Positions 1-64,000 of a stretch of 64,000 nt of DNA are shown here, piece by piece (within the stretch, counting starts at the first letter, position 1; each line of letters opens with the position of its first letter). Origin of the DNA: Parcubacteria group bacterium. Its GTDB lineage: Bacteria > Patescibacteriota > Minisyncoccia > Phycocordibacterales > UBA2135. The notes beneath the pieces are model-generated. The model worked only from the letters and a program-made list of their open reading frames with translations, was not told the DNA's origin and ran no database searches. Both the position numbers and the translations under genes were made by a program. The stretch covers positions 345,980 to 409,979 of the forward strand of contig JACPBB010000002.1 in assembly GCA_016180525.1 (NCBI GenBank), written 5' to 3'.

Positions 1-241
1 TGCGGGTTGCACGCTTTCCAAGCGTGTGCACTAGACCACTATGCGACTCCTCCGTTTTGCGCAGGGATTGCGATTTGCAGCCAATCGCTTCACTCTTGGG
101 CAAATCGGGAACAAGCGTGCGCACTAGACCGCTATGCGAACCCTCCGCGCAAAAGAAAATTTAAATTGTTGGGACTGCGTTTTACCTTCAATCGCTTCGC
201 TCTTTGTAAAATCAGATTACCACAAAACTAAAAATTTTCAA

Positions 242-273
242 TAAAAAAAATGGCTCGAGCTTGTGGCTCGAGC
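242..273 (-). terminator. rho-independent terminator downstream of the 302..1003 gene
   Basis: palindromic ggctcgagc-ttgt-ggctcgagcc hairpin followed on the minus strand by a T-run. Confidence 0.5.
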
Positions 274-301
274 CGAAAGAATCTTTTCCAATTCACATTC
301 C

Positions 302-1003
302 TTATGGATGGTCATTTTGTGGCCACCGCCGAGGAATAAAAAACCAGAGGAAAAGTGTTGTGACGGAAATCAAGAGGAGGATGGGATTCAAGACCATGAG
401 CGCAAGCGTTTTGGTCGCAAACCCGTAGATGCTCCAGAATACAACCGCGGTAATCTGGGTTATGACAAGCCGAGCATCAAGCACTCCCACCTTCTTGTAA
501 CGTAACATTTCGTAGGGCTGGGTGCTGATGGAGTAAATCCTCCCCACCGCAAACAAGAGAAATGTCGCTTCCGGCCACGGGGTGAAAAGCATCATTGCCG
601 GCATGCACACACAGAAGCCGACGAACTGAATTTTTTCCTTCTTGCTCCATGGCTTGAATTTCCATAGACCGATGAGAATCGGTACGTGCATCGCGCCAAT
701 CAGGATACAGGTGAAGACCACCATCGCACTATGGATGTGGATGCCGTAAAGTGTTCCCACAACCACAAATCCAGCGAAGTAGGCAAACCACACGACCGAC
801 AACCCTTCGCCTGATTCTGCATCCCAAATTTTCTTGTTTTGAGACCAAAGGCCCCAGGCATTAAAGAATGAAACGAGGACGGCACCAACAGTACTGATGC
901 CCACCGCATTCCACCCCCACCCTTGGTACTCAATCGTACCCTTGAGGATTTCTACGACGTAGAGCATCAGACTCTCCTTTTTCTGACAGAACACGGACAA
1001 CAA
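302..1003 (-). CDS. polytopic membrane protein, hypothetical (tandem 3-TM repeats with W-rich motifs; weak PnuC-like resemblance)
   Basis: 233-aa ORF, hydrophobic throughout, own terminator downstream; start may be the internal Met at 967. Confidence 0.45.
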   Translation of the reverse strand: MLSVFCQKKESLMLYVVEILKGTIEYQGWGWNAVGISTVGAVLVSFFNAWGLWSQNKKIWDAESGEGLSVVWFAYFAGFVVVGTLYGIHIHSAMVVFTCILIGAMHVPILIGLWKFKPWSKKEKIQFVGFCVCMPAMMLFTPWPEATFLLFAVGRIYSISTQPYEMLRYKKVGVLDARLVITQITAVVFWSIYGFATKTLALMVLNPILLLISVTTLFLWFFIPRRWPQNDHP

Positions 1004-1121
1004 AGTACAGTTTCTTTAGCTTAATTATATCATATTTTAAATATAAAGTCAAGGTTTTTAAAATATGACTCTTATGTGTATGTGGTATTATTCTCTCTAG
1101 ATTGAAGGAAGGGGCACGCGA

Positions 1122-1688
1122 GTGGAAGCAGTTCTTGCGCTTCTTGGATTTACAACTACAGCGGGAATTGTGTGGAACAGCATCGCGTATGCCGCTGCTG
1201 TTGGCAGTATTGCTGGGCTCTTCATTAAAGAAAGAAATAAACATATACGCTATACATTGTTTACTGTATGTGGCGTCGCACTTGCAGCCTATTCACACTT
1301 GTTTCTTCACAGTCTTTTGTTTTCAACATTGCAGGTTGTAGTCACTTGCTCTGCTTTATTTCAATTGTGCAAATTTGAGCCGTGGCGTGCCCGGGTTTCG
1401 CTTACATTATTGACCGGTATAGCTCTTATAATTCTGATTTTAAGTGGAAATTTAAACGATGTATGGGGAGTTATCGGAACTGTCGGTTTGGTTGGGATCG
1501 CTGTAGGCCTTGTTCTGTTTCCGCTGACTGTCGCATATCTACTGTTGGCAGCGGGCGCACTCTTTCTTGTTGGATATGCGCTTGAGACTGCCGCATGGGT
1601 GTTTTTTGCCCTCAATATTGTTTTTGCTCTTTCAAGCATTATTCAATGGTATCTCTTATATAAAGAAGGAAAGTCCTATGTCGCATAG
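1122..1688 (+). CDS. 6-TM membrane protein, hypothetical (two 3-TM repeats; possibly the same family as the 302..1003 protein)
   Basis: 188-aa ORF with GTG start preceded by gaaggaagggg RBS; terminator hairpin at 1696..1726. Confidence 0.5.
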   Translation: MEAVLALLGFTTTAGIVWNSIAYAAAVGSIAGLFIKERNKHIRYTLFTVCGVALAAYSHLFLHSLLFSTLQVVVTCSALFQLCKFEPWRARVSLTLLTGIALIILILSGNLNDVWGVIGTVGLVGIAVGLVLFPLTVAYLLLAAGALFLVGYALETAAWVFFALNIVFALSSIIQWYLLYKEGKSYVA

Positions 1689-1695
1689 GAAAATT

Positions 1696-1726
1696 GCCGC
1701 CCCCTAAGAAGGGCGGTATTTTCTTA
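1696..1726 (+). terminator. rho-independent terminator
   Basis: gccgccc/gggcggt hairpin followed by tattttctt. Confidence 0.55.
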
Positions 1727-2127
1727 ATTATCCACCCCAGCACCAAAGCAAGCTTGGTGCGGGGCGAGAAGTGGTATTTTGAGCGCCTTGCCCGCTTAAA
1801 ACTCACGAGATGATTTTTAAGTGAGTGCCGCATTTACCCCCACACCTATCGTGCCGTTATTGTTAGTGATTTTACAAACATTGAAACGATTTTATATATA
1901 CTCATACTTGCCGCTGTTCCTTCCTATTTCAGAAGAACAATTAATCACAACGGCACAATAGGTGTAGGGGTTTATCCACAGGGACAGTTTTTATAAATCT
2001 GACGTATAATAAAAGTATAATTATTACTTGTTTTTTAAAAGCTAAATTTATTTTGTAAGAGAGAAGGGTTCACCCCAAAAGTAAATGGGGCACGTAAAAT
2101 TTTCTCTTACAGGATTCGTCAAACTAC

Positions 2128-4488
2128 ATGCCCACATCATCAAAAGGCGCGCACGGCAGTGCGCAGAAAAAAAATATCTCTTTTGTAAAACGAGTCCAAA
2201 AACGAAACGGACTTTTTGTTCCTTTTGATGTTGAAAGAATTAGTAACGCCATCTACAAAGCGATGCTCGCGAGCAATGAAGGCGAGAAGAAAGACGCTGA
2301 GATGCTTGCAAAAAAAGTGTCAATAAAATTGAACAGAATGGCTGCACGGGACAAAGGATTTACGCCTCATGTTGAAAAAATTCAAGATATGGTTGAAGAA
2401 GAGCTCATTTTAGGAGATTTTGCCAAGGTTGCAAAAGCGTATATTTTGTATAGACAAAAAAGGGCGGAACTTCGCAGCGAGCGCGGAGAAGTTCCACAAA
2501 AAGTTAAGGAACTCGCGAATGAAAGTAAAAAATATTTTAGGAATCCCTTGGCTGAATTTGTGTATTACACGACGTACTCGCGCTGGATTCCGGCAGAAAA
2601 AAGAAGGGAGACATGGGTTGAAACAGTCAGCCGCTATGTTGATTTCATGAAAGAAAATCTTGGGAACTCTCTAACGGAAAAAGAATACAAAGAAGTGTAT
2701 GAATATATGGTAAGCATGAAAGCGCTCGGTTCCATGCGTCTTCTCTGGAGCGCGGGAGGAGCCGCGCGCGCGACAAATGTCGCGGCATACAACTGCTCAT
2801 TCATTGGTCCTACTAACTGGAGAGATTTCGGAGAAATTGCGTATGTCTTAATGTGCGGTTCGGGTCTCGGGTTTTCAGTGGAGCGGCAAAACACGGAATT
2901 GCTTCCGATTATTAAAAAACAGACTGGGAAAAAATTACCTGCGATGATAATTGCCGACAGCAAAGAAGGGTGGTCGGACGCGATTGTCACAGGACTCTCT
3001 ACGTGGGCTGGCGGCAAAGATATTGATTTTGACTATTCAAAAATACGGCCGCAGGGAGCGCGCCTTCATACTATGGGGGGTCGTGCGTCAGGGCCTGACC
3101 CGCTTCGGAATCTTTTGGTATTTGCGCGTGCAAAAATGCTTGAAAATCAAGGCAGAAGGCTTGCTCCCGTTGATGTGCATGACATTATTTGCAAAATTGG
3201 AGAAGTCGTTGTTATGGGGGGAGTTCGTCGCAGTGCTCTTATTTCCCTCTCCGACTTGGATGATATTGAAATGAAAGAAGCAAAGAATGGCCAATTTTAC
3301 ATCTCGCACCCCGAACGGAGCATGGCGAACAATTCAGTCGCATACAACGAAAAACCTTCATCGGAAGATTTTCTTGAAGAATGGCTTAATTTAGTAAAAG
3401 GCCGCTCTGGCGAACGGGGGATTTTTAACCGCGGAGGGCTTCAAAACCAGGTTCCCGCACGTAGATGGAAAATTTTGAAGAAAGACGCTCATCGCGCGGG
3501 GCTTAACCCATGCGGGGAAATAAATCTTAAATCAAAACAATTCTGCAATCTTTCAGAAGTTGTGGCGCGGCCAGAAGATACGGAAAAAACACTCATGGAA
3601 AAAGTGCGTGTCGCCACTATTTTAGGCACGTATCAGTCAACCCTCACAAACTTTCCCTACCTCTCAAAAGAGTGGAAGAAAAATTGTGAAGAAGAGCGCC
3701 TGCTCGGAGTTTCTATTACCGGACAGTGGGATTGTCCCGCACTCCGCAACGAAAAAACAATGCAGAAATTACGTGAAGTTGCTGTTGTTACCAATAAAAA
3801 ATACGCAAAACGCTTTGGAATCAACGAATCAACGGCGATTACCTGCGTGAAGCCTTCGGGTAATGGATCACAGTTGTTTGATTCATCATCCGGATGTCAC
3901 CCGCGATACGCTGAATATTATATTCGTCGCGTTCGCATAGAAGTGCACAGCCCGCTCTTCAAATTACTGAAAGATATCGGGGCGCCGTATCACCCGGAAG
4001 TCGGCCAGCCGGCGGATTCGGCAACCACATTTGTTGTTGAGTTTCCAATAAAGGCGCCGGAGGGTGCGGTGACACGCCATAGCCAAAAAGCGCTTGACCA
4101 GCTTAAGTACTGGAAGATGCTCAAGGAAAATTATACGGAACATAATCCTTCCATTACAGTTCAGGTAGAAGATGATGAATGGGTTATGGTTAGCAACTGG
4201 GTGCATGAAAACTGGGACATGGTGGGGGGCATTTCATTTTTGCCAAAATCAGACCACGTATACAAACTTGCTCCGTATGAAGAGATTACAAAAGAGCATT
4301 ATGAACAACTTATTGAACATTTCCCCGAAATTGATTTTTCAAAAATCGTCTTGTACGAGTATGACGATGAAACAGTCGGCTCAAAAGAGCTTGCCTGCGT
4401 AGCGGGGACATGCGAGATAGACATACCGGTAGACGCGGTACAATCTGTCTCAAAAGGAACTGCTGGAGTCGCTCATAAAGAATCTTAA
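2128..4488 (+). CDS. nrdJ: adenosylcobalamin-dependent ribonucleoside-triphosphate reductase (class II RNR) with N-terminal ATP-cone
   Basis: 786 aa; ATP-cone motif VKRNGxxVPFDxxRI; class II active-site signature NPCGEI; typical length for monomeric class II RNR. Confidence 0.85.
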   Translation: MPTSSKGAHGSAQKKNISFVKRVQKRNGLFVPFDVERISNAIYKAMLASNEGEKKDAEMLAKKVSIKLNRMAARDKGFTPHVEKIQDMVEEELILGDFAKVAKAYILYRQKRAELRSERGEVPQKVKELANESKKYFRNPLAEFVYYTTYSRWIPAEKRRETWVETVSRYVDFMKENLGNSLTEKEYKEVYEYMVSMKALGSMRLLWSAGGAARATNVAAYNCSFIGPTNWRDFGEIAYVLMCGSGLGFSVERQNTELLPIIKKQTGKKLPAMIIADSKEGWSDAIVTGLSTWAGGKDIDFDYSKIRPQGARLHTMGGRASGPDPLRNLLVFARAKMLENQGRRLAPVDVHDIICKIGEVVVMGGVRRSALISLSDLDDIEMKEAKNGQFYISHPERSMANNSVAYNEKPSSEDFLEEWLNLVKGRSGERGIFNRGGLQNQVPARRWKILKKDAHRAGLNPCGEINLKSKQFCNLSEVVARPEDTEKTLMEKVRVATILGTYQSTLTNFPYLSKEWKKNCEEERLLGVSITGQWDCPALRNEKTMQKLREVAVVTNKKYAKRFGINESTAITCVKPSGNGSQLFDSSSGCHPRYAEYYIRRVRIEVHSPLFKLLKDIGAPYHPEVGQPADSATTFVVEFPIKAPEGAVTRHSQKALDQLKYWKMLKENYTEHNPSITVQVEDDEWVMVSNWVHENWDMVGGISFLPKSDHVYKLAPYEEITKEHYEQLIEHFPEIDFSKIVLYEYDDETVGSKELACVAGTCEIDIPVDAVQSVSKGTAGVAHKES

Positions 4489-4495
4489 ATACAGA

Positions 4496-4526
4496 AAACA
4501 CCCCGACTTGCATCGGGGTGTTTTCA
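4496..4526 (+). terminator. rho-independent terminator of nrdJ
   Basis: caccccga-cttgcat-cggggtg hairpin plus T-run. Confidence 0.7.
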
Positions 4527-4529
4527 TGT

Positions 4530-5032
4530 ATTTACTGCGTATCTATAAGCCGAATTCTGTACCAATCTTGTCCACCGCAGGTGGCCCGGCAAGATTGAGT
4601 ACCTCGCCGAAGCTCCTACTGCGGAGCGAAGGCGGGTCGTCCGCCGTCACATGCTGCGCATGCTCTGGCGAGACGCTCAATTTTGTAACCGCCTCTGGTG
4701 GACAAAATTGGCGATGATTATTTATCTGCCTCGTCTGTTGCCAGACGGGTCAAGCGGCACTCCCAATCGCGCATCGCCATGCGGCGATCACGTGGGCACG
4801 GCCTTGCATGTAGATAGGAATTTAGCTCCGACGCTCTTGCGAGGTCGGAGTCCCGACTTGACGTCGGGACCGTTTCAGCCGGACTTAACCGGGTCGTTTC
4901 TGTTCGCATCCCGTGGATTACTCCAGGTGGGTATTACCCACTACCATCCTCCTCCTATAAGAATATAAAAGGACATGTTCGGACTTTCCTCACCCAGCTG
5001 TAGGTTTTGAAACCCGTAGTTGGGCGCAATCA
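4530..5032 (-). ncRNA. rnpB: RNase P RNA (bacterial type), unusually long (about 500 nt)
   Basis: minus strand carries the P4 5' strand GAGGAAAGUCCGAAC (plus-strand coordinates 4980..4991) and, about 440 nt downstream, the P4 3' strand ACAGAAUUCGGCUUA (4546..4560), in the correct order; non-coding, G+C-rich, hairpin-dense; ends are approximate. Confidence 0.55.
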
Positions 5033-5132
5033 TCTGATACGCAATATCTTTATTATACAATAAGAAGACAAAAATACAAGGAAGCGTTCTTTGCTATGTA
5101 TTGAAAATGAGGCTTCCATTACTATATAATGT

Positions 5133-7538
5133 ATGAATAGTAATTATAATTATCTAATTTTTATGACTGATACAGGAGCTCTCCCGCAGAAGAATTTTTT
5201 TTCTTTTTTAAAAAAAATAAAAAACGCATCCCTCGACGTTGTTTCAATGGGTATTGTATTTTGGGGCATTGTGCTTTTACCTCTTTTTTTCTTTCCCGTG
5301 CTTGGCTTTTCAATTGATACGAGTAAAATTTTATTTTTAATAGCATTCATTCTTCTTAGTTTTTTACTGTGGCTTTTTGCTCGGCTTAAAGAAGGGTCCA
5401 TTACCATTCCGCTTCATCCGACGCTTGCGGCCGCCGCAATTGTTGTTCTTATTTTTATTATCAGCGCTCTTTTTTCTCCCACACCGCAGAGTTCATTTTT
5501 TGGATTTACCTATGAAATAGGAACCGTAGTATTCATGACTGTTCTTTTTTTGTTATTCTTTCTTGTTTCACTCTTTTTTCAGTCGAGTCGCTCTGTTGAA
5601 CTTTTATATCAATCATTGTTAGTTGTATTTGGGATTTCTTTTCTTTTTTGGGTTCTCCGTCTTTTACTTGGCGTTGACTTTTTATCATTCGGTGGATTTT
5701 TCCCCGGAAAGGCGAGTACTATAATTGGAAAATGGAACGATTTTGCGGTGTTTGCGGGCTTTATAGCACTTCTCTCGCTCATTACGCTTGAAAAAGTCTC
5801 TTTGCACAAAAGAATTCGCGCGGCGCTTTACAGCGTGCTGTTTCTTTCTCTTTTTGTTCTCGCAATTGTGAACTTCTATCTTGTGTGGATTATTGTTGGT
5901 TTGTTTGCCCTCATTATTTTTGTATATAATTTTTCCTCCAATCGTTTTGCGAAGAACACGAAAGATAGTACTTTTTCTCAAAATGTTTCATATCCGTCAG
6001 GGATTGTTTTGGTTGTAGCGCTCTTGTTTGTTATTGCGGGCGGAACTATCGGCGGTTTTCTCAACGAAACACTGGGCATTACCCAAATTGAAGTGCGTCC
6101 GTCGTGGGCCTCAACGGGTATTATTCTTAAAGAGACTATAAAAGAACATCCGCTCCTCGGAAGTGGACCAAATAGATTTACCAATCAATGGTTTACATTT
6201 AAACCCGGAAGCATTAATAGTTCACCGTTTTGGAACACTGAATTTCGATCGGGTGTCGGGCTTTTACCGACCTTTGCGGTTACCACCGGGGTCCTTGGAG
6301 CTGTTTCATTGAGTATTTTCTTGTTTCTTTTCCTGTATCAAGGCGCGCGTTCCTTGTTCGCAACGACAATACATCGTTTGGAATATGTTGTTTTTTCATC
6401 TTTTGTTCTCGCGCTATATCTTTGGGTCATTGCGTTTTTCTATGTTCCGAACGTTGTCTTATTCACGCTTGCGTTTGCGATAACGGGCGTTTTCGTCGGG
6501 GCGTTGGTGGGAGCGGGGAAGATAAAACAATATACGTTTTCATACTTTGAAAATCCACGCGCGGGCTTTATTTCAGTGCTCGTTCTGTCTATTTTGTTAA
6601 TTGGAACTGTTACGATGGGGTACGCTGTTACAAAAAAAATTATTGCGCTCAAAAACTTTTATCAAAGCCGCACGGCTTTTACGGTGGGTGATCTAGAGAC
6701 TGCCGAAGGAAAAATTAAAAAAGCTATAAACCAGAATACTACAGATGTATATTATCGAGGGCTTGCTGAAATTAAAACTCGTCAGATTACAGCTTTGCTT
6801 TCAAGAAATGACGTATCTCCGGAAGATGCTCGGGCTCAATTTCAATCACTGCTCGGTGAAGCGATATTCGCGGGGCAGCAGGCGGTCCAGTTTGATAAGA
6901 CTCAATATGTAAACTGGCTCGCTCTTGCACGCGTATATGAATCTGTTGTGCCGCTTGTTACCGGAGCGTATGAAAGCGCTCGAGTTTCACTTGCCGAGTC
7001 ACTTTCACGCTATCCTCAAAGTCCGTTGCTTACCCTTGAACACGCTAGGCTTGAAATTGCAAACAGAAATATAAACGAAGCACGCCGATATATTGGAGAA
7101 GCTCTTCAAATGAAACCGGATTACGCAAACGCGATTTTCTTGCTTGCGCAAATTGAATTTTCTGAAGGTAATATTTCTGCGGCTATTCGTTCGGTTGAAG
7201 GAGCGACGCTTGCCGCGCCAAATGACGAAGGCCTTTTTTTCCAATTAGGACTTCTTAAATTTAATACACGAGATTACAAAGGGTCTGCGGAGGCTTTGGT
7301 TCGGGCGGTAGAGTTAAATCCCCAGTTTGCAAACGCAAAATATTTTCTTGGACTTTCCTTCTATAATATAAATCGTACAGCGGAGGCAATTGTTCAATTT
7401 GAAGGCATTGAGCTTGCAAATCCGGAAAATCAAGAGGTAAAACAAATTCTAGAGAATTTAAGAAACGGCAATGGTCCATTTGCAAATTTTAATGAGCCGG
7501 ATTTTTCTGAAAGGGACACTCTTCCGCTCAATGAATAG
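5133..7538 (+). CDS. large polytopic membrane protein (O-antigen-ligase/Wzy-like N-terminal region) with C-terminal TPR repeats
   Basis: 801 aa; about 12 predicted TM helices in the first 480 aa, then repeated 34-aa TPR-like units (AxxYxxLGxxYxxxxxxxxAxxxxxxALxLxP pattern). Confidence 0.6.
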   Translation: MNSNYNYLIFMTDTGALPQKNFFSFLKKIKNASLDVVSMGIVFWGIVLLPLFFFPVLGFSIDTSKILFLIAFILLSFLLWLFARLKEGSITIPLHPTLAAAAIVVLIFIISALFSPTPQSSFFGFTYEIGTVVFMTVLFLLFFLVSLFFQSSRSVELLYQSLLVVFGISFLFWVLRLLLGVDFLSFGGFFPGKASTIIGKWNDFAVFAGFIALLSLITLEKVSLHKRIRAALYSVLFLSLFVLAIVNFYLVWIIVGLFALIIFVYNFSSNRFAKNTKDSTFSQNVSYPSGIVLVVALLFVIAGGTIGGFLNETLGITQIEVRPSWASTGIILKETIKEHPLLGSGPNRFTNQWFTFKPGSINSSPFWNTEFRSGVGLLPTFAVTTGVLGAVSLSIFLFLFLYQGARSLFATTIHRLEYVVFSSFVLALYLWVIAFFYVPNVVLFTLAFAITGVFVGALVGAGKIKQYTFSYFENPRAGFISVLVLSILLIGTVTMGYAVTKKIIALKNFYQSRTAFTVGDLETAEGKIKKAINQNTTDVYYRGLAEIKTRQITALLSRNDVSPEDARAQFQSLLGEAIFAGQQAVQFDKTQYVNWLALARVYESVVPLVTGAYESARVSLAESLSRYPQSPLLTLEHARLEIANRNINEARRYIGEALQMKPDYANAIFLLAQIEFSEGNISAAIRSVEGATLAAPNDEGLFFQLGLLKFNTRDYKGSAEALVRAVELNPQFANAKYFLGLSFYNINRTAEAIVQFEGIELANPENQEVKQILENLRNGNGPFANFNEPDFSERDTLPLNE

Positions 7539-7555
7539 TTTTCTAGAGTAGTGCA

Positions 7556-9241
7556 ATGATACAACGTATTTTAAAGACTTTAGAGAAGGAGATAAGCGGC
7601 CTCCATGAGGCCGCGTATCTATTGGGCGTGTTTGCTTTATTTGCAAAAGCTCTCGCTCTTTTTCGGGACAGGCTACTTGCGCACAATTTCGGGGCAAGTG
7701 AAACACTGGATATTTATTATGCTGCCTTTCGTATTCCTGATTTTATTTATATTTCTCTTGCTTCACTCGTCGCTTCCGCAGTGCTTATTCCATTCGTGGT
7801 TTCAAAATTAGAAACAGGCGAGGGGGCACGCCGTTTTTTCAATACCATTTTTACGGTATTTTTTATCGGCATTATTGTCGTCTGCAGTCTCGTGTTCGTG
7901 TTCATGCCGTTTTTATCTGATATTGTTGCTCCGGGCCTTAGCCCTGAAGCCCAAAACGAGCTCATTCTTCTTTCGCGTATCATGCTCTTCTCTCCAATAC
8001 TCCTGGGGCTCTCCGGGCTTTTTGCAAGTATTACGCAAGCTCTGCGGCGTTTTTTTGTCTATGCTTTGAGCCCCATTTTATATAACGCGGGTATTGTAAT
8101 TGGTATTATATTTTTTTATCCTCTGTGGGGTCTTTCGGGCCTCGCCTATGGTGTTGTTTTGGGCGCCGTGCTCCACGCGCTTATTCAAGTTCCTGTGCTT
8201 ATTCGCCAGGGGTTTCTTCCGCGGTTCTCTTTACCTGCACATTTTTTTTCAGAAATAAAAAACGTTTTTCTTCTTTCGCTTCCGCGAACCCTCACACTCT
8301 CAATACATCACCTAGTTCTTCTTGTATTTATTTCATTTGCCTCGCTTATGGGAGAGGGCGCAATTTCCATTTTTAACTTTTCTTTTAATCTTCAATCGGT
8401 ACCGCTCTCTATTATCGGAGTAAGCTATTCCGTTGCGGCATTTCCAACTCTTGCGCGCATGTTTTCAGGCGGCAATCATTCTGCGTTTGTCGCGCAAGTG
8501 TTTTCTTCTTTGCGGCATATTATATTTTGGTCTTTTCCTATTTTGGTTCTTTTTATTGTTTTGCGGGCACAAATCGTAAGAGTCATTCTCGGCACGGGAG
8601 AGTTTGGGTGGCCTGAAACACGTCTTACTGCCGCTGCGCTCGCACTTTTTTCAATTTCAGTTATTGCGCAGAGCGCCATTCTTCTTTTGGTTCGTGGATA
8701 TTATGCCGCGGGTAAAACGAAGGCGCCGCTCGTTATAAACGTCTCCTCATCGCTTCTTATTATCGGACTTGCTTTTCTGTTTATAAAATTATTTACTGTT
8801 TCTGAATTTTTCAAATATTTTATGGAGTCATTGTTTAGAATTTCGGATGTACCCGGCACTGCAATTATTATGCTTCCGCTTGCGTTTTCATTAGGAACAC
8901 TCCTCAATGTATTTATATTGTGGTATTTCTTTAAAAAAGATTTTAGCATTGAACAAACACCGCTTGGAGATACGGTGCGGCATAGTTTTTACGGCTCAAT
9001 CGCGATGGGGTTTGTCGCGTATCAATTTTTGGAAATATTTGACAATGTGTTTGACATAAACACATTTTGGGGAATATTTCTGCAAGGATTTTTCTCCGGC
9101 ATGTTAGGAGTTGTGGCGGGAATATTGTTACTTAAAATTCTCGGCAATAAGGAAATTGCTGAAGTAAGCGCGGCACTGCATCACAGATTTTGGAAAACAA
9201 AACCCGTCGCTCCGGATCAAGGAGACCTTGTGAGCCATTAG
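7556..9241 (+). CDS. murJ: lipid II flippase MurJ (MviN family)
   Basis: 561 aa, 14-TM profile; N-terminal region typical of MurJ (AxxLxxFRDRLLAxxFGASxxLDxYYAAFRIPDF). Confidence 0.8.
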   Translation: MIQRILKTLEKEISGLHEAAYLLGVFALFAKALALFRDRLLAHNFGASETLDIYYAAFRIPDFIYISLASLVASAVLIPFVVSKLETGEGARRFFNTIFTVFFIGIIVVCSLVFVFMPFLSDIVAPGLSPEAQNELILLSRIMLFSPILLGLSGLFASITQALRRFFVYALSPILYNAGIVIGIIFFYPLWGLSGLAYGVVLGAVLHALIQVPVLIRQGFLPRFSLPAHFFSEIKNVFLLSLPRTLTLSIHHLVLLVFISFASLMGEGAISIFNFSFNLQSVPLSIIGVSYSVAAFPTLARMFSGGNHSAFVAQVFSSLRHIIFWSFPILVLFIVLRAQIVRVILGTGEFGWPETRLTAAALALFSISVIAQSAILLLVRGYYAAGKTKAPLVINVSSSLLIIGLAFLFIKLFTVSEFFKYFMESLFRISDVPGTAIIMLPLAFSLGTLLNVFILWYFFKKDFSIEQTPLGDTVRHSFYGSIAMGFVAYQFLEIFDNVFDINTFWGIFLQGFFSGMLGVVAGILLLKILGNKEIAEVSAALHHRFWKTKPVAPDQGDLVSH

Positions 9242-9353
9242 TCCTGGTGTTTTTATGTAGCGTTTTCGATAGATATTTGGAAAACCTTTATTTTAAGGTA
9301 TTGTTTAGAAGATACATATGGATAATATTAGAAATTTTTCTATTATCGCGCAT

Positions 9354-9388
9354 CCCAGTACCATGACGCTCCGCGTCAGCTACGGGAC
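9354..9388. repeat. left 35-bp inverted repeat bracketing lepA
   Basis: cccagtaccatgacgctccgcgtcagctacgggac; its reverse complement recurs at 11253..11287 with one mismatch. Confidence 0.8.
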
Positions 9389-9393
9389 AGGCA

Positions 9394-11193
9394 TTGACCA
9401 CATTCCTTATGAATAATATTCGCAACTTCAGTATTATTGCTCACATTGATCATGGAAAATCTACCTTAGCGGATAGGATGCTTGAAATGACGGGTACGAT
9501 TGAAAAAAGAAAAATGAAAGAGCAGGTGCTTGATTCAATGGAGCTTGAGCGCGAACGCGGCATTACTATCAAACTTGCTCCTGTGAGAATGTCCTACGAT
9601 CTAAATGCTAAACGCTATACCCTTAATTTAATTGATACCCCAGGGCATATAGATTTTTCATATGAAGTTTCTCGTGCCCTAAAGGCCGTTGATGGAGCGG
9701 TATTGCTTGTTGATGCTACTCAAGGGGTACAAGCGCAGACGCTCTCTACCCTTGATACCGCACGGAACATGGGTCTTGTCATTATTCCTGTTGTTTCAAA
9801 AATAGATTCTTCGCTCGCAAAAATACCCGAAGTAAAAAAAGAATTAGCGACATTGCTTAAGTGTCCTATTGAGTCTGTACTCGCCGTATCTGGAAAAACG
9901 GGTGAAGGAGTGCATGAACTGTTAAAAGCAATTATTGAACGGGTGCCCTCTCCGAAGAGTGAAGAACAAGCGGGGCTTCAGGGACTTGTATTTGATTTTA
10001 GTTACTCAAATCATCGCGGGATTATTGTGTATGTGCGAGTATTTAATGGAGCCATAAAAAAAGGAGACACGTTACTTTTTAAAGTTACCAATGAAAAATT
10101 CACTGTTCTTGAAACGGGAGTTTTTATTCCAGAGGAAAAATCAGTTGAAACCCTTTCTGCGGGAGAGACCGGCTACATTGTAACGGGAATAAAAAAAATG
10201 GATAAAGCAGTCGTGGGGGATACAATTGTTGAGTTTAAAAATCCGCTACCTGCGCTTCCGGGCTACGAGGATCCACCACCCGTTGTCTGGGCATCCGTAT
10301 ATCCTCAAAGCCAAGATGACTTTGACTTGTTAAAAAATTCTTTATTTCGTCTTAAGCTTTCAGATTCAGCCCTTTCATTTTCCGAAGAACAGTCAGGTTC
10401 GCTTGGCAGGGGATTTCGGTGTGGTTTTTTGGGGATGCTTCATTTGGAGATTGTTGTGGAGCGGCTTAAGCGAGAATTTAACGTGTCGCTTATTGTTACG
10501 GCTCCGTCTATCGTCTATGAGATTGAGCGGATAGATGGGGGGAGAGAGAAAATTTATTCCGCGTCGCAACTCCCCGAAGAGCATACTTTTACGAAAATTT
10601 ATGAGCCATGGGCGCGTCTTACCATAATTACACCGCAAAACTATGTCGGGGATATTGTTCAGATTTTACACAAACACGAAGGAGTTATGGGAGAAACCCA
10701 CACGTTTGGAGACAGTCGTGTGTCATTTGAGGTGGAGATGCCCCTGCGGGAGCTTATGCGAAATTTTTTTGATGAGCTCAAGCGAGTTTCTTCCGGCTTT
10801 GCGTCGTTTTCATACAAGATTGCTGACGTTAGGGGGGCGGATATTGTGAAACTTGAAATGCTTGTTGCCGAGGAGATGCAGCCCGCGTTTTCCACTATTG
10901 TGCCACGTGCTCGGGCGCAGGAAGACGCAAAAAAACTCACAGATCGGCTTTATACTCTTTTGCCAAGGCAGTTATTTCCGATTAAAATTCAGGCAAAAGG
11001 AATGGGGAGAATTCTGTCGTCAAAAACACTTCCGGCTCTTAAAAAAGATGTGACCGGCTATTTATACGGAGGAGATATTACAAGAAAGCGCAAATTGTGG
11101 GAAAAACAGAAAAAAGGCAAGAAAAAACTACAAGCGCGCGGGACGGTGGAGATACCGCACGATGTCTTTTTGAAGATGGTAAAACGGGAGTAA
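9394..11193 (+). CDS. lepA: translation elongation factor 4 (LepA)
   Basis: GTP-binding motifs AHIDHGKST and DTPGHIDF; LepA-specific C-terminal domain; ORF-track start is TTG at 9394, more likely ATG at 9409 (MNNIRNFSIIAHIDHGKST). Confidence 0.85.
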   Translation: MTTFLMNNIRNFSIIAHIDHGKSTLADRMLEMTGTIEKRKMKEQVLDSMELERERGITIKLAPVRMSYDLNAKRYTLNLIDTPGHIDFSYEVSRALKAVDGAVLLVDATQGVQAQTLSTLDTARNMGLVIIPVVSKIDSSLAKIPEVKKELATLLKCPIESVLAVSGKTGEGVHELLKAIIERVPSPKSEEQAGLQGLVFDFSYSNHRGIIVYVRVFNGAIKKGDTLLFKVTNEKFTVLETGVFIPEEKSVETLSAGETGYIVTGIKKMDKAVVGDTIVEFKNPLPALPGYEDPPPVVWASVYPQSQDDFDLLKNSLFRLKLSDSALSFSEEQSGSLGRGFRCGFLGMLHLEIVVERLKREFNVSLIVTAPSIVYEIERIDGGREKIYSASQLPEEHTFTKIYEPWARLTIITPQNYVGDIVQILHKHEGVMGETHTFGDSRVSFEVEMPLRELMRNFFDELKRVSSGFASFSYKIADVRGADIVKLEMLVAEEMQPAFSTIVPRARAQEDAKKLTDRLYTLLPRQLFPIKIQAKGMGRILSSKTLPALKKDVTGYLYGGDITRKRKLWEKQKKGKKKLQARGTVEIPHDVFLKMVKRE

Positions 11194-11252
11194 GAAAATA
11201 CGAGAATGTTTTGCCATGTTCTTTATACTACTAACCCCAAACACCACATCTC

Positions 11253-11287
11253 GTCCCGTAGCTGACGTGGAGCGTCATGGTACTGGG
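11253..11287. repeat. right 35-bp inverted repeat bracketing lepA
   Basis: gtcccgtagctgacgtggagcgtcatggtactggg is the reverse complement of 9354..9388 with one mismatch. Confidence 0.8.
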
Positions 11288-11649
11288 ATGGTAAAACGAG
11301 ATAACTAGGAGTTGAATTTTAGTAGCTAGTGGATTAGAAAATAGGGGTGTAAAGGAAAAGCATACTGATAATAACAAGTATTCCAAGTCCTATCCATACA
11401 TTTCGCACCATTTTTCTATTCTTTTTTCCGAGAAACATGCCAAAAATTGAGGAGCGGAGCGACTGCAATTTTTGAGCACCCCGCACCTATTTTATTAAGA
11501 AATTATTTCTATAATATATAATATTACTACGAAAAAATATTTTTGCAAAGCGCGGGGCCGAATAGGCCAACCCTCATTACGCGAAGCGCTTTGCCACAAA
11601 ATACCTGCAAAATAGGTGCAGGGTATGGTTTTGCGATATAATATTACTA

Positions 11650-12054
11650 ATGGACGACTTTAAAAGAAGAACCAGAATAAGAAAAATTATTTATTCGCCC
11701 TTTACGGTAAGCGCGCTTTTAATACTTATTTTTTTTGTTGGGCATGCCACAATCAAAACCTTAGAAACATATCTTGAGACACGAGAGAATTATAAGGCGG
11801 CACTTGGTGAATTTGAAAAACTTGAAAACCGAAAAGAAAACATTGAAAACAGAATTGAAATGTTAAGTACCGAAAGGGGAATAGAAGAAGAAATCAGGAA
11901 CAAGTTTGGTTTTATAAAAGAAGGGGAGGAGGTTGTGATTATCGTTGAGCCTCCTAACTCACTCGATAACCCTCAAAAACAAAAAGAAGAGAAAGAAACG
12001 AAGGATAGTGTAATAAAAAACATTTTTGAATCAATTTTAAATATTTTTAGATAA
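11650..12054 (+). CDS. septum formation initiator family protein (FtsB/DivIC-like)
   Basis: 134 aa: N-terminal TM helix, coiled coil, C-terminal ERGIEEEIRNKFGFIKEGEEVVII matching the FtsB/DivIC C-terminal consensus. Confidence 0.6.
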   Translation: MDDFKRRTRIRKIIYSPFTVSALLILIFFVGHATIKTLETYLETRENYKAALGEFEKLENRKENIENRIEMLSTERGIEEEIRNKFGFIKEGEEVVIIVEPPNSLDNPQKQKEEKETKDSVIKNIFESILNIFR

Positions 12055-12188
12055 ATACTTAGTATGAAGCGTGCCGTCAAATTTTTTAAAATAAGCACTG
12101 CTCGCTAAAAGAATTAGTGGGGGCGTTATTGTTTTTTTAGAATATATACGACAGATGCATTGATAAAGATTTGAAACAAAATTCTTTT

Positions 12189-12226
12189 AGAAACAAAAAA
12201 TGCCACAGCATCGAAATCCGTGGCAC
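12189..12226 (-). terminator. rho-independent terminator downstream of the 12247..12513 gene
   Basis: minus strand gccacggatttcgatgctgtggc hairpin plus attttttgtttc. Confidence 0.55.
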
Positions 12227-12246
12227 ATAAATGATTGGGTGGCGTG

Positions 12247-12513
12247 TCAGTTGCTGCTGCCCTTGTGTGTGACCGTAAATATTTCGCCCGCTATCATTGT
12301 ACGTTCCTGATCAGGAACCCCACGAGTCGGCCTCACCCACACAGTTCTACATTTCTCTGAGATGGTAAGACCAGGACATGGAGCTTTTTCCCAGAAGCCA
12401 GTAGTTGAGTCATACACGTCATTTTTCATAATGATGTCACCGGGCTCTAGCCGATACCCGTAAATACCAATTGAGCTCTCCGGATGACGATGGATAGATT
12501 CCTTTGAAATCAT
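12247..12513 (-). CDS. hypothetical protein
   Basis: 88-aa ORF with its own terminator; no recognisable motif. Confidence 0.4.
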   Translation of the reverse strand: MISKESIHRHPESSIGIYGYRLEPGDIIMKNDVYDSTTGFWEKAPCPGLTISEKCRTVWVRPTRGVPDQERTMIAGEIFTVTHKGSSN

Positions 12514-12588
12514 GGGTGTTTTCTCTATGCTAGCGTCTGCGTCATTTATATTCTATCTAACTTTCAAAGTCAATGTCCTAGATTTTGA

Positions 12589-12620
12589 TGCGAGTAGCGG
12601 GAATCGAACCCGCGTCCTTT
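12589..12620 (-). pseudogene. tRNA 3'-half fragment (variable region, T-arm, acceptor 3' strand); no matching 5' half
   Basis: minus strand aaaggacGCGGGTTCGATTCCCGCtactcgca has a T-arm and TTCGATT loop, but the required 5' acceptor strand gcgagta is absent; lies 34 nt from the tRNA-Gly 3' end. Confidence 0.35.
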
Positions 12621-12652
12621 GCTTCGCCCCAAATGCAAAATTGCTCTCTTGA

Positions 12653-12723
12653 TGCGGAATACGAGAATCGAACTCGTGTCTACTGCTTGGGAAGCAGTCA
12701 TTTTACCACTAAACTAATTCCGC
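12653..12723 (-). tRNA. tRNA-Gly (anticodon CCC)
   Basis: manual fold: acceptor gcggaat/attccgc, anticodon loop ttCCCaa, T-arm acgag-ttcgatt-ctcgt. Confidence 0.75.
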
Positions 12724-12820
12724 AATTTTACAACGGGATTCTCAAAAAATATATTCTCGCCAGTCATTATTTTTTGGAAGAAGCAAATGTACTACCACTA
12801 TACTATACTCGCAGAATTGA

Positions 12821-12893
12821 TGGACCGTACCGGATTTGAACCGGTCGCCTCTTCCATGCCATGGAAGCGCTCTACCAAATGAGCTAACGGCCC
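12821..12893 (-). tRNA. tRNA-Ala (anticodon GGC)
   Basis: manual fold: acceptor gggccgt/acggtcc with G3:U70 Ala identity pair; anticodon loop atGGCat. Confidence 0.85.
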
Positions 12894-12915
12894 CCATCAG
12901 AGATAATACTGTATG

Positions 12916-15573
12916 TTATGTTTTTCTGTAAAGCCACTTTGCTCCTTCAACAAGCAAAATATTTATTGCTATCCAAGCGAGTAATCCTAACAGCCAAAAT
13001 GGAGAAAGTGGGACGGTTTTGAAAATCTTTTGAAGAGGCGTGACATATATTGTTGCTCCGATAAGAGCAATTCCCGCCGCAACACTCCATGTCAGAAATT
13101 TGTTTGAGAATAATGTATATGAAAACAGAGGTTTTTTTAAACTCCTAAAAGAAAATGCGACGAATAATATGTATGAGGCAAAACAGGCAAAAAGAAATGT
13201 TTTTGCAATCTCCTCATTAACATTAAAATAGAACAGCCCGTAGTACAAAGCAAACAAAAGAAACGAAGAAAAAACTCCGACCACTAATGTCAAAAATTTC
13301 ACTTCAGCGTTTAAAATTTTTCTGTCCTCTTCCGCCCTACCCGTTACATCAAGGCTATTTTCAAATGCAAAAGAAAGCGAGGGTAAACTACCGGTAAAAA
13401 AATTAACCCAAATAATCTGAAGTGCGGTAAGCGGCAGGGGGAGCCCCGCGAGAAGACTCATGCCGATAAGCACGACCTCATCTAAAGAGTTTGACATTAA
13501 ATATACAAATGATTTTCTTATATTTCCCAATATTCTCTTTCCCTCCTCAATCGCCGCGACAATAGTATTAAAATTATCATTGAGCAAAACCAAATCTGCG
13601 ACATCTTTAGCCACATCACTTCCAGAGCCGACCGCTACTCCAATATCAACCGCCTTGAGAGACGGAGCGTCATTTACACCATCACCGGTCATGGCCACGA
13701 TTTCTCCTTTTTGTTTATATAAAAGCCCGATACGCAGCTTGTCTTCCGGAGTTACTCGAGCGAATATTTTTATTTTGTCTAGATTTTCAAGTAGTTCTTT
13801 ATCGGAGAGTTTTTCTAAGCCTTCTCCAGTTAATATTTCTCCCGGAGAAATGTTCCATCCGATTTCTTTTGCGATAGAACGCGCTGTTCCGCTGAGGTCT
13901 CCTGTTGCCATAACCACCTTGATTCCGTAATGTTCCATTTGTTTTATGGCGTTTGGAATTTCAGGACGTACTGGGTCGTAGAACGCCAGAATACCTAAAA
14001 ATTGAAGATTTTTTATATCTGCCGCTTGAACTTGAGTGGGATTTTTTAGCCGCTTATCTACAGCTTTTATGGCAATGCCTAAAATGCGCTTTCCTTCCTC
14101 ACTTAACTTTTCAATGGTTTCCAGGGCTTTTATGTACTCTTCTTTTTTTAAATCCGATTGTTTCAGAAGAATATCCGGAGCTCCCAACACTGCAAGAAAG
14201 TCTTCCCGCGCGGCGCTTTTAATGGTAAATGTTTTTGACTCGCGCACATACGCGGCAGAAAATTTATTTTTTGAATTAAACGGAAGGACTGAGTAAAATT
14301 CCTTTTTTTTGAATATAGAGAGAACGTCTATACCTTGTGCTGCCGCGGCTTTTACAATTTGTGTTTCAAGAGGCCTCCCGGAGAGGCGCCATTTTTCTTT
14401 TGACTCCTCGGGATTTTCTATAAGGACATTTACGTTTGAAAGGGCAAGGGTTAGAATTTCTTTTTCAGGAGGACTTAATTGGGTTATCGGTTTGTGGTCT
14501 TTCGTTTTTCCAAAAATTACATGTTCTGCGATTGCCACATCTACAAGTTCCATGTGTGCCCGTGTCAGAGTTCCGGTTTTATCGGTCATAATGAGAGTCG
14601 TTGACCCCAAAGTTTCTGCGGCGGCGAGATTTCTTACAACACCCTTTCGTCGAGCGAGCCGCTCTACTCCTACGGCAAGAATTACGGTGAGCGCAATAGG
14701 TAAAGACTCGGGAATCGCGCCAACTGCTACGGCGGCTGAAATTAAAAACATATCAAAAAATGTTTCACCTCGAGTAATGCCAAGAATAAAAATGCCTACG
14801 ACCACAGCAGAGGCAAGCCCCGCAATGACCCATGCAAGTTTTGAGACCGCCAGTTGAAGTGGTGTCTTTTGCCGCTTTGTTTCGGAAACAAGAGCCGCGA
14901 TTTTTCCTATTTCCGTGTTTCTACCCGTTGCGGTTATGACTCCAACCCCGAATCCCTCAACGATAAGCGTGCCGCCAAATACCATGTTTTTTCTTTCATG
15001 AATTCCAGCCGACTCAGAAATGAGGTCAAGATTTTTTGTCACAGGCATTGCTTCTCCGGTAAGAATTGATTCATCAACGGCAAGTTCTTTTACTGACAGA
15101 AGCCGTGTATCTGCCGGTACCCGTGTTCCGTAAGAAAGATGAATAATATCTCCCGCTACTATTTGCTCGGCGTCCAGTTCATGCTCCTCTCCGTCGCGGA
15201 TTATTCGCGCTCGTTCTTTGATATAGAGCGTTAGCCGTAGAAGCGCCTCTTCCGCTCTATTTTCTTGATAAAATCCCAAAATTGCATTTACGGCAAGTGC
15301 GAGGAATATGACAGTCGCGTCAATCCATTTGTGCAGGTATAAGGTAAGGCCTCCGGCGATAATCAGTATAAAAATAAGAGGGCTTTTAAATTGGGCAAGA
15401 AATATTGTGAGACGGGTGAGCCGCCGTTTTTTTCCGAATACGTTGTAACCGAAAACCTTGAGTCGTCTCTCGGCTTCTGTTTTTGTTAGTCCATCTTCGT
15501 GGCTTTGAAGTTCATTCAGTGATTCCTGTGTGGTTAAGGCCCAGAATGGTTTTTGTATTACGTTTTTATCCAT
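12916..15573 (-). CDS. cation-transporting P-type ATPase (type IIA, Ca2+-ATPase-like)
   Basis: 885 aa; phosphorylation motif DKTGTLT, hinge motif MTGDGVNDAPSL, ten TM segments. Confidence 0.85.
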   Translation of the reverse strand: MDKNVIQKPFWALTTQESLNELQSHEDGLTKTEAERRLKVFGYNVFGKKRRLTRLTIFLAQFKSPLIFILIIAGGLTLYLHKWIDATVIFLALAVNAILGFYQENRAEEALLRLTLYIKERARIIRDGEEHELDAEQIVAGDIIHLSYGTRVPADTRLLSVKELAVDESILTGEAMPVTKNLDLISESAGIHERKNMVFGGTLIVEGFGVGVITATGRNTEIGKIAALVSETKRQKTPLQLAVSKLAWVIAGLASAVVVGIFILGITRGETFFDMFLISAAVAVGAIPESLPIALTVILAVGVERLARRKGVVRNLAAAETLGSTTLIMTDKTGTLTRAHMELVDVAIAEHVIFGKTKDHKPITQLSPPEKEILTLALSNVNVLIENPEESKEKWRLSGRPLETQIVKAAAAQGIDVLSIFKKKEFYSVLPFNSKNKFSAAYVRESKTFTIKSAAREDFLAVLGAPDILLKQSDLKKEEYIKALETIEKLSEEGKRILGIAIKAVDKRLKNPTQVQAADIKNLQFLGILAFYDPVRPEIPNAIKQMEHYGIKVVMATGDLSGTARSIAKEIGWNISPGEILTGEGLEKLSDKELLENLDKIKIFARVTPEDKLRIGLLYKQKGEIVAMTGDGVNDAPSLKAVDIGVAVGSGSDVAKDVADLVLLNDNFNTIVAAIEEGKRILGNIRKSFVYLMSNSLDEVVLIGMSLLAGLPLPLTALQIIWVNFFTGSLPSLSFAFENSLDVTGRAEEDRKILNAEVKFLTLVVGVFSSFLLFALYYGLFYFNVNEEIAKTFLFACFASYILFVAFSFRSLKKPLFSYTLFSNKFLTWSVAAGIALIGATIYVTPLQKIFKTVPLSPFWLLGLLAWIAINILLVEGAKWLYRKT

Positions 15574-15705
15574 ATTTTGCGTATTTCTCTATTTTCTCAC
15601 GGATACAACTATTAAAAAAGCCCCACTTTAAATGTTTGGGAAGGGCTTTACAGGTGAAATGATATGTAGAAAGTTTATCAATCTTCAAGAGTGAGACTGT
15701 ATTCT

Positions 15706-15966
15706 TTAAGACTTGTCCGCGAAGAGCTGAGCAATTCGACGATTGAGCTCCTCCGAAACCTTAGGAAAGGGATGCTCGTCATCCATCTCTATTCTTTCAA
15801 AATTTGGGTCTGTTCGCATATTTAACATCTGGGGAGCATATTCCTCATAGACACCGGACTCAAGAGTTACTCCGTAACAAGGAGGGTTGCCCCCAGTCAT
15901 TGTTTTTCCAGGAACATCTACAAGAGCCACTCCATGCAAGGGCGCAAACTCAACATATATTTTCAT
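15706..15966 (-). CDS. hypothetical protein
   Basis: 86-aa ORF with a terminator hairpin downstream at about 15640..15680. Confidence 0.4.
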   Translation of the reverse strand: MKIYVEFAPLHGVALVDVPGKTMTGGNPPCYGVTLESGVYEEYAPQMLNMRTDPNFERIEMDDEHPFPKVSEELNRRIAQLFADKS

Positions 15967-16127
15967 GATAGGATAACCTTTCTGATTTGTTCAGCTGTTT
16001 TAACTAGTTAAATTTTAACATACTCAAAGGAAAAAGCAAGTTTTTGTAAAAGTAGTTCTCCTTTAGTGCATCATATATTATGTATGTTATAATGACATTA
16101 TTATAAAAAGTCATAATACTTATTTTT

Positions 16128-16367
16128 ATGGACAAAAAAGTGGTTATTTATACGACGCCGACATGCATGTATTGCAAGGCGACTAAAGAATTTTTTAAGG
16201 AAAATAATGTTGCCTATGATGAATTTGACGTCGCGACAGACGCGGAAAAGCGGGAGGAGATGATTCAAAAAAGTGGACAGATGGGCGTGCCAGTCATTTT
16301 TGTGGGGGATAAAATGGTAGTTGGATTTAATAAAGACAAGTTATCGGAACTGTTGAGTATACAATAA
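16128..16367 (+). CDS. glutaredoxin-like protein (NrdH/YruB-like thioredoxin fold)
   Basis: 79 aa with a CMYC active-site motif in a glutaredoxin-like context (VVIYTTPTCMYCK); terminator at 16378..16406. Confidence 0.7.
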   Translation: MDKKVVIYTTPTCMYCKATKEFFKENNVAYDEFDVATDAEKREEMIQKSGQMGVPVIFVGDKMVVGFNKDKLSELLSIQ

Positions 16368-16377
16368 TAAATAATTC

Positions 16378-16406
16378 AAAATACCGCTTTGTAGCGGTAT
16401 TTTTAG
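16378..16406 (+). terminator. rho-independent terminator
   Basis: ataccgc-tttgta-gcggtat hairpin plus ttttt. Confidence 0.6.
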
Positions 16407-16407
16407 A

Positions 16408-16479
16408 TGCCCCCAGCATGAATTGAACACGCATTTACCCCTTAGGACGGGGTTGTTCTATCCGTTGAACTATGGGGGC
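16408..16479 (-). tRNA. tRNA-Arg (anticodon CCT)
   Basis: manual fold: acceptor gccccca/tgggggc, D-stem gttc/gaac, anticodon loop gtCCTaa, T-loop ttcaatt. Confidence 0.7.
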
Positions 16480-16525
16480 TGTAATATTTTTACAGTATCA
16501 CATTTGCTATAATAATATAACTGTT

Positions 16526-16819
16526 ATGGATCCCGAAGAACAAAAAATACTTGAGAGAATACTCAAACTTTCAGAGGAAAACAACAAACTCTTGAAAAAA
16601 ATAAACCGTTCTATACAATGGGGGAGGTTTATCCACGCCCTCTATTGGGTCATCATCATTGGCTCCGCAGTAGGCGCGTATTATTTTCTACAGCCGTTTT
16701 TTGATGCATTTACGGGGGCGCTTGGAACAGTTGGCGCTGGCGTAGAGAATTTACAGAAAGTTGGCGGGTCATTGCCTGATATTGGAGGATTGCTTCAACA
16801 ATTTAATATACAGCGATAA
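16526..16819 (+). CDS. hypothetical single-TM protein
   Basis: ORF-track 16472 start overlaps tRNA-Arg; the internal Met (MDPEEQKIL) avoids the overlap. Confidence 0.4.
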   Translation: MDPEEQKILERILKLSEENNKLLKKINRSIQWGRFIHALYWVIIIGSAVGAYYFLQPFFDAFTGALGTVGAGVENLQKVGGSLPDIGGLLQQFNIQR

Positions 16820-16844
16820 AAATGAAATAAACACGCCTGGGTAG
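16820..16844 (+). repeat. 25-bp direct repeat, copy 1 (includes the first 10 nt of a tRNA-Phe 5' end)
   Basis: aaatgaaataaacacgcctgggtag is identical to 17154..17178. Confidence 0.75.
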
Positions 16845-16889
16845 CCCCGACGCGCGAAGCGGTCGGGGTCCCGACCGAAGCGTCGGGAC
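16845..16889. repeat. G+C-rich nested palindromic repeat element (REP-like family copy)
   Basis: ccccgacgcgcgaagcggtcggggtcccgaccgaagcgtcgggac; shared architecture CCGACGC...GGTCGG(G/A)GTCCCGAC...GCGTCGGG with four other copies. Confidence 0.65.
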
Positions 16890-16906
16890 TCAGCCTAAGA
16901 GTATAC

Positions 16907-17164
16907 ATGGCTTACGTCTATATTTTACAAAACGAGAACGGAAGATATTATGTAGGTAGTACCAGTAATTTAGAAAAACGTATGCAACACCACAGAGGTG
17001 GCTATACTCCGTCAACGAGGAGACTGAAAGCGTTTCAGCTAGTTTTTTCTCAAAAATACGACAGCCTTTTTGAGGCACGAGATATTGAACGAAGATTAAA
17101 AAAGTTAAAGCGTCATGATTATCTTCAAAAAATTATTCGCGATGGTAAAATACAAATGAAATAA
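16907..17164 (+). CDS. GIY-YIG nuclease domain protein (free-standing, homing-endonuclease-like)
   Basis: 85 aa; YVYILQNENGRYYVGSTSNLEKRMQHH matches the GIY-x10-YVG-x-T...R...H GIY-YIG catalytic core. Confidence 0.75.
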   Translation: MAYVYILQNENGRYYVGSTSNLEKRMQHHRGGYTPSTRRLKAFQLVFSQKYDSLFEARDIERRLKKLKRHDYLQKIIRDGKIQMK

Positions 17165-17178
17165 ACACGCCTGGGTAG
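17154..17178 (+). repeat. 25-bp direct repeat, copy 2 (overlaps GIY-YIG stop codon and tRNA-Phe 5' end)
   Basis: identical to 16820..16844. Confidence 0.75.
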
Positions 17179-17241
17179 CTCAGTTGGTAGAGCGCTTCCC
17201 TGAAGAGGAATAGGTCGCCAGTTCGATTCTGGCCCCAGGCA
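17169..17241 (+). tRNA. tRNA-Phe (anticodon GAA)
   Basis: manual fold: acceptor gcctggg/cccaggc, D-arm tagctcagttggtagagc, anticodon loop ctGAAga, T-loop ttcgatt. Confidence 0.9.
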
Positions 17242-17249
17242 TCAAAACA

Positions 17250-17283
17250 AAAATCATCCCGACGGCTATCGGGATGATTTTTT
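17250..17283 (+). terminator. hairpin terminator after tRNA-Phe
   Basis: aatcatcccga-cggcta-tcgggatgatt plus tttttt; near-identical hairpin at 56309..56345. Confidence 0.6.
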
Positions 17284-17429
17284 ACACTATTTTTCCCACA
17301 CATTTCCTTGACAAATAGAATTTAATATGTTAAGCTTTAGAAACCACTGAAATGTCTTTGGTGGTTTCTTCTAGGGGAAATCCTAGACCCAGATGGTCAT
17401 TGAAGCGACCAAGAGAAGGGAGACAAGAA

Positions 17430-17681
17430 ATGTTCGGTACATCTCAGGAAGCCAAGAAGGAAGGCTGGTTCTCGCGTCGTCACCGTACGAGCGAGGCGCA
17501 CGACAACGTGCGAAATATGCGCGAGAACAAACGGATTGCTAAACTCAAAGACGCGCGCAAACGTAACGAGGCGGCGGCTAACCGTTCGCCCTGTGAGCAG
17601 ATTCGTCGGCTCGACGAGCGACTCGGTTCCGGAATCGGCGCCAAGAAGGAGCGCGCCCGTCTAGGGGCCCTTGTCGGCTAA
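17430..17681 (+). CDS. small basic protein encoded in a G+C-rich island (hypothetical, compositionally foreign)
   Basis: 83 aa from ATG with gaagggag RBS; codons heavily G/C-ending unlike neighbours; own terminator at 17713..17745. Confidence 0.4.
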   Translation: MFGTSQEAKKEGWFSRRHRTSEAHDNVRNMRENKRIAKLKDARKRNEAAANRSPCEQIRRLDERLGSGIGAKKERARLGALVG

Positions 17682-17712
17682 ATACCCAAAGGACTGAGCA
17701 GGCCAACTGCTT

Positions 17713-17745
17713 CCCGCTATCTCTTCGGACCTAGCGGGTTTTTAC
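17713..17745 (+). terminator. rho-independent terminator
   Basis: cccgcta-tctcttcggacc-tagcggg plus tttttacttttt. Confidence 0.55.
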
Positions 17746-18323
17746 TTTTTCTCCACGCGCTCGGTGTATTCGCCAGACTCTGTGTTTACGCGTACAATAT
17801 CTCCTTCCTCAATGAATAAAGGTACTTGTATTTCCATTTTATTTTCAAGCGTTACTTGTTTCGTGCCGCCTTGCACGGTGTTTCCGCGCACAGCGGGCGG
17901 CGCAGAGACGACTTTTAAGTCAACCTTAACTGGAATTTTAAATGTGATGAGTTTGTCGCTAAAAAAGAGTGCCTCCACATTTGTGTTTGCTCTTAAAAAT
18001 TTTCCTTGCGGCCCCACGACTTCTTCTGAATACGAAAAACGATTTTTTGGGTTTCCGGGTTCGCAAAACCAATATATCCCCCGATTTTCATAAAGATATG
18101 TAAATGTCTGCACAGGCAAATCTGCTTCCACTGCCGTTTCCGACTGATGGAACGAACGCTCGGTTACTTTTCCGGTCATAAGGTTTTTCAGCTTTGTCTG
18201 ATTAACCGGCTTTCGCTGTTGTTTTCTAAATACATGCGAATCAAGCACCTCATAGGGTTCACCATCAAGTACAATGATTTTTTTGTTTGTGATTTCGTTG
18301 TAATTTAACATACGTTGATGCAC
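17742..18323 (-). CDS. efp: translation elongation factor P
   Basis: 193 aa, three-domain EF-P pattern (KPGKG-like N-domain region, OB folds). Confidence 0.8.
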   Translation of the reverse strand: MHQRMLNYNEITNKKIIVLDGEPYEVLDSHVFRKQQRKPVNQTKLKNLMTGKVTERSFHQSETAVEADLPVQTFTYLYENRGIYWFCEPGNPKNRFSYSEEVVGPQGKFLRANTNVEALFFSDKLITFKIPVKVDLKVVSAPPAVRGNTVQGGTKQVTLENKMEIQVPLFIEEGDIVRVNTESGEYTERVEKK

Positions 18324-18507
18324 TTTAGGAGAACTAGGTTAGAGCCTCTCTCCAAGCTCTCAAGGAGCCGTTTATGCTTAATATTGTAGCATCGTGGAGT
18401 TGATTTTACCCGTGTAGATGACTTCAAGACACGGTTTTGGAAGCACTTTGCCCGATACCTCGGTAAAACTCCCATCCAATGTTAGAATCTCTGCTAAACA
18501 GCCCGTT

Positions 18508-18786
18508 TTAGTTAGCGTCTGTACATCTAAAATCCCTATTGGGAGATTCTTCTTTGGCAACTTCAACAAGATGTTCGCATACCTCAATATTATCGGCATA
18601 GCCAAATATGAACATCATCTTTTCCCAACCAATGGTCGACTCCATCATAAACCATTGTGCTGGCAGACCCAATGAGGTTTTTGGATAATTTTCCGCAGCT
18701 TCAAAAATATCCACATTCTTGTAGTAATATCCTGCGAAAAAACTGACCAAAATAGCAATGATTAAAATTAGTATGTTCTTTCTCAT
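18508..18786 (-). CDS. hypothetical membrane-anchored protein (possibly frameshifted with the 18378..18605 ORF)
   Basis: 92-aa ORF with N-terminal TM; overlapping same-strand ORF in another frame suggests a pseudogene or sequencing frameshift. Confidence 0.3.
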   Translation of the reverse strand: MRKNILILIIAILVSFFAGYYYKNVDIFEAAENYPKTSLGLPAQWFMMESTIGWEKMMFIFGYADNIEVCEHLVEVAKEESPNRDFRCTDAN

Positions 18787-18791
18787 AAATA

Positions 18792-19313
18792 TTATTGTAC
18801 CATTTCCATAATTTTTTTCGTTATTTTAAGCAGAGTTTCAATATCGTTCTTCATTTTTTTCGATTCTTCTTGATCAACATTACGCAAAGCATCCTTTCCA
18901 AAATCATATCGTACATCAGTAAAATCTTGCAGTATTATTTGTCTGCCGTCTATTAAATTAACGACATATTTCACAAAACCTGATTCTTTAATCTTTTCAA
19001 TGCTCATTATATCAATTTTCTTCAATGCTTCACTAGATAGCTTCTTTGAGAGCAATTTCAGATCATGTGATTTGATGTCTTCCAAAAGTTCTTCTCTCGA
19101 ATTCAACGAGCTGGCCAGTAAAATACGGGACTTCAACATCAACTCAAAATTATAAGAAAACAAAACATACAATGAACGAGAATAGGCAGCGTCCGTTCCA
19201 CCCCTATGAAAATGCTCAAGACACGCATCAATAAATAAAAACCCCGAATTCGCTCTAAAGACTGCACGCTCTGCAAGAATACTCTTTTTGTCTTTTGTTT
19301 TATCTCCTATCAT
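18792..19313 (-). CDS. hypothetical protein
   Basis: 173-aa ORF, charged, no confident motif; adjacent to tRNA-Arg and a repeat element. Confidence 0.45.
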   Translation of the reverse strand: MIGDKTKDKKSILAERAVFRANSGFLFIDACLEHFHRGGTDAAYSRSLYVLFSYNFELMLKSRILLASSLNSREELLEDIKSHDLKLLSKKLSSEALKKIDIMSIEKIKESGFVKYVVNLIDGRQIILQDFTDVRYDFGKDALRNVDQEESKKMKNDIETLLKITKKIMEMVQ

Positions 19314-19423
19314 CTAGTTTACGTTAAAAAGCAACTCTCTTTCCCTGTATGCAAAATAGCGCATGTTAGAACCTCAAAAAGTTTTGGGAAGAGAACGGTC
19401 TAAGCGCTCAAGCTGCAATTCTA

Positions 19424-19495
19424 TGCTCCCACGAGGAATCGAACCTCGATCATGGGATCCGGAATCCCACATTTTATCCATTAAACTATGGGAGC
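19424..19495 (-). tRNA. tRNA-Arg (anticodon CCG)
   Basis: manual fold: acceptor gctccca/tgggagc, anticodon stem tggga/tccca with loop ttCCGga, T-arm cgagg-ttcgatt-cctcg. Confidence 0.8.
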
Positions 19496-19521
19496 GTGTT
19501 TGGGGTCCATTTGAATTGAAT

Positions 19522-19579
19522 CCCGACGCTCCGCTTGTGAGCGGGGGTCGGGACCCCGACCGGCTTTGCGCGTCGGGGC
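19522..19579. repeat. G+C-rich nested palindromic repeat element (REP-like family copy, inverted relative to the 16845 copy)
   Basis: its reverse complement gccccgacgcgcaaagccggtcggggtcccgacc...gcgtcggga aligns with 16845..16889. Confidence 0.65.
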
Positions 19580-19695
19580 TACGGGGGCGGCTACGTACAT
19601 AAGAATATATATGAAATAGGCACAAATGTAAAACCCAGCTCCGCCTATTGGTGGGGCTGGGTAAATGAGTCACTAAATTGTTATAATGAAGTGAC

Positions 19696-20691
19696 ATGAA
19701 ACCCGATATACATTCCGTATACCCCAAAGAATCTGCAGGAGATGTAATGGTGGAAAGAAGCCGCGTTCCAACCGTGCCGCTCGGTACAACATTAAGTGAA
19801 GTGCGGGAGTTGCTTTCAAAGAATGGCCGGGTATATGAATCAGTTGGCTATATTTATGTCACAGACCACGGCATGCATCTTCGTGGTGTTTTTTCAATAC
19901 GAGAGTTTTTTATTCATCAAAACGACAAAGAACGAGTGGACGACATAATGCAAAAAAGCATTGTTACTGTTCGCCTACATACGCATCAAGAACGCGCGGC
20001 CCTTCTCGCGCTCCAACATAACCTTAAGTCTCTTCCGGTTGTTGATAAAGACGATGTGTTTTTAGGAGCTATCCTTGCCGATGCTCTTTTAAAGATTTTA
20101 GACAAAGAGGCGATAGAAGACGTGCTTCGTCTTCGTGGTATGTATTTTAATGGCCCGTATGATGATTTGCTCCAGATGTCCATTTTTGAATCCGTAAAAC
20201 ATCGCTTTCCCTGGCTTTTGTTTGGACTTTTGGGGGGTCTTGTGGCAGCCGCTATCGTAGGCATGTTTCAGGAGACACTTTCACAGAATCTTATACTTGC
20301 TTCGTTTATTCCTCTTATCGCGTACATGGCCGGAGCTGTGGGAACACAAATGGAAATATTTATTATTCGCGATTTTGCCCTGCACCCTACCTTTAGTTTT
20401 TTAAAATATTTTTTTAAACAACTCTCTGTTGTCGGGCTTATCGGTGTTGCAGTAAGTGCGACGGCGGGGATTATTACTTTCTTCCTGCACGGAAACGCCC
20501 GCATAAGTCTTGTACTCGGAACATCTCTTTTGTTCGCGATGCTTTTTTCAGTTTTAACGGGACTTATTATTCCATATGTATTCAGAAAACTTGATTTGGA
20601 TCCGGCAAACGGAAGCGGCCCCACGGCAACTATTATTCAAGATATATTAAGTGTTTTTGTATATCTTCTCGTTGCGTCCTTCATACTATAA
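19696..20691 (+). CDS. mgtE: magnesium transporter MgtE (CBS pair plus MgtE TM domain)
   Basis: 331 aa; CBS-domain region followed by 5 TM helices and MgtE-like pore motifs. Confidence 0.75.
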   Translation: MKPDIHSVYPKESAGDVMVERSRVPTVPLGTTLSEVRELLSKNGRVYESVGYIYVTDHGMHLRGVFSIREFFIHQNDKERVDDIMQKSIVTVRLHTHQERAALLALQHNLKSLPVVDKDDVFLGAILADALLKILDKEAIEDVLRLRGMYFNGPYDDLLQMSIFESVKHRFPWLLFGLLGGLVAAAIVGMFQETLSQNLILASFIPLIAYMAGAVGTQMEIFIIRDFALHPTFSFLKYFFKQLSVVGLIGVAVSATAGIITFFLHGNARISLVLGTSLLFAMLFSVLTGLIIPYVFRKLDLDPANGSGPTATIIQDILSVFVYLLVASFIL

Positions 20692-20708
20692 GCTCTGTTA
20701 CAATAGAT

Positions 20709-21515
20709 ATGCATATAGATACGGTATTGCAAAAAGATTTGCGAGGAAAAACAATGATTGTTTTTGATTTGGATGGAACGCTTACTGAGAGTAAATCAAA
20801 CATTGAGCCGGATATGTCTTCCGCACTCGGACTATTGCTTGCAAAAAAACAAGTTTCCGTGATAGGGGGCGGTTCTTATGCCCAATTTGAACAACAGCTA
20901 CTCGCGCACCTTTCATGCGCGGTAGATTTGCTAAAAAATCTTTTTCTTTTTCCAACATCGGGCTCTCGTTTGTATGTATATGAAAATGGGTGGCGAGAAA
21001 CCTACGCCCACACGCTCTCTCTTGAAGAAAAACAGAATATTTTTGACGCGTTTGAGCGTGTTTTTAAAGAAATGTCATATGAGCATCCGCACAAGGTTTA
21101 TGGAGACATTTTTGAAGACAGAGGAACGCAAATCGCTTTTTCTCCCCTAGGCCAAAATGTTATTCTTGAGATTGGGTCTGAGAGGGGCGTTGCTTTAAAA
21201 CAAGAATGGAATAAACGACACGACTCAACGCGGCAAGCAATTGTTCGCTCTCTGCAACAAACACTTCCGGAGTTTGAAGTAAGGGCGGGGGGGCTTACTA
21301 CGATTGACGTGACCAGAAAAGGAATTGATAAAGCATATGGAATCAGGCAAATTGAAACACTTTTAAAAATTCCTAAATCAAAAATGCTTTTTGCCGGAGA
21401 CGCGCTCTATGAAGGCGGTAACGATTACCCTGTTTTCAAAGAAGGAGTGGATGCGGTTTCTGTAAAAAGACCCTCTGATACTAAACAATTAATAGAAGCG
21501 CTTTTGGCATACTGA
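20709..21515 (+). CDS. HAD-IIB hydrolase, phosphomannomutase-like (eukaryotic/archaeal PMM type)
   Basis: HAD motif I IVFDLDGTLT; PMM-like cap; likely start at MIVFDLDG (20754). Confidence 0.6.
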   Translation: MHIDTVLQKDLRGKTMIVFDLDGTLTESKSNIEPDMSSALGLLLAKKQVSVIGGGSYAQFEQQLLAHLSCAVDLLKNLFLFPTSGSRLYVYENGWRETYAHTLSLEEKQNIFDAFERVFKEMSYEHPHKVYGDIFEDRGTQIAFSPLGQNVILEIGSERGVALKQEWNKRHDSTRQAIVRSLQQTLPEFEVRAGGLTTIDVTRKGIDKAYGIRQIETLLKIPKSKMLFAGDALYEGGNDYPVFKEGVDAVSVKRPSDTKQLIEALLAY

Positions 21516-21523
21516 TAAACAAC

Positions 21524-22477
21524 ATGAGGCAAGCAATACTCAATTTTCCTAAACAACTATTGTGGGAGCCGCAGCTTGTTGGCGAAGTTCATACCAGGCC
21601 GATCAGACGATACATCGTTATTGGAATGGGTGGTTCGCACCTTGGGGCGGATTTAATGCGGATTACTCATCCACGTATTCCTCTTATCGTGCATAAAAAT
21701 TATAGTCTTCCACTGCTTTCTCGCGAAGAACTTAAAGAAAGTTTAATTATTTTAAGTTCATATTCTGGAAACACCGAAGAGGTTTTACACGTATTTGAGC
21801 AGGTTCGTGAAAATGATTTAAAATGCGTTGCTATTACAGTAGGCGGGAAACTTCTCGCGCTTGCCAAAGAACACCATATACCGTATGTGCAGCTGCCTGA
21901 TACGGGTATTCAGCCGAGAATGGCAACCGGATTTTCAAAAAAAGCACTGCTTAAAATTATGGGTGATGAAAACTCCCTTCAAGAACTCTCATCTCTCGGT
22001 GCAATATTACAAGCGGGGGATTTTGAAGAAAGAGGAAGAGAAATAGCGGAGGAGGTGAAAGGATTAGTGCCGGTTGTGTACGCGTCAGAGGCAAATTATC
22101 CAATCGCGCATAATTGGAAAATTAAATTTAATGAGACGGGAAAAATTCCTGCTTTTTCTAATATGGTGCCAGAATTAAATCACAATGAAATGACGAGCTT
22201 CTCTAATCCGCATTTTGCAAAACAATTTTGTTTTATTATCTTGAAAGACAACACGGATCATCCGCGAATTATAAAACGAATGGAGATTTTAAAGACACTG
22301 CTTGCGGAAAGGGGAGCGTCTATCTATGATGTTGAAATTTCACACGGCAATGTGTGGCATAAAATTTTCTCTACCCTTCTTCTTGCCGACTGGAGTGCCT
22401 ATCATGTCGCGCAAAATTTAGGACATGATCCCACGGAGGTGCCAATGGTTGAAGAATTTAAAAAATTGATGTACTAA
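21524..22477 (+). CDS. bifunctional phosphoglucose/phosphomannose isomerase (SIS-domain, archaeal-type PGI/PMI)
   Basis: 317 aa; SIS motif IGMGGSxLGADL and a C-terminal PGI/PMI-like region. Confidence 0.65.
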   Translation: MRQAILNFPKQLLWEPQLVGEVHTRPIRRYIVIGMGGSHLGADLMRITHPRIPLIVHKNYSLPLLSREELKESLIILSSYSGNTEEVLHVFEQVRENDLKCVAITVGGKLLALAKEHHIPYVQLPDTGIQPRMATGFSKKALLKIMGDENSLQELSSLGAILQAGDFEERGREIAEEVKGLVPVVYASEANYPIAHNWKIKFNETGKIPAFSNMVPELNHNEMTSFSNPHFAKQFCFIILKDNTDHPRIIKRMEILKTLLAERGASIYDVEISHGNVWHKIFSTLLLADWSAYHVAQNLGHDPTEVPMVEEFKKLMY

Positions 22478-22507
22478 CAAAATCCGCCTCATCGGCGGAT
22501 TTTGTTT
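22476..22507. terminator. bidirectional terminator between PGI/PMI (+) and hsp20 (-)
   Basis: aaatccgcc-tcat-cggcggattt hairpin with A-run before and T-run after. Confidence 0.6.
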
Positions 22508-22516
22508 AACTTCGTT

Positions 22517-22990
22517 TTAATGAGATTTTATTTTCACTTTTGTTTGGCGAGCTTTGTCAATTTTAGGAAGCTTGAGTGTCAGAAGCCCATTTTTCTCTGA
22601 TGCGTCCGCTGCGTCAACATCAACTTCATGGGGCAGAAGAATAGTCCGTGAAAATGAACCCCAATATAATTCTTTATAAAAGAAATCTTCATCATTTACG
22701 TTTCTCTGAGATTCCCGCTTTCCTTTTATGGTTACCATGTCTCTTCCGATTGAAACATTCAAATCTTCCGGCCTTACTCCCGCAACCATTGTTTGAATAA
22801 CAATTTCATCGGGACCTTGATACATATCAATGGTAAGCTGACCCTCACTTGCTTCTTCCTCAATCCAACCAGAAGAATCTGGAGTATTACCCCCCTTGTC
22901 TTTTACCTCTAATTCCCGTACATCCTCACCGGCTTCTTGATTTACGATGCTCGTAATTTTGTCAAAAAAAGATTTTTTTTGTCCAAACAT
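22517..22990 (-). CDS. Hsp20/alpha-crystallin family small heat-shock protein
   Basis: 157 aa; alpha-crystallin domain with a C-terminal IxI-like motif (LKLPKI). Confidence 0.8.
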   Translation of the reverse strand: MFGQKKSFFDKITSIVNQEAGEDVRELEVKDKGGNTPDSSGWIEEEASEGQLTIDMYQGPDEIVIQTMVAGVRPEDLNVSIGRDMVTIKGKRESQRNVNDEDFFYKELYWGSFSRTILLPHEVDVDAADASEKNGLLTLKLPKIDKARQTKVKIKSH

Positions 22991-23005
22991 AAATTAAGTA
23001 TTGAA

Positions 23006-23725
23006 TTATTTACCGGGCGTAAGTCGCTTGACTCGTTCAAATGAGAGGAGTAGCGCAACTACAAATATCCATAATACGCCAAAAATAAGAAATATATTCT
23101 GACCTTTATATATAATTATAGAGAAATTAAAAAGCGCGTGCAACGCAATAGCTACAGTTATCCCCACAGCAAAATATACTCGTTTTGTTGCGTTATTTTT
23201 GTAAAACGAAAGCCCCTTCCCTAAACCAATAGTTGCACTTGCGACCACATGCAGAAGGGTTGCTCCGATAAAACGCAAATTTCCCGTCAAAAATCCAGAA
23301 ACGGTATCTCCGCCCAAGAGGGGGTTTATGAGAAACATGGTATTTTCCAGAGCCGAAAATCCAAGCGCCACGGTAATCATATAAATAAGAGGGTCCAGGG
23401 GTTCATCCACGCACATGCTTTTATCAAGGCAGACGCTGCGAAACGCAACAATATAAGCACCACCATATTTCAATAACTCTTCAATGGCAGCCCACACGAT
23501 AACTATCGTCAGGCCAGTGCCCAGGAAAGAAAAAGCGAATTTTTCGAGGAAAAACGCAACAGGTACGGCAATCATTCCGGCAATGAATGCGGCAATAATA
23601 AGCCGTTTTGGTTCAGGGTGAGCGGAATCTTCCTTAAGCCAAAACCAGAGCCAGATAAGTGCCGGTAAAATGCCACCGAGAAGAGCGAGTAGTAGTGTAT
23701 AGATATCAAAAGAGAAGAGAGACAT
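23006..23725 (-). CDS. PrsW-family intramembrane protease-like membrane protein
   Basis: 239 aa, polytopic; EExxK (AIEELLK), FxxxE (FSALE) and paired His motifs of the PrsW family. Confidence 0.5.
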   Translation of the reverse strand: MSLFSFDIYTLLLALLGGILPALIWLWFWLKEDSAHPEPKRLIIAAFIAGMIAVPVAFFLEKFAFSFLGTGLTIVIVWAAIEELLKYGGAYIVAFRSVCLDKSMCVDEPLDPLIYMITVALGFSALENTMFLINPLLGGDTVSGFLTGNLRFIGATLLHVVASATIGLGKGLSFYKNNATKRVYFAVGITVAIALHALFNFSIIIYKGQNIFLIFGVLWIFVVALLLSFERVKRLTPGK

Positions 23726-23840
23726 ATTGAGATTTCAGATATAAGATTTATGATTTAAGATTTACGAACATTTTCAGATTTCAAATTGTGAATTTATTTT
23801 TTAAAATACAAATCTAAAATCTGAAATCGTAAATCTGAAA

Positions 23841-26048
23841 TTATATTGGCCATTTTTCTACTATTAATAATGTTTTTTTCTTATGCGGCATAAGCGACCA
23901 GATTTCTTCCGTTACGAACGGCATGAAAGGATGCAGAAGCTTCAATACAGTGGTAAGGATAGAAAGCAGCATACATCGCGTTGAATCTTTTTTTTCTTGT
24001 GGCGATTCTTCTTTTAAATGCGGTTTACTTTCTTCAATAATAATATCCGCAAACGTATGCCATGTGTAATGATATAGTTTTTCTATTGCGAGATATAATC
24101 TGTATCGTTCAATATCTTCGGTTATTTCGTACACAATTCGCTTGCACTCTTTTATTTTTTCTTCGTCTTCTTCCATAAGCTGAGGTTTATTTTCCATATT
24201 CAAATCTTCTGTATTTTCCAGAACAAAACGGGTAACATTCCAAAGCTTGTTCGCAAAATGTTTTTGTCCGCGTACTTTATCTTCGGAGAGCTTCAAATCT
24301 TGTCCTGGAGTGTTTCCCATAATGAGAGAAAGGCGGGTCGCGTCGGCGCCATATTTTTCTATCATATCAAGCGGATTAATAATATTACCGAGTGACTTTG
24401 ACATTTTTCTCCCTTGCCCGTCGCGTACAAGACCATGTAGATACACTGTTTTAAAAGGAATGTCTCCAAGGTTATATGTACTCATTAAAATCATCCGTGC
24501 AATCCAGAAAAATAAAATATCGTATCCTGTTTCAAGAACACTTGTCGGATGATACGTTTTTAAATCAGGATTTTCTTTGGGCCAGCCGAGTGTTGAAAAT
24601 GTCCATAGACCCGAAGAAAACCACGTGTCTAGGGTGTCGGGATCCTGGTTCCAGCCGGGTTCTTTTGGCGCATCAACATCAACGTGTATTTTCCCATCTT
24701 TATACCACACAGGTATTTTGTGGCCGTACCAAATTTGTCGGGAAATACACCAGTCGCGGAGATTGTTTATCCAGTGAAAATATGTTTTTTCAAAATTATC
24801 GGGAATAATATTTATTTGTTTTGTTGTAACTACGTGGAGCATCAGTTCTTTAAGCGTTACCTCTTGTCCTGATTTTATTCCTTTCAGTTTTGAATTGCGC
24901 AGTTTGAATTTTTTATTTACGCCGATAAACCACTGCTTTCGTATCTGCGGCTCAATCACTCCTCCGCCGCGATAATTTGTTGCGATGCGATTTACATAAT
25001 TTTCATCCACCTTCTCAAGCAACCCTTTTTGTTTTAGTTTTTCAACAATTTTCTCGCGCGCCTTTTTTATGTGCTCGCCCGCAAATTTTCCCGCGATAGG
25101 GAGCAGTATTCCGCGTTCGTTTATAATCTGCTCTTTATCTAAGTTATGTCGCTCAGCAATTTCAAAGTCTGTCGCGTCGTGCCACGGAGTGATGGTCATG
25201 ACTCCTGTTCCGAATTCCATGTTGACCGCTTCGTCTTTAACAACCGTTGCCGTAATGGGGCCGTTTATCCACTCAAGTTTTATTTTGTCTCCGTGTTTGT
25301 ATTGTTTATAACGGCTATCTTTTGGATGCATGACGACATATTTATCTCCAAATTTTGTTTCAGGCCGTGCAGTACCTATGGTAAAGGGCCCGTATTTTAA
25401 ATAGTAAAAATTTGTTTTTTGTTCTACCCACTCAATTTCGTCGTCGGAGACATTTGACTGCATTTTGGGGTCCCAGTTTACGATTCGCTCGCCTTGGTAG
25501 ATGAGCCCGTCGTCATACATATTTTTAAACGCGGTACGAACGGCGAGCGCGCGTTTTTCATCAAGCGTGAATGCTTCTCTGGTCCAATCAAGTGACGAGC
25601 CCATTTTTTTAAGCTGGTGCACGATGGTGTCGTGGGATTCCTGCGCGAACGCTTCAACTCGTTTGAGAAAAGCGTCTCTGCCCAAGTCATGGCGTGTTTT
25701 TTTCTCTTTTTTGTATAAAATTTCTTCAACTTTTGATTCAGTCGCGATTGCGGCGTGGTCGGTGCCGGGGATCCAGAGCGTTTTTTTGCCCTTCATGCGA
25801 TTGTATCGTATTAAAATATCCTCTATCGCAAGCATCGCGGCGTGTCCCATGTGAAGGGTTCCCGTTACATTCGGCGGGGGAAGGACGATTGAATAGGGTT
25901 CTGCGTTTTTATCAGTAACGCCTTTTTCCACACATGCATCGGGGTTAAAAAAACCGCTCTCTTCCCAGAGCTTGTATATTTTATCCTCCGCTTCTTTCGG
26001 ATTATATGGTTTCAGTAACTTCTCATCCATAATAGAAAATAATATCAC
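23841..26048 (-). CDS. valS: valine--tRNA ligase (short form lacking C-terminal coiled-coil)
   Basis: 735 aa; PPPNVTGTLHMGHA...WIPGTDHAAIATE ValRS signature and KMSKS motif. Confidence 0.8.
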   Translation of the reverse strand: MILFSIMDEKLLKPYNPKEAEDKIYKLWEESGFFNPDACVEKGVTDKNAEPYSIVLPPPNVTGTLHMGHAAMLAIEDILIRYNRMKGKKTLWIPGTDHAAIATESKVEEILYKKEKKTRHDLGRDAFLKRVEAFAQESHDTIVHQLKKMGSSLDWTREAFTLDEKRALAVRTAFKNMYDDGLIYQGERIVNWDPKMQSNVSDDEIEWVEQKTNFYYLKYGPFTIGTARPETKFGDKYVVMHPKDSRYKQYKHGDKIKLEWINGPITATVVKDEAVNMEFGTGVMTITPWHDATDFEIAERHNLDKEQIINERGILLPIAGKFAGEHIKKAREKIVEKLKQKGLLEKVDENYVNRIATNYRGGGVIEPQIRKQWFIGVNKKFKLRNSKLKGIKSGQEVTLKELMLHVVTTKQINIIPDNFEKTYFHWINNLRDWCISRQIWYGHKIPVWYKDGKIHVDVDAPKEPGWNQDPDTLDTWFSSGLWTFSTLGWPKENPDLKTYHPTSVLETGYDILFFWIARMILMSTYNLGDIPFKTVYLHGLVRDGQGRKMSKSLGNIINPLDMIEKYGADATRLSLIMGNTPGQDLKLSEDKVRGQKHFANKLWNVTRFVLENTEDLNMENKPQLMEEDEEKIKECKRIVYEITEDIERYRLYLAIEKLYHYTWHTFADIIIEESKPHLKEESPQEKKDSTRCMLLSILTTVLKLLHPFMPFVTEEIWSLMPHKKKTLLIVEKWPI

Positions 26049-26091
26049 ACTATAACCTTATTTTTATTACTTTAAATTCGGACGAAAAAAC

Positions 26092-26120
26092 TTGACATTT
26101 TATATAAAATATGCTAAAAT
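26092..26120 (+). promoter_or_regulatory. sigma70-like promoter for the G+C-rich ORF
   Basis: TTGACA, 17-bp spacer, TAAAAT; ggaggg RBS upstream of the 26175 start. Confidence 0.5.
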
Positions 26121-26174
26121 TTAAATGAATAAGTCTGAACTTTTCGTTAACATTTGGAATGGAGGGTTTAAGAA

Positions 26175-26597
26175 ATGACTACCACAATACGCAAGTTGCT
26201 GATTGCCGCGGGCACTCTAATACTGGTCGTTGTAGCCGGCTTCAGTTTGCCTCTCGTCACAGCATGGCATTTCGGCGAACCCGTGAATGCGCCGGCGCTC
26301 AAGGCGCCGCAGGTGGACAACTGCCCGATGTACTTCTGCCGCAAGCTGTACACGGTTACCCAGGCGACAAAGAAGCTGGAGGGGACCGGCTTTGGCTGGA
26401 CTATCATCGAAGAGCCCGGTAGCGGCCATCTCTTTACGGTACTCGTGACTCCGTACCAAAATTATAATATTGGTGCGGTGGTGCAGGTACGAGAAGTTAT
26501 CTATCGCCAGAACAACATGTCACTCGCAAGGTTTCTAGTGGCGTACGATCCGGAAGACTTCTCTTTTCGGCCGTATGCCCCCCAAGGCCAACCATAA
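26175..26597 (+). CDS. secreted or membrane-anchored hypothetical protein encoded in a G+C-rich island
   Basis: 140 aa with N-terminal hydrophobic helix; G+C-rich coding sequence in an AT-rich genome; consensus promoter, RBS and own terminator. Confidence 0.55.
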   Translation: MTTTIRKLLIAAGTLILVVVAGFSLPLVTAWHFGEPVNAPALKAPQVDNCPMYFCRKLYTVTQATKKLEGTGFGWTIIEEPGSGHLFTVLVTPYQNYNIGAVVQVREVIYRQNNMSLARFLVAYDPEDFSFRPYAPQGQP

Positions 26598-26619
26598 CGA
26601 ACACGCGCACCGTTTCACT

Positions 26620-26657
26620 GCGGGGCCCTGCGATTAACATCAACGGGCCCTTTTTTC
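26620..26657 (+). terminator. rho-independent terminator of the G+C-rich ORF
   Basis: gggccc-N17-gggccc hairpin plus tttttt. Confidence 0.55.
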
Positions 26658-26820
26658 TTTATACCTGATATTTTATTTTCAAATTCTAAGGATCAATTTG
26701 CGCGAATTGGTCTTTTACACCACATCGGACTTTGAACAACTTTCTAAAAATTTGATAAAGGTTTTTTCATACTATATAGTAATGTACAGACTTCTGCACC
26801 TTAAAAAGGAAGGAAAAGAT

Positions 26821-27834
26821 ATGAGCAAGTGGACATTTAAGACGGTCCGGCTCAATCCTCAAGGAGTTGCTGAATTTGTTGAGCTTACTAAATCTCAAGA
26901 AGCAAAAATTGACAGATATACTCAAGCATTAGAAGTCGCAGCCAAATCAACAGTTGCGAACCCCTCATACTCTCATTATTTTGTAAAAGAAAGTATCGGT
27001 GTTCTAGAAGGAGCGGCATTGCCTGCAGGAAATATTGAATATGGAATTTGCCAGGCGCTTCATGGAGAAGAGTCGGCAGTATCTGCATTTCGGTCTCATT
27101 ACGGAAGAGGTGAGCATAAAGAACTTGTTCTTGGAATTATTGCGGGCAGTCCGGGTAACATCGCAACGCCGTGTGGAAACTGCAGAGATATCATGCTTGA
27201 AGATTTAGGTACCGATTTTGAAATTGTCTCCGGCGCGGCCGACGGAGGTCTTGCGCTTGTAGTAAAGATGAGCGATTATCTTTTTTCCGATTTTAAAACG
27301 ATTGCTTTAGAGGATGTTCCTCCAAGCGTGTTGCAGAGAGTTGATTTGGCAATTGAAGAGGGTGCATTGCTCGTAAACGACGCGTATTCTCCTCCGAGCG
27401 TTCACCCTGAACGCAGGTACCACGCACTTATCGCAACGCACCGCAACAGTTTTGTTGGGGCTCGAGATGTGATGTGCGAATATCATCCGATTTATGCTCT
27501 TCGTGACGCGGTGCGGCAGGCAAGACGAAGAAATGATCCATGCATTAATTTTGTGGTTATTGTGTGCGAAGATTTTGGCGGCGGTGCTCCCCACGTGATG
27601 TATAAAGACCGGCAGCATTTAGTGGAGCTGAATTTACAAGGAGAGTTGCTTACTGGAGTAGAGACTAATCCTCCTGTATATCTTGTTACGCATAAAGGCT
27701 ATGAACAACTCACTGGCGCCTGGAAGACAAGTGTAAAAGAATGGATTCCAATGGTCTTTACTCCCAGAAATTTTGGACCGGAATTTGTTGATTTTCTTAC
27801 AAATTATTTTAAAACTCTTGGTGGGCGGCGATAA
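26821..27834 (+). CDS. cytidine-deaminase-like zinc deaminase, two-domain (dimeric E. coli Cdd-type architecture)
   Basis: N-domain has NIEYGICQALHGEES (Cdd NxE...CAE-like with His ligand) and PCGNCRDIM zinc motif; second CDA-like domain is degenerate; start at MSKW preceded by aaggaagg RBS (ORF-track start 26698). Confidence 0.5.
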   Translation: MSKWTFKTVRLNPQGVAEFVELTKSQEAKIDRYTQALEVAAKSTVANPSYSHYFVKESIGVLEGAALPAGNIEYGICQALHGEESAVSAFRSHYGRGEHKELVLGIIAGSPGNIATPCGNCRDIMLEDLGTDFEIVSGAADGGLALVVKMSDYLFSDFKTIALEDVPPSVLQRVDLAIEEGALLVNDAYSPPSVHPERRYHALIATHRNSFVGARDVMCEYHPIYALRDAVRQARRRNDPCINFVVIVCEDFGGGAPHVMYKDRQHLVELNLQGELLTGVETNPPVYLVTHKGYEQLTGAWKTSVKEWIPMVFTPRNFGPEFVDFLTNYFKTLGGRR

Positions 27835-27847
27835 GCCGCCTTTTGTT

Positions 27848-29092
27848 TTACTGCAATCGAAGTGTCCCGACCGCCTTTATCATATCTGATTGAGGGGGAA
27901 ACATGCACGAGCTTTGGGTGAGGGTTCCCCGTATGTATCCGACAACTGCAATCATTAAACCGTTATCGGTTGTAAGTTCTGGGGAAGGAATAAAAAGCGC
28001 GGTATCTGAAAAATTGGAAGAAACCGCTTTTGAGAGTTTTTCTCGTATATTTTTATTTGCTGATACTCCGCCGCCGATAACAATTGTTTTTGCCCCATAT
28101 CGCACGGCTGCGTCAATTGTTTTTTTAACAACAACCTCGGTAACTGCTTCTTGAAACTCATGAGAAAATTCCCTAACAAGTTCAGAATTTATTTTTCCTC
28201 CTCGTTTTTTTAATTCATACAACACTGCAGTTTTAATGCCGGAAAAAGAAAAATCAAAATCATCTGAATCAATCATTGGACGAGGGAGTCTTAGTGTTTT
28301 GTCTCCCTTAAATTCATTCGCTTTTTGTGAAACATGCGGGCCCCCAGGATAAGGGAGTTCCAACATGCGGGCAACCTTATCAAATGCCTCACCGATTGCG
28401 TCATCCCTCGTTTCCCCGACAATTTTGTATTGCAGCCAATCTTCTGAAAGCACTAATTCTGTATGCCCACCGGATATCAGTAACGCCAGAAGTGGAAATC
28501 GCACAGGGTATAGCGTATAGCGTTCAGCGTTTAGTTTTTTAAAATTTTGAATTTGTTTAGAAATTAGAAATTTTGAATTAGAAATTTCTTCTCTGCGCAA
28601 TAGCGCAGAGAAGATGTGGCCTTCCATGTGGTTTACGGGAATAATTGGAATATTCCAAACGAGTGAAAGCGCTTTAGTAAAATTAATGCCAACCCAGAGC
28701 GCCGGTTCAAGCCCCGGCCCATAGGTAACTGCGATTGCATCTATATCTGGTTTTTTAATATTTGGAATAAAATCAAGAAATGCTTCCAATAACTCCGGCT
28801 CTCTCGCGAAAAGCATATTGAGCAGTTTTTTTTGTTCAGTAGAAAGGATATTTTTTTGAATTTCAATGTTTCCTCCAAGCGCTTTTTTAAAAAGAGGAAT
28901 CAGATTTTTTGCGTGTTCTCGTTTGGCGAGCGAGGGATACACGCCACCGTATTCAGCGTGCAATTTTACTTGAGAAAGTATCAAGTTTGAAAGCACAGAA
29001 AAAGAGACATCGCCTGTTTTCGAGCTACCCTCGGCTTCCACAAGCGCAAGAGCCGTTTCATCGCACGATGTCTCAATAGAAAGAATTCTCAT
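27848..29092 (-). CDS. tsaD: tRNA N6-adenosine threonylcarbamoyltransferase TsaD (Kae1/YgjD family)
   Basis: 414 aa; N-terminal MRILSIETSCDETALAL, metal-binding HxEGH-type motifs; contains a low-complexity insertion. Confidence 0.8.
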   Translation of the reverse strand: MRILSIETSCDETALALVEAEGSSKTGDVSFSVLSNLILSQVKLHAEYGGVYPSLAKREHAKNLIPLFKKALGGNIEIQKNILSTEQKKLLNMLFAREPELLEAFLDFIPNIKKPDIDAIAVTYGPGLEPALWVGINFTKALSLVWNIPIIPVNHMEGHIFSALLRREEISNSKFLISKQIQNFKKLNAERYTLYPVRFPLLALLISGGHTELVLSEDWLQYKIVGETRDDAIGEAFDKVARMLELPYPGGPHVSQKANEFKGDKTLRLPRPMIDSDDFDFSFSGIKTAVLYELKKRGGKINSELVREFSHEFQEAVTEVVVKKTIDAAVRYGAKTIVIGGGVSANKNIREKLSKAVSSNFSDTALFIPSPELTTDNGLMIAVVGYIRGTLTQSSCMFPPQSDMIKAVGTLRLQ

Positions 29093-29171
29093 ATTCTGTC
29101 ATATTTTCATAGAAAGGACCTAAAATCAACATTTTTCTCTTTATCCAAAGCAGTGATATACTGATTGATAT

Positions 29172-31922
29172 ATGCCTGAATCTAATCTTAGAGAAACATT
29201 TGGATTTAAATCTCCTGAGGAAGAGATTGATTTTTTGCGTGGCGAGATAGAGAAAAAAGAGCATGCGCTCAAAGAATCAAAAACCCACACGCACGAAAAA
29301 GCAACGCAAGCAGCCAAAGAAGAAGTAGCAGCATATCAAAAAAGGCCGCATCAGGAGGTGCTCGCGCCCGGATATGCCATGCCCGAAAAAGAAACAGAAA
29401 GTATCGTTCTTGATTTGGCTCCGGAAGAACATGATGAAAAAATAGGAGAATTACTCGGAGTATTAAACGAAAGAGGAATTAAAAATACGCTTTCTATTGT
29501 TGAAAAACTTAAAGATCCTCACCTTGAAGACGATTTTCATCGTTTCTTGGTGGAATATATTAAAGAAGGGTTTCCTGTTGCGGGGCTCAAAGAAAAGGGG
29601 CCATTATGGAAGGCGCTTCATATGACACTCTACGAGGTCGCGCTTCCCGGAAAAAGCGGAGAGGAAGAGGGTCGTCAAAAGCCGCTTAAAGAATTGCTCT
29701 CTGGTATGGAACAGTTTTATGCCGGCATGCTTTCTATCGGAGGAAAAGATGAGCGCGGAGTATCTCACTTTACGATTGAAGTCGCTCTTCCCGACAAGAC
29801 AGATGAGGTTGTGTTTTATTCTGCTGTTCCAAACCACAAACGAGATTTGTTTGAAAAACATATTCTCTCTATTTTTCCGAACGCGCGGATTCTTGAACAG
29901 AAAAATGATTACAATATTTTTGTTGAAGGCGGCACCTCCGTTGGCTCATATGCAACACTTATGCGCAAGCCAGTACTTCCGCTTAAAACATACGACGCGT
30001 TTGACCATGACCCGCTTAATATTCTTTTAAATACATTTTCAAAAATTGAAAAAAATGGCGGGGGAGCCGCAATTCAGATTGTATTCCATCCCTCCGGTGA
30101 ATCTCACCTCAGTGAATACAAAAATGTATTGCGCAAACTGCAAAAAGGGGAATCATTCAAAGATGCGATCAAAGGAGCTGATGTCCCCGGAGCATTTTTC
30201 AAAACAGTGGGGGAGATTTTTACCGGCCCTTCAAATAAAAAAGATAAAGAAAAAGCGCCACCCGACCAAATTGCGATAGAAAATGTACAAAATAAGACGG
30301 GAAGCCAGATTGTAACCTCAAACATCCGAATTCTCGCGTCTGCAAAAACAAAAAGTCGCGCGGAAGACATTCTCTCCGACATAGAGTCCTCGTTTAATCA
30401 ATTAGAAAATACGCACGGCAACAAGCTCTCTTTTGAGTCTGTCTCGGGAGGGAAATTGCTTTCTTTTTTCAAAGATTTCTCATTTCGCGATTATAGAGAA
30501 AAATATGGTCTTCCGCTTAATTTGAAAGAGATTGCGACCATTCTTCATTTTCCGCTTGGAGAGGCGGTGTCTTCTCCGCAATTGCGTGAGTCCAAAGCAG
30601 GCACTGCGCCGGCACCCACCGATGCTCCACAGGCGGGAATATTTTTGGGGATAAACAGATTTAGAAACGCAGAGAAGAAAATTTATCTTACTCCGGAAGA
30701 CAGGCTTCGTCACCTCTATGTTGTGGGGCAGACAGGAACGGGAAAAACAACACTACTCAAAAATATGATCGCGCAGGACATTGCCGCCGGAGAGGGCGTG
30801 TGCATGATAGATCCACACGGAAGCGACATTGAAGACGTGCTCGGCATGATTCCGGAAGAGCGGTTTAAAGACGTTATTTATTTTGACCCTGCCTACATTC
30901 CGCGCGTTATGGGGCTCAATATGCTTGAATATGACCCAGAACATCCGGAGCAGAAAACATTTGTGGTTAATGAGATGTTTAGTATTTTCCAAAAGCTCTA
31001 TGGCGCAGTGCCAGAGTCAATGGGCCCCATTTTTGAGCAATATTTTAGGAACGCGGCGATGCTTGTGGTTGATGACCCGGAGAGTGGAAGCACGCTTCTT
31101 GATATCTCACGGGTTTTAGCGGAAGAGCCATTCAGAAACATGAAACTGTCTCGGGCCAAAAATCCGGTCATAAAACAGTTCTGGACGGAAATTGCGACGA
31201 AAGCCGGAGGAGAACAATCGCTCGCAAATATTGTACCGTATATCACAAGCAAGTTTGATACATTTGTGGCGAATGAAATTATGCGGCCGATTATCGCTCA
31301 ACAAAAATCATCTTTTAATTTCAGGAAAATTATGGATGAGCGGAAAATCTTACTCGTAAATCTCTCAAAAGGAAAATTAGGGGAGGTGAATGCCAACCTT
31401 ATTGGCCTTATTCTTGTTGGTAAAATTTTAATGGCGGCGCTTTCCCGAGTTGACGCTCGTGGTGTGAATTTGCCGCCGTTTTATCTCTATATTGACGAGT
31501 TTCAAAATGTAACGACCGACTCAATATCAATCATTCTGTCAGAGGCGCGGAAATATAAACTATCGCTTACCGCGGCGCATCAATTTATCAAACAACTTGA
31601 TGATAAAACAAAAAACGCGGTATTCGGAAACGTTGGCTCTATGGCGGCGTTTCGTGTTGGCTCTGAAGACGCGGAGGTTTTGGAAAAACAGTTTGAACCC
31701 GCTTTTTCCGCTCGAGACCTTCTCAATATTGATAACTGGAATTGTTATATGAGACTTTTAATGAACGGCCGCCCCTCAAAGCCATTTAACGTGGAAATTC
31801 CCGCACCGAGGATAAGTGACAGGGCGCGTGCGGAGAAATTGAAAGAACTTTCCTATATGTCGTATGGCGAAGATAGAGGAAAAATAGAGCAAATGATTGC
31901 TGAAAAATATCAAAAAATATGA
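29172..31922 (+). CDS. type IV coupling-protein-like ATPase (VirD4/TraG/TraD family P-loop domain) with about 500-aa unknown N-terminal region and no TM helices
   Basis: Walker A GQTGTGKTT; Walker B-like YLYIDEFQNV; downstream ARKYKLSLTAAHQFIKQLD region matching the T4CP RxxG...Q..QL signature. Confidence 0.55.
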   Translation: MPESNLRETFGFKSPEEEIDFLRGEIEKKEHALKESKTHTHEKATQAAKEEVAAYQKRPHQEVLAPGYAMPEKETESIVLDLAPEEHDEKIGELLGVLNERGIKNTLSIVEKLKDPHLEDDFHRFLVEYIKEGFPVAGLKEKGPLWKALHMTLYEVALPGKSGEEEGRQKPLKELLSGMEQFYAGMLSIGGKDERGVSHFTIEVALPDKTDEVVFYSAVPNHKRDLFEKHILSIFPNARILEQKNDYNIFVEGGTSVGSYATLMRKPVLPLKTYDAFDHDPLNILLNTFSKIEKNGGGAAIQIVFHPSGESHLSEYKNVLRKLQKGESFKDAIKGADVPGAFFKTVGEIFTGPSNKKDKEKAPPDQIAIENVQNKTGSQIVTSNIRILASAKTKSRAEDILSDIESSFNQLENTHGNKLSFESVSGGKLLSFFKDFSFRDYREKYGLPLNLKEIATILHFPLGEAVSSPQLRESKAGTAPAPTDAPQAGIFLGINRFRNAEKKIYLTPEDRLRHLYVVGQTGTGKTTLLKNMIAQDIAAGEGVCMIDPHGSDIEDVLGMIPEERFKDVIYFDPAYIPRVMGLNMLEYDPEHPEQKTFVVNEMFSIFQKLYGAVPESMGPIFEQYFRNAAMLVVDDPESGSTLLDISRVLAEEPFRNMKLSRAKNPVIKQFWTEIATKAGGEQSLANIVPYITSKFDTFVANEIMRPIIAQQKSSFNFRKIMDERKILLVNLSKGKLGEVNANLIGLILVGKILMAALSRVDARGVNLPPFYLYIDEFQNVTTDSISIILSEARKYKLSLTAAHQFIKQLDDKTKNAVFGNVGSMAAFRVGSEDAEVLEKQFEPAFSARDLLNIDNWNCYMRLLMNGRPSKPFNVEIPAPRISDRARAEKLKELSYMSYGEDRGKIEQMIAEKYQKI

Positions 31923-32791
31923 ACCATAATCCACACGAAAAAAGAATTCACACACAGATAGAAAGTGTCTCTGAAGAAGGGCTTTTAAGTAAGGCACTTT
32001 TGGAAACAGGGCAACTATTGCGTGAACATCAAATCAACATTGAAGATTTTCGAGGTAAAGGTAAATATGATTCGGATACAATAGCAGAGCACCTGGCGTT
32101 TGTTGAGCAAAAGAAACGTAAATTTGAAATGTCTGCTACAGATGAAAGCCGTGACTCTCAAGAGCTTGCGACAATATTTGAGGGTATGTTTTATAAAGGC
32201 GCTCACGAATATGGATGGTTGGGGGACCCCACTCTAGTAAGAGTAATTAAGACATGCGATTTTGATGACTTGAAAAATGGAATTGACGGCATCGTGGAAT
32301 TTACCCAAGAAGGCAGAGGAGCGGAACATCTTGCTGTGGGAGTGGACGTAACATATAGTAATCAACTCAAAGAAAAATTTAAAAAAATTAAAAATGATAT
32401 TGCAGAAGGAAAACTTTCTTCCATAGAATATTTTCGTTCCGGTAATTTTATTGGAAGTCTCAATAATGTTCCTCGTGTTATTGTCGGAGCAGAGAGAAAA
32501 AATTTAATAGAATTATGCAGAGATGTGTTTGTTAAAAAAGATTCACAGAAACTCAAAAGACATCCGTTTCAGGTATTGCAATTAAAACAAATGCGGCTTC
32601 AGCTTGATGCGTTTGCCGATTATGCAGAGTCTCTTGGGAAAAAAGATGTCGCAGCTTTATATCGTCGTGATGCGGAAATTATTCGCAAGATTTTACAAAA
32701 GAAAAGTGTCGGAGAAGGAGTGCGCATGGGGCAGTGGGAAAATGATCGAGTCTTTGCGGCAATTAAACAAGAGCTGGAAAATTTAAAATAA
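31919..32791 (+). CDS. hypothetical protein, translationally coupled to the upstream ATPase (ATGA overlap)
   Basis: 290-aa soluble ORF; its start overlaps the stop of 29172..31922. Confidence 0.5.
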   Translation: MNHNPHEKRIHTQIESVSEEGLLSKALLETGQLLREHQINIEDFRGKGKYDSDTIAEHLAFVEQKKRKFEMSATDESRDSQELATIFEGMFYKGAHEYGWLGDPTLVRVIKTCDFDDLKNGIDGIVEFTQEGRGAEHLAVGVDVTYSNQLKEKFKKIKNDIAEGKLSSIEYFRSGNFIGSLNNVPRVIVGAERKNLIELCRDVFVKKDSQKLKRHPFQVLQLKQMRLQLDAFADYAESLGKKDVAALYRRDAEIIRKILQKKSVGEGVRMGQWENDRVFAAIKQELENLK

Positions 32792-32813
32792 TTATTAAAT
32801 TATAACAACCTCA

Positions 32814-32849
32814 TCCTTACAAACTGGAGTTTGTAAGGATGATATTTTT
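32814..32849. terminator. bidirectional terminator
   Basis: ccttacaaact-gga-gtttgtaagg hairpin plus T-run. Confidence 0.55.
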
Positions 32850-32868
32850 GTAGTCAAAGCTTCTGCGA

Positions 32869-33381
32869 TTACGCAAAAAGGACTCCTACGGCCGCGCCGA
32901 GCGCGATTGCGGCTCCGCCGATAAGAAGCATCTCTAATGCGGGGCGAAGCGGGCGGATGCCCGCTATTTTACCGCTTATAGTTCCTAAAATGAGAAGCGC
33001 GACGAGAGAGGCGCCGATTGAAGTCCAAAAAGCAAGAGATATGGGAAGAAAAATGTATGGCGAAAGGGGAATAAATCCGGCAAAAAAATATGAGAAAAAC
33101 ATGATAAGAGCCGACTTGGCAGATTTTTGAATCGGCACTTCTTGCCGCAGAGAAATTTGCCGTGCGGAATGTTCAGAAAGAAGTGAGCCGGCGCCCATTG
33201 AAAATGCTTCAACGGCAATGAGCACGACTCCGGCAAGAACGATTGTCTCCGGCATAGTGCCTGCGACAGCAACACCGGATAGGAGTCCTACGGTTGAAAC
33301 CAAACTGTCTTCAACGCCAAACACAAAGTTTCTGATATTCGTGACGTCTTTTTCTTCATGCATGGTTATATTATAGCGCAT
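32869..33381 (-). CDS. VIT1/CCC1-family (DUF125) iron/manganese transporter
   Basis: 170 aa; 5 TM helices; conserved VIT-family glycine-rich helices; TATAAT immediately upstream of the start. Confidence 0.65.
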   Translation of the reverse strand: MRYNITMHEEKDVTNIRNFVFGVEDSLVSTVGLLSGVAVAGTMPETIVLAGVVLIAVEAFSMGAGSLLSEHSARQISLRQEVPIQKSAKSALIMFFSYFFAGFIPLSPYIFLPISLAFWTSIGASLVALLILGTISGKIAGIRPLRPALEMLLIGGAAIALGAAVGVLFA

Positions 33382-33441
33382 ATAATCTATTTTAATAAAA
33401 TAAAAAAACGGATTGATGTTATCGCACCGTGTGTTTGAATT

Positions 33442-33720
33442 TTAATCACCGGTTATTTTTTTATAGTCCTCAGGCATTTTATCCCAATTGGGCATAAAAA
33501 TCCACAAAAGAATATATAAGCCAACTCCGAAACCAAAAAAGATGATTGAAGATGCCCACAAGAGTCTTACAAGCCAAACGGGAGCTCCAAGCCAATATGC
33601 AACTCCGCCGCAAACGCCACCAACCCATTGTTCTTCTTCAGTCACTAATCGCAATTTTCTTTCAGAAGCAGATGTTTTTGTCGCAACGGTGCTTTTGTTT
33701 TCCAACCTTTTTCTCCACAA
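33442..33720 (-). CDS. PspC-domain membrane protein
   Basis: PspC signature GGVCGGVAxYLG...VRL followed by a TM helix. Confidence 0.6.
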   Translation of the reverse strand: MWRKRLENKSTVATKTSASERKLRLVTEEEQWVGGVCGGVAYWLGAPVWLVRLLWASSIIFFGFGVGLYILLWIFMPNWDKMPEDYKKITGD

Positions 33721-33829
33721 GAATTCTGAATACTACGTTACTTTAGATAAAGATAAGTGTCAAGCTTGTTGCGCCTTTATAATTTTATGCTATGCTCTCT
33801 TTCAGATTGCGAAACGAGAAGGAAAAACG

Positions 33830-34165
33830 ATGAACGAAAAATTCAGTAGTTACCGTGACAGTCTTTGGACGCGCCTATCTTATGTGTCCTTCAAAGGAAA
33901 GTGCGAACTCTTTTTTCGTCTTCTGATTGCCAACATAAAGAATTGCATAAGGGGTCGTGCTTTTAGAAAGGGATACAATTCACTTATCATTGGCTCTTAC
34001 GGCCCAATTCAAATATATTCAAGCAATCCTTATAGCCACAGAACAGAATTGAAAAAATTTTGCGACTGGCATGGTGGTGTCGGGCACGCGGCTGCCGACC
34101 GCATAATTGCTGATTGCAAGGGATACCTCATTCGATTGCAAGAGATACGCCATTCGATAAGATAG
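33830..34165 (+). CDS. hypothetical protein
   Basis: 111-aa ORF from ATG with aaggaa RBS; the ORF-track 33488 start overlaps the PspC gene and is unlikely; terminator hairpin at about 34180..34210. Confidence 0.3.
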   Translation: MNEKFSSYRDSLWTRLSYVSFKGKCELFFRLLIANIKNCIRGRAFRKGYNSLIIGSYGPIQIYSSNPYSHRTELKKFCDWHGGVGHAAADRIIADCKGYLIRLQEIRHSIR

Positions 34166-34277
34166 CGTCAGTCAAAGCAGGGAAACATTTCCTGCTTTTT
34201 CTTTTTGCATTAAAAAGAACATTCTGACATTCTTGCGAATATCAGAATGTTCTGAGGATAATTTTTGTTTTGTAAAT

Positions 34278-35453
34278 CTAATTTTCTTGAGATAATTCTT
34301 TGACTTTGTTTGTTTCCTCCCACGGCAAGTCAATATCCGTCCTACCAAAGTGGCCGTAGGCGGCGGTTTTTTGGTATATGGGGCGTAGGAGATTTAAGTC
34401 TTTTATTATTGCCGCGGGGCGGAAATCAAACACTTTCTCTACGAGTTCGGCAATTTCGTTATCAGGGATTTTTCCCGTGCCGAATGTATTTACATTAAAC
34501 GCCAAGGGTCTACTCATGCCGATCGCGTAGGCGACTTTCACCTCTGCTTTTTTCGCAAGTCCTGACGCGACAATGTTTTTTGCCGCGGAGCGCATGGCGT
34601 ACGCCGCCGAGCGGTCAACTTTGCTTGGGTCTTTTCCTGAAAATGCGCCGCCGCCGTGCTTGGCAAGTCCTCCGTATGTGTCCACGATAATTTTTCTTCC
34701 CGTAAGCCCCGTGTCTCCCGCAGGACCGCCGATTACGAATCTTCCTGTGGGATTCACAAAAATTTCTGTCTTGTCATCAAAAAGATATTTAGGCACAATC
34801 GGCTCTATGACTTTATCTAGTAAAGCATTTTTTAATGTTTCAGTGGATGTTTCAGGAGTATGTTGCGTTGAAATTAAAATATTTCTGACATGCGTGGGGA
34901 CATCGTCACGATATTCAATCGTCACTTGCGTTTTTCCATCAGGCCCCAAGAAGGGGAGTGTTCCGTCTTTGCGCACCTGAGAGAGTTTTTGTGCAAGCGC
35001 ATGTGCCAGGTAAATAGGCATAGGCATAAGCGTCTCTGTCTCGTCTGTCGCGTAGCCGTACATCATACCTTGGTCTCCAGCACCCTGTTCAAGCGGGTCC
35101 TCACGCGATACTCCCATCGCGATGTCAGGGGACTGTTTGTTTACCATTGTCGTAATTTTGACGGTGCGAAAGTCAAGTCCTTTTTTCTCGTCATCATAGC
35201 CGATGTTTTTAATTGTCTCTCGCGCGACAGATTCAACGTCAACAGGGCTTCCTTGTGCTTGCCTCGCCGGCAGGCGGGCGGTAATTTCTCCTCCAATCAC
35301 GAGATTATTGCCACAAATAAATGTTTCGCAGGCAACGCGCGCTTTTCTGTCTTGTGTGAGATAGGCGTCAAGCACAGCGTCGCTTATCTGGTCGCATATT
35401 TTATCCGGATGTCCTTCGGTGACAGATTCCGAAGCAAGAAAATCAATTTTCAT
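34278..35453 (-). CDS. metK: S-adenosylmethionine synthetase
   Basis: [30 protein letters not shown]-terminus and [19 protein letters not shown] motif; start trimmed to MKIDF. Confidence 0.9.
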
Positions 35454-35619
35454 ATTTTTTATAATACTGAAATATGAGCGACAGGTCACCTGGACATATG
35501 TCTTAAAGCGTGTGGGCTTGAGTTTATCATTTCGATTTTACATAAACTTACCAAAATTTGACATTTAATGACCCATTATAGTAATATGGTTTTAGTTTTG
35601 CGACAATGGAGAATTTTCA

Positions 35620-35925
35620 ATGAAAGTTCAACTTGGTGCAAGTTCGGTCACTAGGCTTCTAAAAACAGATGTTGTAAATGCTTTCTTTTCAGACAGATGC
35701 GCGGACACAGGACACGCTCCACTTAACGATAAAGTTGTTTTCTCAATATTTCCAGGAGTTGCTAAGGGTGGTTTTTGCGAAGTCCTTGACGAAATTGCTG
35801 CTAGCGGGATAAAGGTTGAAGTTGACACTACGGGGTTTGTATTTTTACCCTCATGGCAGTCATGGGAAGAGGGACGAAATGACGGCATATATTTGCATGG
35901 TGTTAGATTTACAAGGGTGAAGTAA
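35620..35925 (+). CDS. hypothetical protein
   Basis: 101-aa ORF with ggag RBS and a downstream terminator (aacatcat-tgttacg-atgatgtt plus T-run at about 35975..36000). Confidence 0.4.
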   Translation: MKVQLGASSVTRLLKTDVVNAFFSDRCADTGHAPLNDKVVFSIFPGVAKGGFCEVLDEIAASGIKVEVDTTGFVFLPSWQSWEEGRNDGIYLHGVRFTRVK

Positions 35926-36028
35926 GATATTTTTTGAGTGCCCCAATATATAATTAAGACATTTACAAAAACATCATTGTTACGATGATGTTTTTTTCTT
36001 TTTATTTATACTCAGTCCTTGTTTATTT

Positions 36029-36105
36029 TGGTGGGCGGTACAGGAGTCGAACCTGTCACCTCAGCAATGTCAATGCTGCGCTCTAACCAGCTGAGCTAAC
36101 CGCCC
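36029..36105 (-). tRNA. tRNA-Val (anticodon GAC), CCA encoded
   Basis: manual fold: acceptor gggcggt/accgccc, D-arm tagctcagctggttagagc, anticodon loop ttGACat, 3' ACCA. Confidence 0.85.
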
Positions 36106-36181
36106 ATGTGTTTGTATTATGTACGATTGAACAAAAATTCGCAAACTATGCAGTTATTTAAAAAAGCGCGGGCGGATTTGC

Positions 36182-36424
36182 CTACGCTCCTACGCTAACG
36201 TGTAGTTGTTTGTTTGCATCCAAGACATTAATTCTATCCATAAATGCTATGGCGACATCTACCGGAATAATTCCTCTATGTATCACAACATTATTTTCTT
36301 GAACCGTTACATCTCCGCCGAGTTTGCGAATGAGAGCAATTTCGCGTTGCACCGATGGATGCGCGATTAATTCCTCTGCAGTCACCGTATCCTCCCGCAT
36401 CAAAGCTATTGTAATTATGGTCAA
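36182..36424 (-). CDS. hypothetical small protein
   Basis: 80-aa ORF; no confident family assignment. Confidence 0.35.
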   Translation of the reverse strand: MTIITIALMREDTVTAEELIAHPSVQREIALIRKLGGDVTVQENNVVIHRGIIPVDVAIAFMDRINVLDANKQLHVSVGA

Positions 36425-36518
36425 GCAGAGTCAGGGTGTCAACGGTTGTTTTTTAATATAGATATGCTAAAAATACTTTTAGATTGTTGGGCGAACCCCA
36501 GCAACGGAAGGAGAAGAA

Positions 36519-37175
36519 ATGGAGTACACTCGCACTGATAAAGCTCCCGCGCCGGGGGCGTATAGCCAGGCGACCGTTGTTGAAGTTGAAGACAAGAAAT
36601 TTGTTTACTGTGCGGGACAGACGGGTAACGTACCAGATGGAAAAGATGACCTGGTCATTGAAGGAGGCCTCGGTCCGCAGACGACTCAGGCGCTTCAAAA
36701 TATTCTCGCGGTCGTTAAGGCCGCAGGAGGGGATGTACACGACATCACACGGCTCACTGTATATTTGAAAGATACAGCTATGGATAATTTCTTACAAAAG
36801 ATACTGAACAACATACTAAAGTTATTTGGACTTACTGCTTGGGGAGGCAGTACTTCCTTTGAAGCTAAAAATGAAAGTACCGAACATTGGAATCACAGGC
36901 AATGGAAAGGATCTGAAAGGGCAAAACAGAGGAAGGAATTTGGCGCCGCATACGAAGCATTTTTCAAAGAACACGGGCATACGAAGGAAAAAGGAAATAT
37001 GCCGGCTCGGGCAATGCTTTGGGTCTCTGAAGTGCCGCTTGAAGCTCCTGCGGAAGACACTGTTGTTGAAATTGTTGCAGAGGCCGTTGTTCCCAATAAA
37101 AATTATGTTCCTAAGTATGTACCGGAGCCTTCATATGGCCCGGGACCTGATAATTACGGCAGAGATAGACATTAA
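36519..37175 (+). CDS. RidA/YjgF (L-PSP) family protein carrying an approximately 51-aa in-frame insertion and a C-terminal extension
   Basis: N-terminal region APAPGAYSQA...VYCAGQTG...RLTVYLKD and later AAYEAFFKEHG...PARAMLWVSEVPLEAPxxVEIVAEAV match RidA, interrupted between DTAMDNF and AAYEAFF. Confidence 0.55.
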   Translation: MEYTRTDKAPAPGAYSQATVVEVEDKKFVYCAGQTGNVPDGKDDLVIEGGLGPQTTQALQNILAVVKAAGGDVHDITRLTVYLKDTAMDNFLQKILNNILKLFGLTAWGGSTSFEAKNESTEHWNHRQWKGSERAKQRKEFGAAYEAFFKEHGHTKEKGNMPARAMLWVSEVPLEAPAEDTVVEIVAEAVVPNKNYVPKYVPEPSYGPGPDNYGRDRH

Positions 37176-37268
37176 TGACATAGCCGCCCCACGGGCGGCT
37201 TTTCTATTTTTTAAAAATAAAAAGCGGATTGATATAATCGCACCGCACTATTTCAAATGAAGATTTAT

Positions 37269-37547
37269 TTATTCTAGGGGCTTTGCTTTTCTGATGGGAA
37301 GATGGTGTCGTTTCAATAGTGGTCTTGCTTCAACGCCAGCACATGCTCCATCTACGTCATTTAAGAAACCAAACGGGTTATGAGACCCAAGCTTTTCCTC
37401 TGCTTGTTTATGATATTGCCACCTTAAAACATAGAGCAGTGAACAAGTTTCACACTTTGTTTTAGATTTGCGTTCCGCGGTGTAGCGTGGATGAAAATGG
37501 CATCGCACGGTCAAAATCTTATCGGTGGGCACTCTTAGTCCAGCCAT
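37269..37547 (-). CDS. hypothetical Cys/His-rich small protein (possible zinc ribbon)
   Basis: 92-aa ORF with CHFH...C..C pattern. Confidence 0.3.
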   Translation of the reverse strand: MAGLRVPTDKILTVRCHFHPRYTAERKSKTKCETCSLLYVLRWQYHKQAEEKLGSHNPFGFLNDVDGACAGVEARPLLKRHHLPIRKAKPLE

Positions 37548-37732
37548 GTTATGAGTCTCCTAAGCTGTTGAGTTAAAAACTTTCGTTAGTGTAACATACA
37601 TGTATTCAATTGCAAATCGGACAAGAACCGTCCTCGGCATGTTACTTGTTCCGATGTTGCATAGAACTTGCAAATTTTTAAAAATAATTACATTATTACC
37701 GCAGTGAGTATTCCGCGAATTGTGGAGGTACA

Positions 37733-38239
37733 ATGACAAAGCGCCTGGCGGTGTACGCAGGTTCTTTCGACCCCTTAACCACTGGTCACCTCTGGATGAT
37801 TGAGCAGGGAGCTTGTTTGTTTGATGAGCTTATTGTTGCGGCAGGAATTAACCCGGAAAAACGATATATGTTTTCTGTTACCGAAAGGATTCACATGCTT
37901 AAAGAGAGTGTCGCACAAATTTCAAATGTTACTGTAGGTAGTTTTACAAACCAATTTCTCATCACATACGCGCAATCAATTGGAGCACAATTTATACTTC
38001 GCGGCGTCAGAACAGAAAGCGATTATGAATATGAACGTACTATGAGAAATATTAATGGAGACTTGGACCCTAGTGTCACAACTATATTTCTCATGCCGCC
38101 GCGCGCGATTGCAGAAATCAGCTCCAGTATGGTTAAAGGACTTATTGGGCCAGAAGGATGGGAGCATATAGTAGAAAAGTATCTTCCTGCGCCTGTGTTT
38201 AAAAAAATAAAAGCGGCTCATTATGCAAAACCAGAATAG
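37733..38239 (+). CDS. coaD: phosphopantetheine adenylyltransferase
   Basis: AVYAGSFDPLTTGH nucleotidyltransferase motif; 168 aa. Confidence 0.85.
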   Translation: MTKRLAVYAGSFDPLTTGHLWMIEQGACLFDELIVAAGINPEKRYMFSVTERIHMLKESVAQISNVTVGSFTNQFLITYAQSIGAQFILRGVRTESDYEYERTMRNINGDLDPSVTTIFLMPPRAIAEISSSMVKGLIGPEGWEHIVEKYLPAPVFKKIKAAHYAKPE

Positions 38240-38861
38240 AGAATTGTGGTTTAAGTTGTGGGAGCGTATTGGCGCATGCACCGATTCGCGCACAGTGTAC
38301 AAGGACCTTGCGGCGCGATACAGCGAGTCGCATCGCGCGTATCATACCCTTGAGCACATAAATCACTGTCTTTTTGAGCTTGAAAAAGTAAGGCGTATTA
38401 CATTAGACGTAGACGTTATTGAACTTGCAATCTGGTTTCATGATGCGGTATATGATACGCATGCATCTGATAATGAAGAGCAAAGTGCTTTGCTTGCAGC
38501 GCAGGTTATGCGGGAAGCAGCGTTACCAGAAAGAATGATTAAAAAAGTTACAGAGTTTATACGCGCGACAAAACACACTCACGGCTTGCATAGCCACGAC
38601 ATTGATTTATATTTTTTCTTGGATATAGATCTCTCTATTTTGGGACAAACACAAAAAGTGTTTGACGCATATGAATTACAGATTAGAAAAGAATATGAAT
38701 GGGTTCCAGAAGAGGCGTTTATTGAGGGACGAAAGGTAGTTCTTTCCTCATTTTTAAATCGGGAGCACATTTATTCAACACATCAATTTTACGACGCGTA
38801 TGAAGCACAAGCCCGTGAAAATATCGCTCGTTCTCTTGTGAAATTATCGCCCACGATATAA
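38223..38861 (+). CDS. HD-superfamily metal-dependent phosphohydrolase (COG4339-like)
   Basis: YHTLEH...WFHDAVYD HD motif arrangement; 17-nt overlap with coaD; terminator at about 38885..38925. Confidence 0.55.
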   Translation: MQNQNRELWFKLWERIGACTDSRTVYKDLAARYSESHRAYHTLEHINHCLFELEKVRRITLDVDVIELAIWFHDAVYDTHASDNEEQSALLAAQVMREAALPERMIKKVTEFIRATKHTHGLHSHDIDLYFFLDIDLSILGQTQKVFDAYELQIRKEYEWVPEEAFIEGRKVVLSSFLNREHIYSTHQFYDAYEAQARENIARSLVKLSPTI

Positions 38862-38998
38862 CTTTGTTGGGCGATTTTTTAAAACACCACCTCATCATTT
38901 TCTACGAGGTGGTTTATTATTTTGGACCAATTTTCCCACTTTTTATTGACAGACCATTTTAGTTATAGTATCCATAATGTAGTTACTGATTTTACACT

Positions 38999-39985
38999 TT
39001 GAAATGGAGATGGGCGATGGGACGAAGTGTTGTTGAGCAGTGGTTTCCTCCGATTGAACCGTATCGTAGAGGGTGTCTTCCGGTTGGTGATGGGCACAGC
39101 ATATACTATGAGGAATGTGGCAATCCAGAAGGCGTACCGGTCTTGTATCTGCACGGAGGGCCCGGCGCAGGCTGTGATAAAGATACGCGGAGATTTTTTG
39201 ATTCCCAACAATGTTGCATTATCATTTTTGACCAACGCGGAAGCGGCAGGAGCACGCCCTACACAAGTACGTACGAAAATACCACATGGCACCTTATTAA
39301 GGATATCAATACACTCCTTGATCATCTTGGAAAAGAGCGGGTGGTTCTTTTTGGCGGCTCATGGGGCTCAACTCTCGCGCTCGTGTATGCAATCAATCAC
39401 CCGGAAAGAGTTTTGGGGATGGTGTTGCGTGGGATTTTTCTTTCAGAAAAGAGAGAAGTGCGTGATTATGTTGAAGGTATCCCGAACACTCGTTTTCCGG
39501 AGGTGTGGGAGCGATTTATTTCACATGTTCCCACTGATATGCGGGAAAACCCCGCTGGTTATTATTTTAAACATATGACCTCTGGGGATCTGCTTGAACA
39601 AAAAAAATATGCATATGAATGGGCATACTATGAAAGCGCGCGCCTGAATCTTGTGCCAAAAAGAGAAGAGGAACTTGAGCGAGAAATTAAAGCGGACCCG
39701 TACGAGTCGCTAGCAATTCTTGAAGCACACTATATTAGGAGTCTTTGTTTTCTTTCGGATGGGTATATTTTAAGAAACGCGTACCGCATACCCAATGTCC
39801 CCGTTTCAATCATTCATGGACGGTATGACGATGTCTGTCCGGTAGAGAGCGCTCTGCGTTTGCACCAAAGCCTGCCAACTTCAAAACTTCATGTTGTCGT
39901 TGCGGGGCATTCTCGCTCTGACCCGGAAATTTTAAAAATGCTGGTTTCAGAAACAGATAGAATGATTGCAGAACTTAAAGAGTAA
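38999..39985 (+). CDS. pip: proline iminopeptidase (S33 alpha/beta hydrolase)
   Basis: YLHGGPGAG motif, GGSWGSTLAL nucleophile elbow, overall Pip architecture. Confidence 0.75.
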   Translation: MKWRWAMGRSVVEQWFPPIEPYRRGCLPVGDGHSIYYEECGNPEGVPVLYLHGGPGAGCDKDTRRFFDSQQCCIIIFDQRGSGRSTPYTSTYENTTWHLIKDINTLLDHLGKERVVLFGGSWGSTLALVYAINHPERVLGMVLRGIFLSEKREVRDYVEGIPNTRFPEVWERFISHVPTDMRENPAGYYFKHMTSGDLLEQKKYAYEWAYYESARLNLVPKREEELEREIKADPYESLAILEAHYIRSLCFLSDGYILRNAYRIPNVPVSIIHGRYDDVCPVESALRLHQSLPTSKLHVVVAGHSRSDPEILKMLVSETDRMIAELKE

Positions 39986-40168
39986 ACCCCGTTAGAAGTT
40001 TTCATATTGTTCCCGCATGTTACTGGATGTAGCCAGGGCGAATTTGCTTTTGCAGACCATACAACCCCTATACTCCAGCTGAACTTTCTAACGGGGTAAA
40101 TTAACAAGCCGATCACTATGATCGGCTTTTCTATTTAGAACTTTTGTAGGATGTTGGCGACATTGGTC

Positions 40169-40888
40169 TCAACGTGGCAGTTTTTTATGCAAATAGTCCC
40201 GCAACTTTTTGGCTTGTTCATTCATATGCTGCTCTGCGTCTTCGGGCCACTTGCTTGTATCAAAGGGCACGGCTGCTTTTTCCGCCAATTTTTGCGCTTG
40301 TATAACATCAATGTGAGAAATAGTATCAAAGGGCACTCCGCCTTTTACACAAAAACTATGGCCATATTCATAATCAGTAATATGCAGACTCTCGGGATCT
40401 ATATAAATGTTTCTTTTCTCTGCCAGTCGTGATGAATCAACAAAAACTCTTCCATATAATTTTCCATGCGATTCATCGTCTATATATCCTTCAACCGCAA
40501 AATCAGTTGTTTGCAGGTATGTAAGTGTTTCGGGGTTTTTAGATCCAAACACCTCCTGATTTTCTATATTTTTTTCTATCACAGGTAATTCCGAAACATG
40601 GCCGAGCTCGAGTGGAGGCTCTGTGAGCGGAAGAAGCTCAATTTGTATTCGTTTAGCATCAACCCACCGCGCATTAATTATTTCCCTTTCAAATGCGTCT
40701 ATAATATTTTTTACAGACCGTTCGCTCCACCCGAATTCCTCAACGGTTCCTTCAATTATGATATTGGGCAATTCTTTATTCGGTATTGTTTCTTGCGGCG
40801 AAGAGGGTACTTCAATTGTCTTAAGCACTTTGTGCGCCCGTGCTTTTTCAAGGCGTCTTTCAAAATAGGGGTCTATGTCTTCACGCAT
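40169..40888 (-). CDS. hypothetical protein (third gene of a 3-gene operon)
   Basis: ORF-track 40942 start overlaps the upstream gene by 62 nt; the internal Met at 40888 abuts the upstream stop instead. Confidence 0.4.
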   Translation of the reverse strand: MREDIDPYFERRLEKARAHKVLKTIEVPSSPQETIPNKELPNIIIEGTVEEFGWSERSVKNIIDAFEREIINARWVDAKRIQIELLPLTEPPLELGHVSELPVIEKNIENQEVFGSKNPETLTYLQTTDFAVEGYIDDESHGKLYGRVFVDSSRLAEKRNIYIDPESLHITDYEYGHSFCVKGGVPFDTISHIDVIQAQKLAEKAAVPFDTSKWPEDAEQHMNEQAKKLRDYLHKKLPR

Positions 40889-41534
40889 AAGATTTATTTG
40901 TAAGCATATCTTTTTGGGACCATGTTTGATACCACGCATCACCCTTTCCGGCAGGTGGTATATGAATAACGAGTGTTCCCTCGTCTTTCACGGCAGGATT
41001 CGGATGCTCATCATAGGGTGCTATTATTATTTCTACATCAGAGCCGAGCTCCTTTTCTACCACAAGGGTTAAACCATTTATCGCGTCTTTATCGAGGACC
41101 TGAATCTCTTCTTGTTTTGTGTCTGGATTTTGCGTGCGTACACCGGGAAGAGCAAAAATTGCTTTTTTAATTTTTGCGCTTTTTATTCTCTCTTCATCTG
41201 GAATGAGAGCGCGTAGTTTTCCCATGCTTGTGAGCAAGGCATCCGGCGGATAGTAGGTAAGAGCGCATGCTCTTGTGCCGTCCTCGGTTTCCACAAATAC
41301 AGCCACGGTATTACAGTCGCAGAGCCCATATGTCCACATAACTTTTTCTTCCGTTGCGCCTGGTGGGACTTCCACAAATCTTCCATCTTTAATGCCCACC
41401 CACTCAACATTACTGTCGCGGCTCTCCACAGAGCGACGATATAAATCTTGCACGGTCGCAGAAAAATCTTCCGCGGGGGATTCATTGGCATTTTTTTGTT
41501 TTTCGAAGTTGTTGGTCACATTATTTTTCCCCAA
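40881..41534 (-). CDS. hypothetical protein (second gene of a 3-gene operon)
   Basis: 217-aa ORF overlapping the neighbouring genes at both ends. Confidence 0.45.
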   Translation of the reverse strand: MGKNNVTNNFEKQKNANESPAEDFSATVQDLYRRSVESRDSNVEWVGIKDGRFVEVPPGATEEKVMWTYGLCDCNTVAVFVETEDGTRACALTYYPPDALLTSMGKLRALIPDEERIKSAKIKKAIFALPGVRTQNPDTKQEEIQVLDKDAINGLTLVVEKELGSDVEIIIAPYDEHPNPAVKDEGTLVIHIPPAGKGDAWYQTWSQKDMLTNKSYA

Positions 41535-41791
41535 GGATGATCTTTTCCCTCAAATAATTCCTCTATTAAAAGCTTCTTTACTTTTTCTCGCTTGGGGTCT
41601 CCGAATTTATCACTTTCATTTCTGCAACAGGCACGGGCATATGCAATGTCTCCACGGCGCAGCGCCTTTGTGATACTTTGGGTAACCGTTTCCCACGGGC
41701 CACCATGTTGTGGAGGGTCCAGTTTTTCTATTGTATCAGCAAGCGCGTCCCACCTTCCTTGCTCGGATTCTTGTTTTAATACTTCGTTCAT
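41516..41791 (-). CDS. hypothetical protein (first gene of a 3-gene operon)
   Basis: 91-aa ORF; 19-nt overlap with the next gene. Confidence 0.4.
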   Translation of the reverse strand: MNEVLKQESEQGRWDALADTIEKLDPPQHGGPWETVTQSITKALRRGDIAYARACCRNESDKFGDPKREKVKKLLIEELFEGKDHPWGKIM

Positions 41792-41824
41792 GTTTTGATT
41801 TTAACACATTTGTATGAAAAACGG

Positions 41825-41909
41825 TGGCGGTGGGTAGAGGGCTCGAACCTCTAAGGGCTTGCGCCCGCCGCTTTTCGAAAGCGGTGCATTACCATTCTGC
41901 CAACCCACC
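41825..41909 (-). tRNA. tRNA-Ser (anticodon CGA), CCA encoded
   Basis: manual fold: acceptor ggtgggt/acccacc, 3-bp D-stem, anticodon loop ttCGAaa, long variable arm cgggcgcaagccc, 3' GCCA. Confidence 0.8.
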
Positions 41910-42593
41910 CTAGAAGGTCCTTAGTGGTTTTCTGTTTAATATTTCCTCGACTTCTTCATATCCAAGAGGGAAACTGAAATTGTAACGTGCCGGCACAGCA
42001 AAAACGTAATTTGTATTTCGTCCCAATTCGTTCGGGTCAACCGGAGCGGCTCCAATGTGAAATTTTCCAGATTTAAGATTACCCCATTGTTCCGCGGTAA
42101 ATACCATGACAGGAATATCTTGATAAAGTTTTTCAGCAGTCCATTTCGGATTGTGTATCGATACTATCGGACCATGCGTAAATTCTTTCTCGCCCAGTTC
42201 ATCGCCGACATCGTAACCTGTCCATGTATCCATGGAAACGGTGTAGTTCCGCCATGTTTCCGGTAGAGAAACATAAAATCTGTATTCGGCGTTACGATAT
42301 TCCGGCAAACTTGTATCGCTATCGAATGGTGACAGGTGTTTTTTGGTAACGGTAATGTAGGTAGTTATTGCGACCGCAATTACAGCCGCGATGGCAATGG
42401 ACAACAGCAATTTTTTTCTTGGAATCCTGGCGCAGGCTTTGTTTAGAACTTGAAAATCAGCTAATAGTGATGTAACTCCCAAAACTAAGAAAATGCCGGA
42501 CGCTAGCCAGTCTCCGTTACGTATCGCTTCTATTGATGCGAATCCGAAAAAAATTATAAATATTGCTAAATTGATAAAAGTCGGCGTTTTCAT
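41910..42593 (-). CDS. hypothetical membrane protein
   Basis: start trimmed to MKTPTF because the ORF-track N-terminus runs through tRNA-Ser(42639..42725); 2 TM helices then a soluble domain. Confidence 0.45.
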   Translation of the reverse strand: MKTPTFINLAIFIIFFGFASIEAIRNGDWLASGIFLVLGVTSLLADFQVLNKACARIPRKKLLLSIAIAAVIAVAITTYITVTKKHLSPFDSDTSLPEYRNAEYRFYVSLPETWRNYTVSMDTWTGYDVGDELGEKEFTHGPIVSIHNPKWTAEKLYQDIPVMVFTAEQWGNLKSGKFHIGAAPVDPNELGRNTNYVFAVPARYNFSFPLGYEEVEEILNRKPLRTF

Positions 42594-42638
42594 GCTTTTG
42601 CTTTCAAGCCCGGTCTTTCGAACGGGTGTACAATCCTG

Positions 42639-42725
42639 CGGAGGGGGAGAGATTCGAACTCTCGTGAGACTTTCGTCTCCGACGGATTTCGAGTCCGCGC
42701 CGTTAAACCACTCCGGCACCCCTCC
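42639..42725 (-). tRNA. tRNA-Ser (anticodon CGA), second copy
   Basis: manual fold: acceptor ggagggg/cccctcc, 3-bp D-stem, anticodon loop ctCGAaa, long variable arm ggagacgaaagtctc, T-arm gagag-ttcgaat-ctctc. Confidence 0.7.
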
Positions 42726-42845
42726 AAAAGAAAGACTAACATTTTTTGTATTTTTCACAAAATATGCTATAGTTTTTAGGCCTAAAACACTTTTGCTTTG
42801 CAAAATGTTTGGCCAATCAATTCTGCTTTTGCAGAATGTGATTTA

Positions 42846-42920
42846 GGCCCCATCGTCTAGCCTGGTCCAGGACGTGAGCTTTTCAAGCTCAAAACCCGGG
42901 TTCGAATCCCGGTGGGGTCA
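42846..42920 (+). tRNA. tRNA-Glu (anticodon TTC)
   Basis: aligns with canonical tRNA-Glu (GTCTAG...CCAGGAC D-arm); anticodon loop ttTTCaa; T-arm ccggg-ttcgaat-cccgg. Confidence 0.8.
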
Positions 42921-42960
42921 TAAAATGAAACTCATAATTATAAGTAATTAAATAAAGATT

Positions 42961-43257
42961 ATGGAGAAATTTAAAGGTGAAAAAAATCCGTTTATGGATA
43001 CATATGAAACTGCCAGCGGTCTAATGGAAGCGCTTGAGAAGAACAAAGGAAGGAAATTTAATTGGGAGAGACATCCTCTTTCTGAAGAAGAGGACTTGTA
43101 CACGGGTGTAGACAAACAAGAAGATGGAACTCTTAAAATATATGTGATATTGAGCAAGGATTCTGAAAACTCATTTCTTAACACATTTGATACCTTTCCA
43201 CAGGTGCTCGAATTTTTTAAAGAACTATCTCAGTCTGAGAAAAAACAAGAGAGATAA
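42961..43257 (+). CDS. hypothetical acidic protein
   Basis: 98-aa ORF. Confidence 0.4.
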   Translation: MEKFKGEKNPFMDTYETASGLMEALEKNKGRKFNWERHPLSEEEDLYTGVDKQEDGTLKIYVILSKDSENSFLNTFDTFPQVLEFFKELSQSEKKQER

Positions 43258-43309
43258 AAATTGCCAGAAAAAGATACCTGACCCCAACAAGTTTTGATAT
43301 AATTAATCT

Positions 43310-43651
43310 ATGAGATTAAGCTATGTTGCACTTTTGATTCTTGCTGTTGCCGCTGTGGCAATAGCGGATGTATTTCTCAAACAAGCCGCTGTGCATAACA
43401 GTTTGTGGGCAGCATTTAAAAGCCCATGGATGATTGGAGCGATATTTTTGTATCTCTTTCAAATATTTTTCTTTACTTATATTTTTGTCGCTGGAGTCCA
43501 GCTTGTTAATGTCGGCGTCCTTCAAACTGTTCTCTATGCAGCCATAGTTCTTTTTGCCGGATTTTTTATTTTTAATGAGACACTTACTCCGATACAAGTT
43601 CTCGGAATTATTTTGGCACTCAGCGGGACGATATTAATCAGCCTTAAATAA
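43310..43651 (+). CDS. small 4-TM membrane protein (SMR/EamA-like, DMT superfamily)
   Basis: 113 aa, four TM helices typical of EmrE/ArnE-like half-transporters. Confidence 0.5.
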   Translation: MRLSYVALLILAVAAVAIADVFLKQAAVHNSLWAAFKSPWMIGAIFLYLFQIFFFTYIFVAGVQLVNVGVLQTVLYAAIVLFAGFFIFNETLTPIQVLGIILALSGTILISLK

Positions 43652-43661
43652 AAATTAAAAC

Positions 43662-44903
43662 ATGAACAAAGGATTTATCCCCCCACCTTCTCAGAATACC
43701 TCACAGTCTTGCTGTGGAGATGGATGGGTGTTGTACAGATCCTTTCTGAAGGGTCCAATATCTCGCGGGAAGGTGGGGGGATTTATTTCTATTTTTACGC
43801 TTCTTATTATTCTTGGCGTGGTTGGCGTTGGGGTGGTGGGCGCTGTACTTATTGTTAAAACGGGAAATGATAAAAATGACATGGCATCTATTGAAGAGGA
43901 GACAGAAATAGTGGCATCTGAAAATAAAGAGGCAACTTCGTTACCTGTTTCATCAAAGCTTGTCAAAAGCACAGAACAAGGAATTCAAGCGCCAAACACA
44001 ACTCCTTCTGTGGACACCACTCTTCTTAATTTAGAGCGCGAAATTAGTGTTTTGTTTGACGCCAAAGTAGCGATCGGGGAGGAACACTATCTTCTTATTT
44101 TAAAAAATCTTGATAACGCGGAAAAAGAGGGTGGTAATAAAGATACAGTAGCGCGACTGCGAAATATGCTTGAAACAATACATTCGTATGCATCGCTATC
44201 CGCTCCCGAGGAATCGCAAATCACAACAACAGCAGAAGAAGCTCCGATGCCCAAGGGGGTCGGAGTCCCGACCTCGCCAGAAGCGAGCGTCGGGGAAAAA
44301 ACAGAGCCGGTGTCTTGCGCAAACGACACGCGCCCGAAGCTAACCGCAGACATTACCGACTTTTCTAAAATCAGAAAAATTACGGCCCCTGGCAACGCGT
44401 CAGTTGAAGGTCCGAAAGGACACTCGTTTATCTGGACGGGTGGCGCGCGTGTTCCCATCTATGCTCCTGCGAATATTACACTTGAATCTGGCTCATATTC
44501 AAAAGATACCGAGAGTAGTCCGGCGCAGTATCTCCTCTTTTTTGTAGTACAAGAGAATTGCAACTATCGCGTTAAGTTTGACCACATAGATGAGCCGATT
44601 ACATCCATCAGAGAACAATTCTCGGCGACTCCAGCTGTCGCGGACAGTCATACTTCGGAAGTAGTAAACAAAATAAAATTTAACACCGGTGATTTAATTG
44701 GCTACACGTCTGGTACGGTCTCGGCAGGTAATTGGGACTTCGGCATGTATAATTTGAACGAAGAAGGGCCCCTGAAACGAGTTGACAATGTCTTCGGCAT
44801 ACATGGCTACTCGGTGTGCTGGGTGGATTTTTATTCCCCGGATGTAAAAAAATATCAATACAGAAATCTACTTGAAGGCACCACCCTCGTTTGTTTCTTT
44901 TAA
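43662..44903 (+). CDS. hypothetical membrane-anchored secreted protein carrying an in-frame REP-like element
   Basis: 413 aa; N-terminal TM; nt 44244..44294 is a copy of the G+C-rich palindromic repeat and encodes PKGVGVPTSPEASVGEK. Confidence 0.5.
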   Translation: MNKGFIPPPSQNTSQSCCGDGWVLYRSFLKGPISRGKVGGFISIFTLLIILGVVGVGVVGAVLIVKTGNDKNDMASIEEETEIVASENKEATSLPVSSKLVKSTEQGIQAPNTTPSVDTTLLNLEREISVLFDAKVAIGEEHYLLILKNLDNAEKEGGNKDTVARLRNMLETIHSYASLSAPEESQITTTAEEAPMPKGVGVPTSPEASVGEKTEPVSCANDTRPKLTADITDFSKIRKITAPGNASVEGPKGHSFIWTGGARVPIYAPANITLESGSYSKDTESSPAQYLLFFVVQENCNYRVKFDHIDEPITSIREQFSATPAVADSHTSEVVNKIKFNTGDLIGYTSGTVSAGNWDFGMYNLNEEGPLKRVDNVFGIHGYSVCWVDFYSPDVKKYQYRNLLEGTTLVCFF

Positions 44904-44931
44904 TGAATTTCAAATAGTGTATAATCATACT

Positions 44932-45051
44932 ATGGGAAAACGAAGCACAGCAATAGGGCTCATGAGAACATCTCGTTCTCGAAAGACAAAAAAACGTCTT
45001 GCGAAAAAACACGCAATGCTCGCGAAAAGAGCCGCGAAACGGGGCAGGTAG
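44932..45051 (+). CDS. small Lys/Arg-rich protein (39 aa), possibly a divergent bL34-like ribosomal protein
   Basis: MGKRSTAIGLMRTSRSRKTKKRLAKKHAMLAKRAAKRGR; C-terminal RLAKKHAMLAKRAAKRGR loosely resembles L34 RMATKNGRKVLARRRAKGR; TATAAT 5 nt upstream; terminator immediately downstream. Confidence 0.3.
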   Translation: MGKRSTAIGLMRTSRSRKTKKRLAKKHAMLAKRAAKRGR

Positions 45052-45086
45052 TGCAATCTTACCAGGCTCTTTTGTCATAAAAACAA

Positions 45087-45135
45087 CCCCCTCACTCTCT
45101 AAGAGTGAGGGGGTGTTTTGCCTGATTTTTTTTCT
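45087..45135. terminator. bidirectional palindromic terminator (copy A)
   Basis: ccccctcactct-cta-agagtgaggggg with A-run before and T-run after; near-identical palindrome at 48724..48750. Confidence 0.65.
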
Positions 45136-45144
45136 TTTCTATTC

Positions 45145-46530
45145 TCATACCCCCGTTCCAAATGGAAGCGAGAGTACATAGAGTCCGAAGACGGTGTAGG
45201 AAACCATGAGGAAGAGCATCGGAAGCTGTCCAAGAATGATTTGCAAACGACTTTCAAATTCCACAAGCGCGATGCGATGTGCGATATATGTCGCGAGAAT
45301 ATGTCCAAGAAGAATTGCCCCAACCATAATGTACCAGACGGTGTCAGCCCCAATAATTCCTATATTAACTTGATACGATTGCGTGCCGAATAAATCCCAA
45401 TCTCTGAAGAGTGGATCGGAGAGCATGGGAATTAAGCGTTGTCCTTCAAAAATGAGGAGGCCAAAGTAGTGCGCGAAGTGATAGACAATGGCAATTGGTA
45501 TTAGGGAATACGTGAATGTGAGGAGGAGTGAAGAAAATGAGGTGGCAGTTTTCGTGACGAGTTTCATAAGAAATATTGCAAACGCATAGAATGCGAAGAA
45601 GACAAGCGGAGAGAAAAGAAGCGTTACATGCGAGACAAGAGAATAGTTGTTGAGGAAGAGGTCGCTTGAGCGGATGAAGTTTACCCATGGCTCTGTTTCT
45701 TTACTTCCGTCAAAAACGGTGGAAGAGAGCATAAAGAGAACGAAGAACAGAATGCTTATATGTGCGGTGCGACTTTTTAAGAGATGCTCGCCGGGTGGAG
45801 TAAATTCAATTTTTTGGGGCGTAATATGAAGCGGAGCGAATTTTCCCACAAGACGGAAGAACACGCTGAAAAAGTCAGAATAGTGAAACCAGTCACGAAT
45901 TCCAAAAAGTGCCGAGCCGTAAATGGAGATAAGAGTGTAGATTACAAGTACTCCGCCAAGCACATAGGGGTTCGCACCAGCGCCGCCTGAGAGCAGCTCA
46001 AGCCAGATAAGGCTGAAAAAAAAGAAAAGCGCGGGGATATATCCGAGCCGCCCCGGATAGGTGTATCGTGGCACATGATTTTTAGGAAGTATCCACGAGG
46101 CAATTGTTTTGAATGGGTTCATATACTCCCAGAGATTTCCAAATAGAGCAGAGAGATAGGTAAACCCCAAGAGGAAGATAATCCAGAAGAGAATCGGAGC
46201 GGGGTTGAGAAAGGCATTCCCGCTTCCTAAGAAAGCGAGTGCAAGCGTAAGTGTGAGGAGTATGATACCGAGAGCTTTCAGAAATGCCGCTACGAAGCGA
46301 AGAGATGGAATGGAAAATGTCTTACTGATATATCGCGAAGTTCCAGAAAGAGCTGGGGTGCTGAATAGTCCGAGAATTGCAAATGATGCCACAAGCGCTG
46401 CTCCCGCTCCGATTGCGTAAATGTGGAAGGGAAGCGGGAGTGTAAATTGGAGTCCAAACGCGTGTGCTTCTGTTATTGTTGGCACAAGTAAAATGAGGAT
46501 TCCGGCAAGAATCTTAAGAATTTGTTTCAT
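45145..46530 (-). CDS. polytopic membrane protein with signal peptide; possible metal-uptake partner of the adjacent YcnI-like protein
   Basis: 461 aa, more than 10 TM helices; operon with cupredoxin-like and YcnI/DUF1775-like genes. Confidence 0.5.
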   Translation of the reverse strand: MKQILKILAGILILLVPTITEAHAFGLQFTLPLPFHIYAIGAGAALVASFAILGLFSTPALSGTSRYISKTFSIPSLRFVAAFLKALGIILLTLTLALAFLGSGNAFLNPAPILFWIIFLLGFTYLSALFGNLWEYMNPFKTIASWILPKNHVPRYTYPGRLGYIPALFFFFSLIWLELLSGGAGANPYVLGGVLVIYTLISIYGSALFGIRDWFHYSDFFSVFFRLVGKFAPLHITPQKIEFTPPGEHLLKSRTAHISILFFVLFMLSSTVFDGSKETEPWVNFIRSSDLFLNNYSLVSHVTLLFSPLVFFAFYAFAIFLMKLVTKTATSFSSLLLTFTYSLIPIAIVYHFAHYFGLLIFEGQRLIPMLSDPLFRDWDLFGTQSYQVNIGIIGADTVWYIMVGAILLGHILATYIAHRIALVEFESRLQIILGQLPMLFLMVSYTVFGLYVLSLPFGTGV

Positions 46531-46539
46531 GGTTTTGCA

Positions 46540-46923
46540 TTATGGCAATACTTCTAACGCGCCTATATCCGTTTTGCTTTCTTCAAGTTCAAACATGAAA
46601 CGACCGCTTGCTGAAGCTTTGAATGTAAGTATCGCGGGCACTCCTTTTTCCAAATCAACGCTTCTGTCGTAGCCGTGGAGGTGAAATTCTTCATCTTCGT
46701 CAGCAGTAACAATGATACTTACTGTTTCCCCTTGTTTTATCGTGATTGTCTCGGGACCGGAGATGATTTTTTTGTTTTCAACAACAAGAGTAAATTCTTT
46801 TGGTTGTGTCAAAATTGTTTCTGGGGGTATGGGTTGAACATTTTCTGCCTCTTTTCCTAAAAAGAGCCAGCCACTGGCAATAATGAGCATGCCTGCGAGT
46901 ACAATAATTATTTTAGTCTTCAT
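46540..46923 (-). CDS. secreted small beta-rich protein, cupredoxin-like (HxH motif)
   Basis: 127 aa with signal/anchor sequence; EFHLHGYD motif. Confidence 0.4.
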   Translation of the reverse strand: MKTKIIIVLAGMLIIASGWLFLGKEAENVQPIPPETILTQPKEFTLVVENKKIISGPETITIKQGETVSIIVTADEDEEFHLHGYDRSVDLEKGVPAILTFKASASGRFMFELEESKTDIGALEVLP

Positions 46924-46928
46924 ATTAG

Positions 46929-47582
46929 TTATTTTTTAGCTGTTTTTAATGATATTCCAAGTGCGACAACGGAGAGAACCAAAGCAAGAAGCGCTGTCAT
47001 AAATGTGTAATCAGCTTTACTTGAAGCTTCCGTAACGGGGGCGGAATAAGGCGTAGAAGACATATGGTCATCGGCAGAAGCGGATGTGTCAGCGACAACT
47101 TCCGTTGTTGAATAGGGATTTTTTACTTTGCCATCTTTTTCATCCTCATTTGGTTTCTGGGGGTCTCTATCCCATGCGACCACTTCTCCTCTTGCGTACG
47201 TTTGATACGCTTTCCAAATAAGGGTTGTATCTTCTTGCGGAGTGCGAGCGGTGAATTGGAACACATCTTTTTGCCCTGCGGGGATTGCTCCACCCGTCCA
47301 TTCTATTTCGGTAACAATTGTTTTATCACCTTCTTGTTTTGTCTTCACTTCTATATCCCAGCCTGATTTTACAAACGGCGTTACTCGCTCAAGTTTTTCT
47401 GGAATAATGAGCCGAACACCTTCGGTGGGCACGTCACGTTCAGTTGGAACACTTAAGTTAAATGTTTCATATTTTGAAGCAGGAACTTGAGATGGAGTAA
47501 CCGTTGAGTGCGCAAATACTGTTGGGGAATAAAATACAAATAATGTGACAATAAAAAATAACAATAAATAAGTTTTTTTCAT
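46929..47582 (-). CDS. YcnI-like (DUF1775) copper-binding protein with C-terminal membrane anchor
   Basis: signal peptide cleaved before HSTVTP (N-terminal His typical of YcnI/DUF1775), beta-rich domain, C-terminal TM. Confidence 0.5.
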   Translation of the reverse strand: MKKTYLLLFFIVTLFVFYSPTVFAHSTVTPSQVPASKYETFNLSVPTERDVPTEGVRLIIPEKLERVTPFVKSGWDIEVKTKQEGDKTIVTEIEWTGGAIPAGQKDVFQFTARTPQEDTTLIWKAYQTYARGEVVAWDRDPQKPNEDEKDGKVKNPYSTTEVVADTSASADDHMSSTPYSAPVTEASSKADYTFMTALLALVLSVVALGISLKTAKK

Positions 47583-47659
47583 GATTAGATATATGTTTCA
47601 CTTCTTTAAAGACACAAAGTGCTTTAAAGAATTAATAGCTAATAAAGGGAAACAAATAC

Positions 47660-48022
47660 CTATCTATATATTTTAGGATGCATAATGCCGCATCGGAGCA
47701 TTTCCCGAAAGAGATTGAATAGATTCGTTTGAACGCGAGTATTATATGAAAATATATTTTTAGCCACAAACGGCGCACAGAAAACAACATGCATTTTTTG
47801 AAGCGCGCTGAAACTTATTCTAAAACACAAAAGAAGGAACACAAAAAACAGCAACTTTTTGTTTTCATTATGAAAAAGATTATCTATTTGGAGGCCGAGA
47901 AGCATTTTCGGGGCGCCCGTATGTAGGTGGCTGTGGGGAACGAATTCATGCACTCCGAAAGATAGAAGCAGTGCGACACAAATCATAAAAACAAGCATTT
48001 TTGAAAGATTTATACTTTGCAT
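47660..48022 (-). CDS. small membrane protein, hypothetical
   Basis: start trimmed to MQSINLSKM because the ORF-track N-terminus is a read-through of the 73-bp repeat copy. Confidence 0.35.
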   Translation of the reverse strand: MQSINLSKMLVFMICVALLLSFGVHEFVPHSHLHTGAPKMLLGLQIDNLFHNENKKLLFFVFLLLCFRISFSALQKMHVVFCAPFVAKNIFSYNTRVQTNLFNLFREMLRCGIMHPKIYR

Positions 48023-48197
48023 ATTTATTACTATGAGTATACCACACTTGAGTATGTTGGTATGTTGTTTTGCCTGATTTTTTTTCTTTTCTATTCTCAT
48101 ACCCCCGTTCCAAATGGAAGCGAGAGTACATAGAGTCCGCAGGCGATATAACACTAATTTAAAAAGCGATTCCATAATAGGAACCGCTAAAAATGAA

Positions 48198-48644
48198 TTA
48201 ACTATTTAACGATAAACAAGAATTGGATTTGCGGGGATTATGTGCTGCAATGATGCCGCATATTGCATCTATAAGTTTTGGAGGGTATCTTAAATTTGGA
48301 TTTTGACGTTCTTCTTGTATTAGTGCTTGTAATTTTTCTCGAAATTCTATTGGGTCTCTGTCGTCAGTTGAAAAATCTGATGAAATACCAGTCTCAAGCG
48401 TTTCTCTGCTGCTAAGTGGGTATTGATCTGTAATTGCGTAATAGCGCACGGAAACATGATGGTGGTCAGAAGATCGGAGGAGCCAGAACGTGCCTGTACC
48501 TAGATCAACAATTCTACATACACCCTGAGTGTCTTTACAAATATGAGGCGCTGATCCTTTAAGTTCTGAATCAGATATTACCTCTCCGTTTTGGTTGAAA
48601 AAAGATAATGTTTCATACTTTGAATACGGAATAACAATGAACAT
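48198..48644 (-). CDS. hypothetical protein
   Basis: 148-aa ORF. Confidence 0.45.
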   Translation of the reverse strand: MFIVIPYSKYETLSFFNQNGEVISDSELKGSAPHICKDTQGVCRIVDLGTGTFWLLRSSDHHHVSVRYYAITDQYPLSSRETLETGISSDFSTDDRDPIEFREKLQALIQEERQNPNLRYPPKLIDAICGIIAAHNPRKSNSCLSLNS

Positions 48645-48723
48645 ATATGAACAACCCCTTCCGTTATTTTTCCTTTTTACAGGGTAATTCTTTTAATGTA
48701 TATAGTCAAGTTTTTACTAAAAC

Positions 48724-48760
48724 ACCCCCTCACTCTTTAAGAGTGAGGGGGTGTTTTGAA
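48724..48760. terminator. bidirectional palindromic terminator (copy B), downstream of ftsZ
   Basis: ccccctcactct-tta-agagtgaggggg plus T-run. Confidence 0.65.
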
Positions 48761-48764
48761 ATTT

Positions 48765-49910
48765 TTATTTATCTTTTTTTGAACGTCGCAGGAATGCGGG
48801 CACTGCGCCCCACTCCTCGTCATCAGATTCTCCCGCTGCGTCAACGGTTCGTTTTGCTCCTTCATTGACAGCGTTCATCAGCTCTTCCTTTTTATGATTT
48901 TTTTTTCCGCTGTCAGACAAAAAAGAATTGAATAATGGCTTATGATTGCTTGAATTGTCAGGGAAACCGGAGGCAATAACGGTAATTTTCACTTCTCCTT
49001 TTCCTAGTTTAGGGTCATTGATAGCGCCAAAGATAACTTTTGCGTCACCCGCGATTGATTCGGTAATAATCTTTGCCGCCTCCTGGATTTCATGCATGCC
49101 AAGGTCTGGGCCGCCGGCAATCGCAAAGAGTATGCCTTTTGCTCCGTTTACCGATATATCAAGCAGCGGAGAGTTGATAGCCATGCGTGCCGCGTGTTCC
49201 GCTCGTTTTTCTCCAGCCGCGCGTCCGACTCCCATAAGCGCGGAACCTGCTTCTGCCATAACAGCTCTGATGTCCGCAAAGTCAACATTGATGACTCCAG
49301 GCGTCGTAATTAAATCTGAAATACCTTCAACGGCCTGTCGCAATACCTCATCGCTCATCGCAAATGCGTCAAGTGCCGACATTTCTTTTTTTACAATTTG
49401 TAGTAGGCGGTCGTTCGGAATAATGATGAGCGCGTCAACTTCATTTTGAAGCTCCGAGAGTCCGTTTAACGCAATGTTCATTCGCTGTGTTCCTTCAAAG
49501 AAAAATGGTTTCGTGACAACTCCGACGGTAAGCGCTCCCGCTTCTCGCGCTGTTTTCGCAATAATCGGCGCTGCACCGGTGCCCGTGCCTCCGCCCATAC
49601 CCGCGGCAATAAAGACCATGTCCGAGCCCTTGATGGAGTCCTGAATTTCCGTGCGAGTTTCTTCGGCGGCTTTTTTGCCGACTTCAGGATTCATTCCAGC
49701 ACCCAATCCCTTTGTTAAGTTTTTTCCAAGATGGATTTTTTTAGGAGCGACTGATTTTTGAAGGTCTTGCACATCCGTGTTCATTACCATAAATTCAACG
49801 CCGCGTACTTTGGAATTGATCATGTGGTTCACGGCATTACCGCCGGCTCCTCCTACGCCGACTACATAAATACGCGCGAATGCTTCAATGCCTGGTTCAA
49901 TTTTTGCCAT
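48765..49910 (-). CDS. ftsZ: cell division GTPase FtsZ
   Basis: GVGGAGGNAVNHM tubulin signature, GGGTGTG motif. Confidence 0.9.
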   Translation of the reverse strand: MAKIEPGIEAFARIYVVGVGGAGGNAVNHMINSKVRGVEFMVMNTDVQDLQKSVAPKKIHLGKNLTKGLGAGMNPEVGKKAAEETRTEIQDSIKGSDMVFIAAGMGGGTGTGAAPIIAKTAREAGALTVGVVTKPFFFEGTQRMNIALNGLSELQNEVDALIIIPNDRLLQIVKKEMSALDAFAMSDEVLRQAVEGISDLITTPGVINVDFADIRAVMAEAGSALMGVGRAAGEKRAEHAARMAINSPLLDISVNGAKGILFAIAGGPDLGMHEIQEAAKIITESIAGDAKVIFGAINDPKLGKGEVKITVIASGFPDNSSNHKPLFNSFLSDSGKKNHKKEELMNAVNEGAKRTVDAAGESDDEEWGAVPAFLRRSKKDK

Positions 49911-50130
49911 GATATTTTAGGGTATAGGGTTTAGGGTATAGGGTTTAGAAAAACTAAAAGCTAAACACCAAACACCATGTTAACAGAGCACCAGTAAATC
50001 GACTGTTTACTCTGCATATTAATTTACTTTTAAATTACCAGAAAAAAAGACACTGACAATATTGACAAACGATACAGTATTTTTTTTAATATTCTCTTCA
50101 GAAATGAAGAAAAGTAAGGCGATGATGTTT

Positions 50131-51300
50131 TTATGGGAGAAATTGCTTGCTCCAAGAAGCAAGCGACTTCCAATAATCTTCAATGTTTCGGCCTCTATTT
50201 GTAAGATCCACTCCATATGGCTCATGAATTCCCAAAATACAGAGTCCGTACGCAACAGACCAAATGGGGTCTTTTACTTTAATCTGTGCGTTACCCGGTG
50301 TGTGAGGCACTGCTATGCGAGCGGGGAGTTTTAATGTTGCTTTTGCGAGGTCCTCTGTCGTCGCGATGCCCGAGCCTCCTCCCGCAATTACTATTCCAGC
50401 AGGCAACAGCCCGCTTCTGCCGACTTTTTTCAAATGTGCCTCCACTAATTCAAAAATGTCAGACATCCGCGCCTCAATGATTTCAGCGAGTTTTTTTTGA
50501 GAAAATCCTTCACCAGTAAGCGTTCCCATTTTTACATTTTCCGCTTCCTCGAGAGGAATTTTAAGGCCAAGGGCGATGTCATTAGTGATGTCAGTTGACC
50601 CTATGGGGAATACTTCAAGTGAAGTTGGTTTGTCATTTTCAAATACCGCAAGGGACACGGTTTCAGCTCCGATATTGACTAACACACAGCCGGCAATTCG
50701 CTGTGCTTGAGTTAATGTAACCAAACTTGCGGCGACAGGCGATGCGGCAACATTTACCACCGTGACCCCGGCTTCTTCCACCGCTTCAACAAAATCATCC
50801 AAATGTTGCGCGAGGCAGGTGATCAAAAGAACTTTTACTTCAAATTTAACACCGCGCATTCCGAGTGGTCGCCCCAAAATTTCTTTTCCATCAAGTTTGT
50901 AATGGAGCACGACTTCGTGAATCACTTTTTTATTGGTAAGATTTTCTGCTTTTTCTTTACTTGCCGCGATTGCTCGTTCAATATCAAGCGCGGTAATTTC
51001 CCCGTCAACCCTTGAGATAAGAGTGGAGCCGACGCCAATAGTTGCTCCAAGAGAAAGGCCCCCAACGGCAATAAGCGCTTGCCGTACTTTTTCCCCCGAA
51101 TCTTTTTCAGCCCGCGCAATGGCTTCTCTTACGCTCCTGGTTGCCTCATCTATTTGGGTAATATATCCATGACGCAGCCCCCGAGACTCCGCGCTTCCTA
51201 CCCCGAGCACTTTTATTCCAGCACCTTTTTTATTTCGTTCGGCAATTACCACTCGCGTGTTTCGTGTTCCTATGTCAATGCCGGTAGTAATGGTGCTCAT
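50131..51300 (-). CDS. ftsA: cell division protein FtsA (actin-like ATPase)
   Basis: 389 aa; N-terminal IGIDIGTRNTRVVIAE actin-fold phosphate-1 motif; immediately upstream of ftsZ. Confidence 0.85.
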   Translation of the reverse strand: MSTITTGIDIGTRNTRVVIAERNKKGAGIKVLGVGSAESRGLRHGYITQIDEATRSVREAIARAEKDSGEKVRQALIAVGGLSLGATIGVGSTLISRVDGEITALDIERAIAASKEKAENLTNKKVIHEVVLHYKLDGKEILGRPLGMRGVKFEVKVLLITCLAQHLDDFVEAVEEAGVTVVNVAASPVAASLVTLTQAQRIAGCVLVNIGAETVSLAVFENDKPTSLEVFPIGSTDITNDIALGLKIPLEEAENVKMGTLTGEGFSQKKLAEIIEARMSDIFELVEAHLKKVGRSGLLPAGIVIAGGGSGIATTEDLAKATLKLPARIAVPHTPGNAQIKVKDPIWSVAYGLCILGIHEPYGVDLTNRGRNIEDYWKSLASWSKQFLP

Positions 51301-51377
51301 GAAGATATACTTTCCGATAATGTGATAATCGGATTTTATTTATAGAAATAGTAAGAGGAAATGTGTGTTAAAAATTT

Positions 51378-51782
51378 TTAAATAACGACAGAAAATTTTT
51401 TTCGCACACGCGCCTCCTTATCTTCCATTGTACTATTATGGCGGTACCCCTTCAAATGAAATAAGCCATGTATAAACAGGTACAGAATCTGATTTTTAAG
51501 CATTCTTTTGTTTGTGTGTGCTTCCCAACGAGCCTCTTCAATGTCAATAAAAAGCTCACCCATATGTGTTTCAAGGGGGAAACTTAACACGTTTGCCGGA
51601 TTGTTTTTTTTACGATAGCGTTTGTTGAGATTTTTGGAAAGGGCGTTTTTGATAAATACAATACTCAAATTATACTGTTTTCCTAAAACCGTATTTTTAA
51701 TATCGGAAAACGGCAGGCGAGGAAGCCTGCCGTTTGTTTTGTTTGTAATAGAGATCGTAGAAAAGGCGTTTTTAGCCCTCAT
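51378..51782 (-). CDS. ybeY: endoribonuclease YbeY (rRNA maturation factor)
   Basis: HGLFHLKGYRH zinc-binding motif (HxxxHxxGxxH). Confidence 0.75.
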   Translation of the reverse strand: MRAKNAFSTISITNKTNGRLPRLPFSDIKNTVLGKQYNLSIVFIKNALSKNLNKRYRKKNNPANVLSFPLETHMGELFIDIEEARWEAHTNKRMLKNQILYLFIHGLFHLKGYRHNSTMEDKEARVRKKFSVVI

Positions 51783-51784
51783 AA

Positions 51785-52018
51785 TTATGATGGTATTCGG
51801 CCAAGCTTTTTTAATTTTTCTGTTTCCTTATGTTTTGCAATTCGTTTCAGCGCTCGAGCCTTTTTTTTAAATTTTGATTCTGCTCGTTCAGCAAAACGGT
51901 TTGTTCTCACAAACCGTAAAATACCGGATCCTTGCATCCGTTTGGTGAATCTGCGCACGAGTGACGCGTTTGATTCGTTTGCGTTTTTGGCGACTTCTAC
52001 GTTAACAGCTGAATTCAT
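51785..52018 (-). CDS. rpsU: 30S ribosomal protein S21
   Basis: LVRRFTKR...GIL...R...F.E...KFKKKARALKRIAKHK matches the bS21 consensus (ALRRFKR...GVL...RRR.FYEKP...KRAK). Confidence 0.6.
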   Translation of the reverse strand: MNSAVNVEVAKNANESNASLVRRFTKRMQGSGILRFVRTNRFAERAESKFKKKARALKRIAKHKETEKLKKLGRIPS

Positions 52019-52178
52019 TGTTATGGATTATATATAAAACCTTTTTATTTGCAACTAAAATTATGGCCAACATCCAAGTTATATTTGTTTCACGGGCGCA
52101 TATGTTTTTAGCCCTATCCCTACCCCATACCCCTAAAAACATATGCGCCTGTGTGGAACGATCTTTAGTCCTCTTTAG

Positions 52179-53567
52179 CTATACGTGTTTTTTAAGATAA
52201 TCTCCCAGCTTATCAATGGGTACAGTTTCTTGCGAACGGGTTTTCATGTTACGAACGATGACCGCGTTTTCGTTTGCTTCCTTTTGTCCCAGTATAATGA
52301 TGTAGGGGATTCCTATTCTCTCCGCGATACCAAGCTGGACAGAGAGCTTGTCTTTGTTTATGGAATGCATGAGGGGAATCCGCACTTTTCGAAGTGCTTC
52401 TATAACCGTGAAGCTTTTCAGTTTTGCTCCTGTGCCAATCTGTATAAAATATATTTTTGGTTTTTTAACTATTCTCGGGCGTGGCATGGAATACCCCGGC
52501 GCGGAGAGCACTCGGTCAACTCCGATTGCGGAACCAACAGCGGGAATGTCGCGGCGGCTTCCCAAAGCTCTCGCAAGATGGTCGTATCTGCCGCCCCCAC
52601 CCAAAGAAAGCATTGGTTCCGCACTCGTTTTTTCTTTTGATTCTCGTGAAGGCTTTGTTTCCGTATTCTTAGTTTCTGTATTTTCTTTCGTATTTTCTGC
52701 TGAGCTTTCTTCCTGCTCGGATACAACCTCAAAGACAGTGCGGGTGTAGTAATCAATACCTCGCACCAAGGTGTGTTTTAGAAAATAAGGAATTTGCATT
52801 ATCTCTAGATACTCCAGTACTTCTTTAAAATGCTCCCTGCAATCTTCACACAGGAACCCCATGATGTCGGGTGATTTTTCAGCAAGTTCTTTACAAGCGG
52901 CTTCTTTACAGTCAAGTAGACGAAGCGGATTTTTCTTTAAACGCATTCTGCAGTGCGCGCAGATTTTATTAATATGTTTTCTGTAATATGCCGTGAGTTC
53001 TCGTATATAATTCGGCCGACAGCGAGAATCTCCGATACTGTTTATCAATATAGTAAGGTTTTTGATTCCAACCTCTTCCAATATGAGATGCGTCAGTTTA
53101 ATGGTAAGCGCATCAATAATGGGCTCTGCCGCTCCTATGGTTTCAAATCCAAATTGAAAAAATTCCCGAGCGCGTCCTTTCTGCGGTTTTTCATGGCGGA
53201 AAAAGGGACCATAATAATAGAGCATGACCGGCTGGGGGAGCGAGTGCATGCCGTGTTCCAAATATGCCCGCATAATACCCGCAGTGCCTTCGGGACGAAG
53301 CGCAAGACGGTCTTTCCCTTTTGTTGAGAAACTATACATTTCCTTACCCACGATATCGGTTTCCAAGCCTACTCCGCTGGTGAAGACGCCTTCCTTTTCC
53401 AAAATAGGTGTTTCAATGGGCTTGAATCCGTAATAGAGCGCGATTTCCGCGGCCTTTTCAAAAAATCCCTGATATGACAAAAAATCTTCATGCAATATGT
53501 CACGCATGCCTTTTGGCGACAGAAGCGCGCCCGGCTTTTTTTCTTTTGAAGAATTTTTTTTGCTCAT
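52179..53567 (-). CDS. hisS: histidine--tRNA ligase
   Basis: class II motifs (FRHEKPQKGRAREFFQFGFE, GGGRYD), with a low-complexity insertion. Confidence 0.85.
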   Translation of the reverse strand: MSKKNSSKEKKPGALLSPKGMRDILHEDFLSYQGFFEKAAEIALYYGFKPIETPILEKEGVFTSGVGLETDIVGKEMYSFSTKGKDRLALRPEGTAGIMRAYLEHGMHSLPQPVMLYYYGPFFRHEKPQKGRAREFFQFGFETIGAAEPIIDALTIKLTHLILEEVGIKNLTILINSIGDSRCRPNYIRELTAYYRKHINKICAHCRMRLKKNPLRLLDCKEAACKELAEKSPDIMGFLCEDCREHFKEVLEYLEIMQIPYFLKHTLVRGIDYYTRTVFEVVSEQEESSAENTKENTETKNTETKPSRESKEKTSAEPMLSLGGGGRYDHLARALGSRRDIPAVGSAIGVDRVLSAPGYSMPRPRIVKKPKIYFIQIGTGAKLKSFTVIEALRKVRIPLMHSINKDKLSVQLGIAERIGIPYIIILGQKEANENAVIVRNMKTRSQETVPIDKLGDYLKKHV

Positions 53568-53570
53568 GTT

Positions 53571-54176
53571 TTATTGCACGTATGAAGCGAGTCCCGGAAA
53601 CACCGAGATATGATTGAATGGAAATAGTCGGACAAGGGCGCGGCCAACGACAAGTTCGCGGGGAAGTGCTCCCCACGAACGGGAATCAAGGCTTGCCCCG
53701 CGATTGTCTCCCATAACGAAATATTCTTTTTCCTGCAATGCAACAGTTGTTGTATCACTAAAGACAGCTGTATTATATGACTCTTCTAAAACAAATTCTT
53801 CTCTGGAAACACTGTTCTTAATGGTAACCACCCCGCGCTCTATTGATATTGTTTCTTGCGGTAGGGCAATAATTCTTTTAATAAAAAATTTTGAAGGGTC
53901 TTTTGGATATCTGAACACAATTACATCTCCACGCTCCGGTTCATGAAAGCGATATGAAAGTTGGTCTACTATTAAATAGTCTCCGTTTTCAAATGTGGGC
54001 ACCATTGATGTGCCGCTGACGATATAGGGTTGGGCGACATATACGCGAATGGGCACGACGATAATGAGCGCCAAAAACACGAACTTGGCAATTTCCAAAA
54101 CAAAAGATTTAATGGAACCTTCTTGTGTTTCATTTTTTTGAAGTTCTTCAGGCAGCATTATGCAATTGTAATACAA
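53571..54176 (-). CDS. lepB: signal peptidase I
   Basis: SGTSMVPT (Ser box), GDNRGASLDSRSWG (box E) motifs. Confidence 0.8.
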   Translation of the reverse strand: MYYNCIMLPEELQKNETQEGSIKSFVLEIAKFVFLALIIVVPIRVYVAQPYIVSGTSMVPTFENGDYLIVDQLSYRFHEPERGDVIVFRYPKDPSKFFIKRIIALPQETISIERGVVTIKNSVSREEFVLEESYNTAVFSDTTTVALQEKEYFVMGDNRGASLDSRSWGALPRELVVGRALVRLFPFNHISVFPGLASYVQ

Positions 54177-54192
54177 TTTTGTGTTTTATACA

Positions 54193-54225
54193 AAAATAAA
54201 CCCCGCGCGACTTTGGTCGCGCGGG
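54193..54225 (-). terminator. rho-independent terminator of the 54238..54654 gene
   Basis: minus strand ccccgcgcgac-caaa-gtcgcgcgggg plus tttatttttg. Confidence 0.6.
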
Positions 54226-54237
54226 GAAACGAGAGTG

Positions 54238-54654
54238 TCAGATGCCGCCTTTTGTGCCGAACAGCATCTTTTTGTTCTTTTTCTGACGTTTGTTGGCGCA
54301 CGGGACGATCCACAGTACGCCAGCGAGCGTAAGAGCAGCAATCGAAAGAGAAAACACCGTGTCTAGTGCCGAATAGCCCTTGCTGGACCAACCGTAGAAC
54401 ATGGCTAGAAGATCCATTGTCCAGAAGGCTTCGCCGACGATGATGGTGTTTGCGAAGATTCTGCCATTCGGCACGAGCATGACGAGTTCACCGCACGCGA
54501 CGATGCTCGGGGCGGCGGCAACGACAGCCATGACCGCTATCACGACGAGGTGTGGCGCGAATCCGCCAAGTGATGCGAATACCCACGCAACTATGACGGC
54601 AGCAAGAGCCGTCACGAGCGTTTGCGAAAAGTATACCAACCGTACGAGATTCAT
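54238..54654 (-). CDS. hypothetical 4-TM membrane protein in a G+C-enriched segment
   Basis: 138 aa; hydrophobic; G+C-richer than flanking genes; own G+C-rich terminator. Confidence 0.5.
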   Translation of the reverse strand: MNLVRLVYFSQTLVTALAAVIVAWVFASLGGFAPHLVVIAVMAVVAAAPSIVACGELVMLVPNGRIFANTIIVGEAFWTMDLLAMFYGWSSKGYSALDTVFSLSIAALTLAGVLWIVPCANKRQKKNKKMLFGTKGGI

Positions 54655-54755
54655 TTTCCGTACTCCCTATTCAGTTTTAACTAATTAAAACATATCATAA
54701 GACCATATCTCTGTCAAGCCCCTTACCTTGCGCCCAATGCTCTATACTTAATTAC

Positions 54756-55364
54756 ATGTCATATGTAATCGTCGGACTTGGAAATCCTGGAGTAGAATAT
54801 GAAAACACGCGGCACAATAGTGGGCGGAGCGCTGTACTTTATTTTTGGAAAAAGCAAAATTTTCCGGAATGGGAGAAAAATAAAAAATTAAACGCGCTTG
54901 TTTCAGAAGGAAAAATCAAAACCCCGCATGTAAGGGGCAAGGAAGAAAAGGTAATGCTTGTACTGCCGCAGACTTTCATGAATAAGTCAGGCACAAGCGT
55001 TGCGCCGCTTGTTAAAAGCAAAAAACAAGCAGAACGGCTTGTGGTGGTTCATGACGACCTTGATTTACCACTTGGCTCTCTCAAGATAGTTTTTAATCGC
55101 GGCTCCGGCGGGCACAAAGGGGTAGAATCGGTAAAGCGGGCAGTGAAAACGGAAGGATTTGTCCGCATCCGTATCGGTGTTTCTCCTGCAACTGCTTCCG
55201 GAAAACCAAAAAAACCGGACGGTTCACTTGTGAATGATTTTATAGTAGCCGCTTTTCGGCCCAAAGAAACGGAATTGCTTAAAAAAGTCACTAAACGCGT
55301 TGCGGATATTCTGCAAACTATCGTGGAAGAAGGAAAAGAAAGAGCGATGAATAAGTTTAATTAG
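54756..55364 (+). CDS. pth: peptidyl-tRNA hydrolase
   Basis: VIVGLGNPG...RHNSG N-terminal Pth motif. Confidence 0.85.
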   Translation: MSYVIVGLGNPGVEYENTRHNSGRSAVLYFWKKQNFPEWEKNKKLNALVSEGKIKTPHVRGKEEKVMLVLPQTFMNKSGTSVAPLVKSKKQAERLVVVHDDLDLPLGSLKIVFNRGSGGHKGVESVKRAVKTEGFVRIRIGVSPATASGKPKKPDGSLVNDFIVAAFRPKETELLKKVTKRVADILQTIVEEGKERAMNKFN

Positions 55365-55752
55365 TCACCGTCCATCAGTCACTAGCCACTGCCACCAGTC
55401 ATTAGTTGTTGTGTTGCGTATGTGTGCGTCACATTTTCTACATTGAAAGAAATATAAAAGATGTCATGAGAGAGATGGCCGCAAAAAAAGCTCGACCGAA
55501 GTCGAGCCTTTCACCAAGCGGTCTAGAGGCCAAACAGGGCGCGAAGGAACCGGAAAGGATGATTTTTTGTCCACATGAGAAACTCACGGCGAGTCATTTG
55601 TTGGTTCTTCTGCTGCATGGTGATACCTCCTGAATAGTTACTGATTGAAGTGTGGCATACTTCCATACAAAATGTCAAGAAAATATAAGCGTATTTCGTC
55701 AATGGAAAGAAATATAAGCATTGCCATGGCAACGCTTGGAATCGCGACGTTC

Positions 55753-55786
55753 GGAGGAAAATGAAAACAAGTTTTCATTTTCCTCC
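55753..55786. repeat. 34-nt perfect palindrome (16-bp arms, 2-nt centre)
   Basis: ggaggaaaatgaaaac-aa-gttttcattttcctcc. Confidence 0.8.
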
Positions 55787-55876
55787 TCGCCTCTGATTGT
55801 AAAAAGTGTCATGGGAAATGATGGCAAAGAAAAAACCACCGTTTCTTTTGGAGGGCGGTGGCCACGGCTAGGGGAT

Positions 55877-56260
55877 TCATTTGTTGGTGCGCTGTTCAAT
55901 TTCATTTAACCACGCCGTGCGTGTGGCATGTGAGCGACTTAGAAATGCAGCGCGTCTCCGGTTCTCGGAATAAGCAAGAGAGAAGGCCTCATGGTAATTT
56001 CCAAAAACTTGACCAAGAATATCATATTTCGGACAGGCAAGGTTGAGCTTGCGTATGTCAATTTTCTGGGCCCATTCAAATAGTACACTGGCATCCAGCA
56101 ATCTTGCGGCTTGTTTAACTAATACACCAACTACCCTGGGATGGTAGTACCACTCTAATCTGCTTTTCATGCCCGGTTTTTTGAGCAAATGACGGCAGCA
56201 TCTCCGTTTTTTTGGCATCGGACACTTCCTGCTGTTGGTGCGCTTCCGCAAAGATAACAT
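55877..56260 (-). CDS. hypothetical basic protein
   Basis: 127-aa ORF; Lys/Arg-rich N-terminus. Confidence 0.35.
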   Translation of the reverse strand: MLSLRKRTNSRKCPMPKKRRCCRHLLKKPGMKSRLEWYYHPRVVGVLVKQAARLLDASVLFEWAQKIDIRKLNLACPKYDILGQVFGNYHEAFSLAYSENRRRAAFLSRSHATRTAWLNEIEQRTNK

Positions 56261-56308
56261 AAGTAATATCGAAAGTCAAATTTTTACAGCGTAATCATTT
56301 TAACAAAC

Positions 56309-56345
56309 AAAAAATCATCCCGATACCCGTCGGGATGATTTTTTG
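56309..56345. terminator. hairpin terminator downstream of rpsA
   Basis: atcatcccga-taccc-gtcgggatgat flanked by A and T runs; same hairpin as 17250..17283. Confidence 0.6.
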
Positions 56346-56353
56346 TTTAATTT

Positions 56354-57742
56354 CTATTCTTTCGCCTCCGTTTTTTCTGGTTCTTTGTGGGAGAGTGTCA
56401 TTCGCTGCTCTGTTGGCTCAAAAAGGGTAATTTTGAATGAATATTTTTTCCCAAGTTCAAGCGCGTCTTTAAGCGCTTTTTCGGTACCGAACTCTGAAAT
56501 ATGATTAAGGCCGGCAACTCCTTCTTCAATAGAGACAAGCGCTCCGTGTTTGTTATGTTTAATCACGACACCATCAACAGTGTCTCCTTTTTTGTATTTT
56601 TTACCCGCGGCCACCCACGGATTTTCTTTAAGTACTTTTATGGAGAGAGAAATTTTGTCTCCTTTTACTTCAATAACCTGCGCCTTCACTTTTTCCCCGA
56701 CTTTAAACAACATGCGCGGATTCTCAACGAGACCCCAATCCATTTCTGAAATATGCACGAGTCCTTCAAGCCCCTCTTCAACTTTCACAAAAGCACCGAA
56801 ATCAACGATACCGGTAATCTCTCCTTCCACAATATCGCCCACTTTGTATTTTTCAACGATTTCACCTTTGCCCTGCTGTTCTGGTCCTTTTTCTGAAAAA
56901 ATGAGCTTCCCTTCTTTTGGCGAGGCAGAGATAATGATGACCTGGAGATTTTTCCCCACAAGTTTTTGAAGTTCAATAAGAATTTTATCCTTATCACCGT
57001 CCAGTACGCGTGGATAATGCTCCGTTTTGAGTTGTGATGCCGGCACAAATCCGGGAATGCCTTGCCACTCTAAAATGAGTCCGCCTTTGTTTGCTTCTTT
57101 AACAGGAAGTTCTAACAATGTTTTGTTACGGATTGCTTCTTCGGCACTGTTCCAGATAAGCGCCTGGCGTGCCTCTTTGAGCGATAGTTCAACATAGCCG
57201 TCTTCGTTTTCCCGCTCCACAACCTTTGCGGTAATATTATCGCCGACATTTATTTTTTTAATAATATCGCTCGCATTTCTAAACTCCCTCCCATAAATGA
57301 TTCCCGTGCCGAACGGGCCAAGGTCAATAAACAATTTTGATTTATCAATTTCTATAACGGGACCGAGAACCAAATCTCCCTCTTCCGGGGGATTTTTAGT
57401 GTTCTCCATAATTTTAACCATTGGATGGCTGGCCATGGGCCGAGCGTTTTGTAAGGGAACATACGCCGCTCTTGATTCAGCGTTCGCAGATTCAAATTTT
57501 TTATCAGATTTTTTTGTGGAGGTGGATACGGGAGGAGAGACAACGGCCTCTTCCGCGACAAGAGATGCCTTTGAAGTTTCTTTAGGTTGCTCTATTTTTT
57601 TTCCGACGCTCGCTTCTGGCGAGATCGGGACCCCGACCCCTTTGGGCGTCGGAGCCTCTTTTACGATAATTTTTTTTGTTTCTTCTTTTCCTTCCTCTTT
57701 TTTAGACTTTTTAAGTTTAAATAATGATTTAATTAACGCCAT
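56354..57742 (-). CDS. rpsA: 30S ribosomal protein S1 (four S1 domains) with N-terminal low-complexity extension carrying an in-frame REP-like element
   Basis: repeated S1 OB-fold units (GxVxGxV...G.F...) across about 350 aa; nt 57603..57651 is a repeat copy encoding PKGVGVPISPEASVGKK. Confidence 0.75.
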   Translation of the reverse strand: MALIKSLFKLKKSKKEEGKEETKKIIVKEAPTPKGVGVPISPEASVGKKIEQPKETSKASLVAEEAVVSPPVSTSTKKSDKKFESANAESRAAYVPLQNARPMASHPMVKIMENTKNPPEEGDLVLGPVIEIDKSKLFIDLGPFGTGIIYGREFRNASDIIKKINVGDNITAKVVERENEDGYVELSLKEARQALIWNSAEEAIRNKTLLELPVKEANKGGLILEWQGIPGFVPASQLKTEHYPRVLDGDKDKILIELQKLVGKNLQVIIISASPKEGKLIFSEKGPEQQGKGEIVEKYKVGDIVEGEITGIVDFGAFVKVEEGLEGLVHISEMDWGLVENPRMLFKVGEKVKAQVIEVKGDKISLSIKVLKENPWVAAGKKYKKGDTVDGVVIKHNKHGALVSIEEGVAGLNHISEFGTEKALKDALELGKKYSFKITLFEPTEQRMTLSHKEPEKTEAKE

Positions 57743-58094
57743 ATTATAATGTAGTAAAAGACTGTTTCCTCCTTACTTGTAACTGGCAACTAGCCACTAA
57801 CTATTAACAACCAATGAAAGGTGGGGTTAGACAATCTTTTGCTGATAAAAAGCGCTTATGCGCACAATGGGTATTAGTATATCTAAAAGAAAATAAAATG
57901 CAAAAAAGAACACGGCCGTAATTGGCCGTGTATTAGTGAGCATATACAGCTTCAAAGGTTTCCCTCCACTGCACATGCAACTCCTTTCTTCTCTGTCGTG
58001 CGGATTTTTCGGTCAGTTGCGCCGAAAGTCTTACCCCCGAGGAAGACTTTTATGGCGCGGGGCGGGTGAGCGGGGGTGCCTTGCCGAGCGGTCG

Positions 58095-58277
58095 TTAGGC
58101 GGTCTTGTTGGCGCCGGCAATGCCCGCGATGTTGAGATGGGCATTGACGCCGAACGAGGTGCCGGCGGTGATGAAGCCGTTGTCGGTGTCGGTCGTGGCG
58201 ATAAAGGTCGAGTTCTTGCCGGGTGGTCGCACGGGAATCTCCCTTGCTTTGGCGAGGTTGGAACGACTCTGGCACAA
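58095..58277 (-). CDS. small ORF (60 aa) with strongly G/C-ending codons inside a G+C-rich island; hypothetical, compositionally foreign
   Basis: in this frame third codon positions are almost all G/C (gcc, acc, gac, ggc, ttc, atc...), whereas the antisense frame shows the complementary bias. Confidence 0.3.
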   Translation of the reverse strand: MCQSRSNLAKAREIPVRPPGKNSTFIATTDTDNGFITAGTSFGVNAHLNIAGIAGANKTA

Positions 58278-58380
58278 GATCTGCCAAAGGTACCCCTATT
58301 ATATACCCCTCAAAATAAAAGTCAATCTTAATAATAGAACCCCCTAGACCCTATACCTCATACCTTATATACTAATATTC

Positions 58381-58995
58381 ATGGTCATCACATATCACGG
58401 AAATCAGTTTTTCAAAATCCAGCAAGGAGACACGCTTCTTGTGTTTAATCCACCGGCAGACGTAAATCGTTTTGGCGCTACCGTTGGACTTTCAACACTT
58501 AATGATAGTGATTTTAACGGTTTAGAACATCTTTCCCACGGAGACAAACAGCCGCTTCTCATTTCAGGGCCTGGAGAATATGAAATCAAAGGAATTTTTA
58601 TACAGGGCTTTGGCGTTCCGATCACTTATAAAAAAGAAGAAAAAATAAACACGGTTTATTATTTAACCCTTGAGGGAGTGCGCATTTGTTTTCTTGGGGC
58701 GCTTTCCAAAACAACATTTTCCGAGGAAATTGAGGAGAACATCTCTGAAGTTGATTTGTTGTTTGTGCCAATCGGAGGTGGAGATGTGCTTACACCCACT
58801 GACGCGTATAAAGTGGGCCAATTTTTTGAAGCAAAAATAATTATTCCCATGCATTATGAAAAAGAGGGCGCTCCGCAGTTGAAAAAGTTTTTGGAAGAAT
58901 CTGGAGAGAAAGTTGCTCCGACTGATAAACTTGCCATACGCAAAAAAGATTTTGAAGGAAAGGAAGGAGAAGTTATAGTACTTAAACAAGTTTAA
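58381..58995 (+). CDS. metallo-beta-lactamase-fold protein (UPF0173/UlaG-like), His motif partly degenerate
   Basis: MVITYHGNQFF...LLVFNP resembles the MKITYHGHS...ILIDP start of UPF0173 MBL-fold hydrolases. Confidence 0.5.
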   Translation: MVITYHGNQFFKIQQGDTLLVFNPPADVNRFGATVGLSTLNDSDFNGLEHLSHGDKQPLLISGPGEYEIKGIFIQGFGVPITYKKEEKINTVYYLTLEGVRICFLGALSKTTFSEEIEENISEVDLLFVPIGGGDVLTPTDAYKVGQFFEAKIIIPMHYEKEGAPQLKKFLEESGEKVAPTDKLAIRKKDFEGKEGEVIVLKQV

Positions 58996-59022
58996 ATACT
59001 ATAAACTTCTAATTTTTAAACC

Positions 59023-59274
59023 GTGTTTAACGTCATCGTAAAACTGCAACGGCAGCCGCTTTATGTTCGCAAGCAAGCCGCTTTTTTTATCTCCGGCCTT
59101 ATTGTTTTTATTATTGCGGTACTATGGATTGCAACATTTGGTGAGCGTTTTGCCCCGGACAAAAAAGGAGAAAGCATAGTAACAGAGACAAAAAACGATC
59201 TAGCCCCTTTTGCGCTTTTGAAAGAACAATTCGTTGACCTGCGTTCTCTGTTTCAAAACAAGCCGGAATTTTAA
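59023..59274 (+). CDS. small single-TM protein, hypothetical
   Basis: 83-aa ORF. Confidence 0.4.
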   Translation: MFNVIVKLQRQPLYVRKQAAFFISGLIVFIIAVLWIATFGERFAPDKKGESIVTETKNDLAPFALLKEQFVDLRSLFQNKPEF

Positions 59275-59346
59275 TTTCTAAGCTGAACGCCATGGTTCCT
59301 TGCGGTGTATGTAGTTTTAATGTTTGAAAAAAATTACTTGATTTTC

Positions 59347-59390
59347 GTTAAAAGAAAAAGCCCGTGTTCGCTTGATAGCTACTAACGGGC
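59347..59390 (-). terminator. rho-independent terminator overlapping the NADAR gene stop
   Basis: minus strand gcccgt-N19-acgggc hairpin plus tttttctttt. Confidence 0.5.
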
Positions 59391-59876
59391 TTGAGTTGAG
59401 CAGTGTTTTTCACGAATCCGAGTGAGGATGTCGCAGAACACCTTCGCGGGTAAAGAGGTGTTGGGAGATTCGGGATGACCCAGGTCGTGTACGAGCGTCA
59501 TGCCCCTTGTGGCGATGAGCGCTTCCAATGCTTCTGAATTTTGTTCGAACTTTGCTCTTATGGCCTTCTCGATGAGACGATGATGCGCTTGCGATCCATA
59601 AGAGAGTACCCCACTCCTCCACCAGATGAACTTTCGTTCAGCGTTTTTTCCAAAGCGTTTTGCAGTTCTACCGACAGATTGAAACGCTTGTTCTCGGCGT
59701 GGATCATTTGTAGGGAATTTTGTTCCCTGAATGAATCCCTCGACCGAAGCAAAACGTATTCCGTCTATAACAAATGAGTCAGCAGAGAAATTAGAAAGCC
59801 GTTGCGCGCGCCAATCTTTCGACTTGCTTCCGATATTCAGAGTTAACATCACGCTTTTCCTCCTTTCAACTTTCAA
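59382..59876 (-). CDS. NADAR-domain protein (YbiA/DUF1768 family)
   Basis: FSADSFVIDGIRFASVEGFIQGTKF and LIEKAIRAKFEQNSEALEALIATRGMTLVH match NADAR conserved blocks. Confidence 0.6.
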   Translation of the reverse strand: MKVERRKSVMLTLNIGSKSKDWRAQRLSNFSADSFVIDGIRFASVEGFIQGTKFPTNDPRREQAFQSVGRTAKRFGKNAERKFIWWRSGVLSYGSQAHHRLIEKAIRAKFEQNSEALEALIATRGMTLVHDLGHPESPNTSLPAKVFCDILTRIREKHCSTQAR

Positions 59877-60106
59877 ACCTTTGAGTGCTGAACTAATCCT
59901 TGGAGTTCTCCCGACGCCATATGCACAAGCTTCATAGCACGAGATTTTTCGTAACCCTGGCTCATCAATTCTCGGACTACTTGTACCTTTGTTTTGGTAT
60001 CGCTAGGTTTACAATCCGCGTCCTGTAACATCATTACGACGAGTTGGAATTCTTCCTCGTCAACACGCAACTCTGATACATCCCACTTCAAATAGACTTC
60101 CGCCAT
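59873..60106 (-). CDS. hypothetical small acidic protein, translationally coupled to the NADAR gene
   Basis: 77-aa ORF; 4-nt start/stop overlap with 59382..59876. Confidence 0.45.
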   Translation of the reverse strand: MAEVYLKWDVSELRVDEEEFQLVVMMLQDADCKPSDTKTKVQVVRELMSQGYEKSRAMKLVHMASGELQGLVQHSKV

Positions 60107-60240
60107 GATTCATCTCCTGAAATTTAGGGGGTTTCAGATCAATTAACATTATATCAAAAAATTGTTACAATGTCAAATTTTTGAAGATGTGTATGCAAAG
60201 TTTTCCCACGATAACATCTTTTAAAATGGGGATATTTATG

Positions 60241-60320
60241 CTACGATAAGACTACGAAATAGTACTAAAACAATACGAAATTTTTCGTATTTTTTCGTTT
60301 ACTTTATATAGTTTCGTAGA
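60241..60320. promoter_or_regulatory. array of five TACGAAA/TTTCGTA half-sites (nested palindromes) in the divergent gyrA / NADAR-operon promoter region
   Basis: gactacgaaatag, caatacgaaa-ttt-ttcgtatt (perfect palindrome), ttttcgtttac, gtttcgtagaaat within 80 bp ending 7 nt before the gyrA ATG. Confidence 0.5.
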
Positions 60321-60326
60321 AATTAA

Positions 60327-62798
60327 ATGGCTAAAAAAGACGATTCAAATAAAAAAGAAGTGGCAGTTTCAACAGGACATGTAATTCCGAGAAACATTAC
60401 GACCGAAATGAAGGAGTCGTATTTGGATTATGCCATGTCCGTCATCGCGTCTCGCGCGCTTCCTGATGTTCGTGATGGTTTGAAGCCGGTGCACCGGCGA
60501 ATTCTCTACGCAATGTCGGGATTAGGACTTTCACACTCCGCACGATTTAGAAAATCAGCGGCAGTTGTTGGTGAAGTGCTCGGAAAATATCATCCACATG
60601 GAGACACATCCGTCTACGACGCGCTTGTGAAAATGGCGCAGGAATTTTCACATCGCTACCCGCTTATTTTAGGACAAGGAAACTTTGGTTCGGTTGATGG
60701 AGACTCTGCGGCGGCAATGCGTTACACGGAAGCAAAAATGTCTCGGCTCTCCGGTGAGTTGCTTCGTGATTTAGATAAAGACACGGTGGAGTGGAGACCA
60801 AACTACGACAATACAAAAAAAGAGCCGACTGTTTTGCCTGCTGTCGTACCGAATCTTTTGCTTAATGGAACACTCGGCATCGCGGTCGGTATGGCGACAA
60901 ATATTCCTCCGCACAATATCAGCGAAGTAGTTGACGCAACAATTCATTTAATTGAGAACGAAGATGCTTCAACGGAAGATCTTTTGAAATTTGTACAAGG
61001 ACCAGATTTCCCGACGGGTGGAGTCGCATTTAACGCGAAGGACATCGCGCATGCTTACGCCACAGGCAAGGGCGGGGTTATTGTTCGTGGAGAAGCAGAA
61101 ATTGTTGAAGGTAAGGGTGGAAATACTCACATTGTTATTACCTCATTGCCGTATCGCGTCAACAAAGCGGAACTTGTTATCCGCATTGCCTCTCTTGTAC
61201 GCGATAAAAAAATTGACGGAATTAGAGGGCTTCGTGATGAAACCGCGAGAGGTGAGACGCGCATTGTCGTTGATTTAAAATCCACCAGTCATCCGCAAAA
61301 AATATTAAACTATCTTTACAAACATTCAGATCTTGAAACTACGTTTCATTACAACATGCTCGCGCTTGTGGATGGAGTGCCACGAGTGCTTTCTCTTAAA
61401 ACAATTCTTAAAGAATTTATTGGTCATCGTGAAGTCGTGGTGCGGAAACGCACGGAGTTTGATTTGAAACGCGCCGAAGAGCGTGCACACATTTTAACAG
61501 GGCTTAAAAAGGCGCTTGACCACATAGACAAGATAATCAAAACAATTAAAGCCTCTGCAGATACTCCCACGGCCCATAAAAATTTGGTTAAAACATTTAA
61601 GTTTTCAGACGCGCAAGCAGCGGCGATTCTTGAAATGAAATTGCAGAAGCTCGCGGGACTTGAACGAAAAAACATTGAGCTGGAACTTAAAGAAAAAATT
61701 CAACTGATTGCGGAACTCAAAGCCCTGCTTGCAAGTCAAAAGAAAATACGCACTGTTATTAAAAATGAACTTTCAGAAATCAAAAAAGTGTATGGAGATG
61801 AGCGACGCACAAAAATAGTAAGGGGCGGAGTGAAAATGCTCTCCATGGAGGATATTATTCCTGATGAAGAGACAGTCGTTGTGCTCACCAAGGGTGGCTA
61901 CATCAAACGCACTAATCCCGCTGAATATCGGCGACAGAAGCGTGGCGGAGTCGGAGTGCAGGATTTAAATACTAAAGAAGAAGATTTTATTACGACACTG
62001 CTTACCGCCACGACTCATAACGACGTGCTCTTTTTTACGAATGCCGGAAAAGTATACCAAAGTAAAATGTATGAAATTCCTGAAGGCAAACGAGCAACGA
62101 AAGGAAAATCAATTATGAACTTTTTGCCACTTGCACAAGGCGAAGAGATAACATCAGTGCTCGCGCTTCCAAAAGTTGCCCGTGAAATTAAAGACCTGTC
62201 TTTGTGCATGGTTACCAAAAATGGAATGGTAAAGAAAGCATCCGCGCAAAGTTTCCTTGATGTGCGCAGAAGCGGGATTATTGCGCTTAAACTCAAAAAA
62301 GGAGATGCCCTTCTCTCTACAATGTTTGTGGAAAAAGGAGACACCGTTGTGCTCTCTTCAACGAAAGGACAGGCAATACGATTTAAAGAATCTGACGTGC
62401 GGGTTATGGGTCGTGCGGCAGCGGGGGTACGGGGAATGAAATTGCGCAGCGGAGACTCTGTCGTAGGAGCGGATGTTGTGCGCAGTCGTTTTAAAGAGCC
62501 GTTTTTGCTTTCAGTATCGGAAAAAGGAAATGGAAAGCGCACGCCAATAAAAGAATATAAAGTGCAAAGACGCGGAGGTTCAGGAATTAAAACTGCGAAA
62601 ATTAACCAAAAAACAGGACCGCTTATTGTCGCTAAAGTAGTAACCGAAGAAGATGAGGAAATCGTGGTTATCTCAAAGCAAAGCCAAGTAATACGGGTCG
62701 CGCTCAAAGAAATTTCATCTCTTGGAAGGCAAACGCAAGGGGTGCGCATAATGAGACTACGAGATAGAGATTCAATCGCGACCTTCATTTGCTTATAA
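60327..62798 (+). CDS. gyrA: DNA gyrase subunit A
   Basis: [28 protein letters not shown] active-site region; 823 aa with C-terminal beta-pinwheel repeats. Confidence 0.9.
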
Positions 62799-62874
62799 AC
62801 AACTTACAACGGGTAACTCATAATTTACAACGTAGTTGTGTTGTGAGTTGTTGGTCGTGAGTTATAATATAGAT

Positions 62875-63405
62875 ATGCAATTTAAAGATCCTGAACGAGT
62901 ATTGGATCAATTAGTTCTCGGTCATGGCCGCACGGTTGTTGATCTGGGAGCTGGAAGTGGGGCTTACACACTCTCTGCGGCACGAAGAGTCGGCGATACC
63001 GGGCGGGTGTATGCGGTAGATATCCAAAAAGAATTGTTACAACGGATACAGAATGTTGCAAAAAGAGCGCGCTTGCATAACGTTGATGTTATTTGGGCGG
63101 ATATTGAAAAAATAAACGGAAGCAGCATTAAAGAGGAGACTGCTGATGTTGTTATTGTTTCAAATATTTTATTTCAAGCGGAGGATAAAAAAGCAATTGC
63201 TCGAGAATCTTATAGAATTTTAAAAAATGGCGGAAGGGTACTTGTCGCGGATTGGTCTCTTGCCGGCGGTGTTCTCGGTCCGTCATCTGATTTTGTGTTT
63301 CCACGCGATGAAGCGAAACAATTATTTGAAAATCAGGGATTTTTGTTTGAACGGGATATTGATACGGGAGCCCACCACTACGGAATGGTGTTTCGGAAAA
63401 TTTAG
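62875..63405 (+). CDS. class I SAM-dependent methyltransferase
   Basis: [13 protein letters not shown] motif I, DVVIVSN motif; start trimmed to MQFKDPERV (ORF-track start 62836). Confidence 0.65.
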
Positions 63406-63634
63406 AAAAATAAGGAGTGAAACGACTATATTTTTCTTAACCCTGTTAAATAAATTTTTTAAAAAAATTTATCCTGTTATATCAATCTTCTACAAAAAGT
63501 GCTCTGTTCTGAGAATAAAAAAGTGATACAATTGATTGATGAGATATCGTGATGTAACAGGATATTTAACAGGGTGCTCAATGTTGTCGTAAAATTTACT
63601 TCGCATTGGGCTCATAAATTTTAACAACATTGGC

Positions 63635-64000
63635 ATGAGCAAACTTACTCCATTTCAAGTTATTCTTCTCGGGGTATTTGGTTTTTTTATTATTTTTGCG
63701 GTGCTTGTGTTCTCGGGAATTATTCCGCTTTTTAATAACACACCAAAGGGCGTAGGAGGCGAAGTGCTTTTGTGGGGCACGCTGCCTGCGTCATTTTTAA
63801 ATGAGCAGATTGAAGAATTAAACAGGGAAGCAAGGGGAGCATGGAGTATTTTGTATATTCAGAAAAGACCCGAGACGTTTGACGCGGAACTTGTTGAGGC
63901 ACTTGCGAGTGGCAGGGGGCCGGATGCAATTTTTCTTTCGCAAGATCTTATTTTGCGTCATCGTGACAAAGTATTTCCTATTCCGTATGAGAATCTCTCT
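63635..64000 (+). CDS. hypothetical membrane-anchored protein, 5' partial (runs off the window end)
   Basis: ATG at 63635 opens a frame without stop to 64000; N-terminal TM helix. Confidence 0.4.
   Translation, partial: MSKLTPFQVILLGVFGFFIIFAVLVFSGIIPLFNNTPKGVGGEVLLWGTLPASFLNEQIEELNREARGAWSILYIQKRPETFDAELVEALASGRGPDAIFLSQDLILRHRDKVFPIPYENLS

What the first reader, a model, noticed from the sequence alone, without database searches (positions are those of the whole stretch)
29172..32791. Soluble VirD4/TraG-like coupling ATPase with a 500-aa unknown N-terminal region, translationally coupled to a 290-aa unknown protein
The C-terminal half of the 916-aa protein has T4CP-like hallmarks.
- It has Walker A GQTGTGKTT.
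- It has the Walker B-like YLYIDEFQNV.
- It has the ARKYKLSLTAAHQFIKQLD block that resembles the conserved arginine/glutamine region of type IV coupling proteins (VirD4/TraG/TraD).
- It lacks the usual N-terminal transmembrane anchor; instead there is a large hydrophilic N-terminal region with no recognisable motif.
- The downstream gene overlaps by ATGA.
- No other type IV secretion, pilus or relaxase genes are nearby, so its role is open; it could translocate DNA or protein, or act as the ATPase of an uncharacterised (possibly defence-related) two-gene module.
Basis: partly seen in the sequence, partly recalled or inferred. Interest (0 to 1): 0.55.

Follow-up and report, generated by a model that had tools for sequence, protein, structure and literature searches.

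The report
Anchorless coupling-type ATPase of ultrasmall bacteria
This is one copy of a widely conserved gene of Parcubacteria (ultrasmall, host-dependent bacteria): a motor ATPase related to the "coupling proteins" of DNA-transfer machines that has no membrane anchor. The small gene after it is a lineage-specific add-on, not a conserved partner.

Summary
There is a 916-aa ORF (29172-31922) with the quoted Walker A, Walker B and Arg/Gln blocks and no transmembrane helix. It overlaps a 290-aa ORF (31919-32791) by ATGA, and a strong terminator follows.

The coupling-protein (T4CP) reading is supported. The hits are weak but above threshold for T4SS-DNA_transf and TrwB_AAD_bind, TrwB is the best solved-structure match by sequence, and no VirB4-specific profile hits.

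The "unknown" N-terminus is Pfam DUF8128 (aa ~140-480). Modelled alone, its only significant solved-structure matches are R388 VirB4/TrwK. It also matches the VirB4-like gp155 of phage G. It follows a ~135-aa helical extension that sits where some Patescibacteria relatives carry a single transmembrane helix.

The gene is a core Parcubacteria gene: more than 2,800 homologues and at least 595 species. It usually lies after the ribosomal spc operon (SecY-Adk-Map) and before NDK, or after the cell-division cluster. Distant relatives on Bacillus and Embleya plasmids and in phage G sit beside VirB4 and relaxase-like genes.

The two-gene module is refuted. The partner family has 42 members and is absent from all 80 related loci.

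A 2025 paper already reports T4CP homologues throughout Patescibacteria, mostly far from virB4 and of unresolved role. This is therefore a new member of a known kind.

The parts
29172..31922 (+). Complete gene for the 916-aa DUF8128 + T4CP-type ATPase
   Evidence: ORF. It is 100% identical to P0001, which a source names 'DUF87 domain-containing protein [Parcubacteria group bacterium]'. The precomputed Pfam annotation for this exact protein is PF26449 DUF8128 + PF01935.
29172..29588 (+). N-terminal helical extension (aa 1-139), specific to the anchorless (~880-1120 aa) subtype. It sits where five ~800-aa relatives have one transmembrane helix.
   Evidence: The model shows six helices between aa 15 and 132. 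No Pfam hit. Relatives P0245, P0260, P0261, P0268 and P0278 start with a hydrophobic helix and align only from about query aa 140. The extension is conserved among orthologues, for example the consensus NPHIEDDFHRFLVQYIK.
29589..30611 (+). DUF8128 core (aa 140-480): two alpha/beta subdomains joined by a disordered basic loop (aa ~337-360). The fold resembles the N-terminal domain of VirB4.
   Evidence: Model of the domain alone: pLDDT 79.7, pTM 0.80. In Foldseek against the PDB, the only hits with E<1e-3 are ten R388 TrwK/VirB4 chains (best 9e-6, TMq 0.48); the next hit is at E~1e-2. In the viral library it hits phage G gp156 (1e-15) and the VirB4-like gp155 (2e-7). Sequence profiles gave no signal against VirB4.
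30612..31922 (+). T4CP-type P-loop ATPase domain (aa ~481-916), with a helical insertion (aa ~594-700) between Walker A and Walker B
   Evidence: Pfam and NCBIfam hits. PADLOC mad8 scores 51.6 bits over aa 489-835. Foldseek on the full model hits Cag-beta, HerA and TrwB. hhalign of the C-domain profile against TrwB gives 95.8% probability, against 15.5% for TrwK. Helices are listed.
30726..30752 (+). Walker A / P-loop GQTGTGKTT (aa 519-527)
   Evidence: Position. G519-K525 are invariant in 43 orthologues. It aligns to the TrwB P-loop.
31482..31511 (+). Walker B YLYIDEFQNV (aa 771-780)
   Evidence: Position. D775, E776, F777, Q778 and N779 are invariant. It aligns to TrwB LWLFIDELASL.
31545..31601 (+). 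ARKYKLSLTAAHQFIKQLD block (aa 792-810): putative arginine finger and sensor glutamine
   Evidence: R793, K794, Y795, H803 and Q804 are invariant. The block aligns to TrwB TKGRKAGLRVVAGLQSTSQLDD. The assignment of the arginine-finger and sensor roles is inferred from knowledge of TrwB.
31919..32791 (+). 290-aa soluble protein of a rare Patescibacteria-only family. It is co-transcribed here but is not a conserved partner.
   Evidence: ORF. No hit in Pfam, NCBIfam, PADLOC, PHROG or the PDB. The family has 42 members with no recurrent Pfam annotation (one carries a precomputed PF22219). Invariant residues are E88, W100, G102, D116, D117, D123, D143, T145 and K153. Context is not conserved.
32811..32842 (.). 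Bidirectional intrinsic-terminator hairpin that ends the two-gene unit
   Evidence: 14-bp stem with a 4-nt loop. A T-run (TATTTTTG) follows on the + strand.

Best explanation
The 916-aa protein is the Parcubacteria (class Paceibacteria) orthologue of a chromosomal, single-gene, coupling-protein-type (VirD4/TrwB clade) P-loop ATPase.

It has three parts:
- a clade-specific helical extension of about 135 aa, in place of a membrane anchor;
- a DUF8128 domain whose fold resembles the N-terminal domain of VirB4, which in VirB4 is the module that docks the ATPase onto VirB3/VirB8 at the membrane;
- a T4CP motor domain with intact Walker A, Walker B, arginine-finger and glutamine motifs, plus a helical insertion.

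Inferred mechanism: it assembles into a ring, probably a hexamer, that uses ATP to thread a polymer (nucleic acid or an unfolded protein) through its pore. It is recruited to the membrane through protein contacts rather than through its own transmembrane helices. The DUF8128 domain and the N-extension would bind components of the chromosomal, monoderm-type type IV secretion system that about 80% of Patescibacteria encode elsewhere in the genome.

The downstream 290-aa gene is a lineage-restricted passenger in a variable slot. It is not part of the machine.

What is shown: homology, architecture, conservation, synteny and non-conservation of the pair.

What is inferred: ring formation, docking to the T4SS, and the substrate.
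For: Family placement:
- Pfam T4SS-DNA_transf and TrwB_AAD_bind score above their gathering cutoffs, and TraG-D_C falls just below.
- In 38-42%-identical relatives the same profiles score 31-45 bits over the whole domain.
- The best NCBIfam hits are TraD-type.
- TrwB is the top solved-structure hit by sequence, alone and with a profile.
- hhalign of the C-domain gives 95.8% probability against TrwB and 15.5% against TrwK.
- The catalytic motifs are invariant in 43 orthologues.

N-terminal domain:
- Modelled alone, DUF8128 hits only VirB4/TrwK in the PDB.
- It also hits the VirB4-like phage G gp155.

T4CP role of relatives:
- BLASTP against the Embleya plasmid protein gives E 4e-55 over aa 226-899. 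Against the B. subtilis plasmid protein it gives E 3e-28 over aa 215-890.
- These relatives lie next to canonical VirB4 (AAA_10 / P-loop_TraG), PrgI, TcpE and 'replication-relaxation' genes.
- Phage G gp156 lies next to the VirB4-like gp155.

Core-gene status:
- More than 2,847 homologues, at 57-73% identity over the full length.
- At least 595 species-level genomes, all Patescibacteria.
- Conserved position after L15-SecY-Adk-Map and before NDK in about 33 of 74 loci, or after mraZ-rsmH-ftsL-ftsI-murF in about 8 loci.

Literature:
- 5,713 VirD4-type homologues in 2,918 of 3,035 Patescibacteria genomes, only 148 of them near virB4. VirB4 is present in 2,417 of 3,035 genomes (PMC12102498).
- There is a precedent for an anchorless T4CP tethered by another protein: pIP501 TraJ with TraI (PMC12857230).
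Against: - There is no T4SS gene in the 64-kb window or in the ±10-kb flanks of 80 orthologous loci. Linkage to the T4SS is therefore not shown.
- T4CP homologues occur in more Patescibacteria genomes (96%) than VirB4 does (80%). The T4CP homologue of Southlakia epibionticum was not essential for epibiotic growth, whereas other T4SS genes were (PMC12102498). Both points are compatible with a T4SS-independent role.
- I did not show that the Saccharibacteria gene is an orthologue of this one.
- The Pfam scores for the window protein itself are marginal.
- The similarity to the VirB4 N-domain rests on Foldseek matches of a predicted model (TM about 0.45). No sequence-profile signal supports it.
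- The ATPase region aa 788-850 has low pLDDT in the full model.
Confidence: 0.5

Rival explanations
1. Exapted housekeeping motor. The gene descends from a conjugative coupling protein but now works independently of any secretion system, as a cytoplasmic nucleic-acid translocase. Possible roles are chromosome segregation or clearance at division (FtsK-like), or handling of imported nucleic acid for nucleotide salvage.
For: - Its position is conserved at the end of the ribosomal spc operon, next to NDK and an RNase J-like beta-CASP gene, or directly after mraZ-rsmH-ftsL-ftsI-murF.
- A transmembrane-anchored paralogue follows an FtsQ-like gene.
- Identity is very high (55-60%) across a fast-evolving class.
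- T4CP homologues are present in more genomes than VirB4, and the published authors say exaptation cannot be ruled out (PMC12102498).
- It has no membrane anchor.
Against: - Synteny within one class may reflect shared ancestry rather than function. Adk-Map is the ordinary end of the spc operon in most bacteria.
- The VirB4-like N-domain and the T4CP helical insertion are retained and strongly conserved, which suggests that the ancestral protein contacts persist.
- There is no FtsK gamma domain. The FtsK_SpoIIIE profile matches only the P-loop and scores below its cutoff.
- At least some Patescibacteria have their own FtsK (papers listed).
Confidence: 0.3
2. A two-gene functional module, possibly anti-phage defence, in which the 290-aa protein is the effector or partner of the ATPase.
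For: - The two genes overlap by ATGA and share one terminator.
- The pair recurs in the closest relative, at 73% identity.
- The best PADLOC hit is mad8 of the MADS system, at 51.6 bits.
- The 290-aa family has an invariant acidic and lysine pattern that could be catalytic.
Against: - The partner family has 42 members, against thousands for the ATPase.
- The partner profile hits 0 of 80 ATPase loci.
- A 71%-identical orthologue has another gene downstream.
- In L006 the partner lies four genes away.
- In L008, L101 and L102 the partner occurs without the ATPase.
- No other MADS gene or methyltransferase is nearby. The context is housekeeping, not a defence island.
Confidence: 0.04
3. A HerA/FtsK-type or VirB4-type ATPase mislabelled as a coupling protein. 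That is, the ATPase belongs to an unrelated branch of the superfamily.
For: - The top Pfam hit by E-value is DUF87 (HerA central domain), and sources name the protein 'DUF87 domain-containing' or 'HerA-like'.
- The best Foldseek hits of the full model are VirB4 chains, and HerA scores about the same as TrwB.
Against: - The DUF87, FtsK and HerA_C matches cover only about 50 residues around the P-loop.
- No VirB4 profile (AAA_10, P-loop_TraG, CagE_TrbE_VirB, TraC_F_IV) hits the protein. These profiles do hit the adjacent VirB4 genes of the plasmid and phage relatives.
- T4CP profiles cover the whole domain.
- There is no HAS-barrel and no NurA partner.
- The VirB4 ranking is explained by the N-domain.
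Confidence: 0.08
4. A remnant or active part of an integrated conjugative or mobile element.
For: - Distant homologues are on plasmids and in a jumbo phage, next to relaxase-like genes.
- One orthologue has an integrase and a restriction-modification methylase a few genes downstream.
Against: - GC content is flat across the region.
- The neighbours are ValRS, TsaD and MetK.
- The chromosomal position is the same in dozens of species.
- There is no relaxase, integrase or repeats here.
- Relaxases are found in only 103 of 3,035 Patescibacteria genomes (PMC12102498).
Confidence: 0.03

Closest known systems
VirD4/TrwB-family type IV coupling proteins (TrwB of R388, TraD, PcfC)
   Same: It has a P-loop motor with Walker A, Walker B and an Arg/Gln block that align to TrwB. 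A helical insertion lies between Walker A and B. T4SS-DNA_transf, TrwB_AAD_bind and TraG-D_C profile matches cover the domain.
   Different: It has no N-terminal transmembrane domain. About 480 extra N-terminal residues form a helical extension plus DUF8128. The gene stands alone among housekeeping genes, with no relaxase or mating-pair genes nearby. Profile scores are marginal and sequence identity to TrwB is low (about 15% in structural alignments).
DUF8128-type coupling proteins of monoderm plasmids and jumbo phages (B. subtilis plasmid NZ_OX419568 WP_213380696, Embleya plasmid WP_331738717, Bacillus phage G gp156; PHROG 5156)
   Same: They share the DUF8128 + ATPase architecture and are homologous over about 680 residues (E 3e-28 to 4e-55). 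phrog_5156 scores 236 bits over aa 209-911.
   Different: Those genes sit beside VirB4, PrgI, TcpE and 'replication-relaxation' genes, which is a real transfer apparatus. They lack the 135-aa helical extension. The Embleya protein has one transmembrane helix. Identity is only 22-27%.
Orphan T4CP homologues of Patescibacteria described by Quinonero-Coronel et al. 2025 (PMC12102498)
   Same: Both are VirD4-type homologues present in nearly all Patescibacteria genomes, almost never next to virB4, and of unresolved function. The window gene fits this description.
   Different: As far as I read it, that paper does not describe the DUF8128 / VirB4-like N-domain, the anchorless versus transmembrane subtypes, or the spc/dcw synteny. 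I did not verify that this exact protein is in their table.
VirB4 (TrwK of R388)
   Same: The overall two-domain plan is shared: an N-terminal alpha/beta docking domain plus a C-terminal P-loop ATPase. The N-domain fold matches.
   Different: The ATPase domain matches T4CP sequence profiles, not VirB4 profiles. In plasmid relatives a separate canonical VirB4 is present.
pIP501 TraJ, a T4CP without a transmembrane domain
   Same: It is a coupling protein that lacks its own membrane anchor and is proposed to be tethered by another protein, TraI (PMC12857230).
   Different: TraJ is encoded inside its conjugation operon beside its anchor. I found no candidate anchor gene conserved next to the Parcubacteria gene.

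Membership tests
VirD4/TrwB-type type IV coupling protein (T4CP) | P-loop NTPase with Walker A, Walker B and a conserved Arg/Gln block that align to TrwB | tested here: met
   phmmer alignment to TrwB 1e9r/1gl6. The motifs are invariant in 43 orthologues.
VirD4/TrwB-type type IV coupling protein (T4CP) | Matches the curated T4CP profiles (T4SS-DNA_transf, TrwB_AAD_bind, TraG-D_C) at or above gathering score | tested here: met
   Scores against cutoffs: 22.1 vs 20.1, 20.9 vs 20.5 and 21.4 vs 22.0. Two of three pass, all marginally. Relatives at 38-42% identity score 31-45 bits. The NCBIfam equivalog cutoffs (366-800 bits) are far from met, so it is not an equivalog of any named TraD or VirD4.
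VirD4/TrwB-type type IV coupling protein (T4CP) | All-alpha domain inserted in the nucleotide-binding domain | tested here: inconclusive
   The model has a helical block at aa ~594-700 between Walker A and B. In relatives the TrwB_AAD_bind profile aligns across it. No structural superposition of this subdomain was possible.
VirD4/TrwB-type type IV coupling protein (T4CP) | N-terminal transmembrane anchor | tested here: not met
   There is no hydrophobic segment in the first 500 aa, and 0 of 120 orthologues has one. Five ~800-aa relatives do have one helix. Known exceptions exist, such as pIP501 TraJ.
VirD4/TrwB-type type IV coupling protein (T4CP) | Encoded with a relaxase and/or mating-pair-formation (VirB4) genes | tested here: not met
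   None in the 64-kb window or in the flanks of 80 orthologous loci. The feature is met for distant plasmid and phage relatives.
VirD4/TrwB-type type IV coupling protein (T4CP) | Hexameric ring, DNA-stimulated ATPase, substrate recruitment to a T4SS | not testable with these tools
   This needs biochemistry, electron microscopy or multimer prediction.
Pfam DUF8128 (PF26449) | Match to the family profile | tested here: met
   A precomputed Pfam hit is listed for this exact protein and for all 120 listed homologues. The model is not in the local Pfam copy, so I could not re-score it.
VirB4 family | N-terminal domain with the VirB4 fold | tested here: met
   The N-domain model hits only TrwK/VirB4 in the PDB (E 9e-6 to 8e-4, TMq 0.41-0.48). 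It also hits VirB4-like gp155 (E 2e-7). This is fold-level evidence only; hhalign gave no signal.
VirB4 family | C-terminal ATPase matching VirB4 profiles (AAA_10, P-loop_TraG, CagE_TrbE_VirB, TIGR00929) | tested here: not met
   There are no such Pfam hits. TIGR00929 matches only 24 residues at the P-loop, at 17.5 bits against a cutoff of 643.
HerA / FtsK-SpoIIIE translocases | Full-domain profile match; HAS-barrel (HerA) or gamma domain (FtsK); NurA partner | tested here: not met
   DUF87, HerA_C and FtsK_SpoIIIE match only aa ~500-550. FtsK scores 16.7 against 24, and HerA_C 15.6 against 22. No NurA-like neighbour was found.
MADS defence system (mad8) | Co-location with the other mad genes, including a methyltransferase | tested here: not met
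   The mad8 profile hits at 51.6 bits. The partner has no PADLOC hit, and the neighbours are ValRS, TsaD, VIT1, PspC and MetK.

The most novel reading that the evidence does not exclude
The anchorless DUF8128-T4CP is the missing cytoplasmic motor of the Patescibacteria type IV apparatus and works in the import direction. It would dock through its VirB4-like domain and reel host nucleic acid (RNA or DNA) into the parasite to feed nucleotide salvage. This would fit its conserved position between adenylate kinase and nucleoside-diphosphate kinase, with an RNase J-like gene further downstream. It would also answer the question, left open in a 2026 preprint (10.64898/2026.06.21.733656), of how these bacteria take up host RNA.
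Probability: 0.1. Interest if true: 0.85.

Novelty: new member of a known kind. Interest (0 to 1): 0.4.

Why it matters
Patescibacteria make up a large share of bacterial diversity. They depend on hosts and need a type IV secretion system for epibiotic growth. The coupling-type ATPase that should feed that system is almost never encoded with it, and its role is unresolved in the literature.

This locus is a clean example of the dominant Parcubacteria form. The analysis adds three usable facts:
- The unknown N-terminal half is a VirB4-like docking-type fold.
- The family comes in an anchorless version and a single-helix-anchored version.
- The gene is embedded in ribosomal or cell-division operons, while its plasmid and phage cousins sit in bona fide transfer clusters.

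These facts give concrete hypotheses to test, namely which T4SS subunit the protein docks to and which substrate it moves. They also bear on how coupling proteins diverged from VirB4. The locus does not reveal a new kind of system, and the proposed two-gene module is not real.

Tried and rejected
Libraries that were unavailable:

Searches that gave nothing:
- hhalign of the DUF8128 profile against single VirB4 sequences (TrwK, Embleya, phage G gp155, B. subtilis plasmid) gave no signal, with probabilities of 0.2% or less. The N-domain relationship is therefore not confirmed at sequence level.
- A literature search for 'DUF8128' found nothing.
- The 290-aa protein has no hit in Pfam, NCBIfam, PADLOC or PHROG. 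Its profile has no PDB hit. An iterated profile search only enlarged an unannotated family to 42 members.
- I considered a PD-(D/E)xK-like reading of its invariant E/D/D/D/K pattern but have no support for it.
- tblastn found no second T4CP paralogue in the window.

Ideas not taken further:
- I could not recover the NCBI assembly accession of the window's contig. So I could not check whether this genome has virB4.
- An FtsK-replacement idea could not be tested, because whole genomes cannot be fetched. Saccharibacteria do have FtsK according to the papers listed.
- The JGI name 'MiaE' for two orthologues looks like a mis-annotation and was disregarded.

Full report
**1. What is in the sequence**

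The window carries a 916-aa ORF at 29172-31922 (+). A 290-aa ORF at 31919-32791 (+) overlaps it by ATGA. Upstream, on the other strand, lie TsaD (27848-29092) and ValRS. Downstream, a perfect 14-bp hairpin with a T-run at 32811-32842 separates the pair from a convergent VIT1-family gene. The two genes therefore form one bicistronic unit.

The only strongly hydrophobic 19-mer is inside the ATPase core at aa 739, so the protein has no transmembrane anchor. GC content is flat across the region.

The rest of the 64 kb is housekeeping: class II ribonucleotide reductase, MurJ, LepA, a P-type ATPase, EF-P, MgtE, MetK, CoaD-like, FtsZ, FtsA, HisRS, signal peptidase, Pth, S1 and GyrA. No secretion, pilus or relaxase domain was detected. 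About ten ORFs have no Pfam hit.

**2. Which ATPase family**

Pfam gives weak hits that reach threshold for T4SS-DNA_transf (22.1 against 20.1, aa 512-813 on profile positions 44-348) and TrwB_AAD_bind (20.9 against 20.5). TraG-D_C falls just under its cutoff. DUF87, FtsK and HerA_C match only about 50 residues around the P-loop, and no VirB4 profile hits.

The best NCBIfam hits are TraD-type coupling proteins, far below equivalog cutoffs. The best solved-structure match by sequence is TrwB, and its Walker B and Arg/Gln blocks align to the quoted motifs. A C-domain profile aligns to TrwB with 95.8% probability, against 15.5% for the VirB4 TrwK. Relatives at 38-42% identity score 31-45 bits on the same T4CP profiles over the whole domain.

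Walker A, Walker B (D775, E776), R793 and Q804 are invariant in 43 orthologues. The ATPase is therefore a divergent member of the VirD4/TrwB clade and is very probably catalytically active. PADLOC's mad8 scores 51.6 bits, but nothing else in the neighbourhood resembles a defence system.

**3. The N-terminal 'unknown' half**

All homologues carry the precomputed Pfam annotation PF26449 = DUF8128. This family is absent from the local Pfam copy and from the literature library.

A search with aa 1-493 alone found 958 cluster representatives and revealed two architectures:
- Proteins of about 880-1120 aa align from residue ~10 and have no hydrophobic N-terminus.
- Five proteins of about 790-840 aa (P0245, P0260, P0261, P0268, P0278) begin with one clear transmembrane helix and align only from about query aa 140.

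The window protein therefore consists of three parts: a ~135-aa helical extension that sits where those relatives have an anchor, then the DUF8128 core (aa ~140-480), then the ATPase.

The full-length model (pLDDT 74) matched R388 VirB4/TrwK best, over 800-925 columns. It also matched Cag-beta, HerA and TrwB. I then modelled the DUF8128 core alone (pLDDT 79.7, pTM 0.80).

Its only significant PDB matches are ten TrwK/VirB4 chains (E 9e-6 to 8e-4, TMq 0.41-0.48), and the next hit is at E~1e-2. No other RecA-type ATPase appears among those hits, so the match must be to the N-terminal domain of VirB4. In the viral library the same model hits phage G gp156 (E 1e-15), which is a DUF8128 homologue. 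It also hits the adjacent VirB4-like gp155 (E 2e-7) and a 'component of type IV transporter system' (E 2e-5).

Sequence profiles do not detect this relationship, so it is fold-level evidence only.

**4. Distribution and context**

More than 2,847 homologues were found. The top 120 are full-length, 57-73% identical, and all from Parcubacteria/Patescibacteria. A scan of one genome per species found at least 595 species, and every one of the 80 loci returned is Patescibacteria.

I called ORFs in those 80 loci, clustered them and mapped their positions:
- In about 33 of 74 loci the gene follows ...L15-SecY-Adk-Map, with zero to two variable small genes between. It precedes NDK, and often DUF2238, an RNase J-like beta-CASP protein, and L20/IF3. 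Three independent look-ups showed the same order.
- In about 8 loci it follows mraZ-rsmH-ftsL-ftsI(-murF).
- In others it precedes FKBP-Tgt-UvrB.

No T4SS gene recurs in the flanks. The gene is therefore a stand-alone core gene embedded in housekeeping operons. A transmembrane-anchored paralogue sits after an FtsQ-like gene and before several unannotated genes.

**5. Relatives outside Patescibacteria**

PHROG 5156 matches aa 209-911 at 236 bits. tblastn finds Bacillus phage G gp156 and 246 plasmid records from Streptomyces/Embleya, Bacillus, haloarchaea and Sulfolobus.

In a B. subtilis plasmid the 913-aa homologue (E 3e-28 over aa 215-890) is followed by a 'replication-relaxation' protein, a conjugal-transfer protein, TcpE and a VirB4 (AAA_10). 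In an Embleya plasmid the 812-aa homologue (E 4e-55 over aa 226-899, one transmembrane helix) lies between a VirB4 and a 'replication-relaxation' protein, with PrgI and NlpC/P60 nearby. In phage G, gp156 follows the VirB4-like gp155.

In those contexts the family occupies the coupling-protein position of monoderm-type transfer systems, alongside a separate VirB4.

**6. The 290-aa protein**

It has no hit in any profile library or in the PDB. The first search found 14 homologues, and a profile search found 42, all unannotated. The alignment shows invariant E88, W100, G102, D116, D117, D123, D143, T145 and K153, which suggests an enzyme. I have no fold for it.

Its contexts are as follows:
- It is adjacent to the ATPase in the window and in the 73%-identical relative.
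- It is replaced by a phosphoribosyltransferase-like gene in a 71%-identical orthologue that keeps the ValRS-TsaD upstream synteny.
- It lies four genes downstream of the ATPase in L006.
- It is unlinked to the ATPase in L008, L101 and L102.
- Its profile hits none of the 80 species-level ATPase loci.

The pair is therefore not a conserved module. The position just downstream of the ATPase is a variable slot.

**7. Literature**

Quinonero-Coronel et al. 2025 (PMC12102498) report VirB4 in 2,417 of 3,035 Patescibacteria genomes. They report 5,713 VirD4-type T4CP homologues in 2,918 genomes, only 148 of them near virB4. They also note that the T4CP homologue of S. epibionticum was not essential for epibiotic growth, so exaptation 'cannot be ruled out'.

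The 2025 FEMS review (PMC12857230) notes that the Patescibacteria T4SS is essential. It also notes that pIP501 TraJ is a T4CP proposed to be anchored by another protein, TraI. A 2026 preprint shows a Patescibacterium feeding on host RNA and states that the uptake route is unresolved.

**8. Interpretation**

What is shown:
- The protein is a T4CP-clade ATPase with intact catalytic motifs.
- Its N-terminal half is a DUF8128 domain with a VirB4-NTD-like fold.
- It has no membrane anchor.
- It is a core, stand-alone gene across Parcubacteria.
- Its cousins on plasmids and in phages sit in real transfer clusters.
- The downstream gene is not a conserved partner.

What is inferred:
- It forms a ring translocase.
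- It reaches the membrane through protein contacts of DUF8128 and the N-extension with the chromosomal T4SS, by analogy with the VirB4 N-domain binding VirB3/VirB8, and with TraJ/TraI.
- It feeds or receives a polymeric substrate.

The main rival is a T4SS-independent, exapted role. It remains serious because of the housekeeping synteny, because T4CP homologues are more widely distributed than VirB4, and because the Saccharibacteria homologue is non-essential.

**9. Verdict**

The T4CP interpretation is supported, and the two-gene or defence module is refuted. The family is already catalogued and has recently been discussed, so this is a new member of a known kind with unresolved function. The structural assignment of DUF8128 and the anchorless versus anchored split are modest additions. 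Interest is moderate.

Noticed in passing
window 26698-27834 (+): A 378-aa ORF has an H-x-E ... PCxxC zinc-binding pattern and a very weak dCMP_cyt_deam_1 match (E 0.095). It may be a divergent cytidine-deaminase-like nucleotide-salvage enzyme.
   Followed up: no
window 40169-46530: A run of ORFs (257, 217, 297, 413 and 461 aa) has no Pfam hit at all. These are uncharacterised Patescibacteria proteins. In principle they could hide very divergent envelope or secretion components.
   Followed up: no
L100 7842-12766 and L006 1812-6004: The slot immediately downstream of the ATPase varies between close orthologues. One has a phosphoribosyltransferase-like gene, a phage-type integrase and a type III restriction-modification methylase. 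Another has four inserted genes, including a DUF5663 protein and a 742-aa unknown.
   Followed up: partly
L102 1-2529 and 12376-12882: A Falkowbacteria MAG carries an array of six or seven T4SS_pilin paralogues about 4 kb from a homologue of the 290-aa protein. This recalls the VirB2-like pilin arrays reported for Patescibacteria T4SS loci.
   Followed up: no
L092 3249-7391 (Bacillus phage G): The jumbo phage G encodes a VirB4-like ATPase (gp155) directly followed by a DUF8128-type coupling-protein homologue (gp156). The deposited annotation calls gp156 'MsbA-like'. Bacillus phages JL and Slash have structural matches too.
   Followed up: partly
L094 4933-14582: A transmembrane-anchored ~800-aa DUF8128 paralogue (P0260) lies after an FtsQ-like POTRA_1 gene and two unknown genes. 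Five unannotated genes follow it. This may be a conserved cluster of its own.
   Followed up: no
P0011 and P0033: JGI names two full-length orthologues 'tRNA isopentenyl-2-thiomethyl-A-37 hydroxylase MiaE'. This is almost certainly an annotation error.
   Followed up: no
window 32811-32842: A perfect 14-bp inverted repeat sits between two convergent genes and has T-runs on both strands. It is a textbook bidirectional terminator.
   Followed up: yes

Follow-up and report, generated by a model that had tools for sequence, protein, structure and literature searches.

The nearly identical stretches that are read in frame within an envelope protein gene and within the gene for ribosomal protein S1 of this Parcubacteria group bacterium are probably copies of a mobile palindromic element that inserted without breaking either reading frame and is translated with its hosts. 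The best explanation for the pair, copies D and E, is that both are recent sister copies of one small mobile element, G+C-rich and built as a double hairpin; its translation we infer from the conservation of frame. The window, which is the whole stretch of DNA analysed (64,000 nt), contains them as follows.

43662..44903, + strand: host gene 1, 413-aa membrane-anchored protein (exact database match P0121, "hypothetical protein HYT93_04070")
44236..44307, + strand: copy D, double hairpin (core 44242-44295), in frame, codons ~192-215 of the 413-aa gene
56354..57742, − strand: host gene 2, ribosomal protein S1, 462 aa (PF00575 S1, E = 1.1e-39)
57589..57660, − strand: copy E, double hairpin (core 57601-57654), in frame, codons ~28-51 of the S1 gene, in its N-terminal extension

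A preliminary description of this DNA had reported a palindromic repeat, about 90% identical over roughly 65 nt, lying in frame inside two genes. Both long open reading frames were confirmed, and 64 of 72 nt proved identical between copies D and E (89%), which makes them the longest inverted repeat of the window; the sequence flanking the 72 nt could not be aligned between the copies. The word palindromic is accurate in that each copy consists of two adjacent hairpins (RNA MFE, −38.3 kcal/mol for D and −34.1 kcal/mol for E, the hairpin of E including one G-U pair; z = −5.2 and −4.2, respectively), with no equally stable fold among the shuffles (0/200). The cores are 69 to 72% G+C, against 42.5% for the window. 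Searching with the 38-nt core (≤3 mismatches) gave two matches in the window versus none in 100 dinucleotide shuffles, and an exact match to the 38-mer was not found in the JGI metagenomes. A third unrelated gene, from another metagenome (P0175/L161), carries a copy of the D/E subtype with a DNA core about 90% identical and a decaying hairpin 1, bringing the copies found of this subtype to three.

At the insert, the in-frame translations of the two host genes read ...APMPKGVGVPTSPEASVGEKTEP... and ...APTPKGVGVPISPEASVGKKIEQP..., and the encoded peptide is a Pro/Gly/Val-rich coil (APxPKGVGVPxSPEASVG); if the element is translated, the predicted tryptic peptides are GVGVPTSPEASVGEK and GVGVPISPEASVGK. 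The host proteins had been described as otherwise unrelated, and BLASTP of the 413-aa protein against S1 indeed matched the insert segment only (22/38 identities, E = 7e-08), with no other significant similarity between them. A profile search with the peptide returned no protein family (six matches, three of them unrelated repeats).

The 413-aa protein has a TM helix at its N-terminus, followed by a helical bundle and, beyond a linker, by a conserved beta-rich C-terminal domain to which no Pfam family corresponds. Its 50 retrieved homologues, some of them fused to M23 peptidase or peptidoglycan-binding domains, share the conserved helical domain and the C-terminal domain; the copy D segment is present in none of the 50, and its site is a gap-rich, hypervariable linker, which the AlphaFold model (AF2) renders as a low-pLDDT coil between two confident domains. 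Because the same product, inserts included, was recovered from assemblies of three independent sequencing runs (L121-L123, DNA 100% identical), the insert is not an assembly artefact. In S1, the N-terminal extension is typical of the lineage and its extreme N-terminus is conserved: the closest orthologues (P0001-P0009) keep MALIKSLFK(L)KKSKK, which precedes the element and shares the reading frame of the S1 core, and the extension is therefore genuine. The copy E segment was absent from all 120 S1 homologues retrieved, its site again being a gap-rich, hypervariable linker. The placement in low-complexity linkers given in the preliminary description was thus borne out in both alignments, and the comparison of orthologues that it had proposed as a check found the segment in neither set. 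An exact empty site was also sought among the nearest orthologues, and none was definable for D or E because these relatives are too diverged in the linkers: the nearest homologue of the 413-aa protein is only about 50% identical, and the nearest S1 orthologue (80% amino acid identity) has an unalignable linker.

The same double hairpin recurs over many CPR classes and beyond CPR, with at least 119 matches in species-representative genomes, overwhelmingly those of CPR/Patescibacteria. The family consensus, (A)G|CYCCGAC-loop-GTCGGRG TCCCGAC-loop-GTCGGGA, describes a unit of 44 to 56 nt with near-invariant 7-bp stems and variable loops of 4 to 30 nt. In the window, the family pattern had five matches versus none in 30 shuffles, and four copies of the mobile type lie within these 64 kb, of which D and E differ in loop subfamily from the tRNA-linked copies B and C. 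Stem positions covaried among the matches listed (C-G 68, T-A 35, other 9; Fisher test, P = 5e-20), and total element length was a multiple of three in 61/112 of them (P = 3e-06). The insertion point lies after (T)AG: the left flank of the matches listed favoured A at −2 (78/111) and G at −1 (73/111), with no right-flank signal found. Between about 20 and 36 copies in other genomes (among the matches listed) lie in frame within housekeeping genes, in either orientation, the hosts including PolA, GyrB (twice), IleRS, RNase J, aldolase (twice), CarB, Def, RpoA, EF-G, UvrD and MnmA. Reading through in the same frame was seen in 20 coding copies and a different frame in 8 (P = 4e-05 against an expectation of 1/3, among the matches listed), and the 20 divide evenly into 10 forward and 10 reverse. 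Since the element also occupies noncoding sites, in both orientations, and is read in other frames to give different peptides, a shared protein domain is excluded; the preference of the preliminary description for mobile insertion is upheld by these copies and by an identity that stops at the hairpin ends. No description of the element was found in Rfam or in the searchable literature.

One further match in the window is not an insertion.

4826..4869, − strand: look-alike, helices P13 and P14 of RNase P RNA, within the RNase P RNA gene (4530-5045, − strand)

Its canonical L13 and L14 loop motifs mark it as native P13/P14, and the RNase P RNA of another lineage (L116) has the same stems, with P13 formed by GUCCCGAC..GUCGGGAC and P14 by CUCCGAC..GUCGGAG in both. 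These stems and their junction match those of the family exactly in the two lineages. Three intrinsic terminators of the window use the same stem heptamer.

Copies B and C stand at tRNA genes, the former as part of a cassette with the order 5' fragment of the local tRNA, hairpins, GIY-YIG nuclease of about 86 aa and intact tRNA.

16816..16844, + strand: second copy of the 19-nt leader of tRNA-Phe with tRNA positions 1-10 (97% identical to 17150-17179)
16845..16888, + strand: copy B, double hairpin, after position 10 (GTAG|) of the duplicated tRNA-Phe 5' fragment, at the 5' end of the cassette
16907..17164, + strand: 85-aa GIY-YIG nuclease ORF, between copy B and tRNA-Phe (PF01541, E = 3.7e-15)
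17169..17241, + strand: intact tRNA-Phe(gaa), downstream of the cassette
19424..19495, − strand: intact tRNA-Arg(ccg), downstream of copy C
19521..19578, − strand: copy C, double hairpin, within a diverged 5' fragment resembling a tRNA (..CCCCCGTAG|); tRNA-Arg follows 25 nt downstream

The duplicated tRNA-Phe fragment includes 25 nt that match exactly up to tRNA position 10, and the right flank of copy B resumes with CTCAG, tRNA positions 11 to 15. The ORF, which has an exact database match (P0177, "GIY-YIG nuclease family protein") and encodes no DNA-binding domain, stops 5 nt before tRNA-Phe. Copy C represents a short form of the cassette that lacks the ORF, and only 2 of the 9 tRNAs of the window are occupied by the element. 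Elsewhere, a nuclease ORF lies directly downstream of the hairpins at five genome loci, and when GIY-YIG homologues were fetched regardless of context, all seven had hairpins upstream and a tRNA downstream. In all, 36 homologues of the nuclease (85 to 120 aa) were found. The ORF always abuts a tRNA gene, and across genomes the tRNAs are of at least nine identities (Phe, Val, Lys, Ala, His, Asn, Thr, Ile and others). Where tRNA junctions are exact they fall in the D-arm, at position 10|11 or 15|16, with no duplicated bases found. The presumed target is still present in the intact tRNA downstream, and a simple model of homing or target duplication does not by itself yield a tRNA fragment split by hairpins. 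The neighbourhoods of the copies examined yielded no transposase.

The best reading of these results is that the element is a translated, selfish palindromic insert resembling those of Rickettsia, with the tRNA-linked nuclease cassette as its likely driver. Each copy would have inserted where a real gene encodes a disordered linker that tolerates additions; the host genes stay open because the inserted sequence is divisible by three in length and its GC-rich stems lack stop codons, and the element would then simply be translated as a Pro/Gly/Val-rich coil. The stand-alone GIY-YIG nuclease may cut at tRNA D-arm-like ...AG| sites or at extruded hairpins, repair synthesis or gene conversion may copy the hairpin end into the breaks and so generate ORF-less solo copies like D and E, and selection may leave only those copies that keep the frame in tolerant loops. 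Taken alone, the step in which the nuclease drives the spread is a tentative proposal, its link to the solo copies being associative. Equally provisional, and somewhat short of an even chance, is the wider proposal that an undescribed class of mobile elements, widespread in CPR and in some other small-genome lineages, has the double hairpin as its structural end; its minimal, domain-only GIY-YIG cassette would target the tRNA D-arm, rebuild the tRNA behind it and shed ORF-less hairpin pairs that colonise essential protein-coding genes in frame, with stems that may share ancestry with P13/P14. The place of the element at the head of this cassette, beside tRNA genes, suggests how it spreads.

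Among the other explanations, the one we consider unlikely but weightiest holds that the double hairpin is a host-beneficial cis element under selection, for instance a CPR-specific site of protein binding or processing or a structural signal in DNA, which was recruited into the S1 and envelope protein genes. The near invariance of the 7-bp stems over phylum-level lineages, with compensatory C-G/T-A changes, would suit such a function, as would the constant placement in pre-tRNA leaders, the two occurrences in GyrB and the use of the same stems in native P13/P14 and in the terminators; the orthologous aldolase genes L062 and L119 keep the element at the same site, and this retention, with the conservation of the stems across lineages, could mean functional hairpins instead. 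The coding copies, however, are equally frequent in both orientations (10/10), are confined to hypervariable linkers and are absent from nearly all orthologues; copies can decay, as hairpin 1 of L161 and the G-U pair of copy E indicate; no Rfam family matches; and a mechanism of insertion would still be needed. A derivation from RNase P P13/P14, or a tie to it, is less probable still, whether as a mobile fragment of the ribozyme gene or as P13/P14 mimics in pre-tRNA leaders and mRNAs. The exact match of stems and junction, with canonical loops, speaks for it, as does the linkage of the family to the genes for tRNAs, the substrates of RNase P, but RNase P genes account for only 1 of 121 scan matches listed, the cassettes have the two hairpins in the opposite order relative to transcription, and the terminators also use the shared heptamer, which could thus be a favoured stem rich in G+C.

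We regard it as highly improbable that the element is removed at the RNA level, as an intron-like or endonuclease-processed insert, and that the peptide is never made. The element does lie in the setting of a tRNA D-arm, a place that introns can also occupy in archaea. The rRNA genes of CPR, moreover, are rich in insertions, some of them non-intron and encoding GIY-YIG proteins and many short and uncharacterised (PMC11270868). Against removal, excision in silico restored a tRNA in 0/126, Rfam yielded no intron or ribozyme match, and the coding copies listed keep the frame (20/28) with lengths enriched for multiples of three. Barely credible, finally, and effectively refuted is the notion that the shared stretch reflects a protein-level module, a convergent low-complexity linker or a one-off gene conversion, with no mobile element involved. 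Both sites are P/K/E-rich low-complexity linkers and the window holds only two such copies, but the nucleotide identity ends at the hairpin boundaries, the same DNA gives different peptides elsewhere, and a third unrelated host from another sample carries it while the peptide profile finds no family.

Read as a translated mobile insert, the element most resembles the Rickettsia palindromic elements (RPEs; Ogata et al. 2000, 2002), which PMC10969869 presents as in-frame inserts in Rickettsia genes. Both are palindromic repeats found in many copies, in frame in unrelated and often essential genes of a reduced-genome bacterium, and RPEs too are translated as an extra peptide at fold-compatible sites and have copies outside genes. 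No enzyme is known to mobilise RPEs. Although it works like an RPE, the CPR element is not a member of that group, from which length and hosts set it apart: RPEs measure about 100 to 150 bp and are confined to Rickettsia, whereas the CPR element, at 44 to 56 nt (72 nt shared by D and E), pairs two hairpins in tandem, their 7-bp stems near-invariant and their loops free, and is linked to the GIY-YIG/tRNA cassette.

Double-hairpin elements of fungal mitochondria were reportedly described by Paquin et al. in 2000, a study that PMC4478555 cites. These and the mitochondrial GC clusters are, like the CPR element, G+C-rich hairpins in an A+T-richer genome that show compensatory changes and lack a classical transposase, and the transposition mechanism of the clusters is likewise not known. 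In the yeast mitochondrial GC42 hairpin element, the stems are conserved, the loops are variable and the target is AG (PMC4478555), but GC42 duplicates its AG target, and no duplication is seen in the CPR element. The mitochondrial elements are organellar, are reported mostly from intergenic regions, introns or variable regions of rRNA, and lack the tRNA 5'-fragment architecture; with no sequence relationship to the CPR element, whose hosts are bacterial, they are analogues only.

The REP/BIME-RAYT systems share short, GC-rich, imperfect and often paired palindromes and repeats that flank a dedicated nuclease gene. REPs have a purine-rich tetranucleotide, GTAG, 5' of the hairpin; in the CPR family A at −2 and G at −1 are enriched, and the GTAG of copies B and C represents tRNA positions 7 to 10. 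REPs are extragenic, whereas D, E and the other in-frame copies are intragenic; the cassette gene encodes a GIY-YIG protein (PF01541) and not a Y1 (IS200/IS605-like) transposase, and no RAYT gene was seen adjoining any copy. Among endonucleases, the closest parallel is SegB of T4-like phages, a free-standing GIY-YIG enzyme whose recognition of a conserved motif in tRNA genes is of relaxed specificity (PMC2330249). Its gene lies among or next to tRNA genes, and break repair drives the inheritance of the gene and its flanks; the CPR cassette similarly encodes a GIY-YIG catalytic domain, lies at tRNA genes and varies in occupancy between genomes. SegB, however, is much larger than the 85-aa domain-only ORF and targets the T-arm, while the CPR protein is tied to D-arm junctions and the double hairpin; the CPR cassette, whose nuclease activity is predicted, belongs to cellular genomes and leaves behind a tRNA 5' fragment that is split.

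With classical MITEs, the element shares a small, noncoding, structured form, a location within genes and frame-keeping lengths, but it is a double hairpin without target duplication and without TIRs distinct from its stems, which are its ends. Our analysis went beyond the preliminary description in the CPR-wide family within essential genes, in the tRNA-linked GIY-YIG cassette and in a second in-frame insert of the 413-aa gene, an unrelated MITE of 102 nt (43679-43780) with 12-bp TIRs and an ATTTAT duplication.

The preliminary description held that one palindromic repeat lies in frame within two unrelated genes, and the position and similarity of the two stretches, copies D and E of the double hairpin (stems CYCCGAC/GTCGGRG, then TCCCGAC/GTCGGGA), were confirmed: 64 of 72 nucleotides were identical, and the flanking sequences were unrelated outside these 72 nt.

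Copies of the double hairpin and a second insert in the window
44236-44307 (+), copy D, in the gene of a 413-aa protein
57589-57660 (-), copy E, in the gene of ribosomal protein S1
At tRNA-Phe (copy B) and tRNA-Arg (copy C), split-tRNA/hairpin plan
43679-43780 (+), MITE insert, 102 nt, codons ~6-41 of the 413-aa gene, unrelated to copy D

The D/E pair is the longest inverted repeat of the window (72 nt, 89%). Its 38-nt core was found at just two window sites with up to 3 mismatches (0 in 100 shuffles), and the exact 38-mer had no match in JGI metagenomes. The copies are indeed palindromic, each folding as two adjacent hairpins (-38.3 and -34.1 kcal/mol, z -5.2 and -4.2), with cores of 69-72% G+C versus 42.5% for the window, and their loops form a subfamily distinct from that of copies B and C. 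Both lie within long open reading frames, keep the frame and encode the peptides quoted earlier; the predicted tryptic peptides that span them are GVGVPTSPEASVGEK and GVGVPISPEASVGK. BLASTP aligned this segment alone between the two host proteins, which agrees with the claim that they share no other similarity. Because the 413-aa product was assembled identically in three independent sequencing runs, the repeats are not an assembly artefact.

We then compared the host proteins with their homologues. The source organism is a Parcubacteria/Paceibacterota (CPR) bacterium, and the segment was absent from all 120 S1 homologues; in the 413-aa protein it was found in this genome alone, its 50 homologues lacking it. 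The N-terminal extension of S1 is not an artefact of ORF calling: MALIKSLFK(L)KKSKK, upstream of copy E and in the same frame as the S1 core, is conserved in the nearest orthologues, and the alignment showed that the linker after this extreme N terminus varies in length and composition. No exact empty site could be defined, since the linker of the closest S1 orthologue is too diverged to align at the DNA level. L116, from a distantly related Parcubacteria genome, was discarded as a near relative in which to compare presence and absence of the segment, with just 67 nt aligning to the window. The 413-aa protein exactly matches a hypothetical protein already on deposit. Its TM anchor, helical domain and conserved C-terminal domain recur in its 50 homologues, and copy D sits, as had been proposed, in a linker, here a hypervariable Ser/Pro one between the helical and C-terminal domains. 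The AlphaFold model (mean pLDDT 75.5) shows the segment as coil, with 10-residue blocks averaging 47-61 over residues 181-220, between a helical bundle (blocks 121-180, pLDDT 83-98) and a beta-rich domain (>90).

Two side observations concern these genes. The beta-rich C-terminal domain of the 413-aa protein (44320-44903; pLDDT >90) contains Cys, Trp and Gly residues at invariant positions and matched no Pfam family; occasional fusion of homologues to Peptidase_M23 or PG_binding_1 suggests a cell-wall role. The exact 462-aa S1 product (56354-57742(-)) is absent from the protein collection, where the best S1 match has ≤81% identity, and the neighbouring 413-aa and GIY-YIG products from the same contig are on record; the S1 gene may have been skipped or called a pseudogene in the depositors' annotation.

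Searching a profile of the D and E peptides through 1.84 billion representative proteins gave 6 matches in total. One further genuine carrier was P0175, a winged-helix-like protein of 241 aa with APTPKGVGVPTSPEASVGKE within a Lys/Glu-rich tail; P0172, P0173, P0174 and P0176 were rejected as unrelated repeats. The DNA encoding P0175 (L161), from a different metagenome, matched D and E at ~90% identity across the ~56-nt hairpin core alone, and its hairpin 1 had already acquired a mismatch; the extra AAAAAAYAGAGC tail is common to D and E only. Because identity was limited to this core, sequence comparison identifies the hairpin pair as the unit that moves. Adjoining this third host on the 1.2-kb contig (L161 15-467) is a gene for a T5orf172/MUG113 protein of the GIY-YIG superfamily.

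Next, we built a family pattern from the conserved parts (CCGAY N3-30 GTCGGRGTCCCGAY N3-30 GTCGG). It matched the window five times, never matched shuffled sequences even with mismatches allowed, and matched at least 119 stretches of species-representative genomes. Among the matches listed, lineages were overwhelmingly CPR (Saccharibacteria, Paceibacteria, Nomura-, Kaiser-, Doudna-, Berkelbacteria and others), with Omnitrophota and other MAGs contributing a few; about 11 were chance matches in genomes of >60% G+C. The stems of those listed were near-invariant yet covarying (C-G 68, T-A 35, other 9, p 5e-20), and their loops ranged from 4 to 30 nt. Across all contexts among these matches, the left flank carried A at -2 in 78/111 and G at -1 in 73/111, and the right flank gave no comparable signal. 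Copies B, C and D and the MITE insert had no match in Rfam at gathering or permissive thresholds, and no prior description of the family in CPR/Patescibacteria was found in the searchable literature, the nearest being a study of rRNA insertions (PMC11270868). Carriage by phages was rejected: the 11 IMG/VR matches were chance matches on GC-rich contigs, without hairpin symmetry.

Coding copies recur in these genomes. Among the matches listed, about 36 from CPR lay in frames open for 40 codons or more to either side, and in 20 of them both flanks share one frame for at least 80 codons each. From their translations, the hosts were identified as core genes (PolA, GyrB, IleRS, RNase J, class II aldolase, CarB, peptide deformylase, RpoA, EF-G, UvrD and MnmA), with Pfam confirmation for deformylase, aldolase, RpoA and EF-G. 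The RpoA copy is in the NTD-CTD linker. One GyrB site is occupied in two genomes in opposite orientation (L013 and L023, one Nomurabacteria and one Saccharibacteria) and one aldolase site in two genomes with differing loops (L062 and L119), which could reflect repeated insertion where a site is permissive, an inversion, or retention over a long time. The encoded peptides resemble those of the window, for example APTPKGVGVPTASVGKK in the deformylase of L070, and reverse copies encode VPT..VGTPT..VG because the element is palindromic.

Such copies might instead be removed as introns at the RNA level or act as RNA on the sense strand. Among the matches listed, however, continuation in the same frame was seen in 20/28, versus 1/3 expected were frame irrelevant (p 4e-05), and the same-frame copies were oriented 10:10, which speaks against an RNA-level intron as well as a sense-strand RNA function. 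Because of this same-frame excess and balanced orientation, the comparison favours translation through a DNA-level insert. The interpretation first offered for D and E, a mobile palindromic element in coding sequence, was rated as supported.

The noncoding copies revealed a second context. In 23 of the matches listed, a same-strand tRNA lay 25-290 nt downstream, and the hairpins of these tRNA-linked copies stood within a partial duplicate of the 5' end of that very tRNA. The hairpin junction fell exactly after tRNA position 10 (GTAG/C) in about 12 cases and after 15/16 (CAG/T) in 4; to the right, the D-arm resumes for 5-11 nt, ahead of the native leader and an intact tRNA, and no duplicated bases were found at these junctions. 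A tRNA intron was rejected, as in silico excision with 49 boundary combinations restored 0/126 tRNAs (ARAGORN, validated beforehand). The spacer of copy B (258 nt) is an 85-aa ORF (16907..17164) with a GIY-YIG catalytic domain (E 3.7e-15) that stops 5 nt before tRNA-Phe, and the order hairpins, GIY-YIG, tRNA was repeated in five genome loci. We also fetched seven nuclease homologues on protein identity alone: a split tRNA fragment with hairpins lay upstream in 7/7, and tRNA sequence began 0-15 nt past the stop codon in 7/7, six of the downstream tRNAs being called by ARAGORN and the seventh contig ending inside a tRNA-like 5' end. Some cassette copies have variant stems (AGCCGAC/GTCGGCT).

In an Omnitrophota MAG (L004, ~2150-2400), at least 2 units of tRNA-Thr positions 1-15, double hairpin, and TTGGTAGA plus leader stand in tandem upstream of an intact tRNA-Thr; given this array, the split-tRNA/hairpin unit is able to amplify locally. 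Separately, two tRNA-Ser genes that share an anticodon (cga) are found ~800 nt apart in the window, at 41825-41909 and 42638-42725 (-).

The 413-aa gene carries a further insert. Directly after MNKGF, its product has ~35 extra residues absent from all homologues, and deleting the MITE insert restores MNKGFISIF..., as in those homologues. The insert has perfect 12-bp terminal inverted repeats (CCCCCCACCTTC), direct ATTTAT on both flanks and a fold z of -4.4. The same termini retrieved 28 copies in 26 groundwater-type metagenome contigs, mostly 99 nt long and mostly flanked by ATTTAT/ATAAAT, several of them inside long ORFs; length was a multiple of three in 22/29, window copy included (p 3e-06). 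This family, independent of the double hairpin, shows that these genomes habitually carry small palindromic elements in frame.

These results show that the double hairpin is a discrete DNA unit recently copied between unrelated sites, that it is tolerated in frame within disordered loops, and that it is consistently coupled, physically, to a tRNA-adjacent GIY-YIG gene. We hypothesize a nuclease-driven mechanism, in which the GIY-YIG nuclease would make breaks after AG at sites resembling the tRNA D-arm, or act on extruded hairpins; repair would then carry the hairpin end over into the break, and only copies that preserve the frame would survive selection. To our knowledge, selfish palindromes that colonize essential genes in frame have until now been seen mainly as a Rickettsia peculiarity, and we know of no established route of movement for Rickettsia palindromic elements (RPEs) or mitochondrial hairpin elements. 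Occurrence across CPR, in genes for GyrB, PolA, EF-G, RpoA, S1, deformylase and others, would make such colonization general to reduced genomes, and the tRNA-linked mini GIY-YIG nuclease, as a candidate driver at hand, would give a testable route of movement. The inserts enlarge and diversify CPR proteins, affecting orthology calls and structure prediction, and split tRNA fragments can mislead tRNA or gene annotation.

The double hairpin works like the RPE (PMC10969869) but differs in size, host and architecture and is thus RPE-like without being an RPE. It is similar in structure to mitochondrial double-hairpin elements and GC clusters (PMC4478555), and its gene linkage recalls REP-RAYT, with a GIY-YIG nuclease as partner in place of the Y1 nuclease. 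The cassette is also like free-standing Seg-type homing endonucleases at tRNA genes; SegB of T4 recognizes, with relaxed specificity, a motif conserved in tRNA genes (PMC2330249), and some GIY-YIG nucleases cut branched DNA (PMC10287932). In CPR rRNA genes, GIY-YIG proteins occur in non-intron insertions and many short insertions are uncharacterised (PMC11270868); these insertions may belong to the double-hairpin family, which may account for part of the uncharacterised short ones.

Copy A, a look-alike within the RNase P RNA gene, aligned to helices P13/P14 (4826-4869). The idea it prompted, that all matches are RNase P genes, was dismissed, as a P4 motif lay nearby in 1/121 listed matches. 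Like copy A, the RNase P of L116 (~6078-6125) has exactly the family's stem sequences and junction at P13/P14, in an RNA of normal size with canonical loops (L13 GUUAGAG, L14 GCAAGAG); copy A is therefore a native P13/P14 ribozyme structure and was rejected as an insertion. The stem match may reflect borrowing by the mobile family, or a favoured GC-rich heptamer may have evolved by convergence. The RNase P RNA gene itself (4530-5045(-)) measures 516 nt versus a 367-position model, with a ~150-nt insertion near the 3' end (about 4592-4740, between model positions 335 and 336) that is missing from the 386-nt RNase P of L116. Three terminator-like hairpins with T runs (4501-4518, 17257-17274 and 56318-56335) share YCCCGAY/RTCGGGR heptamer stems with the element and may be exapted half-elements or simply reflect a favoured stem; the hairpins at 17241-17283 and 56304-56351 match each other at 83-91% identity across 41-43 nt.

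Other repeats were noted in the window. The 38-nt inverted repeats at 9351-9388 and 11253-11290 (97% complementary, with a small palindrome within each) were rejected as IS ends, as they enclose lepA (EF4; 9394..11193) and no transposase. An 85-nt direct repeat (95% identical) and a 40-nt perfect-stem hairpin (AAACACCCCCTCACTCT..AGAGTGAGGGGGTGTTTT) are both present in two copies, at 45081-45198 versus 48066-48150 and 48719-48758, the copies lying ~3-3.6 kb apart at minus-strand ORF ends. Three independent Logan contigs (L121-L123) all stop at 45143, within the repeat at 45081-45198.
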